From: an uncultured virus (IMG/VR IMGVR_UViG_3300035698_023758)
Lineage: Duplodnaviria; Heunggongvirae; Uroviricota; Caudoviricetes
Strand: one strand, 5' to 3'
Length of the DNA: 64,000 nt
IMG/VR virus record: IMGVR_UViG_3300035698_023758
In this document: piece by piece, positions 1 to 64,000 of the stretch
Position numbering within the stretch: position 1 is the stretch's first letter
How the letters are laid out: each line of letters begins with the position of its first letter
Notes under the pieces: generated by a model
Told to the model about the DNA's origin: nothing
What the model saw: only the letters and a program-made list of their open reading frames with translations
Database searches by the model: none
Program-made: the position numbers and the translations under genes

Positions 1-115
1 CAGAAATCATAACAAACCCAATCAAAAAAGACACGCGAAATCCGAGTAACCATAACGTTCACCCCCCTCCCAAGAAATAACCATAACAAACACCAGCAAC
101 ACTCGCAACACTAGA

Positions 116-367
116 TTGATCAGAAGAATCAAACACACAAAAATCACGAAGACCACGAGTCTGACAAACCCCACGCAACCCACCACCAGCAAAAATCACC
201 TTAACAAAATCACCATTTTGATCATAAATATGAAAAACAACATCACTAGACATATAACCCCAAGACCCATTAGCATAAACAAGAATCCCATCAAACTGCC
301 TCTCATAATCAAACCCCTTAAACCCATCAAGCCTGACGAGTTCACCTATAACAAGCTCAATAAATAA
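116..367 (+). CDS. hypothetical protein (A/C-skewed coding strand)
   Basis: ORF with the same T/K/N/I/H/P bias as the convergent minus-strand genes at 748-2583; start uncertain. Confidence 0.35.
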   Translation: MIRRIKHTKITKTTSLTNPTQPTTSKNHLNKITILIINMKNNITRHITPRPISINKNPIKLPLIIKPLKPIKPDEFTYNKLNK

Positions 368-389
368 ATCACAAATCATAGGATATCAC

Positions 390-530
390 CACAACGTTAA
401 TATACCCCAAAAACCAAGCACTAACATGTTACAAAAGAAAACTTAACCGTTAAATCAGGCCCATATACAAGCGAAAATTACGGTTAAATCATGCCTAAAT
501 TAACGGTTAAATCCAACAGTTAATTTAGAT
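390..530. repeat. cluster of (C/G)GTTAAATC-like short repeats at the strand-skew inversion (possible iterons)
   Basis: ccgttaaatcaggcc (~447), cggttaaatcatgcc (~481), cggttaaatccaac (~504), plus cgttaat (~395) and agttaat (~518) in a non-coding gap. Confidence 0.45.
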
Positions 531-747
531 AATCTTCGGTATACTGAACAAATATCATACCGCTCCGAGGCTTTTCTTTGCGTCCCCTTTAACCACAGGC
601 CAAATACGGCCAGGGGGCTTCAGGTACGCGTGAGAGCTTAAGAAAAACCGCTAGGGAGCCCCCGGTGCCCCAGGGTTTTTATTGGGGTGTTGTTATTGTT
701 TTGTGGGGTGTGGACTTTGTTTTTTTGTCTTTTTGGTGTGATGGGGT

Positions 748-1320
748 TTATTGGGGGTTTGGTTGGTGTGTGTGGTGGGGTTTTCTTGGTTGGTGTGTGG
801 TTCTTTTTTCTTGTTGTTGTTGGGTGTTTAGTAGGGTTTGTATGTTGTTTTTGTGGTGGGTTATGTTGTTGGTGATTTCGTGTAGGAGTCTTCTGGTTGG
901 TCCTTGTGGTTGGTTGGTGTATCCTTGTTCCCAGCTTTGTAGGGTTTTGGGGGATATTCCTAGGTAGTGTGCTAGGATTGTTTGGCTGGTGTTGAGTTTT
1001 TGTCTTAGTTGTTTTATTTGTTGTTTTGTTATTGTTTTTGGGTGTAGGTTGTTTAGGTTTGTGGTTTTTTTCTTGGTGGTTTTTTTCTTGGTGGTTTGTA
1101 TTGTTTTTTGTATGCTTTTTGGGTCGCTGAGGGGGATTTTTATGTCTTTGGTTGTTTGGCTGGTGTTGTGTTTGTGGTGGTGGGTTGTTATGTGGGTGTT
1201 TGTTATGGTTATTCTTGGTCCGTTTGTGTGGATGGTGGTTGTGTTGTTTTGTGTGGTTGTGACTATGTTGGGTATGTGTTTTTTTAGTTCGTTTGTTATG
1301 GTTTTGGTGATTGGGTTCAT
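748..1320 (-). CDS. XRE/HigA-like HTH regulator fused to an N-terminal 'LSDP-family' domain
   Basis: C-terminal IKQLRQKLNTSQTILAHYLGISPKTLQSWEQG..PQGPTRRLL is a typical HTH_3; N-terminal domain ends KIPLSDPKSIQKTI. Confidence 0.75.
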   Translation of the reverse strand: MNPITKTITNELKKHIPNIVTTTQNNTTTIHTNGPRITITNTHITTHHHKHNTSQTTKDIKIPLSDPKSIQKTIQTTKKKTTKKKTTNLNNLHPKTITKQQIKQLRQKLNTSQTILAHYLGISPKTLQSWEQGYTNQPQGPTRRLLHEITNNITHHKNNIQTLLNTQQQQEKRTTHQPRKPHHTHQPNPQ

Positions 1321-1340
1321 TTTGTGTAGTATCCTTGTTC

Positions 1341-1640
1341 TCAGTTTTGTAGGATTTTTTGTGTGTGGGCTATTGTGAGGGGGATTAGGTTTGGGTTGCT
1401 GAGGGGGATTTTTAGGCGGGGTTGGTGTGGGTTGTTGTGGGTTGTTGTTATGTGGGTGTTTGTGATGGTTATTATTAGTGTGTTACCTATCGCAATGTCT
1501 ATGAGGTAGGTTTTGTCTGTGTTGCGTTTGTAGATTATATTGAATAATTCATTGGTTTCTGATTTTGATGGCCCTGTGTGGTTGATGGACGTTGGGAGTT
1601 CTTGTAGGAGTTTTTGTGTTATGATTTCTTGTATATTCAT
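1341..1640 (-). CDS. LSDP-family small protein
   Basis: ends KIPLSNPNLIPLTI; shares ITITNTHITT with 748-1320. Confidence 0.65.
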   Translation of the reverse strand: MNIQEIITQKLLQELPTSINHTGPSKSETNELFNIIYKRNTDKTYLIDIAIGNTLIITITNTHITTTHNNPHQPRLKIPLSNPNLIPLTIAHTQKILQN

Positions 1641-1691
1641 GGTTCGTGCGTTTCTCCATGTGATCCTGTTAGCTTGTCTCTGAATGTTCTT

Positions 1692-1973
1692 TCAGCGTCT
1701 GCGATTGATATGGTTTTTTTGATGTGGGCTATGGATTTTGTGGGTGCTTGTTGGATCTAGTAGGTTGATTTTTAATGTTGGATGCAATAGTGTTGAGTTG
1801 AGGTTGGTTTTGCTTGCTATGTGGGTACTTGTGATGGTTATTACAACGTTTATTTTTGGGATGTAAATGGTTGAGTATTCGTTGTATCGTTTGGTGGTAG
1901 TGTTTGCTGGGATTTGTTTTGTGATGTTTTTGGCTATGATGTATGGTATATTTCGTGTATGCTTATTGGTCAT
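1692..1973 (-). CDS. LSDP-family small protein
   Basis: ITITSTHI ... KINLLDPTSTHKI. Confidence 0.6.
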   Translation of the reverse strand: MTNKHTRNIPYIIAKNITKQIPANTTTKRYNEYSTIYIPKINVVITITSTHIASKTNLNSTLLHPTLKINLLDPTSTHKIHSPHQKNHINRRR

Positions 1974-2583
1974 TGGTTTTGACTTTTATTATTGGTGGTG
2001 TTAGTTTGCTTAATTGGTGGTTGATGGTTTCTATGGCTTCTTCTATTGCGTTTGGGTTTTTTAGTTCTATTATTATTATGAGGTCTTGGCAATGTATGCT
2101 GTGTTTTGTGATGGTTATTTTTTGTGATGTGATTGTGGTGTTGAGGATTATTCGTCCTGTTTGTCGGTTTTGGTTTCTATATGTTATTTGAGTGGTGTTT
2201 GGGGTTGGTCCTGGGTTTTTGTGGGGGGTGGGGATGTGTTTTATGAGTGCTTGTTTTATTAGTTGTGGGATGTTTGCTTGTTTTTTTGTGGTGTTTTGTT
2301 TGTTGAGTCTTTTTATTATGGTTATGGCTTTGTTTATACTTTCTGGGTTTGTTAGTTGGATTATTTTTTTAGTGCAGCGTGGGTTCCAGTTTTTGTTCCA
2401 TGTTAGGATTTTTATGGTGGTGCTTGTAATTATTAATTTGTGGACGTGAGTGTGCTTTCTTGTGGTGTTGAGGTTTATTTCAACACTAGTCACATCTAGT
2501 GATTTATCATAATGGTTAGTAGTGTGAGCGTTTGGTGTGTGTTTGAGTAGTTCTTTTGTTATTGTGAATAGCGGAGCCATCAA
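1963..2583 (-). CDS. tandem two-domain LSDP-family protein
   Basis: two motif copies: IQLTNPESINKAI and IELKNPNAIEEAI. Confidence 0.65.
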   Translation of the reverse strand: MMAPLFTITKELLKHTPNAHTTNHYDKSLDVTSVEINLNTTRKHTHVHKLIITSTTIKILTWNKNWNPRCTKKIIQLTNPESINKAITIIKRLNKQNTTKKQANIPQLIKQALIKHIPTPHKNPGPTPNTTQITYRNQNRQTGRIILNTTITSQKITITKHSIHCQDLIIIIELKNPNAIEEAIETINHQLSKLTPPIIKVKTNDQ

Positions 2584-2598
2584 GGCATTGTGGATCGT

Positions 2599-2823
2599 TC
2601 ATTTATTCCATTTCCAATTTTTACTTGCATTAGTTTTTTTGTTAAGTGGCTTTGGTTTATTCCATTCTATTAACCATTCATCGTGTCGTGATTTTAAAAT
2701 TTCAATAGCTTTATCTCGTTCATCTGTTTGTGGTAATGCATGTAACCAGTTGAAGGAGTTTGTGAAATCATTAAAAAAGTCAAAGTCCTTATTTGGGTCT
2801 TTTAAAACTGACCTGTCGATCAT
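2599..2823 (-). CDS. hypothetical protein
   Basis: ORF in a tightly packed minus-strand run. Confidence 0.6.
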   Translation of the reverse strand: MIDRSVLKDPNKDFDFFNDFTNSFNWLHALPQTDERDKAIEILKSRHDEWLIEWNKPKPLNKKTNASKNWKWNK

Positions 2824-2825
2824 TA

Positions 2826-3362
2826 TTATTCCTTAGGTATTTCTTCTTTCAAGAGATTTAATACTTTCTTAGCAATATCAATTGGCAATTGACCTGTGCT
2901 GATTCCTATTGTGTCAACACTAAATCTCAATCGTCGCACTCCATGATCGTGTGCTGAAATATCTTGTCCGTGTTTTGCATGATCCGATAATTCATAACCA
3001 AAGAATCCTTCGATGATTTCCTTTTTAAGAGCGATTGATTTTTCTTGATCAATCGCCGCTTGATTGGCTTCTTCTTTACAAATTGCGAATGTTCTGTGGT
3101 AATCTGGTAAGAATCTTTTTGGGATATCATTTTCGAGCCCGTCGATACCACGCGGAGTTCCAACATTGATTGTGACTTGGTTGTCTGGTGAAAATAGAAT
3201 ACCATTATGTCTTGGCCAAGCACCAATCACAGTTCTTTTTTGACCTTCATTTTTAATGATCACGGCTCTACCATCACCGCTTTTGTGAACATATTTAGTG
3301 TTCATAGTGAAGGTTTCGTCAAGAACATAATCTTCGAGGTTAAATACCAATAATTGACTCAT
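2826..3362 (-). CDS. hypothetical protein
   Basis: ATGA-coupled to the upstream ORF. Confidence 0.7.
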   Translation of the reverse strand: MSQLLVFNLEDYVLDETFTMNTKYVHKSGDGRAVIIKNEGQKRTVIGAWPRHNGILFSPDNQVTINVGTPRGIDGLENDIPKRFLPDYHRTFAICKEEANQAAIDQEKSIALKKEIIEGFFGYELSDHAKHGQDISAHDHGVRRLRFSVDTIGISTGQLPIDIAKKVLNLLKEEIPKE

Positions 3363-3649
3363 GATTTGCTTTCTAAGTCCAGGACTGCTTCGGATATCAT
3401 GTCTTTAAAATATCCGCTATTTAAGATAAAATCTAATTCATTTTCGTACGAGCATTCTCCGAGGTGGCTAGTGCCAACTGCAATGAAGCCGCCTTGAGTG
3501 GCTACTTTGACCTCTACTTGGCACCAACCCCAGTTACCTTCAGCTTTATTCTGCATGTCACGGACGCCATCGGCGAAACCTTCCACGCTATCTTTTTCTG
3601 ATTGTTCTGGTGTGCGGTCTTCTGGTTTAGCGGTAATTTCAATAATCAT
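3359..3649 (-). CDS. hypothetical phage protein
   Basis: AAGGGGAA SD; acidic protein with a WGWCQVEV..HLGECSY segment. Confidence 0.7.
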   Translation of the reverse strand: MIIEITAKPEDRTPEQSEKDSVEGFADGVRDMQNKAEGNWGWCQVEVKVATQGGFIAVGTSHLGECSYENELDFILNSGYFKDMISEAVLDLESKS

Positions 3650-3686
3650 TTTATTCCCCTTGTGAAAGTAATCCCCTCTACAATAT

Positions 3687-3713
3687 TGTTACAGGGGTGT
3701 TGTCATGTGTTAA
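3687..3713 (-). promoter_or_regulatory. phage promoter-like motif TTAAC-N15-TGTAACA
   Basis: plus-strand tgttaca-N15-gttaa upstream of the ATG at 3649; ~14 copies in the window. Confidence 0.65.
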
Positions 3714-3777
3714 TATAAGGCATGCCCCAATTAGTTGTTATACTAATTGGGGCATATGGGGATTAGAATTTCAAAAG

Positions 3778-3806
3778 GGGGGAGGAATCACCACAATTCC
3801 TCCCCC
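3778..3806 (-). terminator. rho-independent terminator
   Basis: gggggaggaat/attcctccccc stem followed by a T-run on the minus strand, just after the stop at 3820. Confidence 0.7.
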
Positions 3807-3819
3807 ACCACACACTATA

Positions 3820-5055
3820 TCAATCTTGAGTGTACTGACTTCCGGTTAACTGATTGGCGTTCTTCGCTTCAAGATGGAAATCAGCAAAATCAGAGTAATT
3901 GTTTTTTGTTCCTTCCATGTCATATTCACGACAGATCAAATCACCGACGTAGGATTCTAGTAGCCGTGAAGCTTCAGGTGTCGTGTGATGTGTTGATAAT
4001 TCTGTGGCGAAGTTAAACAGGTCATAAACCGTGGCGTTAACTGGCATTGTCCGCTGGCGTTTGGCACTCATAGTGTCGATATTAGCAAGACCATAAATTT
4101 TACTTGTGTCACCAGTCATCTCATGGAAGCATTGAATAACCGAGGAATGCTCAATATCATCAGAAACTGTCGCTGAATGATTATTGCTCTTTTTAATCAA
4201 TTTTCGAACGTATGGGCTAGTACCACTAGCTAATGCTTCACCATCACAACCAATAATTGGAAGACCAAAATCATCTTTACCCAGATGTAACCGAAGCAAT
4301 AGCTTATAAAGCTGTGATGTTTCATAGACAGAAGCCCAGGATGTTGCGGAAGAGTCAATTCGTTGGCGAAGTTCAGAATAACCTTCTTCATTGTTGAATT
4401 GGTCAAGAACACGTAATAGGGCAAATTCCGTATTATCGTCGCTTTTTCCAAGTTGAACTTTAGATCGAAAAGCTGGTGAGGCGGCAATAACTCCATTTTT
4501 ACAAGCGTCCCGCAATAAGGATAAGGCAACAGTGGGTGCACCAAATCCATCAATTGGGGTTGAAATCATAAACTTATTTAAAAACCCATCACCGGCAATT
4601 TGGCAGGATCGTGACCCTGATCGTGGAGTATGGTTACTGTCAATGATGCCATTGAAATATCGGACGCCTTCGAGACACCCGTTTGCTTCTAACAATCCCA
4701 TTAGGTCTTGGTGAGAAACAATTGGCTTTGATGGGTTGCTTACAGCAAGTAGTCGGTTTACATCTTCTTCACCTAAATGCTCGGTGCGTTCAACACAAAA
4801 TCTCAAATTTTCAGATGAGCGTACTTCTGAGATTCTCTCAAAAACTTCACTATATGTGAAATATTTGAAAAATGATTTATTAAATCCAAACCGAGAGAAC
4901 AAAGAAATCCAAAACCTTGGTGATGGTATGAATTCTTCACCTTGGATGATCACAGAGCTTACGTGCGGTTTTCCTTTTGGGTCGATGGTTGTTACAACTT
5001 CAATATCGTTGACAGATGTTTCGCCGTACGTGAATGATTTTTCAATAGCCGTCAT
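3820..5055 (-). CDS. DUF932/DUF945-like phage protein (paralogue of 40585-41706)
   Basis: TPIDGFG..LSLLRDACKNG and YDLFNFATELSTH motifs; start moved to MTAIEK (5055), downstream of the promoter motif at 5107-5133. Confidence 0.65.
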   Translation of the reverse strand: MTAIEKSFTYGETSVNDIEVVTTIDPKGKPHVSSVIIQGEEFIPSPRFWISLFSRFGFNKSFFKYFTYSEVFERISEVRSSENLRFCVERTEHLGEEDVNRLLAVSNPSKPIVSHQDLMGLLEANGCLEGVRYFNGIIDSNHTPRSGSRSCQIAGDGFLNKFMISTPIDGFGAPTVALSLLRDACKNGVIAASPAFRSKVQLGKSDDNTEFALLRVLDQFNNEEGYSELRQRIDSSATSWASVYETSQLYKLLLRLHLGKDDFGLPIIGCDGEALASGTSPYVRKLIKKSNNHSATVSDDIEHSSVIQCFHEMTGDTSKIYGLANIDTMSAKRQRTMPVNATVYDLFNFATELSTHHTTPEASRLLESYVGDLICREYDMEGTKNNYSDFADFHLEAKNANQLTGSQYTQD

Positions 5056-5166
5056 AATTTTTAATTTCCTTAATAACAAATTTTTTGTAATCCCCTTATA
5101 AATTATTGTTGCAATAATATGGGGTATAGTTAATATAGGGGTTATTCTTATATTAAATACTAGGAA

Positions 5167-5210
5167 AATGCTTGGCCAACACCTATGGGGGAAGGTATTG
5201 ACCAAGCATT
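5167..5210 (-). terminator. hairpin terminator after the helicase
   Basis: aatgcttggccaacacct/aggtattgaccaagcatt inverted repeat. Confidence 0.5.
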
Positions 5211-5215
5211 GGGGA

Positions 5216-6478
5216 TTAAAACCGGATTGCTTTTGCTTTTTTCTTCATACGTTTTGTCAATGATTCCGGAAAATTAACTTCAGCTCTTGCGATAGCTACT
5301 CTAGACACATTATTAATGCTGTTGATCAATGGGTTCAATGTAAGACTACGCCATTCATTGTCTTGCCATAGATTTTGCAAATCAGCATTAGCTGTTTTGA
5401 GTATTGGCCATCTTGTGTTAGTGGATTGAACTACTTTCTTAAACTTATATAATTCATTCCCTTCTATTGACCACTTTGGGTGCGGTCGAAACACACGACC
5501 GGCCATTTGGATTGTTGGGCCTTTACCACTATCGCGAACAAAAGCTGTTTCAAGAGTTTTATCATCAAACCCTTCTGCTAGCACCATCATATTAATAAGA
5601 ATAGCACTATCACCGTTTCTGAAATCGTCAAGTATTTCTTCGCGTCGATCCATCTCTTTTTTACCACCGCCACCTCGCACAATATGGAACAAATTACCAC
5701 GCAATGGCATGTCTGGTCTTAAGAGTTTTAGCCTGTCTCTGATCATACCAGATTTTTCTTGGATGATTCTTGCAAATTCGGTACATTCTTCTTGTTTGTG
5801 GAAGAACACAACCGATTTACCCCATTTCTCTGGCTCTCTGCAGTAAAAATTAGCCACTGTTTGCGGGGTCCAGTCTGGCACACAATAGTGCTCATATCTG
5901 CTCAGAAAGCCATCTTGGATTAATTGATGGATTCCAGCATCTTTTACCACTTTGTCAAAGCACAATTTTACTCTATCTGTTCTGAATGGAGTGGCTGTCA
6001 AACCCAGGATCATTTTGGGTTCTAACATATTGTGTAGGTGTGCCATGGAAGCAGCTGCATCATGTTGTGCTTCATCTACGACCATCATAATTTCTTTACC
6101 AGAATTTTTGGCATTGATAAGACCTGTTGGGTGTTTATCAAACATTGAAATGTAATCAATGTTGTTTACACCAATTCCTAAGGATGCATTTTCAGCAGCA
6201 GCTTGTGATAATAGGTTTCGTCGATTTGCTACCCATCCAATATGGATGTTGTTGTTGTGATGCTCTTCGATCATCTTAGCGATCATATGACCCATTACGG
6301 TTTTACCACTACCGGTTGGAGATTCAACCATCACGCTTCTTGCTGGTGGCTCTACGTTACCCTGTCGATCAAGAAACATACCATTGAACATCTGGAATGA
6401 TTTTTCAATAATTGTCTTTTGATATTTTCGCGGTTCACATCCTGAATCGCTAAGAACTTTTTCCAATAATTCCATCAA
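5216..6478 (-). CDS. superfamily 2 (DEAD/DEAH-box) helicase
   Basis: Walker A SPTGSGKT, DEAQH, motif III LTATP, LAEGFD, QMAGRVFR. Confidence 0.92.
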   Translation of the reverse strand: MMELLEKVLSDSGCEPRKYQKTIIEKSFQMFNGMFLDRQGNVEPPARSVMVESPTGSGKTVMGHMIAKMIEEHHNNNIHIGWVANRRNLLSQAAAENASLGIGVNNIDYISMFDKHPTGLINAKNSGKEIMMVVDEAQHDAAASMAHLHNMLEPKMILGLTATPFRTDRVKLCFDKVVKDAGIHQLIQDGFLSRYEHYCVPDWTPQTVANFYCREPEKWGKSVVFFHKQEECTEFARIIQEKSGMIRDRLKLLRPDMPLRGNLFHIVRGGGGKKEMDRREEILDDFRNGDSAILINMMVLAEGFDDKTLETAFVRDSGKGPTIQMAGRVFRPHPKWSIEGNELYKFKKVVQSTNTRWPILKTANADLQNLWQDNEWRSLTLNPLINSINNVSRVAIARAEVNFPESLTKRMKKKAKAIRF

Positions 6479-6531
6479 TAATCCCCATTATTAAATCCAC
6501 AATTTTGTTAATCCCACCTCAAAATATTGTG

Positions 6532-6810
6532 TCATGGGGAATTATGGTTGTTAATATTAACTTGTTTTTTAAATTCTTCTATATCAATACCGGTGCAATC
6601 GTCGATAGTACCATAACCATCCAATACTACGTCGGAAAGCGGAACAGCAGACAGACTAAGCAAAGTAATATGCAATATATCATTATCACAATCAAGAGTT
6701 TTAATATGATTTAATCGATTTTGGGTTGTTACAAATGGTCCAAAAAATTGACTAGCATGTTCTATGGTGATATCATCTGAATTATATTTAACACATGTGT
6801 AGTAATACAT
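6532..6810 (-). CDS. hypothetical protein
   Basis: ORF with AAGGA SD. Confidence 0.5.
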   Translation of the reverse strand: MYYYTCVKYNSDDITIEHASQFFGPFVTTQNRLNHIKTLDCDNDILHITLLSLSAVPLSDVVLDGYGTIDDCTGIDIEEFKKQVNINNHNSP

Positions 6811-6844
6811 TTTAATCCTTAATATTTATGTTTTAAATAGGAAA

Positions 6845-7060
6845 AAGGGTTCACCGGCTCTTTATTTCCGGTTTCTAAATCTCATTATCCGATCTGCAAG
6901 CAGTCCAAAGGTGGGTTATGATCCCACAATGAGTATTCCCCTCTTATCAGGCTTACGAGCCCTATTCCGAGAGACTTAATTCTACCCCGAAGGATGATTT
7001 CCCTTCATCACTTCTAGAAATTGTTGCAAAAAGAGGTGTCTTGTTAATTAAGAGCCGGTG
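6845..7060 (-). ncRNA. candidate structured ncRNA/leader (unassigned)
   Basis: ORF-free, GC-enriched; 11-bp CACCGGCTCTT/AAGAGCCGGTG inverted repeat enclosing several hairpins; promoter motif at 7022-7047. Confidence 0.45.
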
Positions 7061-7062
7061 GT

Positions 7063-7302
7063 TTAAATTATTATCAATCTATCACAAAGCCAACGCATGA
7101 CTACTTCAGGGTCACTAACACCATCACAATCGAACGAGACAAACCATTCGTCATTTGACTTAAAATATCGAAGGCAATAATATTTATTGCCGCGTTTACA
7201 AACTACAAGAAGGTTATCTTCGCTAGCTTTAGTGGCAATTTCTTCAGAGTCTTTTTCCCAATCGTTCCGAATTTTAGCAAGATCAGTCATGTTTTTGACC
7301 AT
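7063..7302 (-). CDS. hypothetical protein
   Basis: ORF in the minus-strand run. Confidence 0.55.
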   Translation of the reverse strand: MVKNMTDLAKIRNDWEKDSEEIATKASEDNLLVVCKRGNKYYCLRYFKSNDEWFVSFDCDGVSDPEVVMRWLCDRLIII

Positions 7303-7353
7303 ATCTTTTTATTCCATTTCATCGATAATATGTTTATAACCAAGTTTGAATTA

Positions 7354-7671
7354 TTAAAGTTTTTCGTAGACAACTTCACCATCGCGAATTTCATAATTAC
7401 CATGTTCATCGATTACCCGCAAACTACCGGGGGCAACAGGAAACCAATAACAATCAGTATTTAGATGGATAAATCTACCCTGAAATGAATCATCATCAGC
7501 AAACCCCATAATCGTCAGGTCATCAAAAATCACCCCAAATTCATTAACGAATGCAACAGCTTGCCCAATTTTGAATGTAGTTTCAATGGGTGACACTTTA
7601 TTGAGTTCATCAACATATTTGTGATATCGTGCTATCTGAGAAGTGTTAGGAATACTAGGGGCTTTGCTCAT
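7354..7671 (-). CDS. hypothetical phage protein
   Basis: start MSKAPS at 7671 with GGAGA SD; FKIGQAVAFVNEFGVIF..FIHLNTDCYWFPV. Confidence 0.65.
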   Translation of the reverse strand: MSKAPSIPNTSQIARYHKYVDELNKVSPIETTFKIGQAVAFVNEFGVIFDDLTIMGFADDDSFQGRFIHLNTDCYWFPVAPGSLRVIDEHGNYEIRDGEVVYEKL

Positions 7672-7963
7672 GATTATCTCCGATTTGTTGCGATTCAAGA
7701 TTTGCAGTGTGAATTCTGAATTGTTTATCTGGTTTGATGTACCCATGCTTTGCCCAGTATCCAATATCAAGAATATCATATTCACTGTCGTTGGAACCGT
7801 AGTGGTTCTTATATTCATCAAGATCGAATTTTTTAATATCTTCAATATAGCACCCCTTGTAATTCGTGTCATTGAATTTAATATCAAAGGGAACACCATC
7901 TTTATCGATTTTAATATCGCCATACGCCGAATGCACGACACAATAATTGTTCTTTTTATCCAT
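7655..7963 (-). CDS. hypothetical protein
   Basis: AAGGGG SD; YDILDIGYW segment. Confidence 0.65.
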   Translation of the reverse strand: MDKKNNYCVVHSAYGDIKIDKDGVPFDIKFNDTNYKGCYIEDIKKFDLDEYKNHYGSNDSEYDILDIGYWAKHGYIKPDKQFRIHTANLESQQIGDNHEQSP

Positions 7964-8205
7964 TATATTACCCCTTACTTTCCGATTATTGAAAATGCTT
8001 TACGCCAAGCCATTAAGTGTAATAGCCCGCACCCGCTCAGCGACGATAGATTGATTAAGTTCATTCCTGTGGGATAAATTATTGTTACTGGGAATATATG
8101 CATTGTTAATATTTTAAGAGGGGATTACCAATATTAATTTACTCACCGAGATACGTATATTGTTAACGATCTAGGGTTTTCAATTTATTTAGATTCTTAA
8201 TCGGC

Positions 8206-8412
8206 CTATTCTTTTTCATCATCTGGTTCGTTAGCCATTTTTTGAATCTCATCCCATTCTGGTGATTCCATAAATGATTTTGCCGCGTTATTAAGTCGAT
8301 TTGAAAATTCTGATTTTCTCCGCAATTTCTTTATGTACATCAGATTTTTATGCAACACGAAAACACCAGCACTTATAAGGACGCAAAACACTATTTTTTC
8401 AATTGTTGCCAT
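8206..8412 (-). CDS. small membrane protein
   Basis: MATIEKIVFCVLISAGVFVL hydrophobic segment; the longer ORF-track start overlaps the tRNA. Confidence 0.55.
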   Translation of the reverse strand: MATIEKIVFCVLISAGVFVLHKNLMYIKKLRRKSEFSNRLNNAAKSFMESPEWDEIQKMANEPDDEKE

Positions 8413-8436
8413 ATTGATTAACTTTCGAGAATTAAG

Positions 8437-8510
8437 TAGGGATGGCAGGGCTCGAACCTGCAACCTGCGAATTAGAAGTTCGCTGCTCTATCCAATTGAG
8501 CTACATCCCC
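8437..8510 (-). tRNA. tRNA-Arg(UCU)
   Basis: GGGGATG/CATCCCT acceptor stem, GCTC D-stem, GCGAA-CT-TCT-AA-TTCGC anticodon arm, GCAGG-TTCGAGC-CCTGC T arm; CCA not encoded. Confidence 0.95.
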
Positions 8511-8514
8511 AAAA

Positions 8515-8751
8515 TAACCGACAACCTCAGAGGCCCCGTTTTACCCTGATCCATCGCCAATACGTGATTGCTAGCGAATCTTCACGAGCTACCCCCTATC
8601 CGCTTATGTCAGTCCACTAATTTAGCGTCAATGCTGCTTACACCCACCATAATAGCGGGCCAGCCTACGCTTCTTGTCAAGCTCCAATCACAGAGCAAGG
8701 CGAACCAAGAGCCAAGTAACTCCAACCATAAGTTTCAGAGATTGCCGGTCA
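8515..8751 (-). ncRNA. candidate ~237-nt structured ncRNA directly upstream of tRNA-Arg
   Basis: GC-rich; 14-bp closing helix TGACCGGCAATCTC/GAGGTTGTCGGTTA with G-U pairs only on the minus strand; promoter motif at 8758-8784 immediately 5'. Confidence 0.6.
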
Positions 8752-8786
8752 CAAAATTGTTATAATAAAGCACCCACCAGTTAATT

Positions 8787-9227
8787 TCAAGGGTTACCAT
8801 CGTATTCAAATATTTTACGCTTAAAATCATTTAATACAGTAATCCTATCATCAGCAATACCAAAAGGCCCATTAATTTCATCATCACAAGCACGAATAGC
8901 AATGTTGCGGAATCCAACATCAAATCCATCATCATTGTTGTAACCAGCACTCATTGCTAAAAATGCAATAACTTGTGTGATAATATTATTATCATGTCCT
9001 AGGCAATCGTGAATACCCCAATTATTGATGATGGTCTCATTAAGCTTCAAAGGCCCACCAAATTCAAACATAGCATTTTTGATGGCATCGCGTTCTTTGG
9101 GGTTCCAATCATCTGGAGCACACATGTCACTATTCTCAAAGTCTGATATTTTAAGAAGATCGGCAACATCACCGGCAACGTCCCATGGAGTGTCACCACC
9201 CATAATGCTATAATCCCACCACCCCAT
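8787..9227 (-). CDS. hypothetical protein (MGWW..IMGGD N-terminus, DUF4259-like)
   Basis: N-terminal MGWWDYSIMGGDTPWD pattern; AGGAA SD. Confidence 0.6.
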   Translation of the reverse strand: MGWWDYSIMGGDTPWDVAGDVADLLKISDFENSDMCAPDDWNPKERDAIKNAMFEFGGPLKLNETIINNWGIHDCLGHDNNIITQVIAFLAMSAGYNNDDGFDVGFRNIAIRACDDEINGPFGIADDRITVLNDFKRKIFEYDGNP

Positions 9228-9235
9228 AAGTATTC

Positions 9236-9577
9236 CTATTCGTTCATGAATCCTGATTGTTCATTTAGATTACCTATCACCACGTCAGATTTCCAAGTTA
9301 TTTTCGTAGAGGTTATAATTTCTTTTATTTTAGTGACTGTGTCATGCATGAAAGTTGGATCTTCTAATTCTATTTTGATATTTAATTCTTTTGCGATACC
9401 ATGTCTGTAAACCACTATGTGTTCTCGGCGTATTTCAATTGTTATTTTAAAGCCATAACATATTAGGGCAAAAAAATTCGATGGTTTGGATTTTATTGTT
9501 CTTTGATATTCAGTATCTTCTGATTGTGGTAGATGTTTTAAAAGTTCCTGTTTTATTATTTGTGGTATTGGTAACAT
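9236..9577 (-). CDS. LSDP-family small protein
   Basis: IPQIIKQELLKHLP ... KIELEDPTFMHDTV. Confidence 0.6.
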   Translation of the reverse strand: MLPIPQIIKQELLKHLPQSEDTEYQRTIKSKPSNFFALICYGFKITIEIRREHIVVYRHGIAKELNIKIELEDPTFMHDTVTKIKEIITSTKITWKSDVVIGNLNEQSGFMNE

Positions 9578-9694
9578 GAGTCTTAATGATTCTTGCTGAA
9601 TTGTTTCCGGTGTTGCTGGCATCACCATATTAACCGAACTTATCATAAATCGCCCGCACAATTAAATACATTTTTAAGTCAACCGGCATATTTT

Positions 9695-9940
9695 TCATCG
9701 ATTTTTACCCTTAGGCTGGGATGCGATTTTATCTTTAAGCAACAAAGAATTACTGGGTGTGATATCAATATTAGAAATTACGCAATTTTCACCATTTAAA
9801 GACGGAAGAATTGACGCAATATCGTTGATGGATAATTTTAAAGATTCCCACTTATCTCGAACAAGTTCAGAATTATCACCTAACCAACCATCGCGGCGTT
9901 TACCATTAACGTATTGCACAACATGAACATTATAAGTCAT
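9695..9940 (-). CDS. hypothetical protein
   Basis: follows the promoter motif at 9992-10018. Confidence 0.55.
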   Translation of the reverse strand: MTYNVHVVQYVNGKRRDGWLGDNSELVRDKWESLKLSINDIASILPSLNGENCVISNIDITPSNSLLLKDKIASQPKGKNR

Positions 9941-10034
9941 TTCTTCAGCCTTTCTTTTAGTTTTTTCTTTTTCACGACCCTTCTAAAAATATGTTACAGA
10001 ACAAAATATTATTGTTAATCCTGATCACAAAAGT

Positions 10035-10253
10035 TCATTTATTTTTTGGGTTTGTTACTCGCGATTTGTTTTTGAGCATTTTCTTTTTTGAAATAATATC
10101 AAACGCGATATCATAGACAAAAAGAGAACAAACAACAAAACCTATCAAGGCTACCCCAATGACAACATTTAAGGGAGCATCGAATAATAAACTGATCCCA
10201 GAAAACATCATGCTCCCAAGAACACCAAAAGACGCTGCTAATTTAAAAGCCAT
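10035..10253 (-). CDS. small two-TM membrane protein
   Basis: two hydrophobic helices and a basic C-terminal tail. Confidence 0.55.
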   Translation of the reverse strand: MAFKLAASFGVLGSMMFSGISLLFDAPLNVVIGVALIGFVVCSLFVYDIAFDIISKKKMLKNKSRVTNPKNK

Positions 10254-10264
10254 CTATAATTCTC

Positions 10265-11086
10265 TCATTGATAATGGGTTGTTGCTTTTGTGAGCCCAAC
10301 AGATCGATAAATAAAATTAAAATCATCAACACAAATATTTGAAATAACAATCTTATGATCGCCAGCCGCAAACAACGCTTCATCATTTATAATCTTAGTC
10401 ACACATCCGCGATGAGCAGCAACAACAAATTGAGTATCATTGTTAAAAATAAAAAATGTTACACGTCCCAAATAATCACGAGCAGCTACAAGAAAAAACG
10501 CCTCCACCTCTGGATCAACTGCATCTCTTATAACATGCAGATCCTTATTAATTGTACATGTCCCGGCAAAATTAGCACTATGAAAATACCGCTTATTTTC
10601 AAGAAAACCACTTTCACCCAAAGCTTCATTAACAGGGTTGGGGGTGATCCAATTTATATTAGATTGTATTGGTGCCTTTTTAATACCATTAACAGTATCG
10701 GCCTTATCAACAGCACTTCTAATATTATCAAATTCTAAATAAACGCCTTTTTTCAATGCAATTTTCTTATATGAGCCACTAGCTCCGCGAGATAAAATTA
10801 AAAAGTTGCTTTTAGAATCAAAACTATGAGAGCATTGAATACAAACACCACGGTCGCTGTTATAAGCACGTATATTAAGAATGATATCACAAGTGTTAAG
10901 AAAACTCCATTTAGTTTTAACATCAACGGTTATTTTACTGTACTTACCATCAATAGTGCTTATAACATCATCATAGAATACTTTGGACTCATCATATCTT
11001 TTATCAAGTAGATCCTTTGGTAGTTCTGCGACATATCGGTTGCTTAGAACACTAGCATTAAAAACATCTTTATATGATTTAGACAT
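10265..11086 (-). CDS. hypothetical protein
   Basis: 273-aa ORF. Confidence 0.65.
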   Translation of the reverse strand: MSKSYKDVFNASVLSNRYVAELPKDLLDKRYDESKVFYDDVISTIDGKYSKITVDVKTKWSFLNTCDIILNIRAYNSDRGVCIQCSHSFDSKSNFLILSRGASGSYKKIALKKGVYLEFDNIRSAVDKADTVNGIKKAPIQSNINWITPNPVNEALGESGFLENKRYFHSANFAGTCTINKDLHVIRDAVDPEVEAFFLVAARDYLGRVTFFIFNNDTQFVVAAHRGCVTKIINDEALFAAGDHKIVISNICVDDFNFIYRSVGLTKATTHYQ

Positions 11087-11234
11087 TGTGATTTACTTCT
11101 AATTTTTGATGACATTCTTGTGGTTTCAGGCTTTAAAACCCACAAATCAAGTGGATTTTCAGGATCTATCTCTCTAAGAGAATCCGCCATGGCAATTTGA
11201 AAAGCCATAACATCGGTCTAAAAGTTTCATTGGA

Positions 11235-11468
11235 TTAGACATAAATTCCCCATTCGATAAATTTTCCTTCATGATCAGCGGGCAATGTGTCATCTTCGTC
11301 ATTAAGTTTAACATCTTCCAAAGAATATGCGGCTCCTAAAATTTCTACTTCTTTAGGGAAATTGTTCATAGGAACCTTATTTCCCAATAAGATTGTCCCA
11401 TCCGCTTGTCTATAGCCTATGAGTTCAAATCCAGCAAGTGAATCTTTATCAACTTCATGTACCATCAT
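11235..11468 (-). CDS. hypothetical protein
   Basis: GAGG SD, ATGA coupling. Confidence 0.6.
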   Translation of the reverse strand: MMVHEVDKDSLAGFELIGYRQADGTILLGNKVPMNNFPKEVEILGAAYSLEDVKLNDEDDTLPADHEGKFIEWGIYV

Positions 11469-11657
11469 TTTACCTCATGCACACTGATTGATTTTTTATT
11501 TGATGGAAGATAAGCATCCATAGATAACGGAAAAATGTCGTATTCTTCACCAGCATCTTTTTCAGCTTGTTGATAACTATCATACAGTTTTGTGTTTGCG
11601 AGTTTATTTGACCCACCATCAAATAGGACATACTTTACGATCATGTTAATCTTCCCC

Positions 11658-13160
11658 TTATTTAAAGCACCAATTAAAGTCTTTACGATTGTCCATAACA
11701 ACGCTAATCATTTCAGTAAACTTATTAGCATAATATTCATCATGCCAACTGCAGTAACGATGAACAAACTCATGTGTTGCAGTAACCAGCAGGGCATTTC
11801 GATCTGTCAATTTCCATGATTTTTTGAAAGATCGTGACGTCCCATAGCATTGTTCAACCACTTTAACGGGAGAAATGTAATACACAACACCAAATCGATC
11901 ACTTACCTCACGTTCTGCTGCTCTATCATCATCAAAAATAAATCCAATGGAAAAAGAATCTTCAACATCAAACAAGCGATGTAATTCAAGCATTAAACGA
12001 CCCCAAATTTTAGTCAATTTTCGAGAATACTCACTAAATTGATGAGAATTTGGTCGATAATAATCAGCAATCATCATACCGGTATTATTTTTAATAATAA
12101 AATTGGGTGCCACTGACACTGATCGCTTCACAAGATCGACATCATTATAACTGTGGGATTTTAGCAACACCGTACCACGCTCAACTTTTTGATAATCATT
12201 TTCAACATCTGATTTTGGTGTATCCGGAAAATCATCAGATGTTGAAGATTCCTCGGCATTAACAATGGCAGTGGCGATTTTCATTGGGATATCAAGCGTT
12301 TGTCTGATATCCACAGTATCTCGTTGTTGGTGATGGCTGATTTTGTCACCAACGAATTCTTCATATTGTGGGATATCATCCCGTAAAGCAGATTTTTTAT
12401 CAACAGCAATATGTGAGATAAATGTGTTTAATTCATAACCATATGGGTTAATTAGACCGTCTCGGTTAGATGTTAAAACATCCTGTGAGGTACCATTTAA
12501 TTCAACAATCACAAGACGGTCATTTGAAACGTAATTGTAAAACATTGGTATTCCACCAATTCTCACAACCATAGTGTTGGGATGTGCCTTACTGGTGTAA
12601 ACAGTGCCAAATGTGAGATCTCGTCTTCGTGTTCCTTTTCGTAAGCCGCCGTCTAAAGCATCACCATTTAATGTAAAAGACATATTACATTGGGAATACT
12701 GCACGAATTTTTCTACTTCGTGCTTAATTCTGTGGGCATTATCTTCATCGATAACAACTCTTGATCGTGTTCCATTGAAATTTTCGCATTCTTCAATGGA
12801 ATATTCACCTCCCGATCCACTTACATAATTCGTACCAGACCAAATTTCATATGAATTGTGTGCGAGATAAAGAATGATTTTGGCTTTTCCGAACCCACCT
12901 ATTGTTCCCTCAAATTCTTTACCAGATTCTCCAAGAGAAAGCAATTTATTAACAATAATATCTTCGGTCATTGGTTCGCCATTGTTTTCCCATGTGACCA
13001 CTGTAGAACCATCATGCTCTTCGATGTTAAAGTTGACGATAGTCGATCCACATGCGTCGATGCTATTTTGCATCGCTTCTCTCACGAATGCCCATCCCCA
13101 ATCGGCGTAATCGTTAAATTCATTTTTAAAAAATCGATTACCAATTTTAACAGATTTCAT
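11658..13160 (-). CDS. GHKL (HATPase_c) ATPase with C-terminal HExxH zincin-like motif
   Basis: N-box REAMQNSIDA, ENNGEPM, G2-box GGFGKAK; C-terminal ATHEFVHRYCSWHD. Confidence 0.8.
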   Translation of the reverse strand: MKSVKIGNRFFKNEFNDYADWGWAFVREAMQNSIDACGSTIVNFNIEEHDGSTVVTWENNGEPMTEDIIVNKLLSLGESGKEFEGTIGGFGKAKIILYLAHNSYEIWSGTNYVSGSGGEYSIEECENFNGTRSRVVIDEDNAHRIKHEVEKFVQYSQCNMSFTLNGDALDGGLRKGTRRRDLTFGTVYTSKAHPNTMVVRIGGIPMFYNYVSNDRLVIVELNGTSQDVLTSNRDGLINPYGYELNTFISHIAVDKKSALRDDIPQYEEFVGDKISHHQQRDTVDIRQTLDIPMKIATAIVNAEESSTSDDFPDTPKSDVENDYQKVERGTVLLKSHSYNDVDLVKRSVSVAPNFIIKNNTGMMIADYYRPNSHQFSEYSRKLTKIWGRLMLELHRLFDVEDSFSIGFIFDDDRAAEREVSDRFGVVYYISPVKVVEQCYGTSRSFKKSWKLTDRNALLVTATHEFVHRYCSWHDEYYANKFTEMISVVMDNRKDFNWCFK

Positions 13161-13222
13161 TACCCATCCCCTTTTAAATGAAAGAATTGCCTCAAATATA
13201 TGTTACAAAAGGGAATTTGCTG

Positions 13223-13627
13223 TTAATATTGGCTAAATTCTTCATCCTCGTTATCGTCATCATTTTCATAATTATCATCTTCGTCATCATCTTCGTCATC
13301 TTCTCCAACAAAAGAAAAATCAGAAAATTCGCCACCGCAATAGCAACAAAAATAGGGTAAAAATTCTTTACTACAACCTTTCGTGTAAAATTCAGAATTA
13401 CAAAAAGAACAATAAATAGTCGCGTACTTTAAATTCAGCAATCTATGGCTTCGACTATATATAATCGAATTCAAATGTTTAAATATGTTCTTTAATTCAT
13501 GTCTACAAGTTTTAAGGCAGTTGAGAGATATGCTTAATTCTGATTTTAAAAGATAATTTTCATCGAGTACAGCATTTAATCTCCATAGGCACACAATGAT
13601 CGCGATCGTTAGGCATCCAATAATCAT
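13223..13627 (-). CDS. membrane-anchored zinc-finger protein with acidic tail
   Basis: N-terminal TM, CSFC..CCYCG, D/E-rich C-terminus. Confidence 0.55.
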   Translation of the reverse strand: MIIGCLTIAIIVCLWRLNAVLDENYLLKSELSISLNCLKTCRHELKNIFKHLNSIIYSRSHRLLNLKYATIYCSFCNSEFYTKGCSKEFLPYFCCYCGGEFSDFSFVGEDDEDDDEDDNYENDDDNEDEEFSQY

Positions 13628-14160
13628 TTTGAATCATCCAAGAATTTAATAATTTTATTTCTATCTATAGAAATAATATCCTCATCAGAACCAATTCTTT
13701 CTGAATCCATGAATCTGATAAGATTAATTAAAGTAGTAAAAACTACGACACTATCACCGTTGTTTATATGGTGACTTATAACATTTTTTAATCTGCATAA
13801 TAAGCTCATTGACTCAATCATATATAAAACAGGTGGTATCGTATATTTTGTAAATCCAAGAGATTTACAAATTGAATCATCAATATCAATATCTTGGCCG
13901 ACAATGCAAAGAGCATCAATCGTAATACCAATAATATGCCCCATCATGCCGTTTGGATGATTTTCAAAGAAGTGATATGATAAACCACTATCAGGACATG
14001 AAACGGCAATATATTCTTCTGCGATTTGAAACCACCGATCTTTTCCAATATCGATGCATGCATCTACAATTTCATCGCGATGATTCCTATCACAAAAATC
14101 TTCATTAAACACTTTATATTCTTTTTTAATTTGATCAAGCATTTTTTCATAATTTGTCAT
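13624..14160 (-). CDS. hypothetical protein
   Basis: 178-aa ORF, ATGA-coupled. Confidence 0.6.
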   Translation of the reverse strand: MTNYEKMLDQIKKEYKVFNEDFCDRNHRDEIVDACIDIGKDRWFQIAEEYIAVSCPDSGLSYHFFENHPNGMMGHIIGITIDALCIVGQDIDIDDSICKSLGFTKYTIPPVLYMIESMSLLCRLKNVISHHINNGDSVVVFTTLINLIRFMDSERIGSDEDIISIDRNKIIKFLDDSK

Positions 14161-14378
14161 TTGTTTCCACCAATTTATCGCCCCTATTTCATAATAACTC
14201 TTCGTTCGCCGGTTTTTTGTTCACATATGTTTTTTCGGTTTTTATGCTAGTATGATATTCCATAGCAACACTCCACCCAAATTTAAAAGTGATCCAATTT
14301 ATTTCACCGGCAATAAGGATTATAATTTCTTTAATATTTGAAAATAATCGTCTCAAAATACTCAATTTTGAATCCTCC

Positions 14379-14412
14379 ATTTACCCAACCGCCAAATGGC
14401 GGTTGGGTAAAT
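14379..14412. terminator. perfect hairpin (terminator or attenuator)
   Basis: atttacccaaccgcc-aaat-ggcggttgggtaaat. Confidence 0.6.
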
Positions 14413-14422
14413 ATTAAAAATA

Positions 14423-15100
14423 TCAGACCTTAATGTAACGAACACAACTACTACCAATCGCATCGATGAGTTGTGATAACATAACTGTATTGTTACCAAC
14501 AAGAGACGCCGCACGATCAACAGTACCAGGTTTCAATGCCGTTTTCACTGAAACATCTAAAAGCTGGCTGGCGGTTTCCTCATTAATAACCGGATCACCG
14601 TTCTTAGTGCTTGTCAATTTGCGAATAGCTGACTCCAGATATTTTTCAATAACTTCAGAAACTCCATCGATCGCCATAACCTCCCGATTAAAGGCAATGC
14701 TAGTTTCATCATAAAGCAATTCATCAACGGCATCATCACCCAGCAGTTGTTTCATTGCTTCAATTTGTTCATCTTTCACACCATATTGACCGGACCGGTC
14801 TTGAACAACATAGGTGGCTTTATCACCTTCATTATTCACAACTTGCATTGGTGAATCAGGCATGATGCCCAATGCAGCAAAATCAGCAATGAAACTGTCA
14901 GAAGCTGAATTAAAAACAACTTGTTTATGAAGTTTCATACGAGCATCGATGGCTTTCTTTTCAGCATTCAATTTAGCCAATTCATGCAGAGAGAGTGCGA
15001 CACTTTGTTCTTCTTCAACTTGGCCAACATTCCAAGTAGTGCTTTTCTTTTTAGTTTTCTTTGTTTCTGACTTTTTAGCAGCTTTTGCAAATAAACCCAT
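14423..15100 (-). CDS. hypothetical protein
   Basis: GGAGA SD; promoter motif at 15174-15199. Confidence 0.75.
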   Translation of the reverse strand: MGLFAKAAKKSETKKTKKKSTTWNVGQVEEEQSVALSLHELAKLNAEKKAIDARMKLHKQVVFNSASDSFIADFAALGIMPDSPMQVVNNEGDKATYVVQDRSGQYGVKDEQIEAMKQLLGDDAVDELLYDETSIAFNREVMAIDGVSEVIEKYLESAIRKLTSTKNGDPVINEETASQLLDVSVKTALKPGTVDRAASLVGNNTVMLSQLIDAIGSSCVRYIKV

Positions 15101-15278
15101 AATTAAATATTCTCCAAAAAAGTGAACGTCGTTCGCTCCAAACCACCATGGTTTGGCCTCGTTGACATAAGATTGTTACAAAATAGGGCATGCGGTTAAT
15201 ATTAATATTAACATTAAACAAAATTGTCTCATATGACACAATAAGCACAAACATATTTTAATATATAGGAAAACAAAA

Positions 15279-15968
15279 ATGAAAATAATGGTAAAAGAAG
15301 AACAGTACATTTATCCACCACGTGCGAGCGAAGCAATTCCAATAAAGGACGCAATATCATTGTACTCACAATTTGGGTGGAAAGCACAACTAAAGTATAA
15401 TGACTCACGGTGCCAAATTAAAATACTACCAAACGGGTCAATAGAATTATGGAACAGGCACGCAGAAAAATTCAGATCATATAAAGTAAGCTCTGAATTA
15501 CAAAAGCAGCTACAAAAATTGAAAAGCAAATTACCAGAAGGATTAAGTATCTTAGATGGTGGATTACTTGACCAAAAACACAAAGCGATCAAGAATACGA
15601 TTGCAATCTGGGATATTCTTGTATTAAGTGGCGAACATCTTGTTGGAACAACATATAAACATAGATATGATATAGTACATGATTTGTGCTCTGAAAAAGA
15701 TTATACATATGGGGAGATATGTTTTGGAAAAAGAATCACCGACGATATATTCGTACCAGAAAATTTAGATTGCAGTGATTGGGAAGATATGTGGAAAGAT
15801 TTAAACAAACTAAATGAACCGTTTGTGAATACAGGAGAAGCTGGACCACTTATTGAGGGCTTGGTCTTTAAAGACTTATCTGGTAAATTAGAATTTGGAT
15901 TCAAAGAGAAAAATAATTCATCATGGATGACCAGATCACGCGTGAGAACTGGAAGACACGCGTTCTAG
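15279..15968 (+). CDS. ATP-dependent DNA/RNA-ligase-like adenylation domain (no OB domain)
   Basis: motif I QLKYNDSR, III ILDGGL, IIIa IWDIL, IV IEGLVFKD, V WMTRSR. Confidence 0.75.
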   Translation: MKIMVKEEQYIYPPRASEAIPIKDAISLYSQFGWKAQLKYNDSRCQIKILPNGSIELWNRHAEKFRSYKVSSELQKQLQKLKSKLPEGLSILDGGLLDQKHKAIKNTIAIWDILVLSGEHLVGTTYKHRYDIVHDLCSEKDYTYGEICFGKRITDDIFVPENLDCSDWEDMWKDLNKLNEPFVNTGEAGPLIEGLVFKDLSGKLEFGFKEKNNSSWMTRSRVRTGRHAF

Positions 15969-16213
15969 ATCTTAGCAACTGGGCAAACTGTTTCACTATT
16001 AGAGACAAAACGGACTCCAATAACCCCAAATTTATTGAAGTCATTTATGCAGCCCGTTCTTAGTGCTTCAATTATATCATGTGCTCTATATGCTCCAGTG
16101 ATTCCTCTTAGTGCACTTATAACTTCATCCCCTGGGTAGAAATCATCCATGTTGATTTCTACCATATTGTTTCCAACCCCAACAATGGCATGATAGGCGG
16201 CTATCTTGCTCAT
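15965..16213 (-). CDS. hypothetical protein
   Basis: ORF in the minus-strand run. Confidence 0.5.
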   Translation of the reverse strand: MSKIAAYHAIVGVGNNMVEINMDDFYPGDEVISALRGITGAYRAHDIIEALRTGCINDFNKFGVIGVRFVSNSETVCPVAKI

Positions 16214-16214
16214 A

Positions 16215-16535
16215 TCACCATATCCCCTTATATGTTCTTGAATTCTTTGATTCTAACCAACAGCTAAGATGTGCCAAGATCTTATCAAGCACATTAGGAT
16301 TACTAAGATCGAATGAAGACAAATTATCTTCACCCCACATATCTACTTCTAAAATACTATCATATAAAGCAATTGAACAAAATATACTTTTAGTGTCAAT
16401 AGCCCTACTGGTATTTACATAGTATATTGTATACCTGCTATTTTCGGAAGATGCTGAAGCAGCAGTTAATTCTACATCCATAGATTCAAATTCTGAGATA
16501 ATATTATTAATAAGAGCGTTTAGCATCAGCGGCAT
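16215..16535 (-). CDS. LSDP-family small protein
   Basis: SFDLSNPNVLDKIL. Confidence 0.65.
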   Translation of the reverse strand: MPLMLNALINNIISEFESMDVELTAASASSENSRYTIYYVNTSRAIDTKSIFCSIALYDSILEVDMWGEDNLSSFDLSNPNVLDKILAHLSCWLESKNSRTYKGIW

Positions 16536-17044
16536 TTCCTCCCTGGAAATGAAAATATAATACCAAATATCTTACCAAATATCTTAAATATGCACAAGGT
16601 GGAATATAATATAACCCCAAATACCAAATACAATATAACAGGTATGATACATAACATATCATATTTATCTGTCAATTTCAAAAGTCTTTTCCCAAAAACC
16701 GTATGATCAAATGCGAGATTATATAAAAAAGGCTTTTTGGAAATATTAGGGATCACATAATCTTTCATTTGATCATATGATTTTGGATCTCTTATGTCAA
16801 AAGACTTATAATCGGGGCGAGAGGGAGCGGAAGAATCAGATTCGTGCATATTACAAAAATTCAAAACCTTAACCAAATACCATTCTTCGTCGCATCTTAA
16901 ACGACAGATTAATTCATCTTTTATAAATGGTATCACACGCATTATGTTTATAATATCACCGCTAGTAGATATATCATAATAATGCTTGCCATTATCAGCA
17001 TCACTTATTAATTTAGTTGCAATCGATTCCAAAATTTTCCTCAT
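16526..17044 (-). CDS. LSDP-family protein with C-terminal TM helix
   Basis: SFDIRDPKSYDQMK followed by a hydrophobic segment. Confidence 0.65.
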   Translation of the reverse strand: MRKILESIATKLISDADNGKHYYDISTSGDIINIMRVIPFIKDELICRLRCDEEWYLVKVLNFCNMHESDSSAPSRPDYKSFDIRDPKSYDQMKDYVIPNISKKPFLYNLAFDHTVFGKRLLKLTDKYDMLCIIPVILYLVFGVILYSTLCIFKIFGKIFGIIFSFPGRKCR

Positions 17045-17068
17045 ATCCCATTTTCCTCTATGGAAATC

Positions 17069-17404
17069 CTAGCATTGTTTCAATGATGTGACTGTGGTGA
17101 TAAAATTGATTAAATCATCCATACTATTAGCATCGTTAATATTAATTCTAATCCATTTTATGTCAATCTTAGCAGTTCTAAATGCGTAACACGATATCAT
17201 ATGATTATTTTCAACATATATATCAACATAATTAGATGGCCTAAATGTTTCTGAAAATTCAAATATCATTCTAAAGCCATACGATTCATCGTTGTAGTCA
17301 TGTTCCCATGACCTGAGACTAGAAATGCCTTTAGTTTGAAATTTATCTGTTAAATCAGATATTAATACTTTAGATAAATATTTGTAATTCATTAAACAAA
17401 TCAT
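17069..17404 (-). CDS. LSDP-family small protein
   Basis: RININDANSMDDLI. Confidence 0.6.
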   Translation of the reverse strand: MICLMNYKYLSKVLISDLTDKFQTKGISSLRSWEHDYNDESYGFRMIFEFSETFRPSNYVDIYVENNHMISCYAFRTAKIDIKWIRININDANSMDDLINFITTVTSLKQC

Positions 17405-17648
17405 TTAAAAGTCTATATGAGTCTTCAACACAATTTGGAATGCTGTAATCATTCAAAAATTCTATACTATCAGCAACAAATTGATCTCCAATAGTAGTAT
17501 TGAATTTGTGACCTAAATTTGTCAATTTTTCTTCTAAATACTTTAATTTTCGATCGTATATCCAGAAACTTATATGTATGTAATCTTCAAAAATCAAAAC
17601 AGTGCATGTTATTATTATAAGATAAATCAAAAGATTTACATAAGTCAT
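17370..17648 (-). CDS. small membrane protein
   Basis: N-terminal TM helix. Confidence 0.5.
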   Translation of the reverse strand: MTYVNLLIYLIIITCTVLIFEDYIHISFWIYDRKLKYLEEKLTNLGHKFNTTIGDQFVADSIEFLNDYSIPNCVEDSYRLLNDLFNELQIFI

Positions 17649-17723
17649 TCTGACCTAAACTATTAATATGTTCTTTACATGTTAAATGAGACATAATATC
17701 ACTTAACACTATTTCTTGTATTT

Positions 17724-18119
17724 TCATATTTCGTATGTTTTTTTAATTTCATTGATATGCTTTTTGATTTTACTTAAAGAATCTGGGTCAGACAACGACT
17801 CACTACAACACATCAGCATATTGTCATCCATTTGCCCTCCCGTAATGCTTTGAAGGCTATTTTGGTCAGCATGGATGGAAGTTTTTGAGTATGCAATGTT
17901 TATAGGGGGCTCCTGTCTAGATAATAATTTTGGGTTGTTGCTAAATACTGATATCAAAACAATGCCATCTAAAACAGAAAACCATACTCTCTCATTTTTA
18001 GAAGCATACATTACTTCCCCACCAGATCCTTCTGTTTTTATAACCATAGGAAGATTGTCAAAATTATTTTTCACCATATCAATAAAGGTGAGGACTTCTT
18101 TTGAAACATTGGCAGTCAT
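17724..18119 (-). CDS. LSDP-family small protein
   Basis: SESLSDPDSLSKIK. Confidence 0.65.
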   Translation of the reverse strand: MTANVSKEVLTFIDMVKNNFDNLPMVIKTEGSGGEVMYASKNERVWFSVLDGIVLISVFSNNPKLLSRQEPPINIAYSKTSIHADQNSLQSITGGQMDDNMLMCCSESLSDPDSLSKIKKHINEIKKTYEI

Positions 18120-18457
18120 ATAAGCCCATTTTCATCTGGCACATGAACCCTTCTAAATTCCTTAATTATAGATTTTAATATTTTTACACCAAAAGTCACT
18201 GATTCTTCGCTATTTAAATCAATGGTTTTCAATCCAATAGTTGAAGAAACCTGTGAGTATAACAATAAGCCATCTTTTGTAGTGATCAATAGGGCTATAT
18301 CATATGGTATTTTAGTATTAAGTCTCCTTCTTGATTTATCGCTTATTATTATATAGGGCATATTGGTTATTTGGCAGTCGGTTGACTCTACTAATATATC
18401 TTCATCATTAATTAATTTTTTTATATGCTTAATTAGCACTTTTTTAATTATGCTCAT
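18116..18457 (-). CDS. LSDP-family small protein (divergent)
   Basis: TIDLNSEESVTFGV. Confidence 0.55.
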   Translation of the reverse strand: MSIIKKVLIKHIKKLINDEDILVESTDCQITNMPYIIISDKSRRRLNTKIPYDIALLITTKDGLLLYSQVSSTIGLKTIDLNSEESVTFGVKILKSIIKEFRRVHVPDENGLI

Positions 18458-18747
18458 TTGAGGAATTCTTCTATTTTACTTATGACCTTATCGGGGCTGA
18501 GTGGATCATCAATATTAAATTCACTATGCTCACCAGATTTAGACACTGTTATCTCATTATCTATAATCATAACGTGCACCAAGCTTTTAGCAAAATGTCT
18601 ACGTTTATTACTAACACCAATTGATGATTTATTTGGATCTTTTATTATTAAAACATTATCTGCAATCGAGATAATATATCCATCAATGAATGGTAAATTT
18701 CTTAGTTTTTTATTAATATGATTGACAAATAATGACTGAATATCCAA
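18454..18747 (-). CDS. LSDP-family small protein
   Basis: EFNIDDPLSPDKVI. Confidence 0.6.
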   Translation of the reverse strand: MDIQSLFVNHINKKLRNLPFIDGYIISIADNVLIIKDPNKSSIGVSNKRRHFAKSLVHVMIIDNEITVSKSGEHSEFNIDDPLSPDKVISKIEEFLK

Positions 18748-18755
18748 GTATTGTC

Positions 18756-19103
18756 CTATCTTTTATATTCTAGTTTTTTATCAAGATTATTAAATAAATC
18801 ATCAAGACACGTTGCATTGTTTAATTCATATTTATTAAAGTCTAATTTATTATGATCTGGATCGTATCGTGTAACAGTGATACAATATTCGGAGATTATT
18901 TCAACGGGCTGACTACAGCTGTCAAATATCATTACGCTTTGTCGATCATAATGCACACTTACATTAATAGGATTAATAACATTAATAACGATTAGAATAC
19001 CATCATTATAGTAACTTGGGTGCTTGATGTCTATGCACACATTGTATCTGTCAGTTATTTTTTTAGCAATACTCTCATTAATTGCTCTACTATTGTTTGG
19101 CAA
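18756..19103 (-). CDS. LSDP-family small protein
   Basis: KYELNNATCLDDLF. Confidence 0.55.
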   Translation of the reverse strand: MPNNSRAINESIAKKITDRYNVCIDIKHPSYYNDGILIVINVINPINVSVHYDRQSVMIFDSCSQPVEIISEYCITVTRYDPDHNKLDFNKYELNNATCLDDLFNNLDKKLEYKR

Positions 19104-19452
19104 TTTTACACCTTTTACGCCTTTTGAGAGTCAATCCCTTTCTAAGAGATTTAAGCACTTCTTGAATACAATTTGGATCATTTAAAAGATGCTCTGTTTT
19201 GATATCTTTAGAATAAGGAAATAGCTGATCACAATCAATGTCACAAGTAAAAATACGTTCTTTTTCGACCGAAATAAATACTCGTTTACGTTTTTTATTA
19301 TTCGTGATAATTGCTGACCCACTCCTATATTCATTTGCCTGCCATATATTACAAGCAATCTTTTGATGTTTTCTTAGTTCTTTAATAATATGTCTAATGA
19401 TAATATTTTCAGGTAATCCGACAATTATTTTAGTCACATTTCTTCTTGTCAT
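19090..19452 (-). CDS. LSDP-family small protein
   Basis: EHLLNDPNCIQEVL. Confidence 0.6.
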   Translation of the reverse strand: MTRRNVTKIIVGLPENIIIRHIIKELRKHQKIACNIWQANEYRSGSAIITNNKKRKRVFISVEKERIFTCDIDCDQLFPYSKDIKTEHLLNDPNCIQEVLKSLRKGLTLKRRKRCKIAKQ

Positions 19453-19745
19453 GCTAAGTCCAAATGCTTATAAACATTTTGAGGAAATTTTGGATCAGCA
19501 AAATGAAATATGCCATCAACAAAAGAATTTGAACTATAAACTTTGATGATCAGTTTATGGTGTAAAATTCGGATATCAAAATTATCTTGTTGAGAAGATA
19601 CATAAGGTGGTTTTGTATCGTAGACGCTGACAATAATAACATCATTGCTATAACTTCTACTACATCGTGGATATTTCTTATCAACAAGATCTAATAAATC
19701 TTGTGATATCATCATTTGCAAGTCGGTTCTATGATTTAAAGTCAT
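19449..19745 (-). CDS. LSDP-family small protein
   Basis: IFHFADPKFPQNVY; start MTLNHR. Confidence 0.6.
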   Translation of the reverse strand: MTLNHRTDLQMMISQDLLDLVDKKYPRCSRSYSNDVIIVSVYDTKPPYVSSQQDNFDIRILHHKLIIKVYSSNSFVDGIFHFADPKFPQNVYKHLDLA

Positions 19746-19746
19746 T

Positions 19747-20097
19747 TTAATGACACCAAACTGATTGACCATTATAAAATTCGGCAAGTTTTTTACCGTC
19801 TTTTCTAAAAATCATTTTACAATCCATATTTAATGGTATATCAATATACTGGTCTTTGGTTGTAAAAACAGATTTCTCGCAAGTTACAAAATATCCACCC
19901 TGTTGTGTTGGTACCACAGAAATGACATTACCATATTCTTTTATATCTTGCGTGTAGTGTTTTCTGTGGTGTTTAAAATATGTTATACTATTATTGATAT
20001 ACCCACCCCAAACATGCATAATTGATATAAGAGTAACAGCTAAAACTGTTTGGACCATTTTTTCCGTGTAAGGTTTCATAATTTTCCTTGTGTGCAT
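19747..20097 (-). CDS. membrane-anchored hypothetical protein
   Basis: N-terminal hydrophobic helix. Confidence 0.5.
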   Translation of the reverse strand: MHTRKIMKPYTEKMVQTVLAVTLISIMHVWGGYINNSITYFKHHRKHYTQDIKEYGNVISVVPTQQGGYFVTCEKSVFTTKDQYIDIPLNMDCKMIFRKDGKKLAEFYNGQSVWCH

Positions 20098-20417
20098 ATA
20101 TTATTGTTAATATAATTGATCGCCGATTTTATAGCATCGGGCTCAGATAATGAGAATACTTTTTGTTTAATAAGTCTACCATCAACTGTTATGGAAAAAT
20201 GCTCTATGGTGATAACAAGACCTAGAATACCATCATATTCATACATACAATACTTGACAATAGGGTAAAGAGTTATCATGTTTTTTAATAATAAGTCATT
20301 TCTTAGATGGCTAGATATTTGTTCAAAAAGTTTTTCTGGCACACACTTAATTTTTGGGGCCTCGCTAACTTTTTCTAATTCATGATATGTCACATCTTTG
20401 ACACTTCTTTTTGCCAT
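20076..20417 (-). CDS. LSDP-family small protein
   Basis: VFSLSEPDAIKSAI. Confidence 0.6.
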   Translation of the reverse strand: MAKRSVKDVTYHELEKVSEAPKIKCVPEKLFEQISSHLRNDLLLKNMITLYPIVKYCMYEYDGILGLVITIEHFSITVDGRLIKQKVFSLSEPDAIKSAINYINNNICTQGKL

Positions 20418-21034
20418 TTTCTCACCATATTGGTTATTCGGTTCATTTTAAATTGTTTGACACTAAAGCATGCGTATGGGAGTGGCTTTCGTTCAATAGA
20501 TATGCTATTTTTTGATACAGTACACATGAAAGTTCTTTTGGACTCATAATTATCACGTGGCGGGTTGCTTAAATGATCAACCATTATTTTTGGGATATAC
20601 TGAGCAGAAGTTGTGGATTCCCAATATCCATAATACCTAATTGAAAAATGATTTGATTTGTTATTTCGAAGACAATTTTTAACATTGTCAAAAATGCTTA
20701 ATGCTATTAGTTCATGTTTTTTCATGCTTGCTTTAATGTTGCGAGCCGCAAGATCAGAAATCTTAAGCATATTCTGGATACAACTAGCAACGCTTAAATG
20801 GGCTTGATATCTGTCGGCTAGTTTATTGTCTCCATGTATGTTGCGAGTTGAATGGTCAACTTTAATATCCATGAAGCAATCTTCGATGTTTACAGTTATA
20901 TTATTTCGACAATTTGGAGTAATTGCAAAAGTGAAACTATTAACGTCAACTTGATATACTGGAGAATAGTATGCTAAACCAATTTTGTCAAGAATAGCTT
21001 TTTGCAGTTCTGCAACAAGTGTTTCGCCACGCAT
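20390..21034 (-). CDS. probable two-domain LSDP-family protein
   Basis: QAHLSVASCIQNML, then a second helix-strand repeat. Confidence 0.5.
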   Translation of the reverse strand: MRGETLVAELQKAILDKIGLAYYSPVYQVDVNSFTFAITPNCRNNITVNIEDCFMDIKVDHSTRNIHGDNKLADRYQAHLSVASCIQNMLKISDLAARNIKASMKKHELIALSIFDNVKNCLRNNKSNHFSIRYYGYWESTTSAQYIPKIMVDHLSNPPRDNYESKRTFMCTVSKNSISIERKPLPYACFSVKQFKMNRITNMVRKWQKEVSKM

Positions 21035-21952
21035 TTAAATCTCATATTCATATGTTACATTGTTATCGTTGTTTTTGATGACGACAAGTGTTTTTTCTGA
21101 TGATGAAAAATGTTTGAAAATTTTTAGGATTTTTTTAGATTTTGAAATTGCCTGTTTTTTATTTGCGGCGATAATTGTAAATAATCGCGGTTCTTCTGAC
21201 TCCAAGGATGTTGCCTCATAATCATCACCACGTTGCGAATAAATCACACGATTGTCAAAAAAATCTTCAAATAATGATCGACTCATCTTATCATCTTTTG
21301 CTATTTCTATTGTTTTTTTAACAAACGTCTGTATTTTTACAATATGCTTTTTACCAGCCGGAAACTTTGTTTCAGACTTTGGGAATTTTGCTGGTTTATC
21401 AAAGTATGCTGTTAATGTAAGATTATCTGGGGCATGGTCTTGTAGCATCTTTCTTGAAATCATATCAGCATGTGTTGCCGGTGAGTAAAACACTCTATCT
21501 GCGTTATGATCGATATCGCAATAATCTGGTGCATATGGGCAATCTTTTCTTGGAATCCAACCGTTTTTACCCTTAATAGGTTTCCCAAGCCATATGATAT
21601 TGTTATTACTGTCTGTGATCGATGGGATTGGATCGTTTGATAGTGTAACATCGTAAAAATAAAGAGAAATATTACCATTGCGATATTTTTTCTGTGTGTA
21701 GATATTGTAATATTCATCCCAATATGCTGTTTTATGAGCATATGTTGCTCTTACTTGATCTTTGTTATCAACGATATTTGAATACATGCAATGATCTGTG
21801 GCCTGTGTTTTCCAACCTTCTGACATTGAAACTCTAATTTCATTTTCATTAATGTCTTCAATCTTGCAAATTCCCAATCCGTTTAATTCTTCCATAACTT
21901 TAGTCGATGGTCTTGAGATTTTATGTGTCATTATCGTCATCTTCATCCTCAT
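21035..21952 (-). CDS. hypothetical protein
   Basis: 305-aa ORF. Confidence 0.65.
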   Translation of the reverse strand: MRMKMTIMTHKISRPSTKVMEELNGLGICKIEDINENEIRVSMSEGWKTQATDHCMYSNIVDNKDQVRATYAHKTAYWDEYYNIYTQKKYRNGNISLYFYDVTLSNDPIPSITDSNNNIIWLGKPIKGKNGWIPRKDCPYAPDYCDIDHNADRVFYSPATHADMISRKMLQDHAPDNLTLTAYFDKPAKFPKSETKFPAGKKHIVKIQTFVKKTIEIAKDDKMSRSLFEDFFDNRVIYSQRGDDYEATSLESEEPRLFTIIAANKKQAISKSKKILKIFKHFSSSEKTLVVIKNNDNNVTYEYEI

Positions 21953-22208
21953 ATATCCAAAATAGTAATCTTTTTATTTTATAATACAATTTAGGATCAC
22001 CTAAATAATACTTTTCAATTTTTCTTCCGCCCGGCGTAAGTGAAGCTATTCTACCACCAATATGAATGTAATCATCAAAAAACATAACAAGTATCTTATG
22101 GCTATTTGTTATCCATAAGAATTTATTATGTTTTATTTTCCTTGATTCTATACCAAGCTGATTAGATATCCCATTCGACACAGCATCATACACATTAGAA
22201 TCATTCAT
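21921..22208 (-). CDS. LSDP-family small protein
   Basis: KYYLGDPKLYYKIK; promoter motif at 22237-22263. Confidence 0.6.
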   Translation of the reverse strand: MNDSNVYDAVSNGISNQLGIESRKIKHNKFLWITNSHKILVMFFDDYIHIGGRIASLTPGGRKIEKYYLGDPKLYYKIKRLLFWIYEDEDDDNDT

Positions 22209-22566
22209 TACGCTACCGGAGATTAATTTAAATTCGTGTTACAAATTAAAATACTATTGTTAATCTGGGTCTTCAATATAACCCAATATGAAATTTAATA
22301 TTTGTTGTATACTTGTTGGTGTTGTTAAATCAAATTCTTTAAAATGGTTATTTGAATTATTGTCAACAACTTAAAATTCATCATCGACGCATCCTCACAT
22401 GCGTAATACGCGACAACAAATATTGCCTTATTGTTTTTACGAATTTTTAAACCATAATCTTTAAAGTTTTTAATATCCAATGTGTATGATGAAAGTCTAT
22501 ATTGCAGCATACTTATCATCATATTTATTGTTATTAATTTAGAAACCATACTGTATGTTTTATCAT

Positions 22567-22911
22567 CTATTCATCGCTTAAAGAAAAGCCGATAAAATCA
22601 TCAACACTATCTGGTTTATTAATATCGAAGGACTGTTTAGATTCTTTTAAGTGACTAACATACCAAAAACCATAACTATCTAATGATGTTTTTTCCTGTG
22701 TTTCATAATACGTCATTTTCTTATTAATATGTAAAAAATGCCCAAGCAATTCCATGTTGATCTCATAGATCTTATATTCTAAAGCATGCTTGGAAAAGCT
22801 TTCTATTATCACAGATGCTTTATCATGACTATATTTATTTAATTTGGTAACATTATCTGTCTTGCTAGCATACTTTAATAAAGAATCACGTAAGGATAAA
22901 ATTAATGTCAT
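22567..22911 (-). CDS. LSDP-family small protein
   Basis: SFDINKPDSVDDFI. Confidence 0.6.
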   Translation of the reverse strand: MTLILSLRDSLLKYASKTDNVTKLNKYSHDKASVIIESFSKHALEYKIYEINMELLGHFLHINKKMTYYETQEKTSLDSYGFWYVSHLKESKQSFDINKPDSVDDFIGFSLSDE

Positions 22912-22921
22912 GATTGATCAA

Positions 22922-23198
22922 CTAAAAAATCGTATTAAAATCTGGACTTTGAACATTAAACTCTTTGCATCTGTCTCTGAGTGCGATGTTTTAATAATCG
23001 TTGATATATTTGTAAGTATAAGAAATGCTGTTGTTAAATCAGAAAAGAACTGAATCACAAATGGCTATTGGAACTGATGCTGATTACATAATGATTGAAC
23101 ATACAAGTATGACATTACGTATACCTATGTGATCCTGAGTGTTTTAATAAAGTAATAAAGATTTTTAATATGACACCTCTGCGTACTTTTGATTCCAT
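22922..23198 (-). pseudogene. probable decayed or frameshifted LSDP-family copy
   Basis: MESKVRRGV start and EFNVQSPDF motif separated by stops/frameshifts. Confidence 0.3.
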
Positions 23199-23199
23199 T

Positions 23200-23625
23200 T
23201 CAATGTCGATATCCAAACTCATGTATTAATCTCTTCATTTCTTTTATAACGATTTTAAAACAATCTGGTTCAGATAATTTAATAGTTTTAATAAGTTCAC
23301 TACTAGCTTTTTTATTACTCGTTTCGAATTTATTAATCTTAATAAAGTCATAAGCATTTAACAACTGCGGGTCATCATATAATAATATGCTTAATTGTGG
23401 CCATTCTGATTTATTTAAAAAAACTCCCATTTCAGCCTCTGGCAAACTTTTTGGAATAAATATTATAAGACGGTGTGAGACAATACCAGATATAATATCT
23501 TCTTCGCTAAAATATTCAGATTGTCTTGATAATCTAGGGTATCTTTTAACCACATCTTTCCATATTGAATGTAACACCATACCGCTGATAGTGTTTTTCA
23601 TACTGTTTATATCTTTATCGTTCAT
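23200..23625 (-). CDS. LSDP-family small protein
   Basis: TIKLSEPDCFKIVI. Confidence 0.65.
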   Translation of the reverse strand: MNDKDINSMKNTISGMVLHSIWKDVVKRYPRLSRQSEYFSEEDIISGIVSHRLIIFIPKSLPEAEMGVFLNKSEWPQLSILLYDDPQLLNAYDFIKINKFETSNKKASSELIKTIKLSEPDCFKIVIKEMKRLIHEFGYRH

Positions 23626-23733
23626 ATTATATCTGTTACAAGACTTTTATTATGTATTAAATGAAATACATAAAAATTAACAATAAGATTTTGGTTTATA
23701 ACAAATATCAAGATTTTTTATAAGGAAATTCCA

Positions 23734-24879
23734 ATGGCAAAAAGTAAAGTGTTTATACCAGAAAAGTGTCGAGCAGGATTCCAACACCGAGAGGATACAT
23801 TTACTAATAAATTGGCGTATGTGATTTATTATGATGCTTTCAACAAAATCAGAAAAGAACAAAGTTGGAAAAATTGGTGTCATCTACCTAAAGAACATGG
23901 TGGTGGAAATAATACATATTGGAGAGATAGAAAACAGCACACAATTGAAGGCATTGACCCATTTGACTTTGATAATGAGCCAACAGATGGATTTATGTTA
24001 AATAAAGGTATTCAAAGGTACAACTGGTCTAACTACGGTAGTGGCCGATCAATGTGCAGAATATACGACCCACGAGGAATAGAGTTTGAAATAACTCTTG
24101 AAAACCTGATCGGTATTTTAATGCATACAGACTGCTCCAAACGAGAGATTCAAGGTAAATTGGTTTACGCTTGGTGTAACCGAGAACTCATGTTATTGCC
24201 ATGTGCCAGCGTAGAATATGAAGCCGCTAAAAATTACACTAAATTACAAGCTAAAAAAGTTGGTGCACGTGAATTACAAGAAGGGCTAACATATGTAACA
24301 AAAAAGGAAGAACACCTCATATACCTTGGAAGACACATGTATTATGAAATTATCGATAAATCTTCGAGGCGTGAAGATCCAAAGCGTGTCGGTAAAAAGC
24401 AGTATATTTTTTGTGATCTTGATGGCAAATTCACGGCAATTAAAAATATACCGCTAACTATAGCCGCTATTTCAGACAATCATTGTCACGAAAATTATTC
24501 AAATCTAGTTGATTGTTATTTAGCAAGTGAGATAAGCAGTAGAATCATCAAATGGATTGAAAAACCCATTGATCAAAAAGAATTTGATAATTGGGAACCT
24601 AAAAAAATAATTAACGCTCATACTAACATCCATGGGAAACGTTATTCGGTAAGTATTTCTGAAAATTTTAGACGTGCAATGTCGTTTAGAAATACTATTA
24701 ATAAGCGTGAAGATGATGGTGAAACCAAACTATGGTTTCGTTGTGACAAAATTATTAATGCAGATGGAGCAACTAAATGGGTTCGCTCGTATGATGATGA
24801 ACATCCAGTGAGTGATAAATCTAATTTTTTTCACCTTTATGCCGAACTTGAAAACGGCCTTTCTAAGAAATGGGTATGA
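23734..24879 (+). CDS. large-phage-type hypothetical protein
   Basis: AAGGA SD; LAYVIYYD..IRKEQSW and YDPRGIEFEITLENL segments. Confidence 0.75.
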   Translation: MAKSKVFIPEKCRAGFQHREDTFTNKLAYVIYYDAFNKIRKEQSWKNWCHLPKEHGGGNNTYWRDRKQHTIEGIDPFDFDNEPTDGFMLNKGIQRYNWSNYGSGRSMCRIYDPRGIEFEITLENLIGILMHTDCSKREIQGKLVYAWCNRELMLLPCASVEYEAAKNYTKLQAKKVGARELQEGLTYVTKKEEHLIYLGRHMYYEIIDKSSRREDPKRVGKKQYIFCDLDGKFTAIKNIPLTIAAISDNHCHENYSNLVDCYLASEISSRIIKWIEKPIDQKEFDNWEPKKIINAHTNIHGKRYSVSISENFRRAMSFRNTINKREDDGETKLWFRCDKIINADGATKWVRSYDDEHPVSDKSNFFHLYAELENGLSKKWV

Positions 24880-25315
24880 CAATGGCAAAAAATCAAGCAT
24901 TATCGATGATAAAGTTGCAAAACTTATGGAGACAGTGCAAAATAAACGAAGATCAATCGCTACTTTAACCAAACCATCATGGTTAACAAATTGTAGTCTT
25001 GTTTTACCAGGATTTGAGCGGATTAATATACAGATCGAGAAAAATTTGTCCCTGCTTGCGATAGCTATCGGGACTCTTTCTAGAATGAAGGATGACACCA
25101 CAGTTGTCATGAAAGATCTTCAAATTGATATCCCAATTAAGTGGCAAAATTACTTGATTGATGATTGGATTACGGATCTCAGTCTTCGGATCAAAGCCAC
25201 TCAAATTAAAGAAGAACAGACAAAATTGAAAAATCTCGAAATTAAATTACAGCCATTATTAAGCGAAGATCAGCGTCGTGAAATGGCTTTAGCCGAAATT
25301 GAAAAGCAATTATAG
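24812..25315 (+). CDS. coiled-coil hypothetical protein (true start probably ~24882, with a homopolymer frameshift)
   Basis: ATGGCA+A-run is one A short of reading MAKKSSIIDDKV. Confidence 0.55.
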   Translation: MINLIFFTFMPNLKTAFLRNGYDNGKKSSIIDDKVAKLMETVQNKRRSIATLTKPSWLTNCSLVLPGFERINIQIEKNLSLLAIAIGTLSRMKDDTTVVMKDLQIDIPIKWQNYLIDDWITDLSLRIKATQIKEEQTKLKNLEIKLQPLLSEDQRREMALAEIEKQL

Positions 25316-26587
25316 AATTTGAGACAACCAGAATTTAAATTCCTTTGGGTTTTTTCTTTCAAAGGCATACCATGTTCTATGCGGCTTTGAATCTTCATTG
25401 CCCGCATAGTCTTTAAACTTCTCGATTATATTCCAGTCTTGAGAAAAAGCATCTAAAAATCCTTGCAAAGACCAATTTTGAGACCAATTCTTAACATGGG
25501 GATCTTCTTTATCAATATACTCTATGAAAATATACCTTCGAGATAATTTATTATATAAGTCAACTTGCCATTTAAAGTCTTTGTTTTGTCTGCATAAATG
25601 ATGCATAACAGACGACACTATTATACAATCTGATTCTAACCTATCAGTCCAATATATCACTTCTTTTGTAACAACTTTTCGTAATGGTTCCAAATCTTCA
25701 GTTAAGTTAATATCATAAAATGTCACAGATGAATCATGCTTTTTAGCATGTAAAAATCCTTTTGTTATAGCATTTTTAGAATTGTCTATGCAACAAATTT
25801 TAGTATTATATGATTCTAATGCAAATGAGTTATACCCATCATTTCCACCAACATCTAGAATTGTTTTAATATCTAATTTAGATATATTCATTTTCAACCA
25901 ATTGGTTTCTTTATCGTAAATTGGTTTATGTGGGATTGGGAGTGGCCTCTTATTATAATCATCCCATATGTTATCATTTTCAGATATATTACATAATTTT
26001 GATAATTCTTCCCAGGATTCTAATTTATCTGGTTGGAGATTTTTTAGTAGTTTTTCAAATTCTGTTCCAACATATTGTCTTAAAAGCGTTTCCTTTATTA
26101 ACCCGTAAGCCGACCCCTTTTGGACCCCCACCGACCCTATGTCGACTAAAAGAGGGCGAGAACCGGCAAAGGAGAAGTTTCCAAAGCATGGTTCTTGACA
26201 CATCATTGGCCATAGGATTATATTAATCTTAGAGCACGCTTTCAAAAATTCAACATGATGAATATTTGTCCATATTTTCCCACATTTTTGATAGAATAAT
26301 GTAAATGGATTATATTCTGATTTATAAATTATCCTATTTCTTGCTCTTTCTTGGCCAAAATAACATGGAAAATCATCTGGATTAATGTCTGTTTTAACAA
26401 ACTTAGAAATCAATCTCTTTTCGACTAATTCCAAGTATTTATCAGAATTTAGAAATTTTGGAACATGTCTCCATCGTTGATTTATTGATACTTTTGGAAT
26501 TGCTCTATAGACTGATTTACCATCAGTATAGGTTTCACATTCATCAAGACCACCACCAATGAAATATAAATTTTTCATACCTACCAT
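25310..26587 (-). CDS. class I SAM-dependent methyltransferase with N-terminal extension
   Basis: TILDVGGNDG, IDNS, SSVMHHL motifs. Confidence 0.75.
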   Translation of the reverse strand: MVGMKNLYFIGGGLDECETYTDGKSVYRAIPKVSINQRWRHVPKFLNSDKYLELVEKRLISKFVKTDINPDDFPCYFGQERARNRIIYKSEYNPFTLFYQKCGKIWTNIHHVEFLKACSKINIILWPMMCQEPCFGNFSFAGSRPLLVDIGSVGVQKGSAYGLIKETLLRQYVGTEFEKLLKNLQPDKLESWEELSKLCNISENDNIWDDYNKRPLPIPHKPIYDKETNWLKMNISKLDIKTILDVGGNDGYNSFALESYNTKICCIDNSKNAITKGFLHAKKHDSSVTFYDINLTEDLEPLRKVVTKEVIYWTDRLESDCIIVSSVMHHLCRQNKDFKWQVDLYNKLSRRYIFIEYIDKEDPHVKNWSQNWSLQGFLDAFSQDWNIIEKFKDYAGNEDSKPHRTWYAFERKNPKEFKFWLSQIL

Positions 26588-26853
26588 TTTTTCCTAGTGC
26601 AAAGTTCATAGATGGTTTGAAAACATTTAGGATCTGCTGTGTTAAATGCGTAAGAAAGTTCTTTTGGTTCACCCAATTTATACTGCATTATGTTATATTT
26701 TTCATTTTTAACAGTTATAACAGAATATATTTTACTTGTTCTTACAGAAACATATGGATTAGCAGTTGTTGTGTATAAGCTTGCGGCTATTTTCCCATCG
26801 ACAAAATAATTATAAATCGCAGAAAGAAGAACTATCTCAAATTTATTTGTTAT
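26581..26853 (-). CDS. LSDP-family small protein (ATA start; missed by the ORF track)
   Basis: 90-codon open frame overlapping the Pth2 stop (ATAA), ending YAFNTADPKCFQTIYELC. Confidence 0.45.
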   Translation of the reverse strand: MTNKFEIVLLSAIYNYFVDGKIAASLYTTTANPYVSVRTSKIYSVITVKNEKYNIMQYKLGEPKELSYAFNTADPKCFQTIYELCTRKKW

Positions 26854-27206
26854 AGTAATGGTAAATGCCCAGTGATAACATCAATCTTTGAGACTTCATG
26901 TGGTCCAATGGCAACACATGTGTTTGTTGGAATACCATCAAATTCAGTCCTGCCACTATCTGTTATTAAATGTGTGGTAAGACCAGCCATTCTTGATTTA
27001 TTATAAATATACAATAATTCTTCTTCTGTTTTTACCACAACACAAATCTTTGGATAATCGTTATTTACCCATATATATTCTTCTTCTGTAAGCGATCTTC
27101 CATAATTTTCAAGCAAGAAAGCTGATGCCGCATGCCCTCCTTGTGATACCATTTTCCCTTTGCGTATGTTTAACTTACGCATTACAATTACTTGTTTAGT
27201 TTCCAT
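26850..27206 (-). CDS. pth2: peptidyl-tRNA hydrolase, Pth2 family
   Basis: KQVIVMRK..KGKMVSQGGHA, KICVVV, ITDSGRTE, TCVAIGP, ITGHLPLL. Confidence 0.93.
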   Translation of the reverse strand: METKQVIVMRKLNIRKGKMVSQGGHAASAFLLENYGRSLTEEEYIWVNNDYPKICVVVKTEEELLYIYNKSRMAGLTTHLITDSGRTEFDGIPTNTCVAIGPHEVSKIDVITGHLPLL

Positions 27207-28414
27207 TTTTTGATTCTTTTCATTAAGTCGTTTTTAAATTTTAAAAAATCTATTTTAATTGGTTGTGGGTTATTGTGGTCATTTATATCATTATGTATAG
27301 CAAATAAACATGTTGCAACAGTTATTATAACAGTCGCCATAAAAATGATTATAATAGCGACCATTGGTAAATCAACATCAAGATAACTGAATTCTTCAAA
27401 GTGTTTGCGTTTCCAAAGTTTCTTGGATTTATCAGCAATAAAATGAATAGTCTTTTTAAGATCAAGGTCCTTTTGATCATTAATAAAGTCTTTAATTTCA
27501 ATTTTTAAAACATCATTACCAGCATAACCATCAGGGGACCAACAAAATGAGTTACACCATATTGGATTGTTATTATCATCAATCGAGATACACGTAACAA
27601 GTTCATTTTTGTTGCCGCCTTTCCACAACGATTCTTGATTTAAACCTGTTTCAAATGGTTCATTTTTGAAGATAATTAACCATAATCTTAATTGGTATTG
27701 TGCACCCATTTTAGCATTATGAAATTGCAGCAATTTGTTAGCATCTGATTTTTGCGGGTGATTTCCAAGGATTGGTGGGTCATCAAATCTGTTAGGAAGA
27801 TCGGGGTATTGAAATAAGTGTTTTATTTCTTTTTCACTTAAACTTTTAAATTCATAAATTCCACGGTTTGCTTGCACTCTATTTTCATATGAATATTCTG
27901 AAAAAACTGGAGTTAAAGTTTTATCATCATTATCCCATTTGCTTGAATACATGTCACCATCGTCGGAGTAATAACTTCGATGCTGATCAACAAACACATT
28001 ATTACCAAATTTGCTTTTAATTAAATTATAAAAATCCTTGTCGATTCTTATTTTTTCATTATTGCTTCCATACGCTATCCATTTTTCAGGATGATAGTCT
28101 CTATATGAGCAATCATATGTTTCTGTGCAATATTGCGGTCTACCGTCAGAATCAGTGCCGCATTGATATTGTCTAGTACATGTTTGGGTGATCCATTCAT
28201 CCCAATCTTCATAATACCTAGCTTCAACGATCCACCCTCCGTGTCTTTCAAAATCGCGAGTCATTACTGATTCTGAACATGCTGATACAAGTGGGATTAT
28301 GATTAATACTGGTAAGAATGGTATAAACAATTCCCACCATGTGACTCTATGTGGAAATAGAATCCTCATGAAGGGAATTGAAACGATTGGTATTAATAAT
28401 GCTAGCCATTCCAT
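27188..28414 (-). CDS. phage membrane protein
   Basis: N- and C-terminal TM helices; WKGGNKNELV segment. Confidence 0.75.
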   Translation of the reverse strand: MEWLALLIPIVSIPFMRILFPHRVTWWELFIPFLPVLIIIPLVSACSESVMTRDFERHGGWIVEARYYEDWDEWITQTCTRQYQCGTDSDGRPQYCTETYDCSYRDYHPEKWIAYGSNNEKIRIDKDFYNLIKSKFGNNVFVDQHRSYYSDDGDMYSSKWDNDDKTLTPVFSEYSYENRVQANRGIYEFKSLSEKEIKHLFQYPDLPNRFDDPPILGNHPQKSDANKLLQFHNAKMGAQYQLRLWLIIFKNEPFETGLNQESLWKGGNKNELVTCISIDDNNNPIWCNSFCWSPDGYAGNDVLKIEIKDFINDQKDLDLKKTIHFIADKSKKLWKRKHFEEFSYLDVDLPMVAIIIIFMATVIITVATCLFAIHNDINDHNNPQPIKIDFLKFKNDLMKRIKKWKLNK

Positions 28415-28956
28415 TAGTTTTTATTTTCAAATAAGTTAACTTCGTTATCTTCACCAGCCGAAAACGCTTCATTGGTTTTACTTGATGTGACGATAATGGC
28501 TTCCAATTTTTCTCTTCCACCAACAAAAATGCTGGATGGCAATTCTGTTAGGATATTGTCGTGTTGTTCTACAATGTTCAATAACTTTTGCTGATCCCTA
28601 TGAAATGATTCACGTTGTGACTCAATTGTTGTCATTAATTTTTTGAATAATTCTGGGGAAATATCGATTTTTGATTGTGTGAAAAAACTAGCTAATTTTC
28701 CTTCTCCAGCAATCCCTTTCTGCTCACTCATAATGTCAGTAAATGCTTCTTTAAATGAGTCACGTTCTCTTTCTGACACTTGTGCGTTCTGTTGAATGAT
28801 TTTCCATGTTTTATCAAAGCTTGATTCGTTCGCTTTTTGTTGTGCCTTGAATTTGTTTCGCAATGATACTTCTGTATTATGTGCTCCCATATACATAATC
28901 AAAACGAAAAACGCTGACAAGAATACGGTTCCTAAAATTGCTAAAATTGTCTTCAT
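28414..28956 (-). CDS. membrane-anchored coiled-coil (LemA-like) protein
   Basis: N-terminal TM, coiled coil, LPSSIF near the C-terminus; coupled to the downstream membrane gene. Confidence 0.65.
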   Translation of the reverse strand: MKTILAILGTVFLSAFFVLIMYMGAHNTEVSLRNKFKAQQKANESSFDKTWKIIQQNAQVSERERDSFKEAFTDIMSEQKGIAGEGKLASFFTQSKIDISPELFKKLMTTIESQRESFHRDQQKLLNIVEQHDNILTELPSSIFVGGREKLEAIIVTSSKTNEAFSAGEDNEVNLFENKN

Positions 28957-29178
28957 ACGTAGGGTCCTATTGCCTTATTGTTATACTTGTTTTTATTTTT
29001 AATGATTGGTGTGGCTTTACATCCACACATTGGGGCTACTGCAGCCCCAATCTTAATAACAATCATTATCAAAGAATGGCTCAAAATATTTGAACAGATT
29101 ATTCTCTAATATTGTTACATGTTTTGGGATTATTGTTAAATATCAAAGATGCCTCATTATTTATAAAATACAGAAAAA

Positions 29179-29655
29179 TTAGCTCATGACTTTCCATATT
29201 GCACCAGTTATAGCCACAACAGATGCTAAAGCTACTATAAATATTATATACCTACCATTGCTAAAGTGTATGCGTAGATCATTAGATGGCGGTACTTTTA
29301 AATATTTTTCAGTTATTCTTATGGCCTTGTTTATACTACTTGGATCAGATAGATCTATTTTATGATTTTCAGTTGGATGCATACCATAATCGCTGTTGAT
29401 GTTTATTATTAGTATTGTCATATAATCATCAGTTATCCAGGCTTCTAATTTATAATTATTATTGTCAGCTTGGATTTCTAAAGTAGTTGATTCATATTCA
29501 GATATTGGTGTATGTCTTGGGTTCCATCTAATTTTTGTCCATAATTTAACATTCCCATGCACTTTACTGGTTTTAGATACTAAGTATAATGGATAAAGTG
29601 CGGCATAATCATGTACTTGGCACTTATCTCTATCGACAGAATTTACTGCTTGCAT
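29179..29655 (-). CDS. LSDP-family protein with C-terminal TM helix
   Basis: KIDLSDPSSINKAI followed by a TM segment. Confidence 0.65.
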   Translation of the reverse strand: MQAVNSVDRDKCQVHDYAALYPLYLVSKTSKVHGNVKLWTKIRWNPRHTPISEYESTTLEIQADNNNYKLEAWITDDYMTILIININSDYGMHPTENHKIDLSDPSSINKAIRITEKYLKVPPSNDLRIHFSNGRYIIFIVALASVVAITGAIWKVMS

Positions 29656-29667
29656 ATTGGTCGCCCA

Positions 29668-30206
29668 TTAGATCCCTAAATTTTTAAATTTACTAATTAA
29701 AATCGATATGGGCTTATTTTTACCAGAGTATTGAGATAATAACCAATTTATTAATTCTATACTTTTCTTTTTATATTTCTCTTTTAATTTTCCGGCTTTC
29801 ATTCTTTTATTTAAATTGTCATGCCTATCGCATAATTTGACCAATATGATAATATTTTTCAGATCCTCATCATTGACTTTTTGTAATTCCGATTGTATAT
29901 GCAATAGTGGTTGGTTTTGGTGTTTGTTGTTAAATTTTTCATCCTGGCTAAGACTTTGAATTACATTAATAATAGAATTTGGTAGTCCAAGTTCTTCGAT
30001 ATGCCGGTTTAATTTTGTTATATCACCGCCATTTTCAAGGTAATCGTGTAATAATCCCGAATATACACCAATCTTGCCAGATTTAATACTGTTTAAAAGT
30101 TCAGCTACTCTTTTGGAATGCTTTTGTTTATGCTTTGGTAATAAATCTAATCTATGCTTCCAATAGCCCTATCCAAGTTAAGTTCAGTTATTAATTGCAA
30201 CTTCAT
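29668..30206 (-). pseudogene. HD-domain phosphohydrolase (RelA/SpoT-hydrolase/Mesh1-like), with a 1-nt frameshift near 30160
   Basis: HSKRVA...GLLHDYLE...LVKLCDRHDNL in one frame; the N-terminus MKLQLITE (ATG 30206) is in the adjacent frame. Confidence 0.7.
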
Positions 30207-30315
30207 GCTTTAGATTTGATCAAGTGATAATCCTTATGAATGTTAGGTGCTAATATACATAGATAGTTTCACTAATGATCAATCAATTAAAATTGCGACA
30301 GAGCCTCTTTATGTG

Positions 30316-30636
30316 TTATTCCCCGTATTGTTTTTTAGACGCTCTGCCGACAAGCAAAATATCATTCTTACCCAAGTCACAAATAGCGACTGGTGAGTCC
30401 TTGTCCAGAACCCACAAAGTCCTACTTGATCTTTCAGATTCAAAGTTTGGGCCATTGATAGTAAACCAGTTATGATCATACAAAACAGCCGACGCCGTTT
30501 TTAGCATTTCACATTCTTTATTAGCGTCAATTGTTTCTTGTCTTAAATTATTTATAAGTTTTTGTGCCCATTGTGGTAATCTTTTTTCTCTACTCATCAC
30601 CACTATGGGGTTATGTTTATCGATCAAGTTACTCAT
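30316..30636 (-). CDS. hypothetical protein
   Basis: AGGAG SD; RLPQWAQKLI segment. Confidence 0.65.
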   Translation of the reverse strand: MSNLIDKHNPIVVMSREKRLPQWAQKLINNLRQETIDANKECEMLKTASAVLYDHNWFTINGPNFESERSSRTLWVLDKDSPVAICDLGKNDILLVGRASKKQYGE

Positions 30637-30904
30637 ATTTTACTCCTAATAATTCATATAAAAATTCTTCTAATGCCTTAAAGTATTTTGAGTCAGCTAA
30701 ATCACATTTTTATTACTTTTTGAGAATGTAATAAAATACTCAATTATTACATTCGTGATATCCTTATCGCAATCATAGCAACTAAAATAATGGACTTGTG
30801 ATGTAGGATTTTTTAATTTTGTGCGTTTCTTTTTTAATGCCTTTTTTTCTTTGCTTGTTAATCGTTTATTATTATTCTTTTTTCTTTTAGCGATTGACAA
30901 TATT

Positions 30905-31885
30905 CTATTTGACATGTAATGTGTAATCTATAAGTGAATTTGCCATAATTTTGAGAGCGGTATCTCTATCAATATCATCTCCCCATGTTACTTTAATGAT
31001 CCTATCAAGAAGCTCTCCAGAAAAATAGTCGTCAACTTTATCTGTCTTGATATTACGATCATCAAACGAAAACCCAGACTGACTGAACCATTTTTCATAT
31101 ACGGCGATTGGTCTTGACACCTTTTGATTATGTTCAAGCTTAATACCGTTTTTCATTAATTCATCTGGTGTCATTGCTAAGTGTAAGAATGCCCTATTGA
31201 CCTGTTCATACAAATGCCCTCCATGTCTTGATGTCCATGGGTGTAATCTGACGTGTGCAATACCATCTTTTTTTAGGATTTTAGATACCCATAATAACAA
31301 ATCTGTTGGATCTTCTCCTATAACGTGATCTAAAACATCATTCAGTATCACTATATCAAATGGATTTTCAATCGCATATTTTTCTATAACAGATTTTTTA
31401 TCAGAAAACAAAAAATTATTATCATTAAAGGAGCTCCATCTATCATTCTTAGAAATATCATAACCAGCAACATTTTTGGCTGTTTTTGACAGTTCATATG
31501 TGACATGGCCATCTCCACATCCACAATCAAGGATGCTTTTACCTGTAAAGTCACATTCAAGTGACGCTACAATTTGCATTGCTCGAAATTTTTTCTCTGA
31601 GTCATCGGTGACAATTAATGATGGGTTAGTGGCTTCTGGCCATTCTTCAGAATTAAAATCGGGCGGTTCCCCTAGATCAGCGGTGGGGACACTGGAAGAT
31701 TTCAAAAGGATCTTTCGCGGTGTCTTTTTTTCTGGTTTTGAAATTGTTTTTTTCTTTGTGGATGCCGGATTTGGTTTTTTGCCAAGCATCGCTCTAATCG
31801 TGTTTAAAGATTCTATGCCTTTTAATAAGTTTACTTCAAGGCGTTCTATGGCTTCTAATGTTAGTCTTATTTCTTGTTTATCCAT
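30905..31885 (-). CDS. class I SAM-dependent methyltransferase (paralogue of 53956-54807)
   Basis: ILDCGCGDG, DVLDH, RLHPWTSRHGGHLYE. Confidence 0.85.
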   Translation of the reverse strand: MDKQEIRLTLEAIERLEVNLLKGIESLNTIRAMLGKKPNPASTKKKTISKPEKKTPRKILLKSSSVPTADLGEPPDFNSEEWPEATNPSLIVTDDSEKKFRAMQIVASLECDFTGKSILDCGCGDGHVTYELSKTAKNVAGYDISKNDRWSSFNDNNFLFSDKKSVIEKYAIENPFDIVILNDVLDHVIGEDPTDLLLWVSKILKKDGIAHVRLHPWTSRHGGHLYEQVNRAFLHLAMTPDELMKNGIKLEHNQKVSRPIAVYEKWFSQSGFSFDDRNIKTDKVDDYFSGELLDRIIKVTWGDDIDRDTALKIMANSLIDYTLHVK

Positions 31886-32541
31886 GGATCATCTACTTCT
31901 GTTCTTGAAATTGGGTTATTTATGTCTAATTTTTTTAATCTGTCTTTGATTTGTTTTAATAATAATTCATTTGGGATTTGCATTATTTTGCCGATTTTCG
32001 ATTCTTCGGAGCCATGTTTTAATTCCGTAGTAAAAAGATCATTACCAGGGGGAACAATCCAATACTCTTTTAAATCAGTAAGTATTGCAAAAACTCTACT
32101 TGTATAAGAGTGTGTGGTGTTGTCATTGTCTGATGTGATCGTTACAACATCATCAAACGCTACTTTATAAATGTATGCTGGATTACAATCCGGTTCTGCC
32201 CACCTATCGATAGAACAAAACTTAAAACCATATGTTGTATTAGACTCATTTATTAATTCGACATGATAAACATGATCTAATACTTTGGACATAGTACAAG
32301 GAATTTGCTTATGATAGCTACTATGAGTTTCATGTACAACTGTAGAAATAAATTTGCGATTGTCAGAAAATGAAATATCTAAGCCAATATTTTGGAGCCG
32401 TTGATCAATATCAAATTTTATATCGTCCAGTTTTTCTTTAACACTAATGTTTGGTTTGTGCGTAAAACAATCTACCCATGGGTTGACAATCTGGGTTAAA
32501 AAAGAATTAAAAATTTTCATAAGTTTTTTATAAAGCGTCAT
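31867..32541 (-). CDS. hypothetical protein
   Basis: 224-aa ORF. Confidence 0.6.
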   Translation of the reverse strand: MTLYKKLMKIFNSFLTQIVNPWVDCFTHKPNISVKEKLDDIKFDIDQRLQNIGLDISFSDNRKFISTVVHETHSSYHKQIPCTMSKVLDHVYHVELINESNTTYGFKFCSIDRWAEPDCNPAYIYKVAFDDVVTITSDNDNTTHSYTSRVFAILTDLKEYWIVPPGNDLFTTELKHGSEESKIGKIMQIPNELLLKQIKDRLKKLDINNPISRTEVDDPWINKK

Positions 32542-32968
32542 TGATTATTCTTTTTACTTTTGAAGATTGCAATAGATCGCTTATCACGCAAAGGTTCATT
32601 TCTTTTTGTAATGATTTAATTCCTGGCTTAAATGATCGTTTATATTTTTCAAGAGATATCTTAAGATCAAGGCATATTTGGTTTATAACTTGATCTTTTT
32701 GAAGTTTACTTGTGATCATTAAAATATTGTCGCTATTTATGCCTTTTGTTACTTTAATACCTTCATATTCAAATTTCTTTTTGTTTTTTTGTTCTAAATC
32801 TTTATAAACAAATATTATTTGAATCGTGCTTTCGTATTTTGTAACGTCAACCATTTCTGGCATATCATTGTTTGATAGGTCATATATAACACAGCCATCG
32901 CTTCCGTCTGCTAGTGTTCTTGTGTATGATTTGCTTGATACATCATTTTTAGATACAAAAACGTACAT
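32528..32968 (-). CDS. hypothetical protein
   Basis: AAGGA SD. Confidence 0.6.
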   Translation of the reverse strand: MYVFVSKNDVSSKSYTRTLADGSDGCVIYDLSNNDMPEMVDVTKYESTIQIIFVYKDLEQKNKKKFEYEGIKVTKGINSDNILMITSKLQKDQVINQICLDLKISLEKYKRSFKPGIKSLQKEMNLCVISDLLQSSKVKRIINDAL

Positions 32969-33013
32969 CTTATTCCTTAAAAGAATTGGGCGGGGTTACC
33001 CCCAAGAATTATT

Positions 33014-33430
33014 TTACGTTTCGTAAAACGCAGATAATTCAGCGACAATTTTATCAAGATCTTTTGGCAAATCGGACTGAATAACATCTTCTGGGCATTC
33101 TTTAGGAATTCTAGCATTCCTATATTCTGATAAGATATGCAGATATAAGTTGTTATGCTTATATTTACGAAACCCAGGTCCATAAAACGAATGCTTGTTA
33201 AGCTTGTGATAACCAAATTCGATATAATCTTCAGGGGCCTTTGGTTTTTCACCATTTCGATTATGGTCCATTTTACTTGTCCATCGAATAAAACGTTTAC
33301 AATCTTTGTATGCCCTTAACAAAATTTTGTGTGCTTCTTTAAGTTTAATAAACCCATCGTAATCAACAGGATGAAAACCAAAGTTGCTTTTGAATACATT
33401 TTGTGTTTGAGTAGTCATTTTTATCTCCAA
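33014..33430 (-). CDS. hypothetical protein downstream of the Pth2-like readthrough gene
   Basis: GGAGA SD before MTTQTQ; SNFGFHPVDY segment. Confidence 0.7.
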   Translation of the reverse strand: MEIKMTTQTQNVFKSNFGFHPVDYDGFIKLKEAHKILLRAYKDCKRFIRWTSKMDHNRNGEKPKAPEDYIEFGYHKLNKHSFYGPGFRKYKHNNLYLHILSEYRNARIPKECPEDVIQSDLPKDLDKIVAELSAFYET

Positions 33431-33503
33431 AAATTAATCAGTGTAACCAAGAACGGTGAATTTATATTACATCAATACTCGCAAAAATTTCTTATTGAAT
33501 TCT

Positions 33504-33560
33504 TCATGGGGCTCTCTCTTGGTAGGGCCAATCTTTTAGAGTTTTTAGTAGTCAGTGCAT
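33504..33560 (-). CDS. candidate readthrough mini-ORF MH(UGA)LLKTLKDWPYQERAP*
   Basis: ATG CAC TGA CTA C; same ACTGACTAC context as the upstream gene; ends R-A-P-UGA. Confidence 0.4.
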
Positions 33561-33564
33561 ATAT

Positions 33565-33897
33565 TTACCCTTTTACTAATTGTAGTTTATTGAAAAGCTT
33601 GCGACCATCGCCCATGATTGGTTCTGTGGCGATTGCAGTTAAAGAATTGTCAAGGTCTGGTTCAATAAATGTATTATATTGGATATTATTGATATTGAGT
33701 TTATCGATTTCTTTTTGCAAATTATTGGTTTTACAAAATACGATATGAGGATGTGGATTATTAGAATCTAATATACCCGTCCTAGAGGCTTCTAAAACAG
33801 CATGCATGCCCTGAACAGCTTGCTGCCCTGTGGTTAAATGACGATCGACGATAATATAAACGTGACCGCCATAATTTTGTAGTCAGTTCCAAGTCAT
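33565..33897 (-). CDS. Pth2-like peptidyl-tRNA hydrolase with an in-frame UGA at codon 5
   Basis: AGGAGGT SD, 6 nt, then ATG ACT TGG AAC TGA CTA; continues HVYIIVDRHLTTGQQAVQGMHA..FIEPDLDNSLTAIA..LFNKLQL. Confidence 0.8.
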
Positions 33898-33941
33898 ATT
33901 AGCACCTCCTTATTTAACGAAATATTTTTGATTAAAAAAGA

Positions 33942-34033
33942 ACTGGGTGTCCTTCACAAGCACCAGTGCTTCAGACGGACAATCTTAGCCACTTACAAAA
34001 ACCAAGATCGTTAGAAATGAAGGAACACCCAGT
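33942..34033 (-). ncRNA. candidate three-way-junction leader RNA upstream of the Pth2-like gene
   Basis: P1 ACTGGGTGTTCCTTCA/TGAAGGACACCCAGT, P2 GATCTTGGT/GCTAAGATT, P3 AAGCA/TGCTT, followed by a U-rich tract. Confidence 0.55.
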
Positions 34034-34080
34034 GTTCACCACTAACCAATTTAAAATACATTCGAAAATTATTCTAAAAA

Positions 34081-34599
34081 TCAGTTAATATTTTTACCTG
34101 TTCTATCAGAGTACAACCATTTATTGCCAGAATAATTGCCACCATTCCTGATTTTTAATACTGTAACAGAATCGGGAATATCTTCAAAACATTCATCTTG
34201 ATCATCAACATAAACATCAACACCAAGATCCTTAATAGCTTTAAATTTTTCATCAAGTCTTGGAACTATAACTAACTTATCAAAATAGATACCAAGTGAC
34301 ATAGCGTAATTTTCAGCCTTTTTTGAGTCATCCCTATGAGTGATTATTATTACAGCACCGGGCCATAAATTACTCAAAATCTTAAAAAATTCTGGGGATT
34401 CATCGAGAGTTCCGTCTAAATCTAAACCAAGAGTTGGGGCATCAAACATATTTTTAGTAATAGCACAAACATCTTTTTGTGCTTCACTAATATCATGAAT
34501 GGCTAAATTAGTTTTAAGTCGTGAAATGTGAAACAATACCTGATCAAGTGCCTGCATGACAAACTCACTACAAGAATTAAAAAAATGGTTTTCTGACAA
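34081..34599 (-). CDS. HAD-superfamily phosphatase
   Basis: LDLDGTLD motif I, ITHR motif II, conserved K, YVDD motif IV. Confidence 0.8.
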   Translation of the reverse strand: MSENHFFNSCSEFVMQALDQVLFHISRLKTNLAIHDISEAQKDVCAITKNMFDAPTLGLDLDGTLDESPEFFKILSNLWPGAVIIITHRDDSKKAENYAMSLGIYFDKLVIVPRLDEKFKAIKDLGVDVYVDDQDECFEDIPDSVTVLKIRNGGNYSGNKWLYSDRTGKNIN

Positions 34600-35302
34600 T
34601 TATGAAAGATTTGGAGATAAAGCACCAAATCCCGATAAATTATCTGACATTATAAGTCTCATATCAAAACACTTTGGAGCAATGCTCACAAAATATTTAG
34701 GTAGCGGAGACAATGGGATTGTTTATGAAGCCGATGACGGAGACATAATAAAATTCACAATAGATAAAAATGAGGCATTATTGTGGGCAAGACTTAAAAA
34801 CAAAAAAGTCCCTGGCATAATAATCCTAAAAGATGTAATAAATCTATCCAGCAGTAAGACAGGTGACACGCATGTCTTTGTCATAAAAGCTGAATCAGCA
34901 CCCCATGATGTTACACAAGAACAGTCTAAATTAATTCAAAATGCTTATAAAGAAACGAATCATCAAACACAACAAGATTTAAAGAAATTAAGAATTACCG
35001 GAAATAAAGAAGCATATATAAATAGAAGAGCAATAAATTTTGTGAGAGCATTCCAAAAAATCGCAGATATTGATCAAGCATTCGCAAATATCCCAGGTAT
35101 GATCATGGATATTGCTGATAAACACCAAGCATTTATTTATGATTTAAGACCAGACAATTTTAGACTCAATAAAGATGGGATGGTATTATTAACAGACCCG
35201 TCTGTGCCAAATCTTGTTGGTTCGCATGCTGAACCAGAAGAATTAACATATGAAGATAAAATAGATTTAACTCTTGGAACAATTCAATTGTTGTTTGAAT
35301 AG
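34556..35302 (+). CDS. protein-kinase-like (PKL/APH fold) protein
   Basis: LGSGDNGIVY Gly loop, IIKFT..E, YDLRPDNF, LLTDP. Confidence 0.75.
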   Translation: MTNSLQELKKWFSDNYERFGDKAPNPDKLSDIISLISKHFGAMLTKYLGSGDNGIVYEADDGDIIKFTIDKNEALLWARLKNKKVPGIIILKDVINLSSSKTGDTHVFVIKAESAPHDVTQEQSKLIQNAYKETNHQTQQDLKKLRITGNKEAYINRRAINFVRAFQKIADIDQAFANIPGMIMDIADKHQAFIYDLRPDNFRLNKDGMVLLTDPSVPNLVGSHAEPEELTYEDKIDLTLGTIQLLFE

Positions 35303-35371
35303 GCACGACAGGATTCGAACCTGCATCTTAAGAATTTGAAGTTCTTTGTTCTACCATTAAACTACGTGCCC
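35300..35371 (-). tRNA. opal-suppressor-type tRNA, anticodon UCA
   Basis: GGGCACG/CGTGCCT, GTTT-AATGGTA-GAAC, AAGAA-CT-TCA-AA-TTCTT, 5-nt variable loop, GCAGG-TTCGAAT-CCTGT; not tRNA-Sec geometry. Confidence 0.9.
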
Positions 35372-35382
35372 ATTTTATTGAA

Positions 35383-35763
35383 TCATACTATTAGCCATTG
35401 ACTTGCATGCTCATTGATTTGTGACTCAATATCTCGCACTCTTTTTTGTAAAGATATGCCCTCTTCTACGTCAGATTTTTCAGATTTATACGACACTCTG
35501 GCTTTCCAAAATTCGTAGCGTAGCATTGCTTTTTCATACGATTCCGCTAATCTTAAATCCCCCAACTCTTTAAACCATCCTTTACGACAGTCAAAGCATA
35601 ACCAACTTACAACATTGTTAGAAATATGTATTTCCGAACACATTGCTTCAGGTCTATTAGAATCATATAATTCATCTCCTGAACCGTTTCCACATCTTTC
35701 ACAAGGTCTATTCATTATTTTTCTCATCTTTCTTATCTTTAACAGTTTTATTATGGGGTTCAA
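35383..35763 (-). CDS. zinc-finger hypothetical protein
   Basis: CERC...C..H...LCFDC. Confidence 0.6.
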   Translation of the reverse strand: MNPIIKLLKIRKMRKIMNRPCERCGNGSGDELYDSNRPEAMCSEIHISNNVVSWLCFDCRKGWFKELGDLRLAESYEKAMLRYEFWKARVSYKSEKSDVEEGISLQKRVRDIESQINEHASQWLIV

Positions 35764-35865
35764 CTACTTTAACCCCACAGACATCAGATCCTGGTTTTAG
35801 AGCATTCTCATACATGCTTGGGTCAGAACACCCAAGTGTTAAAATACTATAAACTCCACCGTTTT

Positions 35866-36192
35866 TCATATTTCATCCTTAAAAATAAAATCAACATCTT
35901 GCATGAGACTTTTGAGTTCACTTTCGCTTGTAATATCATACCACTTTATTTCCGCAATGGGTTGTGCTGGTGCAGCGATGGACACTTGGGCGTGGTGCGG
36001 GGTTTCTTGATCCTTGCGTTTAGATATAATTTCAACAATTGTTGATGGTTTGCATATATTTAATCGCATAATAGCATTACCAAATGTAAAATTATAATCT
36101 GAGCGTACACGCATGATCACCATTTTTTTATCATACTTATCATATTTATCTTTAATTAGTTTTACAATAATATTATCTGGTTCTTCTATCAT
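35866..36192 (-). CDS. probable LSDP-family protein
   Basis: PDNIIVKLIKDKY ... WYDITSESELKSLM. Confidence 0.5.
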   Translation of the reverse strand: MIEEPDNIIVKLIKDKYDKYDKKMVIMRVRSDYNFTFGNAIMRLNICKPSTIVEIISKRKDQETPHHAQVSIAAPAQPIAEIKWYDITSESELKSLMQDVDFIFKDEI

Positions 36193-36194
36193 GC

Positions 36195-36689
36195 CTATAA
36201 TTTGTCCAACTTAAATGTAAATTCAAATAACATTTTATTAATTTGTTCTTTGCTCATTATTTTATTATTTTGGCATGTTTGTGGTGCTTCTCTTTGGGTT
36301 TTGCTTGATATTTCAACCACCGAGAAAACAAAGTCACAATTGAATGGCTCAACAGTATGCCAAACATTTGACTTCATTGAATATTCACTACCTGTATTTA
36401 AAAAAATTCTTGTAGATACTGGTGGCGGTTCTGTTGTTAAATCATCAGAATACCCAATATCAGACCAATATGAGCCAAAAATAATTTTAGATTTGAAATC
36501 CCACGGATGTGGATGGTAAAATGGCTTTCGATTTTTGATTGGATAGATTTTGTGAAAACAAATTTTTTTGTTTTCATGCTTAGTCCAAATTCTATCAACA
36601 TTTGGGCTAGAATTTCTAATTGCCAGACCATTCCAATCTTTCAAAGGTAGACCGGCTAATTTTATGTATAATTCTATCGTTTCATCCAT
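36195..36689 (-). CDS. cupin-fold protein
   Basis: YHPHPWDF..IIFGSY ... VWHTVEP. Confidence 0.6.
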   Translation of the reverse strand: MDETIELYIKLAGLPLKDWNGLAIRNSSPNVDRIWTKHENKKICFHKIYPIKNRKPFYHPHPWDFKSKIIFGSYWSDIGYSDDLTTEPPPVSTRIFLNTGSEYSMKSNVWHTVEPFNCDFVFSVVEISSKTQREAPQTCQNNKIMSKEQINKMLFEFTFKLDKL

Positions 36690-36748
36690 GATTATTCTCC
36701 ATTTTTAACTTATTTACCAAAACAAAATTATAATAAATTGGGCGAGAT

Positions 36749-37315
36749 ATGAAAATGTTAATTTGCGAAAGACCATATTTTTCAGCAAAAGTTGGCATGT
36801 TTGCCAGAAAAAACGGCGAATATACTAGGCCAATAATTGCAAGTTTAGTTGATATTAGAATAGAAGATTGTCTTAAAGACATAACATTATACTCAAAAAG
36901 TGCCTCTAATTACATTGCTAAGTTACCAGATATTAAGGAAATAGGGCAAATTGGAAAATATCTCATAGCGACCGCTAATTTAATTTCTAAAGTTAACCTT
37001 ACAAAAGAAGAAGCATATAAATACTTAAGAACTGGATTGTACATTTTATTACCTGATTCTCCGGAATCACCATTATGGGAATATTCAAAAGCACCATGGT
37101 GGGAATACGCAATGTGTTTAGATGAATATAATGGGTACATCAAAGCACCAAAAAAACATAGAGCAGGAGAACCAAGCCCAGAGGAAATTGACGAAAGATT
37201 AGATGAATTTAAAGAAAATAAAGGTTTGATAAAAGCCCTCTCCCCCCAGACGATTGAAAAATGGCGACAAGAAGGGAAAAGAGAGCTATTTAATAAATCG
37301 ATTGAAAGGATTTAA
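36749..37315 (+). CDS. hypothetical protein
   Basis: 188-aa ORF. Confidence 0.65.
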   Translation: MKMLICERPYFSAKVGMFARKNGEYTRPIIASLVDIRIEDCLKDITLYSKSASNYIAKLPDIKEIGQIGKYLIATANLISKVNLTKEEAYKYLRTGLYILLPDSPESPLWEYSKAPWWEYAMCLDEYNGYIKAPKKHRAGEPSPEEIDERLDEFKENKGLIKALSPQTIEKWRQEGKRELFNKSIERI

Positions 37316-37818
37316 ACCAGTGTTCCTTCTTTATCTTCACTTTCCTTGATTTTTGTCAATTTGATTTTATGTTTTTCAAGTTCTCCGGCAAATTCACTCC
37401 CAAAGATGGAAATTTTTTCGGTTTTGAGTTTGCGATCTGTGCGGTTGATAATAGATTCAAGGTCATCTTCTGATTCAACCACTTGGTATTCGAATTCTTT
37501 AAACAGAGACCCAACCACATTAATCAGCCTATCTACTCTTGACATGGATGATGACATATATTCCATTGGTTTATTGGTAATAGCATCATGCGAAGTATAA
37601 AGATTAAGAAAAGCTTGGATTGATGGTTGAAGCTCTGGGACTAATGTATAAATCCCACCGTTTTTGATTGATTTTAACGAAAGTGTTTTATTATCGATAA
37701 CTTGTTTTACGAATTCTTTGTCCATTAAAACTGTGGCAATTGAATCACCAACTTGAACATTGTATACTTTGAATAATTCCATAAGTTTTTCCTTAAGTTT
37801 TTCCTTAAAAAGAAGCAT
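37312..37818 (-). CDS. hypothetical protein
   Basis: probable start MELFKV with AAGGA SD. Confidence 0.65.
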   Translation of the reverse strand: MLLFKEKLKEKLMELFKVYNVQVGDSIATVLMDKEFVKQVIDNKTLSLKSIKNGGIYTLVPELQPSIQAFLNLYTSHDAITNKPMEYMSSSMSRVDRLINVVGSLFKEFEYQVVESEDDLESIINRTDRKLKTEKISIFGSEFAGELEKHKIKLTKIKESEDKEGTLV

Positions 37819-37840
37819 TATTTTATATGTTGTTGCTGAA

Positions 37841-38179
37841 TTATGCTTTATTGTTAATGTTTAATATTGTTAAATATACTGATAATTTACCAATATGATC
37901 TAAATAGTGCCACAGTCTTTGAATGTTTATATCGATTTGTTTGGTCCATCCTTTTTTATCCCATTCTGGGAATTTTAATTTGTCCCTTAATTCTATTTTG
38001 AATTTTTGATCATATTTTCTGTTTTCAAGGAATGCTATATGTGATTCTATTCTTCTGGCCATTATTTCTTTTTCGTCTTGGATTTGTTTTGCTGATTTAT
38101 CCATAGACACTTGTTCACTTCCAAAATAACAGTTTTTACCACAAATATAAGTGTAGTTCATGATGTAATCATCATACAC
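37841..38179 (-). CDS. hypothetical protein
   Basis: 112-aa ORF. Confidence 0.5.
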   Translation of the reverse strand: MYDDYIMNYTYICGKNCYFGSEQVSMDKSAKQIQDEKEIMARRIESHIAFLENRKYDQKFKIELRDKLKFPEWDKKGWTKQIDINIQRLWHYLDHIGKLSVYLTILNINNKA

Positions 38180-38215
38180 TTAAAAATACTTCAGATAATT
38201 CATTGGAGAAAAATT

Positions 38216-38656
38216 ATGAAATTTATTGGAAGAATATCTGGTATTATTGCTTATAGTGATGATACACATGATCAGTTCGCAGCACACCGTGATGAACGAG
38301 GAAATATTTCTGTTAATGATGCGACATCTAGCAATCAAGCTATCGTAGAAGTTCAAGATGAAAATAGCTGGTTAGAGAATATGATTGATTTAGTCAGCAG
38401 CACGCTGGCGTTAACACCATCTGGCACAGCAGCAAAAGTTGTAACATCTGCTAGCATGCATTTTTCTGGTAGAGTCAGCAATGATAATAATACTTGGGAA
38501 GATTTTGCAGTACAGCATGACTCAAAAGTTGGTGGGTTTATTTTGAATAGTAGTGGGTCTGGTGGTACTGTTGCTGCATACAGCAGCTTCCTATCGGCAG
38601 ATATTAAGGCATGGTGGGGATCTATGATCGGATCTGCTAACGTGGCAACTTCCTAA
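38216..38656 (+). CDS. probable virion protein with internal repeat
   Basis: GGAGA SD; repeated M.F.GR.S..D.T...FA..D unit. Confidence 0.6.
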   Translation: MKFIGRISGIIAYSDDTHDQFAAHRDERGNISVNDATSSNQAIVEVQDENSWLENMIDLVSSTLALTPSGTAAKVVTSASMHFSGRVSNDNNTWEDFAVQHDSKVGGFILNSSGSGGTVAAYSSFLSADIKAWWGSMIGSANVATS

Positions 38657-38823
38657 TCTTCTGATTCTGATTCTGACTCTGATTCTGATTCTTCATTATT
38701 AGAGTCTTTTTTATTATAATAATCATTCACAGAGTCCTGAGCTAAAACACCAGGACTCTGTGATCTATCTAAAGACGAAGAATTATTTTTATATTGAACT
38801 TCTGATATTAGTTTTAGCTTCAT
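38653..38823 (-). CDS. 56-aa acidic protein (MKLKLISE...ESESESED)
   Basis: AAGGA SD; below the ORF-track cutoff. Confidence 0.55.
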   Translation of the reverse strand: MKLKLISEVQYKNNSSSLDRSQSPGVLAQDSVNDYYNKKDSNNEESESESESESED

Positions 38824-38858
38824 AAAATTTTCCTTTTACTTTTATATTTGAAGCTAAT

Positions 38859-38909
38859 TTTTACTCATAACTGGCTTTTACTCATAGCTGGCTTTTACTC
38901 ATAGCTGGC
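38859..38909. repeat. 3 x 17-bp tandem repeat TTTTACTCATAGCTGGC
   Basis: direct tandem copies without spacers, overlapping the end of 38882-39307. Confidence 0.8.
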
Positions 38910-39307
38910 TTTTTACTGTTTTTCCAAAAGCGGATTTGAGAACATTTTTCAGGGTCCTTTAATGCTTTTGATAAAGCTAAGACCTGAATTTCAACGTCTT
39001 CTTCCTCAACTTCATCAAAAAAGCAGATTAAAGATTGGCACATTTTTTTGTTAAGAAGAACACAATATACATTATTTATTCTATCAATTGTAAATGATGG
39101 CCAATCTTGTTCTTCAATATCACTAGATTTTCTTGACCAGCTTCCTGGGTTTATTAAATGATCAGCAAAGGCATATACTTCATCATCAATCTCATCAAAA
39201 TCGAAAATAAATTCTGACACAAGATCAGTCATTTGTCTATTCATTTGAATCATTGTAATTGCTTCAAATGGTACAACAACGTTAAAAGCTGGCTTTGTCT
39301 TTTGCAT
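38882..39307 (-). CDS. acidic hypothetical protein with internal duplication
   Basis: AAGGA SD; two similar halves. Confidence 0.65.
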   Translation of the reverse strand: MQKTKPAFNVVVPFEAITMIQMNRQMTDLVSEFIFDFDEIDDEVYAFADHLINPGSWSRKSSDIEEQDWPSFTIDRINNVYCVLLNKKMCQSLICFFDEVEEEDVEIQVLALSKALKDPEKCSQIRFWKNSKKPAMSKSQL

Positions 39308-39489
39308 CTCTTTCCTTATAGTAAAAAATTGGTATTAAAACACCATTCAAGAATATGTTAGAAGGATTTTTTATTATCAAATTATTATGGATATATTATA
39401 TTTGCTACCCTATATTTAAAAATAAACTGGCATCAAGGGGTCTCACGTCTAGGGTGAAACGGAGTCACACAATGATGCCAGGGGGAGTA

Positions 39490-39708
39490 TTAATTAATAC
39501 CATCCATGCTATAAGAACCACAAGAAGAACCACAAGAAATAATTTCATCTGAATTAATATCAACCAAGTCATAATCAGACAAACAATTTTCAGCGATGGC
39601 GTAAATCTCACAAATAAGCTCTTCGTGAGCATCAAGTTTATTGTCAGGATCACAAAGTTTAACAATTTTACGCAAAACCTCTATCGGATCACTCATAATT
39701 ATCTCCAT
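39490..39708 (-). CDS. hypothetical protein
   Basis: GGAGA SD. Confidence 0.5.
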   Translation of the reverse strand: MEIIMSDPIEVLRKIVKLCDPDNKLDAHEELICEIYAIAENCLSDYDLVDINSDEIISCGSSCGSYSMDGIN

Positions 39709-39754
39709 AAAAAGTGAAAATCTTATTTACGCAAGACGATAACATAGAATAAAG

Positions 39755-40057
39755 TCACTTTAGCTTCTTTTTTAACATCACTGAAATATTATCAAAAAAA
39801 TCTGGATCACTGATATTAAATGTGTGTAAAGAATCATGAAAGTCAAAAGATACGTTATCATTGCTAATGCTCACAGACGCTACACTTCGTATGGTAGCAT
39901 CTTCCAGCGAAACACCCAATAATTTAACTGAATGTATATGATCTTCAAAATTAAGCAAGGCGTAATTATTATTAACACCAAGATTAAGTGTTGAAAAATG
40001 CTTCGCAATATGATCAAATATTTCTCGATCATTCATAATGCGATGACACTTCTCCAC
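39755..40057 (-). CDS. LSDP-family small protein
   Basis: TFNISDPDFFDNIS. Confidence 0.6.
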   Translation of the reverse strand: MEKCHRIMNDREIFDHIAKHFSTLNLGVNNNYALLNFEDHIHSVKLLGVSLEDATIRSVASVSISNDNVSFDFHDSLHTFNISDPDFFDNISVMLKKKLK

Positions 40058-40532
40058 AAGTCATTTTTACAGCTTCAGAGATATCTTCAATTAATTGATG
40101 GGCATTTATCTTACCACCAGCAAATCGAATAAACTGCATGGTAACCCCAAAAGCAAGAAAAACATTAACATCTTCTTTTCCAGATAAAATTGGACCAGCT
40201 TTTTCAAGTTCTCGAACAACTTCTTCGAGAGTTTTAGCTTCACCGCTAGCAACAGCTTCTTCCAAGATTTGTGTATTTGATAAATTATGCGGATTTACTT
40301 CTTGGTTTTGTGGGCTTTGCTGCTCAGAGTTTTGTTGTTCGTTATTGCTCGATACAGGCCGATTAAAAATAATACCTTTATTTGTAATTCGCGTGATTTG
40401 TGCTTTAACGGATGATTCATAAACATCCATTAACTTTGCGATATCTTCGACCGACAATCCCGATTCAACGTATTCATAGACCTTTTTTTGGTATTCGTTT
40501 AAGTTGTTAACAAGTTCATTTTGATTTAACAT
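40029..40532 (-). CDS. LuxR/sigma-region-4-type HTH protein
   Basis: LNEYQKKVYEYVESGLSVEDIAKLMDVYESSVKAQITRI. Confidence 0.75.
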   Translation of the reverse strand: MLNQNELVNNLNEYQKKVYEYVESGLSVEDIAKLMDVYESSVKAQITRITNKGIIFNRPVSSNNEQQNSEQQSPQNQEVNPHNLSNTQILEEAVASGEAKTLEEVVRELEKAGPILSGKEDVNVFLAFGVTMQFIRFAGGKINAHQLIEDISEAVKMTCGEVSSHYE

Positions 40533-40584
40533 CGTATATTCCTCATATTGTTATAAAAATTAAAAAAGTAGTGTAATCTACGTT

Positions 40585-41706
40585 TTACGCTTTATAGTCA
40601 TCAAACTGTTGGGCGTTATCACGCACAAAAAATGATCTCCAATCTCCGAATTTTTCACAAGAATCCTCAAGATCATATTCCGATGTTAGTAAAGACCCAC
40701 ACCAAGCTTGAAGTCTTCTGTTTCCTTCTTCAGAAACATTATGTGTTGCAACTTCAGTGGCAAAATTAAGCATTTCGTATACTTTACATTCAATAGGAAG
40801 TTGTCTTAATCTTTTCTCAGAAAAAGAATTGCTTGCAATGCCAAATTTTTCGTATGGCCTACCAGCGAGAATATCAAGATCTCTTGAAATTGATTTTCTT
40901 TTTTCAGGTGAAACATTATCATCCAGCTGAATGTTAAGCAAAAGACTGTATAATGAATTATATTCTCTAAAACTACCCCAAGATTTTGTGGCACTTTTGA
41001 ATCGTTCACGCAATCTTGCGAATCCAGATTCGTTTGAAAATCCATCAATCGCTCTATTTAAGGTATAAGCAATATCATCGGACCCGGTTCCAAGTTTTAA
41101 TGTTGACTGAAATTCCTTAGCAAATCCAGTCATGCCATTTGAACAAATTAATCGCATCATTGAAAGATAAAAATTTGGATTACCATAACCATCGATCGGT
41201 GTATGCATTTCAAATCTGTTTACAAAATTATCACCGCCAACTTCAAATTCGCTACTATTCATTCTTGGAACATGTACCGATTTAACAATTCCCTTACTGT
41301 AAACAATTTTTTCGCTTGACGATTGTTTTAAAATATCAAGCAAATCATCATAAATGATAACTGGTTTTGAATCACCAACAGCAGAAAGGAGTTTGGGATA
41401 ATTTGGGTCGGATTTATCAACGCAGACCTTAATTGTATTGTCGTGTGTTCGTTCAGAAATTCTTTTGAACACTTCATCATGTGAGAAAAGACTGAAAAAT
41501 GAATTTCCAATTCCAAATCTTGAAAACAATGAATTCCAAAATCTTGATGTTGGGGCAACTGGTTCGCCATCGATAAGAATGTGGTCGATGGAATTGCTAT
41601 TATACAACCCAGTTCCCTTGAGTTTTTCAGATTTAACTTCTTCGTCACTTCTTAAAACTACTTGAATTTTATCAAGTGAAACTTTTTTATATTCAAACTC
41701 GTTCAT
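40585..41706 (-). CDS. DUF932/DUF945-like phage protein (paralogue of 3820-5055)
   Basis: RFWNSLFSRFG, TPIDGYG, MMRLICSNG, YEMLNFATEVATH, EYDLE. Confidence 0.7.
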   Translation of the reverse strand: MNEFEYKKVSLDKIQVVLRSDEEVKSEKLKGTGLYNSNSIDHILIDGEPVAPTSRFWNSLFSRFGIGNSFFSLFSHDEVFKRISERTHDNTIKVCVDKSDPNYPKLLSAVGDSKPVIIYDDLLDILKQSSSEKIVYSKGIVKSVHVPRMNSSEFEVGGDNFVNRFEMHTPIDGYGNPNFYLSMMRLICSNGMTGFAKEFQSTLKLGTGSDDIAYTLNRAIDGFSNESGFARLRERFKSATKSWGSFREYNSLYSLLLNIQLDDNVSPEKRKSISRDLDILAGRPYEKFGIASNSFSEKRLRQLPIECKVYEMLNFATEVATHNVSEEGNRRLQAWCGSLLTSEYDLEDSCEKFGDWRSFFVRDNAQQFDDYKA

Positions 41707-41797
41707 TATTGTCCCCTAAGGTAAAAATTATTTGTTTAATCTTATAAATTATTGTTACAAGAAGTCAACAAATTGTTAAATACATAGGGGAAAATAA

Positions 41798-42133
41798 TCA
41801 CAAATATTCGTTAAAGCCTTTTAATATAGATCTCATTTGCATGAACTCATTATCAAGTTCTGAATTTTTAGTTTGAGATCTTGTGTCACTTAATTGTTGT
41901 TGATCTAAATTTTGATCAACAGTGGAAAGGTGTTTATTCAATTTATTTACGATTGGTTCTACTTGCTGCTTTTGGTCTTTTTCCAATTCTTTTTTAATTT
42001 CTTCTTGATCATTAATATTATCAGAAAGCTCTTCATCAGTATCGTCTAAATTAGGCATTTCTTTGTCCGTGTTGCTTAATTCAACTTGATTCCGATTTAA
42101 ATTCGTCTCAAGAACTAATTTAAGCTTCATCAC
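41798..42133 (-). CDS. acidic coiled-coil protein (MKLKLVLE N-terminus)
   Basis: AGGAG SD. Confidence 0.65.
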   Translation of the reverse strand: MMKLKLVLETNLNRNQVELSNTDKEMPNLDDTDEELSDNINDQEEIKKELEKDQKQQVEPIVNKLNKHLSTVDQNLDQQQLSDTRSQTKNSELDNEFMQMRSILKGFNEYL

Positions 42134-42153
42134 TTCTCCTAATTTAACAAATG

Positions 42154-42966
42154 CTAATTATTTCCCTGGGTCCATGTCTTGCTTGCATTACCCTTTTTCA
42201 TTGATCCACTAGCAGCTTGATTCATCCCGCTACCCTTGTTAGATGGTTGATCTCTAGCTTTTAAATCTTGTTTTGGTACGCCAAATATGTCTGGAAATAA
42301 TGCCTCGGCGTCTAATTTAAGAACATTAGCAATACTAGCAGCTAAGCCAATTGATGGATTGCGTCCACCTGGGTCTCCTTGTGTCTTCTTTGGCACTCGC
42401 ATTATCCGTGATATAGTCGGGGGATCAACATCAACAGCATTAGCCAAACTAGTAACTGTATAACCATGCTGATGCATTGCTCTTGCAATTGGAGTTCTAT
42501 CAACAGTGGACATATCTATTTTAGATTGAAATTCATTATTTTCGTTCTCGCCGTTGTCTTCTTCATTGCCGTTGTCTTCTTCATCGCTATCATAGGAGGT
42601 TTCTTCATCTTCTAATATCGCTTTTTGGATTAATCTCCAATTTTCCATCAATCGACTAGTTGAGATTTTAGTTGGCTTGTTTTCAAAAACATCAATGTCT
42701 CTACTTTTATTACCTGTTGGTACGAGCATTGTGCTTTTTGGATCTATTGCCCACACCATATATTCACCTTGCGGCAAGGATAGAGCTCTAGATGATATCT
42801 GACTAATATTTAACAGAGATCCTTCTGATAAGTATTTTTCCATTTCAGTTTGGCTTTGGAATGAATCCAGAGATCCAGCGAGATCCATTAGTATATTGAG
42901 GTCTTCCAATATACTATTATCCAGTTTTTGATTGAGTTTTTGCATAAACGAAATTGATTTTGTCAC
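42154..42966 (-). CDS. protein with C-terminal XRE HTH
   Basis: IARAMHQHGYTVTSLANAVDVDPPTISRIMR..RNPSIGLAASIANVL..EALF. Confidence 0.75.
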   Translation of the reverse strand: MTKSISFMQKLNQKLDNSILEDLNILMDLAGSLDSFQSQTEMEKYLSEGSLLNISQISSRALSLPQGEYMVWAIDPKSTMLVPTGNKSRDIDVFENKPTKISTSRLMENWRLIQKAILEDEETSYDSDEEDNGNEEDNGENENNEFQSKIDMSTVDRTPIARAMHQHGYTVTSLANAVDVDPPTISRIMRVPKKTQGDPGGRNPSIGLAASIANVLKLDAEALFPDIFGVPKQDLKARDQPSNKGSGMNQAASGSMKKGNASKTWTQGNN

Positions 42967-43051
42967 AATATTATTCTCCTATATGTGTATTTTATATTTG
43001 ATTGTTTTAATGCTTGATAATTATTAATAGTTTTGAATTCAAAATTATAAT

Positions 43052-43471
43052 ATGAAAAATTTTGAATTATGCCTTGAAAATATCTTAAAAGAAGAAAACG
43101 ACGGAAAGTTTACTTCGGCTGTTGCGATAGTAGAATATAAAAATATGTGGCTACTTGGATTATCCACCGATAGCGATGATAGGCATTTAAAATGGGTTCA
43201 TCCAGGTGGGCATATCAAACGAGGTGAATCGCCTAAAAATGCTGCAGTAAGAGAAGCCAGAGAAGAAACAGGGGTAAAGTGTAAGGCTATTGGGGAACCA
43301 TTTAGAATGCCGGGGCATAAAAACATAGCATTTGTTCACTGTAAAGTAACATCTAAACCAAAATTAGACAGTAACCATGAATTTTCTGCTATAGGATTCT
43401 TTAAAGCAAATGAGCTAAATTCACTGACATTATACAAAAACGTGCGTAAGCTCATAGACCGAGTAAAGTAG
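43052..43471 (+). CDS. NUDIX hydrolase
   Basis: Nudix box PGGHIKRGESPKNAAVREAREETG. Confidence 0.92.
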   Translation: MKNFELCLENILKEENDGKFTSAVAIVEYKNMWLLGLSTDSDDRHLKWVHPGGHIKRGESPKNAAVREAREETGVKCKAIGEPFRMPGHKNIAFVHCKVTSKPKLDSNHEFSAIGFFKANELNSLTLYKNVRKLIDRVK

Positions 43472-43480
43472 GATTTCACA

Positions 43481-43831
43481 ATGCTAAAAGAAATTAAAGG
43501 CTTAGAATATACCTTAGAAATACTAAGAGTATTAGATACAAATCCAGCAGAAATAGACTCAAAAGAAGTATACAGGTTAATATCTGAAGATAACAGATTA
43601 ACAGCATCACTAAGCTATGTCCAAAAAATATTGCCAAGAATGGTTAAAGCGAACTTAATTAATTCATCAGATTCTGGCTACGTATTAAACAGACCAGTAA
43701 AAGAAATCACAATTGACATGGTGTTAGATATGTGTGAATTTCCAAGAAAAGTCGATCTGCTATACCAATTATGTAATAAATTAAAAAGTTCAGTATCATT
43801 ATCTAATATAACAGAAATTTATAATTTTTAA
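43481..43831 (+). CDS. Rrf2-family winged-helix regulator
   Basis: EYTLEILRVL..SLSYVQKILPRMVKANLI..GYVLNRPVKEITI. Confidence 0.8.
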   Translation: MLKEIKGLEYTLEILRVLDTNPAEIDSKEVYRLISEDNRLTASLSYVQKILPRMVKANLINSSDSGYVLNRPVKEITIDMVLDMCEFPRKVDLLYQLCNKLKSSVSLSNITEIYNF

Positions 43832-44112
43832 TGCAAATCGCCATCAACGAAGAAGTTTATGTCCCATTTTGGATCATAATAGAATATCTTGACATATCCC
43901 CACCAGATCCATTTGTGTTATGCAAGGTTACTGACATCTATAAAGGTGCAAGCATTGGGGGGAAAAGTGCTGTTGACATATGCGATCTGTATATAAAGAA
44001 AGACATCACAGCGGAAACAGTTTTGATGAATCATCTTATTAAAAAAGAAGACATCGAAGCATGGGCAAACAGGATAGGCAATTGGTTTAAAGACTTTCCA
44101 GACACCATATGA
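43831..44112 (+). CDS. hypothetical protein
   Basis: translationally coupled within the operon. Confidence 0.6.
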   Translation: MQIAINEEVYVPFWIIIEYLDISPPDPFVLCKVTDIYKGASIGGKSAVDICDLYIKKDITAETVLMNHLIKKEDIEAWANRIGNWFKDFPDTI

Positions 44113-45074
44113 AAATTCCATTAATAGACACCCATAGGCACTTTGGCGGTTCAATTTCTAAAGAATGCGTGTGGGAAATAATACAAGAAAATAACCTAAG
44201 CCATATAGCAGCATCTCTTAATGATGTTAAAAACGCGATGGTTATTGATGAATCAATTGAAAAATTAAGTTTTCACAATTTTTTGCATAAATTTAAAATA
44301 TTGGATTGTATATCTTGGGACGAAGATTCTATAGATAAAAGTGTAAAACACGTATGCAATGACTTAGAAAAAGAAGGAATAGATTTTTGTTGGCTAGATT
44401 TTTCTATCAACAAATACATGAACTTGCCCTGGCATAAATCAGAAGCGATAAAATTTATATACAATAGATTTGAAAATTATAGACCAAAACAAGTTGGTCT
44501 TATTTTATCATTAAAGTATGAAAGCTTAAGACATACACAAACAAAATACGCAGAATTAATAGACAACCCAGAGATATCTGATATTTTAATGGGAATTGAT
44601 CTTGTAGGGGACGAAGAGTATTTTTCTTCAGAATTTTATAGTCCAATATTCAAAAACTGGAAATCTGCTGGAAAAATGGTCAGAGCCCATGTTGGGGAAT
44701 CACAATCAAGCGATAATATTACATCAGCAATAACCGAAATGGGTGTAACAAATATCGCACATGGTATAAAATGCGTCGAAGACTTCAATATTATGCAACT
44801 AGCAAAAGACAACGACATCACATTCGACGTGGCATTAACAAGCAACTATTTAACTGGAGTTTGTAGTAGACAGGAACCACATCCAGTATTACATATGCTT
44901 AATAATGGGTTAAAGGTAACAATAGGTAGCGATGATCCAGTGCAATGTAACACATCATTATCAAATGAATTAATAAAATTCAAAGGCATGATTCAAGAAT
45001 GCGATGATTCAGAGGAATTGTATAGATTCACGCAAGAAACAGCATTTGATAATTCAAAAAGATTTATGAATTAA
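44109..45074 (+). CDS. add: adenosine/adenine deaminase (amidohydrolase superfamily)
   Basis: DTHRHFGGS, GIDLVGDE, AHVGE, IAHG, TSN, GSDDP. Confidence 0.9.
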   Translation: MKIPLIDTHRHFGGSISKECVWEIIQENNLSHIAASLNDVKNAMVIDESIEKLSFHNFLHKFKILDCISWDEDSIDKSVKHVCNDLEKEGIDFCWLDFSINKYMNLPWHKSEAIKFIYNRFENYRPKQVGLILSLKYESLRHTQTKYAELIDNPEISDILMGIDLVGDEEYFSSEFYSPIFKNWKSAGKMVRAHVGESQSSDNITSAITEMGVTNIAHGIKCVEDFNIMQLAKDNDITFDVALTSNYLTGVCSRQEPHPVLHMLNNGLKVTIGSDDPVQCNTSLSNELIKFKGMIQECDDSEELYRFTQETAFDNSKRFMN

Positions 45075-45357
45075 TACTTTTTTCTAAAATATCAAGCTGT
45101 TGTAAAAGTGGATTAATTCTTTCAAGACTAGCACAGCCCCAATGAGTCGTGATAAATGATACTCTATCTTCATTAGACATATCGTCTAAGTTTTGGCATT
45201 TTTTGCGGGCGTCATCACTTTTAATAGCGTTGGATGAAATAAGAAGAGAATCAATCCGATTTTTTATACTTCTCCATTGCGATTGTGACTGATCTAAGGC
45301 TCTTTGATTGATATTTTCGACAATTTCGTTAATACCACTTGCAATTTCTTTAGCCAT
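45064..45357 (-). CDS. hypothetical protein
   Basis: 97-aa ORF. Confidence 0.6.
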   Translation of the reverse strand: MAKEIASGINEIVENINQRALDQSQSQWRSIKNRIDSLLISSNAIKSDDARKKCQNLDDMSNEDRVSFITTHWGCASLERINPLLQQLDILEKSINS

Positions 45358-45372
45358 TATTTTTAACCTTAT

Positions 45373-45765
45373 TTAAATATTTTGCCTTATTACATGCACG
45401 TCTTTTGCTCCATCTTTAAGTACGATCTCGCCATTTTTAACTTCACATGTCTTATTGACCACAGACAACCATTCTTCTTCAAACACAATATCTTGTCCAA
45501 TTTTCCCGTTTTGAACTGGAATCATATAATGCACACCACCTTTTGCACCATCGAACATACGATTAAGTTCTTGTAGCATTAAGCGAATTTGTATTGCATC
45601 CATTCCATCAACATTGGTGAAATAAATTGCTCGAACTGGTTGATTGGCATATTTTGGATCAATATTTGGTATTTCAATATTAGATGTGTCTAATTCAGCT
45701 TCACGTTGGTTTACTATTTGTACTTGTTTTTTAGATTTTTTTCGATCAATTTTTTGTTGTCTCAT
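45373..45765 (-). CDS. hypothetical protein
   Basis: GGAGA SD. Confidence 0.65.
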   Translation of the reverse strand: MRQQKIDRKKSKKQVQIVNQREAELDTSNIEIPNIDPKYANQPVRAIYFTNVDGMDAIQIRLMLQELNRMFDGAKGGVHYMIPVQNGKIGQDIVFEEEWLSVVNKTCEVKNGEIVLKDGAKDVHVIRQNI

Positions 45766-45803
45766 TAATATTCTCCGGCTAGTATTTATAAAAAATCAAA
45801 TTT

Positions 45804-46139
45804 ATGTACTTAAAGGAAACCATGATGACAAAAACAGTATTATTCCAATTTGATAGTATTGAAGACAGATCAGAATTAATAGAATTCTTAAATTCTTCAA
45901 GCAGATTTTCGCATGTGACAAATAATATGCAATTAGATCCATCCATTAAAACTGGGTACGAAAAAGAATGTGAACTATTTGTTTCTGGCCAAAAAATGGT
46001 GGAAGGTAACTTCACAGACTTAAACCAAAGATTTAAGCAAGAAATTGGCTCGCATTCCGCATCTGTAGAAGTAAGAGAAAAACAGGGTGATGACACTTGG
46101 AAAACAGTGCTAAAAAGATCCAAACAAGCACAAATCTAG
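45804..46139 (+). CDS. hypothetical protein
   Basis: AAGGA SD before MMTKTV. Confidence 0.6.
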   Translation: MYLKETMMTKTVLFQFDSIEDRSELIEFLNSSSRFSHVTNNMQLDPSIKTGYEKECELFVSGQKMVEGNFTDLNQRFKQEIGSHSASVEVREKQGDDTWKTVLKRSKQAQI

Positions 46140-46912
46140 AAGAACCGCAATTACCATTCTTACTAGGTGATATACCAATAGATAAAGGTCAAACAAGACC
46201 ATTTGGTGGGATTAATCCACATAGTGAGCACTTTAACAACATAGGACAACAGTTCTTAAGATTCTTCATTGATCACGGAAGGCTGACCAAAAGATCAAAA
46301 GTATTAGATGTCGGATGTGGGACAGGAAGAATAGCAAAAGCATTAGAAGAATTCTTAGAAGGCGGAAAGTACCAAGGATTTGATTGCAATAAAAGATTCA
46401 TTGAGCATTGTAATAAATCATATAAAAAATCATTTAAATTCCAACATTTTGACCTTCAGCATGATGAATATAATAAAAATGGGATAATAAATCCAGAAAC
46501 ATTTAAGTTCCCATACAAAGACAATAGCTTTGACTTTGTAACCGCTATAGCAGTATTCAATCACTTAAATTTTAAAACATCGGTAAATTATATATCAGAA
46601 ATGATAAGAGTATTAAGACCGCAAGGGGTATTTTTTAGCACTTTTGTGTTATTAAACCAACGCTCTATGGAAGCTATAGAAGCAAAAAAAGAACACCCAT
46701 TTAAATTCACTGTAAAAGAAGATGACGGATGGTATGAATATGAAAAAAGAAAATTTTGGAATGTAGCATTACCAGAAATGGATATAAGACGTGTATTCGT
46801 AAACAGCGGGATGATGATTAAAGAACCAATACGATATGGTGAATGGTGTGGATCACCAGCAGCAATCACAGGGCACGATATTGTGGCAGCAATTCGAGGT
46901 CAATGGCGTTAA
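46097..46912 (+). CDS. class I SAM-dependent methyltransferase
   Basis: VLDVGCGTGR, FPYKDNSFD, AVFNHL, RVLRPQG. Confidence 0.9.
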   Translation: MENSAKKIQTSTNLEEPQLPFLLGDIPIDKGQTRPFGGINPHSEHFNNIGQQFLRFFIDHGRLTKRSKVLDVGCGTGRIAKALEEFLEGGKYQGFDCNKRFIEHCNKSYKKSFKFQHFDLQHDEYNKNGIINPETFKFPYKDNSFDFVTAIAVFNHLNFKTSVNYISEMIRVLRPQGVFFSTFVLLNQRSMEAIEAKKEHPFKFTVKEDDGWYEYEKRKFWNVALPEMDIRRVFVNSGMMIKEPIRYGEWCGSPAAITGHDIVAAIRGQWR

Positions 46913-47060
46913 GATCATCCCTGGCCGCTAAGAATCATATAAAACAAATAAACAATAAGAGATATCATTCCTATTGCTGAAATAAAAGCACCGAATGCCA
47001 TAGCTTTAAAAAAATCACCAGCTGTATTACGCATCTTCTTTTTTATATCCATAATTCATC

Positions 47061-48773
47061 CTATAAATATTGCTTAAGACGGGGCTTTACACCAAAATCA
47101 CTTAACAAATCAAAAAACTGATCAATTATCTCGTTAGACCGATTATTAACCATAGTATTAACCCATTTCACAGTTTTCTCATCATGAAAATCTAATCTTG
47201 ATCCAAATTTTCTATTAGACCAATTTAAAAACTCACGCCAAATAATATCACCATTCAATAATTTATTTAAATCCTTCTGAGATTCATTTAAATCCTCTAT
47301 CCATACTACACTATAATTGTCATCATCGATATTCTTAAGACTATTTAGAGCACATTTTAACGTTTCAATAATTTCCCAAAGATGTAAATCAACAATTGGC
47401 ACTGACGAAATATCATCTGGCCTAATCCGATTACTATTTTGATCCGATGACCCACTAGATTTAAAATGCCTATGTATAGAATACATATCAAATTGATAAA
47501 AACCGGGCGTTCTTGAAAATTCAGATATCCAAGTTGAAAAATTTAACATTCTTGATTTAATTAAATCAACAGGGTTTCTAAGCAATAATATAAATTTAGC
47601 GTTATCACAATTTTCATTTATATCATCAACAAAAAAACTAAGCCTATGATTCACTTCACAAACCAATTTAACATCAGTCCTTTTATATAATTGCATTTTA
47701 TTATTAAAATCTTGGGTCATGTAATCATCACCATCAAATTTTAACTTAGCTTCTTTTGACAAAGTTGGGTCTATCTCATGTCTAACCCAACTAGAATGTC
47801 TAGAGCTTCTTCTTATAGATTCAGCTAACGTATGAGTTCCAGCACGTTCGAGTCCAATACCAAATATTCTCGTGGTCATGTCCTCCCCATGTTTATTATA
47901 CATATATTGTATAGAGTGCTTATTATCAATCTGGCATAAATGGCTCAATTTTGGCATACCAGCATAATGTGCAATTATCATATCTGGATTATCAAACAAA
48001 ACCTCATCTAAAATATCACCACCCATTACGGTGTCAGTTCTTGGCCATTGTGGGTGTTTGGGCCATTTGCTATTTTCATTTAACTCATAAGCATTTCTTT
48101 TTGCATCACCATTCCAACCTTGAGATGGGGTTATTTTATCTAAAATACCCAATTCTCTCATGGTCCACAATAAGACACCTTGATCATATAATGTAATGTA
48201 GTCCTTTAACTTCTGATCATTGTTGATTATCTCCGTATTTTCAATCCATTTGTCTAAAATATAATCATCTCTGCCTGGAACCACCCCAACCACACCAGAG
48301 TTCAGTGCAATTTTTTCTAATAGCTTAGGAACAGGTGCGGGATGGTGATCATACAATTTATCATCATTTAAACAATATTGGGGTGCAAAAAAATCATTCA
48401 TGACTAAAAAGTCATTGGATGTTGCTTTAAATAAAGGTTTTAGATCATTTAGAATTACAATATCAACATCTAACCATAGAGCAGTATTTATACCGTATGA
48501 TTCAATAACATCCTTTATGATTTTAGGTTTAAACCATTGCATCCACCTTGTTTTGCAAATACCTTTATAATGCTTTACATCATCGTCTGGGAGCATAAAA
48601 ACATCAACATGATATTTTGACAATTTCTCAAAATCTTCTTTTTTAAATTCTAATGGCACTACAATAGTATGCACCATAGTTGTTTTTCTCAAAGAATTAT
48701 AAAAAATCACAAAATCATCCCAAAAATCTGGTGTAAATGCTGTGATAACACAATAAAATCCGGCCTTATCCAT
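47061..48773 (-). CDS. glycosyltransferase (GT8-like, GT-A) fused to a sulfotransferase-like P-loop domain
   Basis: WLDVD, LNSGV, YDQGVL, IAHYAG..K; then FGIGLERAGTHTL and LLRNP. Confidence 0.75.
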   Translation of the reverse strand: MDKAGFYCVITAFTPDFWDDFVIFYNSLRKTTMVHTIVVPLEFKKEDFEKLSKYHVDVFMLPDDDVKHYKGICKTRWMQWFKPKIIKDVIESYGINTALWLDVDIVILNDLKPLFKATSNDFLVMNDFFAPQYCLNDDKLYDHHPAPVPKLLEKIALNSGVVGVVPGRDDYILDKWIENTEIINNDQKLKDYITLYDQGVLLWTMRELGILDKITPSQGWNGDAKRNAYELNENSKWPKHPQWPRTDTVMGGDILDEVLFDNPDMIIAHYAGMPKLSHLCQIDNKHSIQYMYNKHGEDMTTRIFGIGLERAGTHTLAESIRRSSRHSSWVRHEIDPTLSKEAKLKFDGDDYMTQDFNNKMQLYKRTDVKLVCEVNHRLSFFVDDINENCDNAKFILLLRNPVDLIKSRMLNFSTWISEFSRTPGFYQFDMYSIHRHFKSSGSSDQNSNRIRPDDISSVPIVDLHLWEIIETLKCALNSLKNIDDDNYSVVWIEDLNESQKDLNKLLNGDIIWREFLNWSNRKFGSRLDFHDEKTVKWVNTMVNNRSNEIIDQFFDLLSDFGVKPRLKQYL

Positions 48774-48793
48774 TTGATATCCCAAGGAAAATA

Positions 48794-49528
48794 ATGTTAA
48801 TGAACCCAAGCTTACTAATCATGTCAGTATATAACGAATCTTCATTAAAATGGCTAGAAATGCAAAGAAACTTTATAGAAAAAAACACCAATATCCCATT
48901 TGAAATTCATTACTACTTAAATAATATAAAAAAATTCAAATACCAAACAATAGGTAAATCAGACACAATAGAATCCGCATCACAACAACACCTAAAGGGA
49001 TTACAAGAGTGTTTAAAATATTCAAAAATTAAACAATTCAAATATAATCTAATATTAGATAGTGATTGCTTCCCAATAAATAATAAATACATTGATATAT
49101 TAGATAACAAATTATCTAAATATAACACAACAACAGCAAGTGTAATAAGAACAGAAAATCTCACAATCTTCCCACATCCATGTGCCTGCTTTTACAAAAA
49201 TCCAAAAGATATTAACTTTGAAATAAAAAAGTCAGAAGATCTTTTGGGTAACACATTCGATGAGGTACAATGTGTAGCCAAAAAAATCTTCCCTATGATA
49301 AGAACCAATGTTGTAAACCCAAATTTATTATCATCTGCTATATATTATGATCTATTTTATCATCATGGATGTGGATCAAGAAAATTTGATATGAGGAGTA
49401 TGCCCGGAGGAGAATTTCAATATTATGAAAACATCGGAAAAGATCCTGAAATGTTGACAAAAAAATTGTTTTCGAACCCAACAAAATTCATAGACACCTT
49501 AATGCAAGTAAATCCTCAACAATTTTAA
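48794..49528 (+). CDS. GT-A fold glycosyltransferase-like protein
   Basis: LILDSDCFPI; FYHHGCGS. Confidence 0.6.
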   Translation: MLMNPSLLIMSVYNESSLKWLEMQRNFIEKNTNIPFEIHYYLNNIKKFKYQTIGKSDTIESASQQHLKGLQECLKYSKIKQFKYNLILDSDCFPINNKYIDILDNKLSKYNTTTASVIRTENLTIFPHPCACFYKNPKDINFEIKKSEDLLGNTFDEVQCVAKKIFPMIRTNVVNPNLLSSAIYYDLFYHHGCGSRKFDMRSMPGGEFQYYENIGKDPEMLTKKLFSNPTKFIDTLMQVNPQQF

Positions 49529-50189
49529 TATCTTCGGGATAATCAACAGAATAAGTAGCTGAAACATCGCACATTTTTACTTTAACACCAATCTCTAAAA
49601 ACCTCAAAATTTCAATATCTTCACAAGATTCACATGGTGTCTTCATATCAAATGAAGAAAATAATTCTAATTGCTCCTTATTAAAAGCATAAATTCCTAT
49701 CTGCTTATTTTGTGTTTTAGAGCCATTAGGTATTTTAGATCTTGATGCATAGAGCAAATCATTATTAATAGCAACTGCAACTTTTATTGTCTTTAATTTA
49801 TCGTTATTGCTAAGAGCTCTAGCCATCCCATTTATAACATAGTCTGGGTTTTTGATTTTGCTTTCATATACAGATATAATATCCCCAGATTTAATCATCG
49901 GTTCATCCCCCTGAACATTGATTATAACATCTGAGCAATATCCTAAAATTTCAGCAACTCTATCTGTACCTGTCATAGCATCACTTGATGTTTTAACACA
50001 CTTAAATCCATGCACAGCATCAAATATTCTATCATCATCTGACACTACCACAACATGCTCTCTACCAAATGCAGAAGCCGCGTTATCAGCCACCATCCTG
50101 ATCATCGATTTATTATTAATTTTAGCCAATGGCTTACCATCAAATCTTGACGACGAATACCTTGCTGGTATGACAATTGTTGGATTCAA
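49488..50189 (-). CDS. kdsB: 3-deoxy-manno-octulosonate cytidylyltransferase (CMP-KDO synthetase)
   Basis: IPARYSSSRFDGKPLA, TGTDRVAE, NVQGDEP, IGIYAF, EILRFLE, SVDYPED. Confidence 0.92.
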   Translation of the reverse strand: MNPTIVIPARYSSSRFDGKPLAKINNKSMIRMVADNAASAFGREHVVVVSDDDRIFDAVHGFKCVKTSSDAMTGTDRVAEILGYCSDVIINVQGDEPMIKSGDIISVYESKIKNPDYVINGMARALSNNDKLKTIKVAVAINNDLLYASRSKIPNGSKTQNKQIGIYAFNKEQLELFSSFDMKTPCESCEDIEILRFLEIGVKVKMCDVSATYSVDYPEDIKIVEDLLALRCL

Positions 50190-50872
50190 GACATATCTCC
50201 AAAAAATTTAATTCGTACACCATACTTATTAGACAATTTCTCAGACACAAATTCAATTATTTCTCTAAACCTAGTTAAATTTCTATTAGGGGACGAGCCA
50301 AATATGTCACCAGCATAACCAACACCACCATCATGGCCTAATAAAAGTATGTCAGAATATCCACACATAATTAAAAAATGAAGACCCATCACAGATGTAT
50401 CAGTGTTTACAAATTCATCATTTTTTAGACTATCTTCTATTTTATCAAAATCCCATTCATGTTGATCCTTGTAAAATGTAAGAACTCTGTCAAGAGGTAA
50501 ATCGTCTATATCAGCAATAGAAACATAATCATCATTAATCTTATCACCATATAAGAGCGATGACATCACAAATGTTTTAATTCTATTCCACGCTGGCTTA
50601 GAATTTTCAAGTGTATTCTTATCATAAAAGAACGCAAAATCAATTGGCCCAGGGACACGTAAGCACGCTTCATTTACAGTAGCGACATGACCAAACCATA
50701 GATGATTATCAACAAATTCTAATGATGGACCTTTTGCTAAATATAGGCACTTCTTACTTTTCGATAAATGTTCTGCTATTGTTCTAATACCATTTATTTT
50801 AAATCCAGTTGGTATTACTATATTGGTTTCCTCTATCTTACTTTGAAATTCTTCGCGATCGTATTTGCTCAT
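50186..50872 (-). CDS. MAF_flag10/MptE-like (Maf or sialyltransferase-related) protein
   Basis: KGPSL, TVNEA, GYSDILLLGHDG. Confidence 0.6.
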   Translation of the reverse strand: MSKYDREEFQSKIEETNIVIPTGFKINGIRTIAEHLSKSKKCLYLAKGPSLEFVDNHLWFGHVATVNEACLRVPGPIDFAFFYDKNTLENSKPAWNRIKTFVMSSLLYGDKINDDYVSIADIDDLPLDRVLTFYKDQHEWDFDKIEDSLKNDEFVNTDTSVMGLHFLIMCGYSDILLLGHDGGVGYAGDIFGSSPNRNLTRFREIIEFVSEKLSNKYGVRIKFFGDMS

Positions 50873-52098
50873 TTTATTTTCCGAAGATCTAAAACACGTT
50901 CTATTTTCCCAGACGATCCAGAAAAAGTGAAATCGTTATTTGTAAACACAACCGATTTCAATTGATTATTGATAACCCTACGCAATGAGTCATTTATCCT
51001 ATCTACTGATGTTATCTCAACATGATCATCAAAACACTTTGCTTGGGTAAAACTCGGAATATTTAATATAATATCCAAAATATCAATACTTGGTGTGCTG
51101 CCCCACACAAATGATGGTCTCCCGTAAAATTTAAAATCACGAAAGTACCTACCACACTCACATTGATTCCATTTATCACCGATCATGCACTCATCTCCAT
51201 TCCAATATCTAAAAAATGGGAATCCGAGATTCAAAAAATCCGTGCATATTAATTTACCATCGATGTCTTCATTATATGTCAAATAATCAAGAAGATGATA
51301 TGTCCCAAATTTACAGGTAAAAAATGTCGCCCCACCATCCCAACTTCTCATATGATCGCAATAATCATCAATAACACCAGATTTTTTAGCATTATAAGCA
51401 TCCTTTATAATTATCGATTCCGCAGTGTTGCTATATAACTTACAAATTCTATTCGAATGTCGTAACAAAATTGAAAAAAACGACGCCGGGCTTAGAAAAA
51501 CATCAATGGGATTATTCTTCAAAAACCCAGATAGATAATCACAAAACATATCTATATCATCATTATCATATAAAAAGTGGTGACAATTAGCGTTTTGTGA
51601 ACCGTGGCTAAGTCTATGATTAGATCGTTTTGGTTTTATTTTCTTATAAAAAAATACACAATCTTTAAACTGTATGTCCACAAACCCGATCTTATTTTCG
51701 TTTTTATTGCTGCTAACTTTTAATGTTGTTATTTCTTTATAAAACCCAAATTCATGTAATATTTGTTGATAATGATTAATTGTTTCTATATAATGGTAGC
51801 AATCATGCCAGATTTTATATTCGAATTTTTTGCCAGTTGTACCACTTGTGCTATTATTAAATGATTTAACTGGCAATAACCAATTTTGAGCATCATTTTT
51901 TGAGGACACCTGCATTTCATTTAATTCTGCATAATTAAAATCATTAAAAAGTGTGTTGTAATATGAAATCATTTTATAAACCATCATATCTTGATGTGAT
52001 TGGATGGTCGGCATTCGTTGAAAATCTGGGTTATCTTTGAATATTTTATCAATTGTGTTTAGATATTTTAGATTAGCATATTGGTTAATATTAAGCAT
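50869..52098 (-). CDS. phenylacetate-CoA-ligase/CapK-like adenylate-forming enzyme
   Basis: STSGTTGK, TDFLN..PFFRYWNGD, CECGR, SGKIERV. Confidence 0.75.
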   Translation of the reverse strand: MLNINQYANLKYLNTIDKIFKDNPDFQRMPTIQSHQDMMVYKMISYYNTLFNDFNYAELNEMQVSSKNDAQNWLLPVKSFNNSTSGTTGKKFEYKIWHDCYHYIETINHYQQILHEFGFYKEITTLKVSSNKNENKIGFVDIQFKDCVFFYKKIKPKRSNHRLSHGSQNANCHHFLYDNDDIDMFCDYLSGFLKNNPIDVFLSPASFFSILLRHSNRICKLYSNTAESIIIKDAYNAKKSGVIDDYCDHMRSWDGGATFFTCKFGTYHLLDYLTYNEDIDGKLICTDFLNLGFPFFRYWNGDECMIGDKWNQCECGRYFRDFKFYGRPSFVWGSTPSIDILDIILNIPSFTQAKCFDDHVEITSVDRINDSLRRVINNQLKSVVFTNNDFTFSGSSGKIERVLDLRKIK

Positions 52099-52558
52099 TG
52101 CTTTTATTTGTATGTGGGTAAGAAATACTTGGTTTTTGTTTGTTCAAAAATGAGCATAATTTATCCCACCCATCACCATCAAAAACATCTAAAATTAATA
52201 ATCTATCATGATTAATCACATCAATAAGCTTTTTATTATTTTGGTAATATGATTGCCATTTTGATTGATCATCCCAAAATGGGTTCCAATTTGGTTTACG
52301 TTTTTTGCAATGTTTTTTACATGACGCTAGCCATCCTTCTATATCTCGAATTGTCATTATGTATAATGACCCTGGATACATATCTTCTAATTCATCATAT
52401 GAGAATCTAACTTCTGAGCAGGCTTCATAATGATCAATATCTTCTATTAACAATGGATAATGTTTAGCAGAATATCCAAGAATTTCTAATGCTACTTTTA
52501 GGCTATATGTTCCGGTTCTCGGTAAACCAATTCCAAGTATTTTATTTTTGAATATCAT
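52091..52558 (-). CDS. sulfotransferase-family P-loop protein
   Basis: GIGLPRTGTYSLKVALEILGY, TIRD..WLAS, GDGWDKLCSFL..P..N. Confidence 0.85.
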   Translation of the reverse strand: MIFKNKILGIGLPRTGTYSLKVALEILGYSAKHYPLLIEDIDHYEACSEVRFSYDELEDMYPGSLYIMTIRDIEGWLASCKKHCKKRKPNWNPFWDDQSKWQSYYQNNKKLIDVINHDRLLILDVFDGDGWDKLCSFLNKQKPSISYPHTNKSNA

Positions 52559-53139
52559 AAGTGATATCCTATAATGGATGTTGAATTATTTATGATTGGA
52601 TTTTCTTTGCTTAATTTGATTAACCATTGATAATCAGTCCCCCTATCAACATAATCGGACCATTTATATAATTTAGCAAGTTCTGATTTAACACATACAC
52701 ACATTGTATCTATTTGTTTGAATACAAATTTACCATTCCACTTTTCGGGTATTATCACACATGTACCATCGTCTTTAAAATGATTAACACACACAACTCC
52801 AATATCATGATTGTAAGCTGTTGAATATAACACACTTAATGCATTTAGATAGTAAATATTATCATCATCCCAAAAACAGACATACTTACCATTAGAATGG
52901 GACAAGCCAAAATCTTTTGCAAATGCTCCACAAGCCCCCTGCTTTTGTTTTTTAAAGTATTTATCAACCACATCAGAAAAAACATCAACAACTAATTTTG
53001 ATTTATTATCATCCGATTCATCTATGACTATTACCTCAACATTCAAATTTTCAATAACTTGATTTTTAATTTGATATAAACAATTTGCAAGCATGCCTGG
53101 CCTATTACAGGTACCAACAATAATGCTTAAATCTGTCAT
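52555..53139 (-). CDS. glycosyltransferase family 2
   Basis: LSIIVGTCNR, VIVIDES, FWDDDN. Confidence 0.85.
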   Translation of the reverse strand: MTDLSIIVGTCNRPGMLANCLYQIKNQVIENLNVEVIVIDESDDNKSKLVVDVFSDVVDKYFKKQKQGACGAFAKDFGLSHSNGKYVCFWDDDNIYYLNALSVLYSTAYNHDIGVVCVNHFKDDGTCVIIPEKWNGKFVFKQIDTMCVCVKSELAKLYKWSDYVDRGTDYQWLIKLSKENPIINNSTSIIGYHL

Positions 53140-53152
53140 TTGGATCTCTTTT

Positions 53153-53959
53153 ATGCTACTCTATGATAAAGAATTAAAAGTATCTACAGTCGGTGGGCTT
53201 GGAAACAGATTATTAGGGATAATATCTACAATATGGATGATAGAAACAAAAAAATATGATTCTGCCACTATATATTGGGATAAAAGACATCATTGCGATA
53301 TCAATTTTGATGAAATAGTTTGTTTAAAACATAACAAAATAAGAATCATATATAATAAAAATTTTAAAAAAATGACAGACATAAATAAGATTGACAAGGA
53401 CAATTTTATAGAAGCATGCGATATGTATGGTCCAAAATTAAAAATAACTGATTGGGCAAAGAACAATATTAATAAATTTATAAAATTTAAAGTCAATGAC
53501 GATAATAATTATCAAATTGGCTTACATTGCAGAAGAACAGATTGGGGTATGACAGACAATGACAACACTAGGATCATAAGTCTAGAAGATGCTGCATTAA
53601 ATCACATTAAATTAGATGAGCGATGTGTTAATTATATTATATCTAATTTTAAAAATCAAAAAATATTCGTTTCCACAGATTCAGTAAACACCATTGGATT
53701 TTTAAAATTAAAACTTCCAAATACAGTAATATATAATGAAAAGCAATATTATCCAGTATATTCTTCAAGATCTAATTTATCAATGATAGAGGCAATTAAA
53801 GACTTAGTGTCATTAAGTAAGTGCGAATTAATTATAAGAGACTCAACTAGCACATTTCCATTTATAAGCAGCGTGATTGGTAATAAAGAATTGATTACTT
53901 TAAATAGAAGCAATTTAATAAATTCTGGTGCTGGAATCAGAACCAGATATGAATTTTAA
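53153..53959 (+). CDS. fucosyltransferase-like (GT11/NodZ/O-FucT) protein
   Basis: GGLGNRL, GLHCRRTD, FVSTDS, DLVSLSKC..STF. Confidence 0.75.
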   Translation: MLLYDKELKVSTVGGLGNRLLGIISTIWMIETKKYDSATIYWDKRHHCDINFDEIVCLKHNKIRIIYNKNFKKMTDINKIDKDNFIEACDMYGPKLKITDWAKNNINKFIKFKVNDDNNYQIGLHCRRTDWGMTDNDNTRIISLEDAALNHIKLDERCVNYIISNFKNQKIFVSTDSVNTIGFLKLKLPNTVIYNEKQYYPVYSSRSNLSMIEAIKDLVSLSKCELIIRDSTSTFPFISSVIGNKELITLNRSNLINSGAGIRTRYEF

Positions 53960-54807
53960 TTTTTCTTTAAAGTATAATCCATAAATTCTATTGATAAGAC
54001 ATGCTTTTGCCATTCTGCCTTACTTTCTAGTTTCTGTGGCGATTTAGATTCTAAAAATGATGACACTTCTTCATCCTGAAAAAATTTGTTATTTCTATCC
54101 CATTCCATCGAATGATGTACTTCCGAATCTATCACTTTAAAACCATATTTATCCCAGGCTTCATTGTAAACTTTAGATGGTCTGGTTATTTTTCTAACAA
54201 ATTGGCTTTGATATTTTTTTATTTGCTCATCTGTTAAAAATAGATGAGCAAAAGCTTTATTCAGTTTTTCATATAGATGACCGCCATGAATCGAAGTCCA
54301 TGGGTGGCATCGCACTTTTACTATGGTATCATTGTGGCATATGCTATGAATCTTTTTAAGACTATCCTCTAATTTATCTTCTGGAATATGGTCAAAAACG
54401 TCAAACATTAAAATCACATCAAATTCGCCATGAGATTTTACATCATCAAAATTGTTTAAAATTCCCTTTTTCTCTATCAAGGGATCATACCCAATAACCA
54501 ATTTAGCGTTTTGTTCTTTAGCAAATGCGGTGCACTCACCAGTCCCGCATCCAAAATCTAAAAATTTCTTATTGGATATGTCACCAACAAATAATTTTAT
54601 TATTGATTTTGCTCTTTGGGAAATAGCATCTTGTGACTTGACAATCATTGACTCATGTACTGCCCTTGGCCAAAAAGACGATAAAATTAATTGTTCAATC
54701 TTATCGGGGTTGATATGTCCCGTTATAGTCATTTTAGAATCTGTAAGAGCATCCAAAACTTTTGATACGTCTTCTTGTTTTGATGTTGTGATTATATCAA
54801 ACTGCAT
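53956..54807 (-). CDS. class I SAM-dependent methyltransferase (paralogue of 30905-31885)
   Basis: FLDFGCGTG, DVFDH, RCHPWTSIHGGHLYE. Confidence 0.85.
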   Translation of the reverse strand: MQFDIITTSKQEDVSKVLDALTDSKMTITGHINPDKIEQLILSSFWPRAVHESMIVKSQDAISQRAKSIIKLFVGDISNKKFLDFGCGTGECTAFAKEQNAKLVIGYDPLIEKKGILNNFDDVKSHGEFDVILMFDVFDHIPEDKLEDSLKKIHSICHNDTIVKVRCHPWTSIHGGHLYEKLNKAFAHLFLTDEQIKKYQSQFVRKITRPSKVYNEAWDKYGFKVIDSEVHHSMEWDRNNKFFQDEEVSSFLESKSPQKLESKAEWQKHVLSIEFMDYTLKKN

Positions 54808-57800
54808 TATAATGTCTCCAAAAGGCTGGGTATTTTCCCATCTAATTTATTGGTACAAGTACCAAATTGTTCATTAAGCTTTAAAATTAAATCAAGTTGC
54901 TCTCTGTCGCATTCCCAATCAAAGTGCCCATCACTATTTACAAATAAGTCAGTGCTGCAAATAGTATCACCCTCTGATGTCCCATCACAATCCACCAACA
55001 AACAGCCACAATCTAATCTAAGGGAATCTTCGATTAAAATACCAGATCCCAACAAAAATAAAATTGTTGATGACCCAGTAAGCTCATCACTAACAGGCAT
55101 ACCCATAGCATCAGTCACGTCTTTCCAAACACTAAAGTCTTCTCCAAGATAATTGACTTGACCTCTGACGCATGGATATCCATCAGCAAAATCAACGTAC
55201 TCACCGGTATTACACTCATTATAACTAGAAAACAATGGATTAGTTATAATAATCTTACCATCAGATGTGCTTGTGTCAAGATCACAAACTTGATCTAAGA
55301 CAACATATTCACTATCATTAGCACCATCCATATAAACAGAATGAATAATACTATCTTCTGTTAACTCAGATGAAGATCCAAAGGCATGATCGCCAAGAGT
55401 AACAATATCTGGTGTTAAGTTATTACCGACAATTGAGAATAACTTATAATCAAATTGCAACTTTTCATCACCATTTATATCTTCTATCATAACACAATTT
55501 AAAAATGCTGGATCTGATTCACCACAAACATTTTTTGGACCACAATATGTGCTATATTCGTCATCCCACGGTCTAGCTTCAATAGTTGGATGTGTAAAGT
55601 CACTTTCAAGTCTATTGAGAGTTGGAAACCTACAACCAGGCAAATGCATTGTTGGTTTATCAATTGAAATCTCAGGTCTTTGCAATGCTAGATTACATCT
55701 TTGGTCAAAATCTGGAGATCCAATCCTATTTGTGTAGTGCAACGTTTGTTCTGTTGGTATCCCATACGCTCTGTATAATTCTCCTAAATAGCTATTGTTT
55801 TTTTCTGGCAGTGGTTTATTATAATCAACATTTAAATAATCAGATTGTATTCCAATTTTTAATTGAGTAAAATTACCGGATTCTGCTTTTCCGCTAAATT
55901 CACTTTTACTTGTTTTACTTGTCCTGCATGGCTTTTGAACTCCGGGTACTACCATTTTACTATATGCTGGATATGTGTAGTACACTCCAACTCCCATACC
56001 TATGCTGCATGGTCTATTTCTTTGTGTTTCTGAGAATACGATAGTTGGCCTGTGCAATATTTCATCTTCTGGCCTTCCCTTATAACAATAATCTGTTGTA
56101 TTATCGGTTTCACATAAACTATTTCTTGTGTTTGTTGATTCTTTAGTAAATGACCCATAAGCACCACTATTGCTGTTAGATGACACTAATGGACCGGTTT
56201 TATCATATTCTCCATTAAGTATTACATCATTTGGTGATGGTTTTGGGTTTTCTTCAACACCAACGATTTGTTGTGATGAATTTGGTGCTGGATTATATTC
56301 GATTGTTTTTGAATTTATCTCAGCTCCGGTTACGCGATCTTGTCCTTTATAATTGTATAAGCATTGATCTCTGTCTGCTTTTTGCATTGGCCCAATAGAC
56401 AAGTTTTGGTCGCCATCGTCTTGTCTTGTGTCTAATATTTTCCATGCTTCATGCTCTTCTGGTAGGTTGGATAATTGTCTTAAACGTAGCAGTAAATCTG
56501 AATCTTTGTATCCAAGACTTTTAGGGTCTAACAATGAACAATCATTGACATCTCCCGGCACGTCTGGTATGATCGCTGGTGGTACTTGCAGTCTACCAGC
56601 GTCAATATCATATCTCATTTGTGTATCACCGCCAACACACCAATCAGTTACGGCATATGTTTCAGTCAGCTCAATTCTAGTTCTAATTGAATTCAGAATA
56701 CTATGGAATGCTTTTAATCTGTTAAGAAATTCAATGGAAAAATCCAAGGTAACTGGATCTGCGAATTCATTAAGGTCTTGAGTTAATACTTGAATATCAA
56801 AGCGATTACTTTGTAAATCTTTAATAATATCTGGGACGATTATTTTTTGTCTATTGTAGATCGCGAACACATAGATAGATTGTGTTTTACTATTAAAGTA
56901 ACCATTTGTTGTTATCGATAGGCTATTTTCTTCTCTGTTGAAAGTAATTGTGTTAACTGATAATGGTGATGTTCCAGTTGTAATTTGACTGCTAACCTGT
57001 GCTAACTTACCGGTTAGAAGGATTTGATTAAATCCATCAGTGTCTAATCCAGACATTGCATCCGAGATTAAATTAGAATTTAAGAATCCATTTGTGTCAA
57101 CTGTGCATCCTTCTAAATTCCCGTATTCTCCTGGATCATCTATTAAGTTATTTGTTATTTCTTGTAGTGCTTTATCCGCATCAGAATTTTTGGTAACTAG
57201 GTATGCTTCAATTGTTATATTGCCACCATCTCTAACAGCACCAAAATCTTCGAACCCAGCGTCGATTTGTGGTCTATATAAAAATGGTATTGTTGATTTA
57301 GTAAATCCTTTTTTAGCATAATTGCTAAATATTGTGTCTACTTGGCAGACATTTTCTATTGTTATTTCTTCTGTCTCATATGGTGATGGTAGTTTTTCGT
57401 TTGGGCGTATTAATCTTTTTCCGTCACTGGACCACCATAAATTAGATATTAGAATTTCAAATCCAAATAATCTGAATATGTTGATTATAGATCGTCTTGA
57501 TCCAGATAGATTTTGAAATTCTACTGTTCTTAGTAATACAGCTTTTCTTAATGCGTCTAAAGACTTTGGAAAATATGGTAAATCCCATCCCAACAATGAA
57601 GATAGGTATGGGATAGCTTCAGCCGGTGTTTTAAACACCCAATTTAAACTTTTTAACAGATTTTGTTCATCAAAGACATCTTGCAGGACATCTGTGAATG
57701 GCCTATATAATCCAATTGTGGTGTCTTTTGATTTTGATGAATTTGTTAGGTATGGTGGCGGTGTTAAGTTGTAAAATTCATTGATAACATCGCCTGGATG

Positions 57801-58400
57801 ATTTATCTCAAGTTTTAAGCGAGTAATTGATTCTTGATTTATATCTATACATAAGAATTCTTTTACACCGTTTTTAGATATTACTCTGTTAAAATACCCA
57901 GCTTCATAAACTAAATTGTAGGTATCTGCCGGTAATAATTCCACTTCTATCAGCACGTCAGATAAATCATAATATGCAGCATCTGGGTAATATGGGACTG
58001 TGTCCATAACTCCAGTTGAAGACACAAAATAAAATGTACTATCATTATCAGCGTCGGCAATATTTATTATATTATTATTTCTGTCTCGGATTTCATAATC
58101 TTCAACGTCGATTTGTTTGTCTAACAATTGAGATTTTGTCAGTAGTTTTGAATATAATTCTCTGTCTGGTGATCGCTTTCCTACATTATCATGCCCGGCA
58201 ACTTTTGCTACTTTTGGGACATCTTCGACATATATTTTTATACTAAAGACATTGTTATTTGTAATTGGTGATCCATCATAACTTCTTTTGTGCGGCACAA
58301 CCAAAACTACTGGTAGGCCGAAGGGCCGCCATGCGGTTCTGTTGTTATTGATTGGCATTAAAGCGAAGCTGGGGTTATGTCTGTCATTAATTGTGGTCAT
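54807..58400 (-). CDS. large baseplate-wedge/tail protein (P2 gpI-like segment)
   Basis: IPYLSSLLGWD..LRKAV..GSRRSIINIFRLFG; RLKAFHS; Cys-rich C-terminal half. Confidence 0.65.
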   Translation of the reverse strand: MTTINDRHNPSFALMPINNNRTAWRPFGLPVVLVVPHKRSYDGSPITNNNVFSIKIYVEDVPKVAKVAGHDNVGKRSPDRELYSKLLTKSQLLDKQIDVEDYEIRDRNNNIINIADADNDSTFYFVSSTGVMDTVPYYPDAAYYDLSDVLIEVELLPADTYNLVYEAGYFNRVISKNGVKEFLCIDINQESITRLKLEINHPGDVINEFYNLTPPPYLTNSSKSKDTTIGLYRPFTDVLQDVFDEQNLLKSLNWVFKTPAEAIPYLSSLLGWDLPYFPKSLDALRKAVLLRTVEFQNLSGSRRSIINIFRLFGFEILISNLWWSSDGKRLIRPNEKLPSPYETEEITIENVCQVDTIFSNYAKKGFTKSTIPFLYRPQIDAGFEDFGAVRDGGNITIEAYLVTKNSDADKALQEITNNLIDDPGEYGNLEGCTVDTNGFLNSNLISDAMSGLDTDGFNQILLTGKLAQVSSQITTGTSPLSVNTITFNREENSLSITTNGYFNSKTQSIYVFAIYNRQKIIVPDIIKDLQSNRFDIQVLTQDLNEFADPVTLDFSIEFLNRLKAFHSILNSIRTRIELTETYAVTDWCVGGDTQMRYDIDAGRLQVPPAIIPDVPGDVNDCSLLDPKSLGYKDSDLLLRLRQLSNLPEEHEAWKILDTRQDDGDQNLSIGPMQKADRDQCLYNYKGQDRVTGAEINSKTIEYNPAPNSSQQIVGVEENPKPSPNDVILNGEYDKTGPLVSSNSNSGAYGSFTKESTNTRNSLCETDNTTDYCYKGRPEDEILHRPTIVFSETQRNRPCSIGMGVGVYYTYPAYSKMVVPGVQKPCRTSKTSKSEFSGKAESGNFTQLKIGIQSDYLNVDYNKPLPEKNNSYLGELYRAYGIPTEQTLHYTNRIGSPDFDQRCNLALQRPEISIDKPTMHLPGCRFPTLNRLESDFTHPTIEARPWDDEYSTYCGPKNVCGESDPAFLNCVMIEDINGDEKLQFDYKLFSIVGNNLTPDIVTLGDHAFGSSSELTEDSIIHSVYMDGANDSEYVVLDQVCDLDTSTSDGKIIITNPLFSSYNECNTGEYVDFADGYPCVRGQVNYLGEDFSVWKDVTDAMGMPVSDELTGSSTILFLLGSGILIEDSLRLDCGCLLVDCDGTSEGDTICSTDLFVNSDGHFDWECDREQLDLILKLNEQFGTCTNKLDGKIPSLLETL

Positions 58401-58447
58401 GTATTCTCCAATTTTATTTATATTTATTTATACCTATTAGGATTTTC

Positions 58448-58954
58448 ATGAAATTATCTGCTATAAATGAAGATAAAAATATAAGCAATATTATTTACAA
58501 TCATCTACATAAGTATAAATCTAACGGTGAACCGGTTTCATATAAAATTTCAGTAGATGATATACCTATAATATTAAATATTGTCGCAATGGATAGTCAT
58601 CCAGATAAAGACTACTTTATGTCTGGGGTACCACTTAAAATAGGAGGGAATGCGGGAAATAAAATAACAGTCAACATAATGTATGATTACTCTAAAATTA
58701 AAGAAGTAAACATGGATAATATATTAAATACCATTAAGTATGTAACACATCATGAATTTGATCACCCAAAAGGAGACAATAACCACAAGGAATATCATGT
58801 AGCTAGGCATGAACTGGAAGCTGACGCAAATGCAATAAATAAATTGAAGATAACTTCTTGGGATGAATTAAAACGTATTGCTCCTCATTTGCCATTTAAT
58901 GATTTTAAATGGCGTAAGATGTTAATTGATACTATTGGTAGAAAATTGACTTAG
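58448..58954 (+). CDS. putative Zn-metallopeptidase-like protein (MKLSAINE N-terminus)
   Basis: HHEFDH ... ELEADA zincin pattern. Confidence 0.55.
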   Translation: MKLSAINEDKNISNIIYNHLHKYKSNGEPVSYKISVDDIPIILNIVAMDSHPDKDYFMSGVPLKIGGNAGNKITVNIMYDYSKIKEVNMDNILNTIKYVTHHEFDHPKGDNNHKEYHVARHELEADANAINKLKITSWDELKRIAPHLPFNDFKWRKMLIDTIGRKLT

Positions 58955-58976
58955 GTTTTTTCTGTAAATATATTAT

Positions 58977-59474
58977 ATGATTAATCCAGCGGGTAATTTG
59001 TTCTTTAAAGATGATTACGGTGTCACTTATTTAGTTGAGTGGGAAACCGTAAGAGATCTATTAGATATAACGACTACAACAAAACAACCATATGTTTGGG
59101 GCGAAGAAGATCAAGCATATGTTAAAAATCGCGTATTATTCAAGCGTGGTGTAATTACAGTTGAAAGACAAATTTTAAAAACATTGGAAAATGGATACGC
59201 TATCATAGCTGAGGGTGCATCACAAATCTGTGACTTCATACAGATGAATTTTCCATGTGAAACGGGACCATCTGATAATTTTACATATCATTTAAATTGT
59301 GCTATTGAAGATGATGTATTATTTAAAGTTTCGGATGGCCCACATTGGGCTGATGTAGAAGTTTTAAGCGACATCGACGCGGTCTGGGGGATTGTTGATT
59401 CAGATGGATCTCCTGGAGATCTAACATCAACCGGTGGTGTTATACCCTTAGAATGGATTGATGTCTGGACATAA
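58977..59474 (+). CDS. hypothetical protein
   Basis: 165-aa ORF. Confidence 0.65.
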   Translation: MINPAGNLFFKDDYGVTYLVEWETVRDLLDITTTTKQPYVWGEEDQAYVKNRVLFKRGVITVERQILKTLENGYAIIAEGASQICDFIQMNFPCETGPSDNFTYHLNCAIEDDVLFKVSDGPHWADVEVLSDIDAVWGIVDSDGSPGDLTSTGGVIPLEWIDVWT

Positions 59475-59516
59475 CACATAACACATATCAATATCTGATA
59501 CGTGTGGGGATCTAAT

Positions 59517-61244
59517 ATGAAAATATCATTGACTATATTATTTATAATGCTTTGTGCAACATGTAACGCACAAAAACCGGATTTCAATTTAGTCACCGGG
59601 CAAGAAATAAATAATAACTCCAATACAGTAACAGGAGTGCCAACACCAGCCGACGCTGTTGCCCTAGCTGTGGCAGATCTGGGTAAAATGACCCAAGATA
59701 TAAGACCATTCCAAAGATACATTTGGATACCAGAACCATCAAAAGCCAAAATAGGGGCAATATCCTACACATTAAATTTAGCATGCTCAAGAGCATCAAC
59801 AATAATAAAACCAGCCATACTCGGCAATGGCCAATTAATAAGATGTGACCTACGATCACTCGCTCCAAGAGACGGCCAATTAAATGAAATGATCAAATTA
59901 TGGGAAAGTTTCCAATTTGAGCCATACTTTCATATTACAAAATCATCAAATAGCATATTACCAGTAAACGCCGTTACAGTGGAACCAGTGTTGGGAGATC
60001 CGGTAGGATCAATACGATTTAATATCGATGACCAGCAATGGATGAAGACTCTTGACAACACATTCTTAGTGTGGGACGGTAATGACTGGATTATCACGCA
60101 AGCACCAATCCAATTTTCAAAATCACAAGTGTCAACGTATGGTGCACATTGTGGATTAGAACAATCTGTTATACTACAAAGTTTGACACAATCAAATGCC
60201 GCAATAGTGAGATATGATTATTTCTTGACTAAAGCATTAAGCACAACTAACGGTGGAATGTATTATGACTTTGTTGGGATAAAGTCAAATCCATCCGGTA
60301 AGTCAGCTCAATCAGCATTTTTAGAATCACTTGGTGCTAATGAGAAATTAGTGGAATCACTGCGGTCAGACCAAAGAGCAGCAATGTTTAGATCAAACGT
60401 GACCGGCAAACCAAGAAGAATCGATGCATTTTATGGTGTTGGGGTAAGACCAAGCAGCGGTACTGGTCTTATTACAATAACATATGATTTAAGTGATGAA
60501 AATGTTGACCCACGATCTGACCCAATACGAAACTTGTTGGATTTCAAAGACAATGCTAGGGAAGTTATTGCTGAAAGATCAAATGGATTGCATGTATTCG
60601 CATTATTTGATAATAATGGTGGGTTACAAGATGTTGCCCCGGATAATATTGTAAAAGATCATACCGTTCCTGCTCCTCATACTGCTAGATTACAACCGGC
60701 TATTAGTTGTATTCGGTGTCATGCGGCTAGTGAAGGATTTCAGCCATTTGAAAATGATGTCCAAAAGATGCTTTCTGGATTATTAGATGTTTTTGGGGAT
60801 CTTGATAGTAAGTCTTCTGTTCCAGATACATTAGATAGATTAGCTGGGTTATATGCTGGTGATCTTAGCAAACCACTTAGAAGGGCTAGGGATGATTATA
60901 ATTCTGCGATATTTAGGGCAACTGATGGGATGGGTGCTACTAGTGTTGGGAATATGGTGGCTGATATTTATGGTAATTATAACTATAATTTAATTGATGC
61001 TTACACTGCATGTTTAGAGCTTGGTTATGATGTTCCGGAAAAACAGGCACATCAGTACCTTAATCAATTGGTTCCACCATTAAACAGGGATTCTATTGGA
61101 ATTAGCCCTGAAGATCCTATTATTGGTGCTTTAAAGGCTGGTTTAAAAGTTAATAGATATCAGTTTGAACAGGTATATGCTGATCTTGCATTTAGAGCAC
61201 TTCAAACACGTAAAGAACAAAATAAACAATCCACACAAAAATAA
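59517..61244 (+). CDS. secreted planctomycete-type c-type haem protein
   Basis: signal peptide; REVI..SNGLHVFALFDNNG and SCIRCH (CxxCH). Confidence 0.7.
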   Translation: MKISLTILFIMLCATCNAQKPDFNLVTGQEINNNSNTVTGVPTPADAVALAVADLGKMTQDIRPFQRYIWIPEPSKAKIGAISYTLNLACSRASTIIKPAILGNGQLIRCDLRSLAPRDGQLNEMIKLWESFQFEPYFHITKSSNSILPVNAVTVEPVLGDPVGSIRFNIDDQQWMKTLDNTFLVWDGNDWIITQAPIQFSKSQVSTYGAHCGLEQSVILQSLTQSNAAIVRYDYFLTKALSTTNGGMYYDFVGIKSNPSGKSAQSAFLESLGANEKLVESLRSDQRAAMFRSNVTGKPRRIDAFYGVGVRPSSGTGLITITYDLSDENVDPRSDPIRNLLDFKDNAREVIAERSNGLHVFALFDNNGGLQDVAPDNIVKDHTVPAPHTARLQPAISCIRCHAASEGFQPFENDVQKMLSGLLDVFGDLDSKSSVPDTLDRLAGLYAGDLSKPLRRARDDYNSAIFRATDGMGATSVGNMVADIYGNYNYNLIDAYTACLELGYDVPEKQAHQYLNQLVPPLNRDSIGISPEDPIIGALKAGLKVNRYQFEQVYADLAFRALQTRKEQNKQSTQK

Positions 61245-61287
61245 GACAGAAAGACCGTATTTCAAATCGAGATCGCGGAGAAAAATC

Positions 61288-62172
61288 ATGAAATCGATCG
61301 TAAAGTGTTGTTGCCGAATCTTAATCGTTAATCTGCCAATTGTTTTGGCAATAGCAATTATAACTTCTAGCAATTATGACAGTGCTACAGCGGGTAGAAG
61401 ATCAAGATGCTTCACTAGTTGTCAGCCCGTACAGCATGTACAGCATGTGCAACATGTCGCACAGCCCGTTATCCAAAGACAAGTAGAAACAAAAGTTGAA
61501 AATCAAACAACTGTTGTTAATAATCTTGTTGGGATTCCAGTTCCTGTAACATACAATGAGCCCATAACCGCTCAAGGTTCAACAGTTTATGGGTACTCAG
61601 CATTATCTGATTCCTACAGTAACATTGATCTAGGATTGCTTTATAACCAAGCGGCAAGACTTACTGATCAGGCACAACAATTAGCTGGTCAAGCCCACAT
61701 GGATTTTTCAGCAATTGTTCAATCTGAAGGTCAGAACAGAGCAGAAGTTGCTAAAATTCTTGCTCAGGGTCAAGCGGCAAGGGAAGCTTTATCAGCATCT
61801 CGTGGCAGTGAATTACAACCAATCACTAAATCATTTGCATTTAAGGTTAGCCAGGGTTCAAATGGCGAATTAAAAGTAGAAAAAATTGAAAAGACTTCTG
61901 GATCTGAACCAGAGAATTTTGATTTGGCTACTCCTGATATTAAAGATGTTTCACAACTTTTAAACAATAAGTGCGTTTCTTGTCATAATTCTAATAACGC
62001 TCAGGGTGGGTTAAACCTATTAGGTGAAATCTCTGAAGATCAGCAAGATTCAATATTAAAGCGTGTCACAACCGATAATCTTGACAAAAGAATGCCAAGA
62101 AATTCGGATGGTGCTGGACAAAAATTGTCCATAGACGAATTAAGTGTATTATTTCGAGCTATGGGGAAATAA
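61288..62172 (+). CDS. secreted protein with C-terminal planctomycete cytochrome c domain
   Basis: GGAG SD; signal/TM; LLNNKCVSCHNSNNAQGGLNL ... RMP..LS..E. Confidence 0.75.
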   Translation: MKSIVKCCCRILIVNLPIVLAIAIITSSNYDSATAGRRSRCFTSCQPVQHVQHVQHVAQPVIQRQVETKVENQTTVVNNLVGIPVPVTYNEPITAQGSTVYGYSALSDSYSNIDLGLLYNQAARLTDQAQQLAGQAHMDFSAIVQSEGQNRAEVAKILAQGQAAREALSASRGSELQPITKSFAFKVSQGSNGELKVEKIEKTSGSEPENFDLATPDIKDVSQLLNNKCVSCHNSNNAQGGLNLLGEISEDQQDSILKRVTTDNLDKRMPRNSDGAGQKLSIDELSVLFRAMGK

Positions 62173-62186
62173 TTAAGGAGATTAAA

Positions 62187-62582
62187 ATGAAATTGGTTAT
62201 GGTTGTGTTATTGGTTATGGTTGCGTTATTGGTTGCACCATTTGATGTGCAAGCACAGTGTGGTGGTCAGGCATTTATTCAACAGAATGTTGGTGGTCAG
62301 GCATTTATTCAACAGAATGTTGGTGGTTTACAATGTGTAAATGGTGTCTGCTTTCAGCAACAGCAGGTATTTGTTCAACCACAATCTGTTGGATTTTTTG
62401 CTGCTAGTCAGCCGTCTTTCATTTCGCGACAATTTGTGAGCCAACCAGTTGCTTTCAACAGGGCAGCTGTTGTTGTGCCTCGTGTTCAAAGAACAGTTAT
62501 TAGGAATAATGGTCGTGTTCAGAGAGTTAGAACAGTTAACCGTGGTGTACGAAGAAGCCGACAGGCAATAATCATTCGTTAA
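62187..62582 (+). CDS. small secreted Q/V/R-rich protein
   Basis: AAGGAG SD, signal peptide, duplicated GGQAFIQQNV, CVNGVC. Confidence 0.7.
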   Translation: MKLVMVVLLVMVALLVAPFDVQAQCGGQAFIQQNVGGQAFIQQNVGGLQCVNGVCFQQQQVFVQPQSVGFFAASQPSFISRQFVSQPVAFNRAAVVVPRVQRTVIRNNGRVQRVRTVNRGVRRSRQAIIIR

Positions 62583-62601
62583 TTTAAAATGTTGAATATA
62601 T

Positions 62602-62635
62602 AAGAGCCCTATTAATTTTTGTTAATAGGGCTCTT
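62602..62635. terminator. terminator hairpin
   Basis: aagagccctattaa/ttaatagggctctt perfect 14-bp inverted repeat. Confidence 0.75.
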
Positions 62636-62768
62636 GTTGTATTTAAGACGGGCCACTTTCTTTGTTTTTCCTTAAATTCCCTATCCGATGAAACTTCTTA
62701 TAAGGATAGAACCAGATTATGTCAAGGGAAGGGAAAGAAAGTGCATTCCTTGATGATAGAAAGACAAT

Positions 62769-62966
62769 ATGAAGATAAGTGGCGTTTTTACAAAAGATGA
62801 AATAAAGTCAGCTTTAATTTTAGGAGCAAGAATTGAAAATGCCAAAGGCGGGCAAACAATCTTAAGATTTCAAAGTAAGAGCGTTTTCACCAGTTGGATA
62901 AAAGACCAAAAAGATTTATACCCAGAAAGATGGAAACATCTAATAAAAATAAAAACTGATGAATAA
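62769..62966 (+). CDS. hypothetical protein
   Basis: 65-aa ORF. Confidence 0.5.
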   Translation: MKISGVFTKDEIKSALILGARIENAKGGQTILRFQSKSVFTSWIKDQKDLYPERWKHLIKIKTDE

Positions 62967-62969
62967 TTG

Positions 62970-63383
62970 TTATTCGCGAACAATCGCAGATAAACTAGAA
63001 ATAGTAACCACACCACCAACTGAAAAATCGATATTATCAAAAGTAATATCCCCAGAACCACCCTTTTCAGTCACGTCGCCATCTATAACCGCTTCATCAT
63101 TTTTATTATATATTCTAAACCAACCAGCCCTACCAGAAGCAAGAACACTAGTTTCACTAGAAATTGGATTAGACGAAGCATTACCATTATTAAAAGATTT
63201 AAATGCTGGGTTTGAAAATTCTAAAACTGCGAGAACTATGCCAATGGCAGATGATTGTGGGGATGCCGGTTTAGCCCCTGTCCTAATCTCTATATAACCA
63301 TTTGCTTTAGATCCAACATCAATTAAATCAACAATGCAATCACCAGATTTATTTCTAGCTTCGGTATTTATTCTAATAGTCAT
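62970..63383 (-). CDS. probable virion structural protein
   Basis: IEIRTGAKPASP..LAVLEFSNPAF..GRAGWFRI..DGDV..GSGDI pattern typical of small tail-associated proteins. Confidence 0.6.
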   Translation of the reverse strand: MTIRINTEARNKSGDCIVDLIDVGSKANGYIEIRTGAKPASPQSSAIGIVLAVLEFSNPAFKSFNNGNASSNPISSETSVLASGRAGWFRIYNKNDEAVIDGDVTEKGGSGDITFDNIDFSVGGVVTISSLSAIVRE

Positions 63384-63637
63384 GTCGATGTCCGTTTCCA
63401 AGTTGCAGTTATAACACCAGATTCTTTTCTACTAATCACTTTTTTATATAAAACATTAGAAACAGCATTGTAATAATAATCACCCCTATGCGTATTTGGG
63501 TCTGGTTCAAAAGCTGTTGGCTCAACAATTTCAGCACCATCTAATTCAAGGAACCTGGCTGGATTATATCCACCAGTCTGTATCCCTCTTCTAACCGATA
63601 GGTCATCTAAAAATTCTTGAGGATTATGTCTAGTCAT
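63380..63637 (-). CDS. hypothetical protein
   Basis: AAGGA SD; GDYYYNAVSNVLYKK. Confidence 0.6.
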   Translation of the reverse strand: MTRHNPQEFLDDLSVRRGIQTGGYNPARFLELDGAEIVEPTAFEPDPNTHRGDYYYNAVSNVLYKKVISRKESGVITATWKRTST

Positions 63638-64000
63638 AAAAACATCCTTACTTTTATATTTACCAAGTGATATAATATATTTGAAAGTATTTTAACAACA
63701 AACCATAAATATTACACTAAAGGCTCAATATATGGGTAATGTAAAATTGATTTCAGCAGCATTTCTTAATTTAACGCGATAATAGAATCATGCAACATTC
63801 TTTCAATAAACAATATTTAAAATGAGAGAATCCATGAAAAGCTTATTATATCATCTACTTGTTATAGCATTTGTAGGATCTATCTCAATTTCTATCCCGC
63901 GTATTTATAATGTATTCATTGTTGAAGAATATTATAATATTACGATTGAAGAGAATTTAAAATATGGGATAAATATGGATAATATAAACATCGGTCCATT

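Follow-up and report, generated by a model that had tools for sequence, protein, structure and literature searches.

The window, by which we mean the whole stretch of 64,000 nucleotides that was analysed, carries on its minus strand a 110-codon gene for a protein of the Pth2 fold (33565..33897) that has an in-frame TGA at codon 5. The open reading frame begins with the ATG at 33897-33895, which has a Shine-Dalgarno (SD) sequence, AAGGAGGT (33904..33911, minus strand), 7 nt ahead of it, reaches the TGA at 33885-33883 and ends in the TAA at 33567-33565. After the codon-5 TGA the nearest canonical in-frame start lies 25 codons downstream, past strand b1 and the invariant QQAVQG motif. The called protein of one relative starts right after the stop position, and the stretch ..YGGHVYIIVDR.. 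is common to it and the window. Comparison with relatives supports the conclusion that translation of the full gene would need readthrough of the early stop. In the output of gene callers, the window gene appears only as an 80-aa remnant (P0002). All five elements that a sequence-only reading of this region had proposed to form a UGA-readthrough circuit (a UCA tRNA, a leader RNA, the Pth2-like gene, a second mini-ORF and a 138-aa gene) were found where it had placed them.

We confirmed that the codon-5 TGA is real and not an assembly slip. The contig of another run (X5) spans 33589-33894 with no differences and has the same TGA, not a sense codon, at 33883-33885. The TGA of the mini-ORF (33552-33554) is likewise spanned without differences by contigs of runs X4, X6 and X7. 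Among the sequencing runs listed as containing this DNA, none was from RNA. One related locus (L010) is identical to the window over 9682 nt; it may come from the same population and hence is not independent.

The AF2 model of the window protein (pLDDT 89.2, pTM 0.82) gave 13 Foldseek matches at E<=1e-3, all 13 of them Pth2-family entries (TM 0.55-0.71), including 2zv3, 3erj, 1xty, 1q7s, 1rlk and 1wn2 with E values from 1.5e-5 to 5.9e-4. A profile of 45 family sequences gave a full-length match to Pth2 2zv3 (E 1.1e-5), and the gene matched PHROG 3668 and 34073. The modelled protein has the alpha/beta fold of Pth2, which supports its assignment as Pth2-like by fold, as first suggested from the sequence. 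Searches with the window protein gave no match in Pfam at E<=5, PF01981 included, or in NCBIfam at E<=0.1, TIGR00283 and NF003314 included, and a distant relative (L004) reached 16.5 bits in NCBIfam where the cut-off is 126; the protein is too diverged for these collections and falls below every curated Pth2 family threshold despite its fold. The family to which it belongs comprises 4485 representative proteins at E<=1e-3. When the family profile is aligned with 2zv3, a Q-G-x-H-A stretch is retained, the conserved Lys of Pth2 corresponds to an invariant Gln of the family and the Asp to an invariant Glu. Catalysis by Pth2 involves a Lys in the GK loop and the Asp in the D-x-G motif; since the alignment replaces these by Gln and Glu, hydrolase activity is uncertain.

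An opal-suppressor-type tRNA of 72 nt, with anticodon UCA (35339-35337) and G1-U72, is located on the minus strand at 35300..35371. ARAGORN predicted it at 35299-35372 (minus strand, anticodon tca), and the Rfam tRNA family (RF00005) matched 35300-35371 with 74 bits (gathering score 29). The predicted molecule has the structure expected of a nonsense suppressor, a cloverleaf with an anticodon complementary to a stop codon. ARAGORN labels it 'SeC' because the anticodon alone drives that label; tRNA-Sec was rejected on the basis of the 72-nt length, the short variable arm and the variable region of 5 nt. Its anticodon arm is closest to that of the window's own tRNA-Arg(UCU), which gives only a hint of the amino acid that it may insert. 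The suppressors of the related loci do not evidently share one scaffold; apart from the match to itself, the window tRNA reaches an identity of 0.66 at best. The tRNA lies 1.4 kb from the gated gene with a plus-strand gene (34556-35302) in between, so that co-transcription of the two is unlikely. Comparison among loci supports this tRNA(UCA) as the putative natural reader of the codon-5 UGA.

Elsewhere in the window UGA acts as a genuine stop, as had been claimed for this DNA. In a crude greedy set of 107 ORFs covering 90% of the window, 49 end in TAA, 41 in TGA and 17 in TAG, and ATGA overlaps are numerous. Within the 64 kb we detected no excess of long frames split by TGA and no other convincing in-frame TGA, and just one SD-led early TGA was found. 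Genome-wide recoding of TGA (code 4), judged on the 64-kb window only, was rejected on these observations.

Four nucleotides past the stop of the gated gene starts the mini-ORF ATG CAC TGA (33504..33560, minus strand), whose TGA at codon 3 lies at 33554-33552. Readthrough would give an 18-codon peptide with the end ..ERAP, followed by a second TGA. This element, noticed at first in the window, has an equivalent ATG-NNN-TGA mini-ORF 3' of the gated gene in all four TGA-type loci (window, L001, L011, L012). RAPP and RAGP are arrest motifs, and the readthrough peptides of these four mini-ORFs contain or end in R-A-P, R-D-P-P or R-G-P-P, which recalls such motifs in a sample of four sequences. The 9-mer ACTGACTAC occurs twice in the 64 kb, at the two early TGAs, against an expected count of 0.14; 3 of 100 shuffles reach two. 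The shared context of the two stops described earlier is thus present in the window, and it does not hold as a general signal, for the relatives have other contexts.

Between an upstream HAD-like gene and the gated gene, a Y-shaped hairpin followed by a U-run is predicted at 33942..34033 (minus strand; -50.9 kcal/mol, z -3.57). It has no Rfam family at the gathering threshold or at E<=1, and its counterpart was looked for in L001 and was absent. The hairpin is probably an intrinsic terminator or attenuator and its membership in the gated unit is doubtful; the earlier proposal of a leader RNA as a part of the circuit is not borne out. The spacer between the mini-ORF and the downstream gene folds no better than shuffled sequences (z 0.48). 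In its minimum free energy structure the SD of the downstream gene is paired with the readthrough part of the mini-ORF, and that this pairing might act as a control element is only an idea.

The downstream gene, p134 (33014..33418, minus strand), encodes 134 aa from the ATG at 33418, with the motifs RWGFHP.. and Y..ARRP. The ORF list places its start at a TTG at 33430 (33014-33430, the 138-aa gene of the sequence-only reading); the ATG at 33418 is the likelier start because it is preceded by GGAG. Using tblastn, p134 was found in 13 of 84 loci, all of them in the subfamily with the early stop, which supports p134 as a conserved partner of the gated gene and bears out its inclusion in the unit as a conserved neighbour. 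Searches of p134 against Pfam, PHROG, NCBIfam and PADLOC gave no matches, and the Atlas gave no usable result. Its AF2 model (pLDDT 89.6) matched nothing in Foldseek at E<=1e-3 (best VIA-align Z 4.8) and corresponds to no known fold. In a high-GC clade, p134 itself begins with an SD-led, in-frame ATG-NNN-TAG in all seven loci examined, and in three of these the codon after the TAG is ATC or ATT.

To compare the window with its relatives we used 84 related loci, 83 of which could be anchored. A tRNA with a suppressor anticodon is present in 57 of the 83 anchored loci, in every case on the strand of the gated gene, and in 27 loci it starts -1 to +32 nt from the stop of the family gene. Suppressors make up 61 of the 271 tRNAs across these loci. 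An early in-frame stop 2-8 codons past an SD-led ATG was found in 25 loci, including the window and four cultured phages (Serratia BF, Cronobacter GAP32, Acinetobacter ME3 and Salmonella Arash). These loci span 10 clusters at 55% identity with a well conserved domain, so the in-frame stop, as in programmed readthrough, is retained in diverged homologues; three (L001, L014 and L049) have a possible later start, a GTG or ATG bordering strand b1, from which a truncated product is conceivable.

The type of stop and the anticodon match in 15 of the 15 early-stop loci with a visible suppressor: TGA with UCA in the window and L001, TAA with UUA in L016 and L017, and TAG with CUA in L014, L031, L018, L019, L021, L025, L030 and the phages BF, GAP32, ME3 and Arash. 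L014 shares one cluster, at least 55% identity, with L016 and L017, which indicates that stop and anticodon switched together. The peptide ahead of the stop is kept through synonymous changes (MGH in L016 and L017; M-x-x-P-F-A in the high-GC clade). Internal in-frame stops occur in some metagenomic relatives, whose genomes may be recoded throughout, and in those the match between stop and anticodon is partly expected. No suppressor is visible in 10 of the 25 early-stop loci; nine of these end at a contig end, and L045 extends about 6 kb on each side. The expectation that homologues would keep an SD-led early stop together with suppressor tRNAs was thus borne out in part, since both recur and match, but gating is not universal: it is seen in 21 of 83 metagenomic loci, and most others begin with an ordinary ATG.

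In the cultured phages, the family gene is unannotated in BF and annotated in truncated form in GAP32 and Arash; annotation misses this target because the leader is just 2-8 codons long. No cultured phage matched the 2.4-kb region in a nucleotide search. In XacN1, Xoo-sp13 and RAS14 the homologue makes up the C-terminal portion of a larger protein. Sequence reading revealed no early stop in Xoo-sp13 or RAS14, and the XacN1 homologue is known as an annotated 840-nt CDS only; the early-stop finding therefore does not explain the suppressors of XacN1.

Taken together, gating of the stop by a phage suppressor is well supported at the sequence level, and the window region is likely to be a suppressor-dependent operon of a standard-code phage. 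Ribosomes would begin at the SD-led ATG at 33897 and meet the UGA four codons later. Where RF2 wins, a tetrapeptide would be released and nothing more; where the phage tRNA(UCA) decodes the UGA, the full Pth2-fold protein of 110 residues would be made, and its synthesis would track the performance of the suppressor in the infected cell. The ATG-CAC-UGA mini-ORF between the two genes may couple p134 to readthrough, and in relatives p134 would be gated directly by ATG-NNN-stop. Most likely, the family protein acts on tRNA that derives from suppression, either peptidyl- or aminoacyl-suppressor tRNA or the products of stalled and dropped-off ribosomes, and the unit would serve either to clear up what suppression leaves behind or to exert feedback on it. 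These roles of the Pth2-like protein and p134 are inferences, and so is the role of sensor or timer that the sequence-only reading proposed for the gate.

A gene that is simply broken, or an assembly error, would account for the 80-aa call in the window and for the missing or truncated annotation in BF, GAP32 and Arash. We regard this as highly improbable, because contigs of other runs have the TGA too and the same design recurs, with a well conserved domain, across the 25 loci and their 10 clusters. Ordinary incipient recoding, in which TGA is read as sense wherever it falls in frame, without any special gating or functional link to the tRNA, has more in its favour: phage suppressor tRNAs together with in-frame stops are of a kind already known, going by the accessible part of Borges et al. 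(bioRxiv 10.1101/2021.08.26.457843), L022, L050, L052, L056, L064, L079 and L081 carry internal in-frame stops of the type that matches, and the next gene of phage BF also has an in-frame TAG. It is nevertheless unlikely, since the window has no second convincing in-frame TGA amid its many ORFs ending in TGA, the stops of the 25 loci are confined to 2-8 codons past the ATG and ahead of the domain instead of being scattered, and the gene family itself is physically linked to suppressors.

Somewhat less probable again is termination and reinitiation, whereby the 2-8 codon leader would be an upstream ORF and ribosomes would restart on the Pth2-like frame with no help from a suppressor. Directly ahead of the coding frame there is indeed a short ORF with a strong SD, and weak starts follow the stop in a few relatives (ATT in L016, ATA in L024 and, ahead of p134, ATT or ATC in L018, L025 and L030). 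However, no codon resembling a start occurs near the stop in the window, L011, L012 or L017, and the leader shares the frame of the domain throughout. Reinitiation should be indifferent to the type of stop, yet this type agrees with the anticodon wherever a suppressor is visible.

The suppressor-gated operon has partial parallels among known systems. The gene for RF2, prfB, is autoregulated by an early in-frame UGA that is escaped by +1 frameshifting, so that it senses RF2 itself. Both cases would place an early in-frame UGA in a termination-related gene whose expression is set by termination efficiency, whereas here a dedicated tRNA would provide the escape by decoding the UGA, and the gene encodes something other than a release factor. 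The lambda bar minigenes are two-codon ORFs that load cells with dropped-off peptidyl-tRNA; the window resembles them, in sequence only, by its ATG-NNN-stop ORF beside a gene related to peptidyl-tRNA hydrolysis, and differs in that the equivalent ATG-NNN-stop of relatives is the in-frame start of the partner gene. With canonical Pth2 (PF01981, TIGR00283) the window protein has in common the fold, a remote full-length profile similarity and the occurrence near phage tRNA genes, but it has shorter loops and the altered motifs QQAVQG.HA and EPD. GAP32 encodes both a canonical PTH2 (GAP32_382) and the diverged form, which makes the two paralogues.

In the available part of Borges et al., phage genes with in-frame stops depend for their translation on a suppressor tRNA of the phage, as would be the case here, and a function in the timing of expression was proposed. 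There, as far as that part goes, many late and lysis genes are recoded and a 'code change module' joins tRNA, aminoacyl-tRNA synthetase and release factor; here, in contrast, TGA remains a stop, the gating, at codons 3-9, concerns a single small operon, the gene family concerned is itself linked to the suppressor, and UAA/UUA pairs occur too. The same portion contains neither 'hydrolase' nor 'Pth'. Iyer et al. 2021 (PMC7824862), in the part accessible, noted PTH2 in jumbo phages and read it as ribosome rescue after tRNA cleavage, and the word 'suppressor' does not occur in that part. Our literature search found no paper that links a Pth2-like gene to suppressor tRNAs or describes the early-stop design. 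According to the accessible parts of their papers, the authors of XacN1 (PMC5852040) could not identify the targets of its two CUA tRNAs, and those of Atu_ph07 (PMC6102473) noted only the abundance of UGA stops.

A more far-reaching reading, which we put forward tentatively, is that suppressor tRNA, Pth2-fold protein and p134 might form a self-tuning controller. The two proteins would act either directly on the suppressor tRNA, which they would deacylate or recycle, or on termination at the codon that it reads, and as their own synthesis would need readthrough, the loop would fix the level of suppression. One such module would then operate with opal, amber and ochre suppressors alike, across thousands of phages, and could be the long-missing natural target of the suppressor tRNAs of standard-code jumbo phages.

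Suppressor tRNAs recur in standard-code phages with unclear targets, and the early-stop gene offers a concrete and conserved one, which connects a large and uncharacterised family of proteins with suppression. Each of the three stop codons is used in this design, and cultured phages carry it, so it is directly testable; it may reveal how phages gauge or restrain their own code change.

The five elements proposed by the sequence-only reading (tRNA, leader, Pth2-like gene, mini-ORF and downstream gene) were all recovered at their positions on the minus strand. The Pth2-like gene (start 33897, end 33565, minus strand), here also called the gated gene, opens with ATG ACT TGG AAC TGA, with AAGGAGGT 7 nt before the ATG. 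The first canonical in-frame start lies 25 codons beyond this TGA, and a product initiated there would be without the first strand and the invariant motif of the family. Four bases past the TAA of the gene, a second mini-ORF, ATG CAC TGA (33560-33552, minus strand), opens a frame that another TGA closes at 33504; the partner gene p134 (134 aa, 33014-33418, minus strand) follows with its ATG at 33418 and GGAG ahead of it. The context said to be common to both internal TGAs was confirmed, as ACTGACTAC is found at these two sites only in 64 kb (expected 0.14). The UCA tRNA (35300-35371, minus strand) was called by ARAGORN and matches the Rfam tRNA model at 74 bits; since it measures 72 nt and has a short variable arm, its ARAGORN label 'SeC' is due to the anticodon alone. 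The sole other tRNA of the window, Arg(UCU) (8436-8510, minus strand), has a near-identical anticodon arm (..GAACTTCTAATTC.. against ..GAACTTCAAATTC.. in the UCA tRNA), and the suppressor may have arisen from it by a single anticodon change. Between the tRNA and the operon, a 248-aa ORF with kinase-like motifs (GSGDNG.., DLRPDN) lies on the opposite strand (34556-35302, plus strand); its stop overlaps the 3' end of the UCA tRNA by 3 nt, and PHROG 3809 matches it weakly (3.3e-4).

Contigs from four other runs showed no differences from the window in a comparison that covers the two TGA sites, the anticodon lying outside coverage. One contig spans 33589-33894 and keeps the TGA at 33883-33885 rather than a sense codon, and three cover 33552-33554. 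Within 64 kb the window is not recoded, because TGA ends 41 of the 107 ORFs in a crude non-overlapping set covering 90% of it (TAA 49, TAG 17), long frames split by TGA are no commoner than those split by TAA or TAG, and the gated gene alone has, after a strong SD, a tiny ORF with a TGA and then a long frame that lacks starts. ATGA overlaps are also numerous among these ORFs, and the claim that UGA is otherwise a genuine stop holds over this length. Several relatives with internal stops may themselves be recoded throughout.

Scanning recovered 84 related loci (prefixed L), 9 of them viral and 75 metagenomic; the anchor motif is present in 83. An early in-frame stop, 2-8 codons after the ATG and 2-10 codons before the first strand, was detected in 21 of these 83, among them L010, the twin of the window. 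Together with four cultured phages, Serratia phage BF (MTH-TAG), Cronobacter phage GAP32 (MAQ-TAG), Acinetobacter phage ME3 (MT-TAG) and Salmonella phage Arash (ML-TAG), and with the window counted once, the early-stop loci total 25 in 10 clusters at 55% identity, so the stop is kept in homologues. A suppressor, that is, a tRNA with a stop-reading anticodon, is visible in 15 of the 25, and the anticodon fits the early stop in all 15: TGA/UCA in the window and L001, TAA/UUA in L016 and L017, and TAG/CUA in L014, L018, L019, L021, L025, L030, L031, BF, GAP32, ME3 and Arash. Random pairing would match throughout in one of 168 arrangements (8 units: two UCA, one UUA, five CUA). L014 falls in the same cluster as L016/L017, but its stop and its anticodon are both different from theirs; the two therefore changed together. 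The peptides before the stop are conserved through synonymous changes (GGT/GGC in L016/L017; CCA/CCG/CCC and TTC/TTT in the high-GC clade), which fits translation from the upstream ATG. A GTG or ATG stands at the edge of the first strand in L001, L014 and L049, and L045, an early-stop locus, shows no suppressor within 6 kb.

Ochre-anticodon UUA tRNAs occur in L022, L016 and L017. The Pth2-like gene of L022 has an internal in-frame TAA and that of L016 also terminates in TAA, so that the same codon would be gate and terminator. In BF (L085, 3309-3900), the gene after the Pth2-like gene has HD-like motifs (HAHG..EFHDCGKP) and an in-frame TAG at codon 47, and in the annotation it is divided into two small CDS, BF_0405 and BF_0406. 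The Arash record gives tRNA-Phe at L120 11298-11372, where ARAGORN reads anticodon CUA, and its Pth2-like gene is annotated solely as a 50-aa 'peptidyl-tRNA hydrolase' fragment.

The expected co-occurrence with suppressor tRNAs (anticodon CUA, UCA or UUA) was seen in 57 of the 83 anchored loci, always on the strand of the gene (57/57); these loci have 271 tRNAs in all, 61 of them suppressors. Of the 26 loci lacking one, 21 are flanked on one side or both by less than 1 kb of DNA, and L006, L008, L045, L061 and L071 have none despite about 5-6 kb on both sides. L070, L071 and L072 encode identical Pth2-like proteins; a CUA tRNA was called in L072 only, 1136 nt downstream, and none in the 6 kb downstream in L071. 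At 27 loci with ordinary starts (within L002-L080), the tRNA has its first base at -1 to +32 nt relative to the stop codon of the gene, and in L043, L065 and L066 the last base of the stop is the first base of the tRNA. Excision of the tRNA from a shared transcript would leave an mRNA whose 3' end falls at its own stop codon or within it. Phage tmRNA genes lie less than 4 kb from the Pth2-like gene in L002 (1354-1719) and L006 (2838-3183).

tblastn places p134 immediately after the Pth2-like gene at 13 of 84 loci, each of which belongs to the early-stop subfamily. In the high-GC clade, the p134 frame is preceded by GGAGG and ATG-ACG/ACC/TTG-TAG at 7/7 loci examined, which argues that p134 is gated there too; its ATG overlaps the TGA of the Pth2-like gene in most of the seven (e.g. 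L018, L019, L021, L023, L025), and the codon following the TAG is ATC or ATT in L018, L025 and L030. All four TGA-type loci (window, L001, L011, L012) carry an ATG-NNN-TGA mini-ORF 4-38 nt past the stop of the gene, and p134 then follows with its own ATG. The spacer between mini-ORF and p134 in the window has no significant fold. The predicted structure of p134 (pLDDT 89.6) matched no known fold or family in Pfam, PHROG, NCBIfam, PADLOC, Foldseek or VIA-align.

The leader (33942-34033, minus strand), a Y-shaped hairpin with U6 behind it (z -3.57), had been counted as part of the circuit. This was not borne out: no Rfam family matches it, and L001 has no counterpart, the ORF upstream there stopping 19 nt short of the ATG. 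The simplest reading is that it is the terminator of the upstream gene (34081-34599, minus strand). That gene has a HAD-like DLDGT motif, no Pfam match and a weak ThsB/TIR-like PADLOC match (E 0.0032).

The protein of the gated gene has no match in Pfam or NCBIfam, and matches PHROGs 34073 (5.3e-9) and 3668 'hydrolase' (2e-5). An AlphaFold model built from six relatives (pLDDT 89.2, pTM 0.82) retrieved only Pth2-family entries in Foldseek (13/13 at E<=1e-3, TM 0.55-0.71), including MJ0051, AF2095, S. solfataricus Pth2, human Bit1, TA0108 and PH1539, and a 45-member family profile matches Pth2 2zv3 over its full length (E 1.1e-5), bearing out the proposed Pth2-like character. In this alignment a Lys and an Asp from conserved Pth2 motifs stand opposite a Gln and a Glu that are invariant in the family; two of the loops are also shorter. 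The modelled fold, the altered motif residues and the missing curated-family match indicate a diverged paralogue outside the curated family. GAP32 has a canonical PTH2 as well as the diverged form. The family is large: at E<=1e-3 it counts 4485 representative proteins, and 1908 remain at E<=1e-10. In phages RAS14 (L086), Xoo-sp13 (L119) and XacN1 (L121) the domain is C-terminal in a 260-280 aa protein, with no early stop in RAS14 or Xoo-sp13.

The best reading is that the Pth2-like protein would be made only if the phage suppressor wins at the early stop, with p134 synthesis likewise dependent on this in relatives. The comparison, with its 15/15 stop-anticodon matches, thus supports suppressor-dependent gating, the core of the sequence-only reading; the sensor or timer role proposed there is a conjecture that goes beyond this comparison. 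Such an early gate would be cheap, failed readthrough costing a 2-8 residue peptide and not a truncated domain. The module in the available text of Borges et al. (bioRxiv 10.1101/2021.08.26.457843) comprises tRNA, aaRS and release factor with no mention of a hydrolase, whereas a Pth2-like gene is linked to the suppressor here. In the accessible portions of the other sources, Iyer et al. (PMC7824862) take the PTH2 of jumbo phages as ribosome rescue, and the theta-ribozyme paper does not mention a hydrolase. The RaK2 paper mentions a Pth, the Atu_ph07 paper (PMC6102473) a Pth and a suppressor tRNA, unconnected, and the XacN1 paper (PMC5852040) a suppressor tRNA; none of these portions connects the two. 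We found no description of the early-stop design in the available article text; Table S2 of Borges et al. could list further code-change genes. Possibly the gated proteins clean up the effects of suppression, such as dropped-off or stalled peptidyl-tRNA, or they act on the suppressor itself, closing a feedback loop. The early-stop Pth2-like design would be a form of the suppressor-dependent gene expression known from phages and, being carried by cultured phages, is testable.

Follow-up and report, generated by a model that had tools for sequence, protein, structure and literature searches.

Several phages have been described that encode tRNAs complementary to a stop codon. In the sections cited here, Borges et al. 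(10.1101/2021.08.26.457843) report that 35-40% of recoded gut phages carry suppressor tRNAs and describe a standard-code Agate phage with an acquired TGA suppressor tRNA, alongside a model in which acquisition comes before recoding. In that model the stop codon turns rare first, and the standard-code relative has 4 of 146 genes ending in TGA; the same sections indicate that the RF1 and TrpRS code-change genes of Jade phages are not universal among recoded phages. For crAss-like phages, the cited parts of Yutin et al. 2021 (PMC7886860) report suppressor tRNAs without apparent reassignment and a "suppressor pre-emergence" by one anticodon mutation of a tRNA-Gln, and propose the read-through of host proteins as an anti-defence effect, a proposal that is repeated in the cited part of an opinion article (PMC11025619). 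In a jumbo-phage survey (PMC13037316, cited in part), suppressor tRNAs were reported in 60.78% of the alternatively coded jumbo phages.

A related case was found in the cultured Tenacibaculum phage pT24 (NC_049383.1), which carries a tRNA(CUA) at 191520-191593 that is annotated as tRNA-Sup. In this genome 34 of 268 ORFs end in TAG, and the coding density is 91.1% in code 11 compared with 89.8% when TAG is treated as sense. The cited part of the genome announcement (PMC5502841) mentions just "4 tRNAs". Phage suppressor tRNAs without recoding are already known, and the tRNA gene described here is a further example.

The gene lies in a 64-kb stretch of DNA (hereafter the window, meaning the whole stretch that was analysed) from a deeply divergent large phage. 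Pfam searches of the 58 ORFs of at least 100 aa identified a helicase, a ligase fragment, HTH and sigma-70 region 4 proteins, a NUDIX hydrolase and an adenosine deaminase, together with a block at 46-55 kb that contains methyltransferases, sulfotransferases, a GT2 glycosyltransferase and a cytidylyltransferase. PHROGs added a virion structural protein (28414-28956) and two phage families without known function, and neither Pfam nor PHROGs gave a match to a terminase, major capsid, portal or polymerase gene in the window. By tblastn, a 408-aa ORF (27188-28414) showed 27-37% identity to the Tenacibaculum phages PTm1, PTm5 and pT24, to Lak phages and to Bacillus phage G; in IMG/VR this ORF matched one distant locus (L007), and no tRNA was found in that locus or its record. 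When 98 window ORFs were compared by local tblastn with the full PTm1 and pT24 genomes and with L007, homologues were obtained for 2 of the 98, namely this ORF and its neighbour. Kinship with the Tenacibaculum and Lak phages, and with it a Bacteroidota host, was considered and dropped as a firm statement because of this low count. As in pT24, a suppressor tRNA occurs in a large phage whose DNA is well read by code 11 and in which the stop codon matching the tRNA is still in use, and the virion gene pair is common to both. Unlike pT24, its tRNA is an opal rather than an amber suppressor, the two tRNA sequences are unrelated, and shared genes are as few as stated above.

The features on which the analysis rests are as follows.

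35300..35371, minus strand: tRNA gene with the opal-reading anticodon UCA, a class I body, discriminator A73 and CCA unencoded (ARAGORN; Rfam RF00005; cloverleaf pairs)
35337..35339, minus strand: anticodon U34-C35-A36 (TGA on the plus strand), inside the loop CUUCAAA (read from the sequence)
35383..35763, minus strand: co-oriented upstream ORF of 126 aa, Cys-rich, with no family, ending in TGA (ORF calls; family search)
34556..35302, plus strand: convergent ORF of 248 aa with a TAG stop at 35300-35302, possibly protein-kinase-like (ORF calls; ESM Atlas structure rows)
8437..8510, minus strand: tRNA-Arg(UCU), the only other tRNA of the window, with G1.U72, A73 and A20 (ARAGORN, at 8436-8510; RF00005)

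The first-pass annotation of this DNA had described a complete cloverleaf with a UCA anticodon, and this description was borne out. ARAGORN placed a tRNA on the minus strand at 35299-35372 with anticodon tca, printed as "tRNA-SeC", and the Rfam tRNA model RF00005 matched 35371..35300 with 74.0 bits (gathering score 29, E 2.4e-14) over model positions 1-71 of 71. The gene is a full-length member of the tRNA family above the gathering score, and it scores higher than the tRNA-Arg of the same window (72 bits). It is 72 nt long and consists of a 7-bp acceptor stem (GGGCACG/CGUGCCU, with G1.U72), U8 and A9, a 4-bp D stem with a 7-nt D loop (AAUGGUA, which places U rather than A at position 20), a 5-bp anticodon stem (AAGAA/UUCUU) with the loop CUUCAAA, a 5-nt variable loop (AAGAU), a 5-bp T stem with the T loop UUCGAAU, and discriminator A73, with CCA not encoded. 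Each of the 21 pairs in the cloverleaf is of a standard kind, 18 being Watson-Crick and 3 G.U (positions 1-72, 13-22 and 49-65), and the conserved U8, A14, G18G19, U33 and T-loop sequence are all present. The run A36-A37-A38 is the usual context in tRNAs that read UNN codons. When constrained to the cloverleaf the RNA folds with -17.6 kcal/mol. Without constraint, the minimum-free-energy fold reaches -18.7 kcal/mol (z -1.89); its acceptor and T arms are those of the cloverleaf, but the AU-rich middle is paired otherwise. It is thus the covariance model, and not thermodynamics, that supports the cloverleaf. These results confirm that the gene is an intact, canonical, phage-encoded tRNA gene that reads UGA.

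The label printed by ARAGORN is the one observation that speaks for a selenocysteine tRNA. Bacterial tRNA-Sec has an 8-bp acceptor stem with a 5-bp T stem, a 6-bp D stem, a long variable arm and G73. The tRNA of the window has 7 + 5 bp, a 4-bp D stem, a 5-nt variable loop and A73, and the label derives from the anticodon alone; the selenocysteine identity was rejected, in agreement with the earlier judgement that this is not tRNA-Sec architecture. The other way in which the UCA anticodon could be misleading is that a CCA, UCU or UCG anticodon was misassembled or misread, a possibility that the first-pass annotation had itself named as a ground for refutation.

Contigs from other sequencing runs were used to examine this second possibility. 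A look-up of sequencing runs containing this sequence gave 15 DNA runs, every one of them labelled salt lake metagenome, and no RNA run; four of the 15 (X2, X3, X4 and X9) were compared with the window, with a possible source run omitted. The X2 contig spans 33500-36073 and the X3 contig 35222-35384, and both have 0 differing letters over the tRNA; X4 and X9 do not span it in full. In addition, JGI metagenome contigs were scanned with a pattern demanding this acceptor stem, the UCA loop and the T loop. The sole match, a contig (L030) that is 100% identical to window positions 25300-37249 (11,950 bases), is the same DNA as the window. The independence of these samples is partial, as all are from salt lakes in 2017-2018 and maybe from one campaign. 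A one-off assembly or read error is unlikely because contigs from two other runs and one metagenome contig carry the very same sequence, and the anticodon as a read error was rejected. Taken together, a selenocysteine tRNA or a misread anticodon deserves next to no credence, and this pair of explanations appears refuted as far as sequence can show. A tRNA-Sec or tRNA-Sup label from gene callers and annotators is to be expected for such a gene, and it gives no reason here for translation with table 4. The habitat of the phage, as seen from these records, is salt-lake metagenomes, while the crAss-like and Agate cases come from the gut.

The tRNA gene is located close to genes on both sides. Eleven nucleotides separate the TGA stop of the co-oriented ORF at 35383-35763 from its 5′ end, and the TAG stop (35300-35302) of the convergent ORF overlaps its 3′ end by 3 nt, as the first-pass annotation had noticed. 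That annotation had also called the antisense gene kinase-like. This part can be kept in a weakened form: ESM Atlas structure rows relate the 248-aa ORF to Pkinase with TM 0.46-0.60, which is weak, while no Pfam or PDB sequence match was found, an AlphaFold single-sequence model reached pLDDT 36, and a search of IMG/VR with the ORF returned no relative. A promoter and terminator scan near the tRNA stayed at the level of shuffled sequence (19 promoter sites compared with 17.9 expected, none outstanding), and no flanking ribozyme or other RNA family was found at E up to 5 beyond chance-level rows. The tRNA is likely co-transcribed with the ORF at 35383-35763, and co-transcription with the minus-strand gene block followed by host processing would be the simplest way in which it is produced.

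To determine how TGA is used by this phage, the stop codons of the 99 greedy, non-overlapping ORFs of at least 70 aa were counted: 46 end in TAA, 36 in TGA and 17 in TAG. Ten of the 36 TGA stops overlap the start of the next co-oriented gene as ATGA, and the cytidylyltransferase ORF at 49488-50189 stops at TGA with Pfam profile positions 2-216 of 217 covered. The statement that this genome uses UGA as a stop is supported by all three observations. The greedy ORFs cover 88.6% of the window in code 11, compared with 87.1% when TGA is treated as sense. Only three ORFs in the window have at least 40 open codons upstream of a TGA boundary. Two of these lie at 1.3-2.8 kb, where the minus strand is poor in T and G, stops are rare and the ORFs are unreliable, and the third (22567-22911) has no plausible upstream start. 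No in-frame TGA with convincing coding support was found within the 64-kb window, and the suggestion of further UGA-interrupted genes, which implied that one had been seen, could not be upheld for the window. The window reads in the standard code, and no gene that needs UGA decoding was found in it.

The sequence downstream of the stops was also compared. The median distance from a TGA stop to the next TAA or TAG is 10.5 codons (36 values), and read-through past the phage's TGA stops would therefore add short tails only. The median distance to the next stop of any kind is 8 codons after TGA, 9 after TAA and 10 after TAG. Long extensions are rarer after TGA than after TAA or TAG, a comparison that is confounded by the ATGA overlaps.

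Published recoded phages offer a possible reason for a UCA tRNA in such a window. In the cited parts of the two studies above (10.1101/2021.08.26.457843; PMC7886860), recoding is confined to late regions and the other modules are standard. The phage could have a code switch in which capsid, tail or lysis genes that lie elsewhere hold in-frame TGA codons decoded late in infection, with the 64 kb representing the standard-code part; this would be the strong form of the explanation that we favour below. The lack of terminase, major capsid, portal and polymerase matches indicates that much of the genome lies outside the window. Against this account, TGA is a frequent stop (36 of 99 ORFs), and the only two genes of the window that can be recognised as coding for virion proteins (27188-28414 and 28414-28956) run without interruption. 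Nor do the TGA stops cluster significantly when the genes are taken in order (runs test p 0.26; the longest TGA-free run is 13 genes, p 0.055). We regard such a switch as possible but unlikely.

The tRNA resembles the tRNA(UCA) of phages that read TGA as Trp (code 4; described in the cited parts of Borges et al. and Yutin et al.) in its UCA anticodon, its class I body and its presence in a phage genome. It differs in that the window has no in-frame TGA, no gain in density with TGA as sense, and no RF1 or aminoacyl-tRNA synthetase gene, TrpRS included, among the 58 ORFs of at least 100 aa scanned with Pfam; the UCA-anticodon phage tRNA is the one feature of TGA-as-sense recoding that the window has. 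It is closer to the suppressors without reassignment of the crAss-like and Agate phages, as reported in the cited parts of PMC7886860 and 10.1101/2021.08.26.457843, where a stop-complementary phage tRNA likewise accompanies a standard code wherever the code is visible. In the Agate phage, as far as the cited sections go, TGA stops are nearly gone (4 of 146), whereas the window has 36 of 99; the depleted cognate stop of the standard-code precursor stage in the Borges model was not found here. In the crAss example, according to the part cited, a neighbouring tRNA-Gln gave rise to the suppressor by a recent point mutation, whereas the nearest resident tRNA of the window is only 73% identical.

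Searches for relatives of the tRNA were performed with several patterns. In IMG/VR, the body of the UCA tRNA with a free anticodon, the acceptor stem with the T loop, and the anticodon arm with the T loop each gave 0 matches. A scan of phage genomes with CTTCAAA plus the T loop gave at least 119 loci; among the matches listed, ARAGORN called 25 tRNAs (22 Leu(CAA), 1 Trp(CCA), 1 Ile(AAT) and 1 undetermined), and none of the matches listed had a UCA anticodon. Neither the IMG/VR patterns nor the JGI metagenome scan returned a relative by which the conservation of the gene might be judged.

Comparisons with cellular tRNAs were performed using one genome for each of 185,579 species, in which the same acceptor stem, U8-A9-G10, T loop and A73 were demanded. 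The 22 loci obtained were called by ARAGORN as 10 Lys(ttt) and 12 Arg(cct), the Lys(UUU) genes in Rhodospirillaceae-type Alphaproteobacteria and the Arg(CCU) genes in Acidobacteria. All 22 share the acceptor stem, A73 and T loop with the tRNA of the window, which differs from them in its UCA anticodon and in lacking U35 (of the Lys type) and A20 (of the Arg type). The 10 Lys(UUU) genes also match it in the T stem and in the GGUA of the D loop, whereas all 12 Arg(CCU) genes carry GGAUA, i.e. A20. The D loop and T arm of the UCA tRNA look more like those of tRNA-Lys(UUU) than those of tRNA-Arg.

Global identities, with the anticodon masked, were calculated against tRNAs of at most 80 nt among 78 distinct sequences from E. 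coli and one alphaproteobacterium. The highest value was that of the alphaproteobacterial Lys(UUU) (77.5%), which is biased upward because the genome was picked via the acceptor pattern. The remaining values were 73% (52/71) for the window's own Arg(UCU), 69% for the alphaproteobacterial Arg(UCU), 66% each for the E. coli elongator Met, Gly(CCC) and Arg(UCU), 63% for E. coli Lys and 60% for E. coli Trp. The first-pass annotation had reported a resemblance to the tRNA-Arg(UCU) at 8437-8510. The likeness is real in the 52 shared positions, G1.U72, A73 and the T-stem strand GCAGG; it is moderate in degree and does not extend to position 20, where the UCA tRNA has U and the tRNA-Arg has A. In BLAST searches of 50,697 phage records the nearest matches were a mixture of Asn, Lys, Trp, Ser and, most often, Arg tRNAs (anticodon and T arms) with 75-86% identity over partial lengths, and the best match in E. 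coli genomes was a tRNA-Arg over positions 19-63 (77.8%, E 6).

Identity elements were compared one synthetase at a time. U35 is the major LysRS element, C35 is an ArgRS element, and C35-A36 are TrpRS elements. The UCA tRNA matches the Lys(UUU) type in A73, which the reference Lys tRNAs carry together with GGUA, and in its acceptor stem, T arm and GGUA D loop, and departs from it in having C35 for U35. From the Arg type (A20, C35 and A or G at 73) it has C35 and A73 and departs in U20, whereas all 10 reference Arg tRNAs, all 12 Arg(CCU) matches and the tRNA-Arg of the window carry A20. From the Trp type it has C35 and A36, with A73 and G1.U72 in place of the G73 and A1-U72 of both reference tRNA-Trp (E. 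coli and the alphaproteobacterium; 2 of 2). The type of the code-25 tRNA-Gly(UCA) (G1-C72, C2-G71 and U73, judged by the reference Gly tRNAs, which have U73 in 6 of 6) does not fit, as the UCA tRNA has G2-C71 and A73. Overall, it combines a Lys/Arg acceptor end and a Lys-like D loop with an anticodon that keeps only C35 (for Arg) or C35-A36 (for Trp). It does not carry the full identity set of any synthetase that was checked, and by these features its body is of neither Trp, Gly nor Sec type.

The annotation's view that the amino acid could not be determined by eye proved apt, as four sequence approaches (cellular matches, global identity, BLAST and identity elements) settle on none. If the elements are weighed together, arginine would be the most probable single residue; tryptophan would be less probable, at about the level of some other residue or poor charging, and lysine would come last. 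Any residue other than Trp would threaten UGG codons too, by U.G wobble, unless U34 is modified.

The mismatch of identity elements for every synthetase considered would also be expected if the gene were a neutral or decaying paralogue, i.e. a descendant of phage tRNAs for Arg(UCU) or Lys(UUU) with a mutated anticodon and no selected role, poorly charged and barely suppressing. UCA is one change from UCU, the cellular acceptor-stem matches are solely Lys(UUU) and Arg(CCU), and the IMG/VR patterns and the JGI metagenome scan gave no conserved relatives. The gene itself shows no decay: 21 of 21 stem pairs and the universal positions are intact, and it has the top tRNA score in the window. It is 27% diverged from the resident tRNA-Arg, so it is no fresh point mutant, and its perfect structure has been kept over that distance. 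An origin as a paralogue without a role is in our view distinctly unlikely.

The body of the tRNA, with its Arg/Lys-type G1.U72 and A73, is also compatible with another kind of device. If the gene does not derive from a tRNA-Trp and host ArgRS charges it via C35, UGA could be partly read as arginine during infection, in a genome where a third of the genes still have UGA as their stop. It would then be a deliberate, tolerated read-through device that acts on host proteins or extends particular phage proteins, and no step towards reading TGA as Trp. We know of no description of UGA being read as arginine in phages, and this alternative is quite improbable.

A function directed at the host is a further candidate, in which the tRNA extends host proteins ending in UGA, defence proteins included, or serves as a decoy for a host nuclease that cuts anticodon loops. 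The tRNA-Lys(UUU) is a known target of a tRNA-cutting nuclease, and the body of the UCA tRNA resembles it. Read-through as an anti-defence effect has been published for crAss-like phages, in the parts cited of PMC7886860 and PMC11025619. Such a suppressor would hit the phage's own genes too, 36 of 99 of which end in TGA, and nothing in the window ties the tRNA to a defence or counter-defence gene. This explanation seems to us very improbable.

The explanation that we favour, with moderate confidence, is that the gene encodes a functional opal (UGA) suppressor tRNA of a large phage that reads the 64-kb stretch by the standard code, without visible recoding. The intact tRNA with its 74 bits and 21 of 21 standard pairs, and the same sequence in contigs of other runs, argue for this explanation, as do the precedents in crAss-like and Agate phages, the parallel in pT24 and the shortness of the tails that read-through would add. 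The lack of any coding-supported in-frame TGA in the window and the fall in coding density with TGA as sense argue against it, as does the finding that TGA is not depleted (36 of 99), contrary to the route in the published model, as given in its cited sections, by which the stop becomes rare first. The incomplete identity set for every synthetase checked, the IMG/VR and JGI searches that gave no relative, and the lack of an RF1 or synthetase gene among the 58 ORFs scanned count against it as well.

For this suppressor tRNA the following course may be proposed. Transcription would run on from the minus-strand gene block, whose last gene stops 11 nt before the tRNA, and host RNase P and 3′ processing enzymes would trim the tRNA. 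The CCA is unencoded and must therefore be added post-transcriptionally, presumably by the host CCA-adding enzyme. A host synthetase that reads C35 could then charge the tRNA, either ArgRS, for which C35 and A73 fit and A20 is lacking, or TrpRS, for which C35 and A36 fit and G73 is lacking. The charged tRNA would compete with release factor 2 at UGA. Its purpose may be the decoding of in-frame UGA in genes beyond the window, for example late genes, or the phage may represent a stage in which a suppressor is held before recoding, as in the crAss-like and Agate phages. At such a stage moderate read-through could be tolerated because a TAA or TAG follows the phage's TGA stops at a median of about 10 codons.

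Among phage suppressor tRNAs without recoding, this case appears to be set apart by the abundance of the cognate stop, by a tRNA that is no fresh point mutant of a resident tRNA, and by a body that is not Trp-like. A body that fits the full identity set of no synthetase checked would make the tRNA a simple test object for UGA read-through and for the residue that is inserted. Suppressor tRNAs are regarded as the first step by which phages come to change their genetic code, and an intact opal suppressor in a non-gut phage with heavy TGA use contrasts with a model that places acquisition after the stop has become rare. If the UCA tRNA is active, it would be relevant to the amount of read-through that phages can tolerate, and to the question whether depletion of the stop has to precede the suppressor.

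The cultured Tenacibaculum phage pT24 carries a tRNA with a CUA anticodon, annotated as tRNA-Sup, at positions 1501-1575 of the locus examined here (L003; genome positions 191520-191593 of NC_049383.1). TAG terminates 34 of the 268 ORFs in a greedy pT24 set, and the coding density does not rise when TAG is read as sense. pT24 provides a second case of a suppressor tRNA in a large phage that reads the standard code; its genome announcement (PMC5502841), which mentions only '4 tRNAs', does not take this up. Two other tRNAs of the same locus, both labeled tRNA-Undet in the record, have an unusually long anticodon region:
L003 2013-2092, 80-nt tRNA, Ile(tat) by ARAGORN with the anticodon at position 37
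L003 2380-2459, 80-nt tRNA, with the same ARAGORN call and anticodon position

In the window, the following features lie at and away from the tRNA with the UCA (opal) anticodon (35300-35371, minus strand):
8437-8510, minus strand, tRNA-Arg(UCU)
34556-35302, plus strand, 248-aa ORF convergent on the UCA tRNA
38859-38913, short tandem repeat of a 17-nt unit (3.2 copies, 97% matches) at the beginning of ORF 38882-39307
43052-43471, plus strand, NUDIX hydrolase (Pfam, 2.7e-16)
44109-45074, plus strand, adenosine deaminase (Pfam A_deaminase, 5.7e-31)
46097-54807, gene block for the modification of sugars and small molecules (Pfam)
62261-62327, short tandem repeat (30 nt, 2.2 copies, 100% matches) within ORF 62187-62582

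The anticodon of tRNA-Arg(UCU) fits AGA, the commonest Arg codon of the phage (20.1 per 1000 codons; the five others range from 1.4 to 6.3), which is the usual pattern of codon supply. The convergent ORF, called kinase-like in the first-pass annotation, has no sequence match in Pfam or PDB. Its ESM Atlas model aligns with protein-kinase clusters at TM 0.46-0.60, and also with a phage cluster that has Phage_T7_kinase in 11% of its members; on these structural alignments, the product is possibly a phage protein kinase.

Strand composition is extremely biased across positions 1-2400. On the plus strand, 801-2400 is 50% T, 31% G, 11% A and 7% C, and 1-400 is its mirror image (45% A, 30% C, 9% G), while the remainder of the window is 32% A, 18% C, 16% G and 34% T. 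Minus-strand ORFs of 1-2400 give products rich in T, N, K, H, P and Q, and ORF calls there are unreliable because that strand has few stop codons. ORF 748-1320, inside the skewed region, nevertheless matches HTH_3 (Pfam, 1e-7) and phrog_2104 (PHROGs, 7e-14).

The adenosine deaminase and the NUDIX hydrolase are neighboring genes of nucleotide metabolism. The modification block, an unusual cargo in a phage, contains three class I methyltransferases, two sulfotransferase-like ORFs, a GT2 glycosyltransferase, a CMP-sugar-type cytidylyltransferase and a NodZ-like ORF, and this predicted gene content suggests that glycans of the host surface or of the virion are modified.
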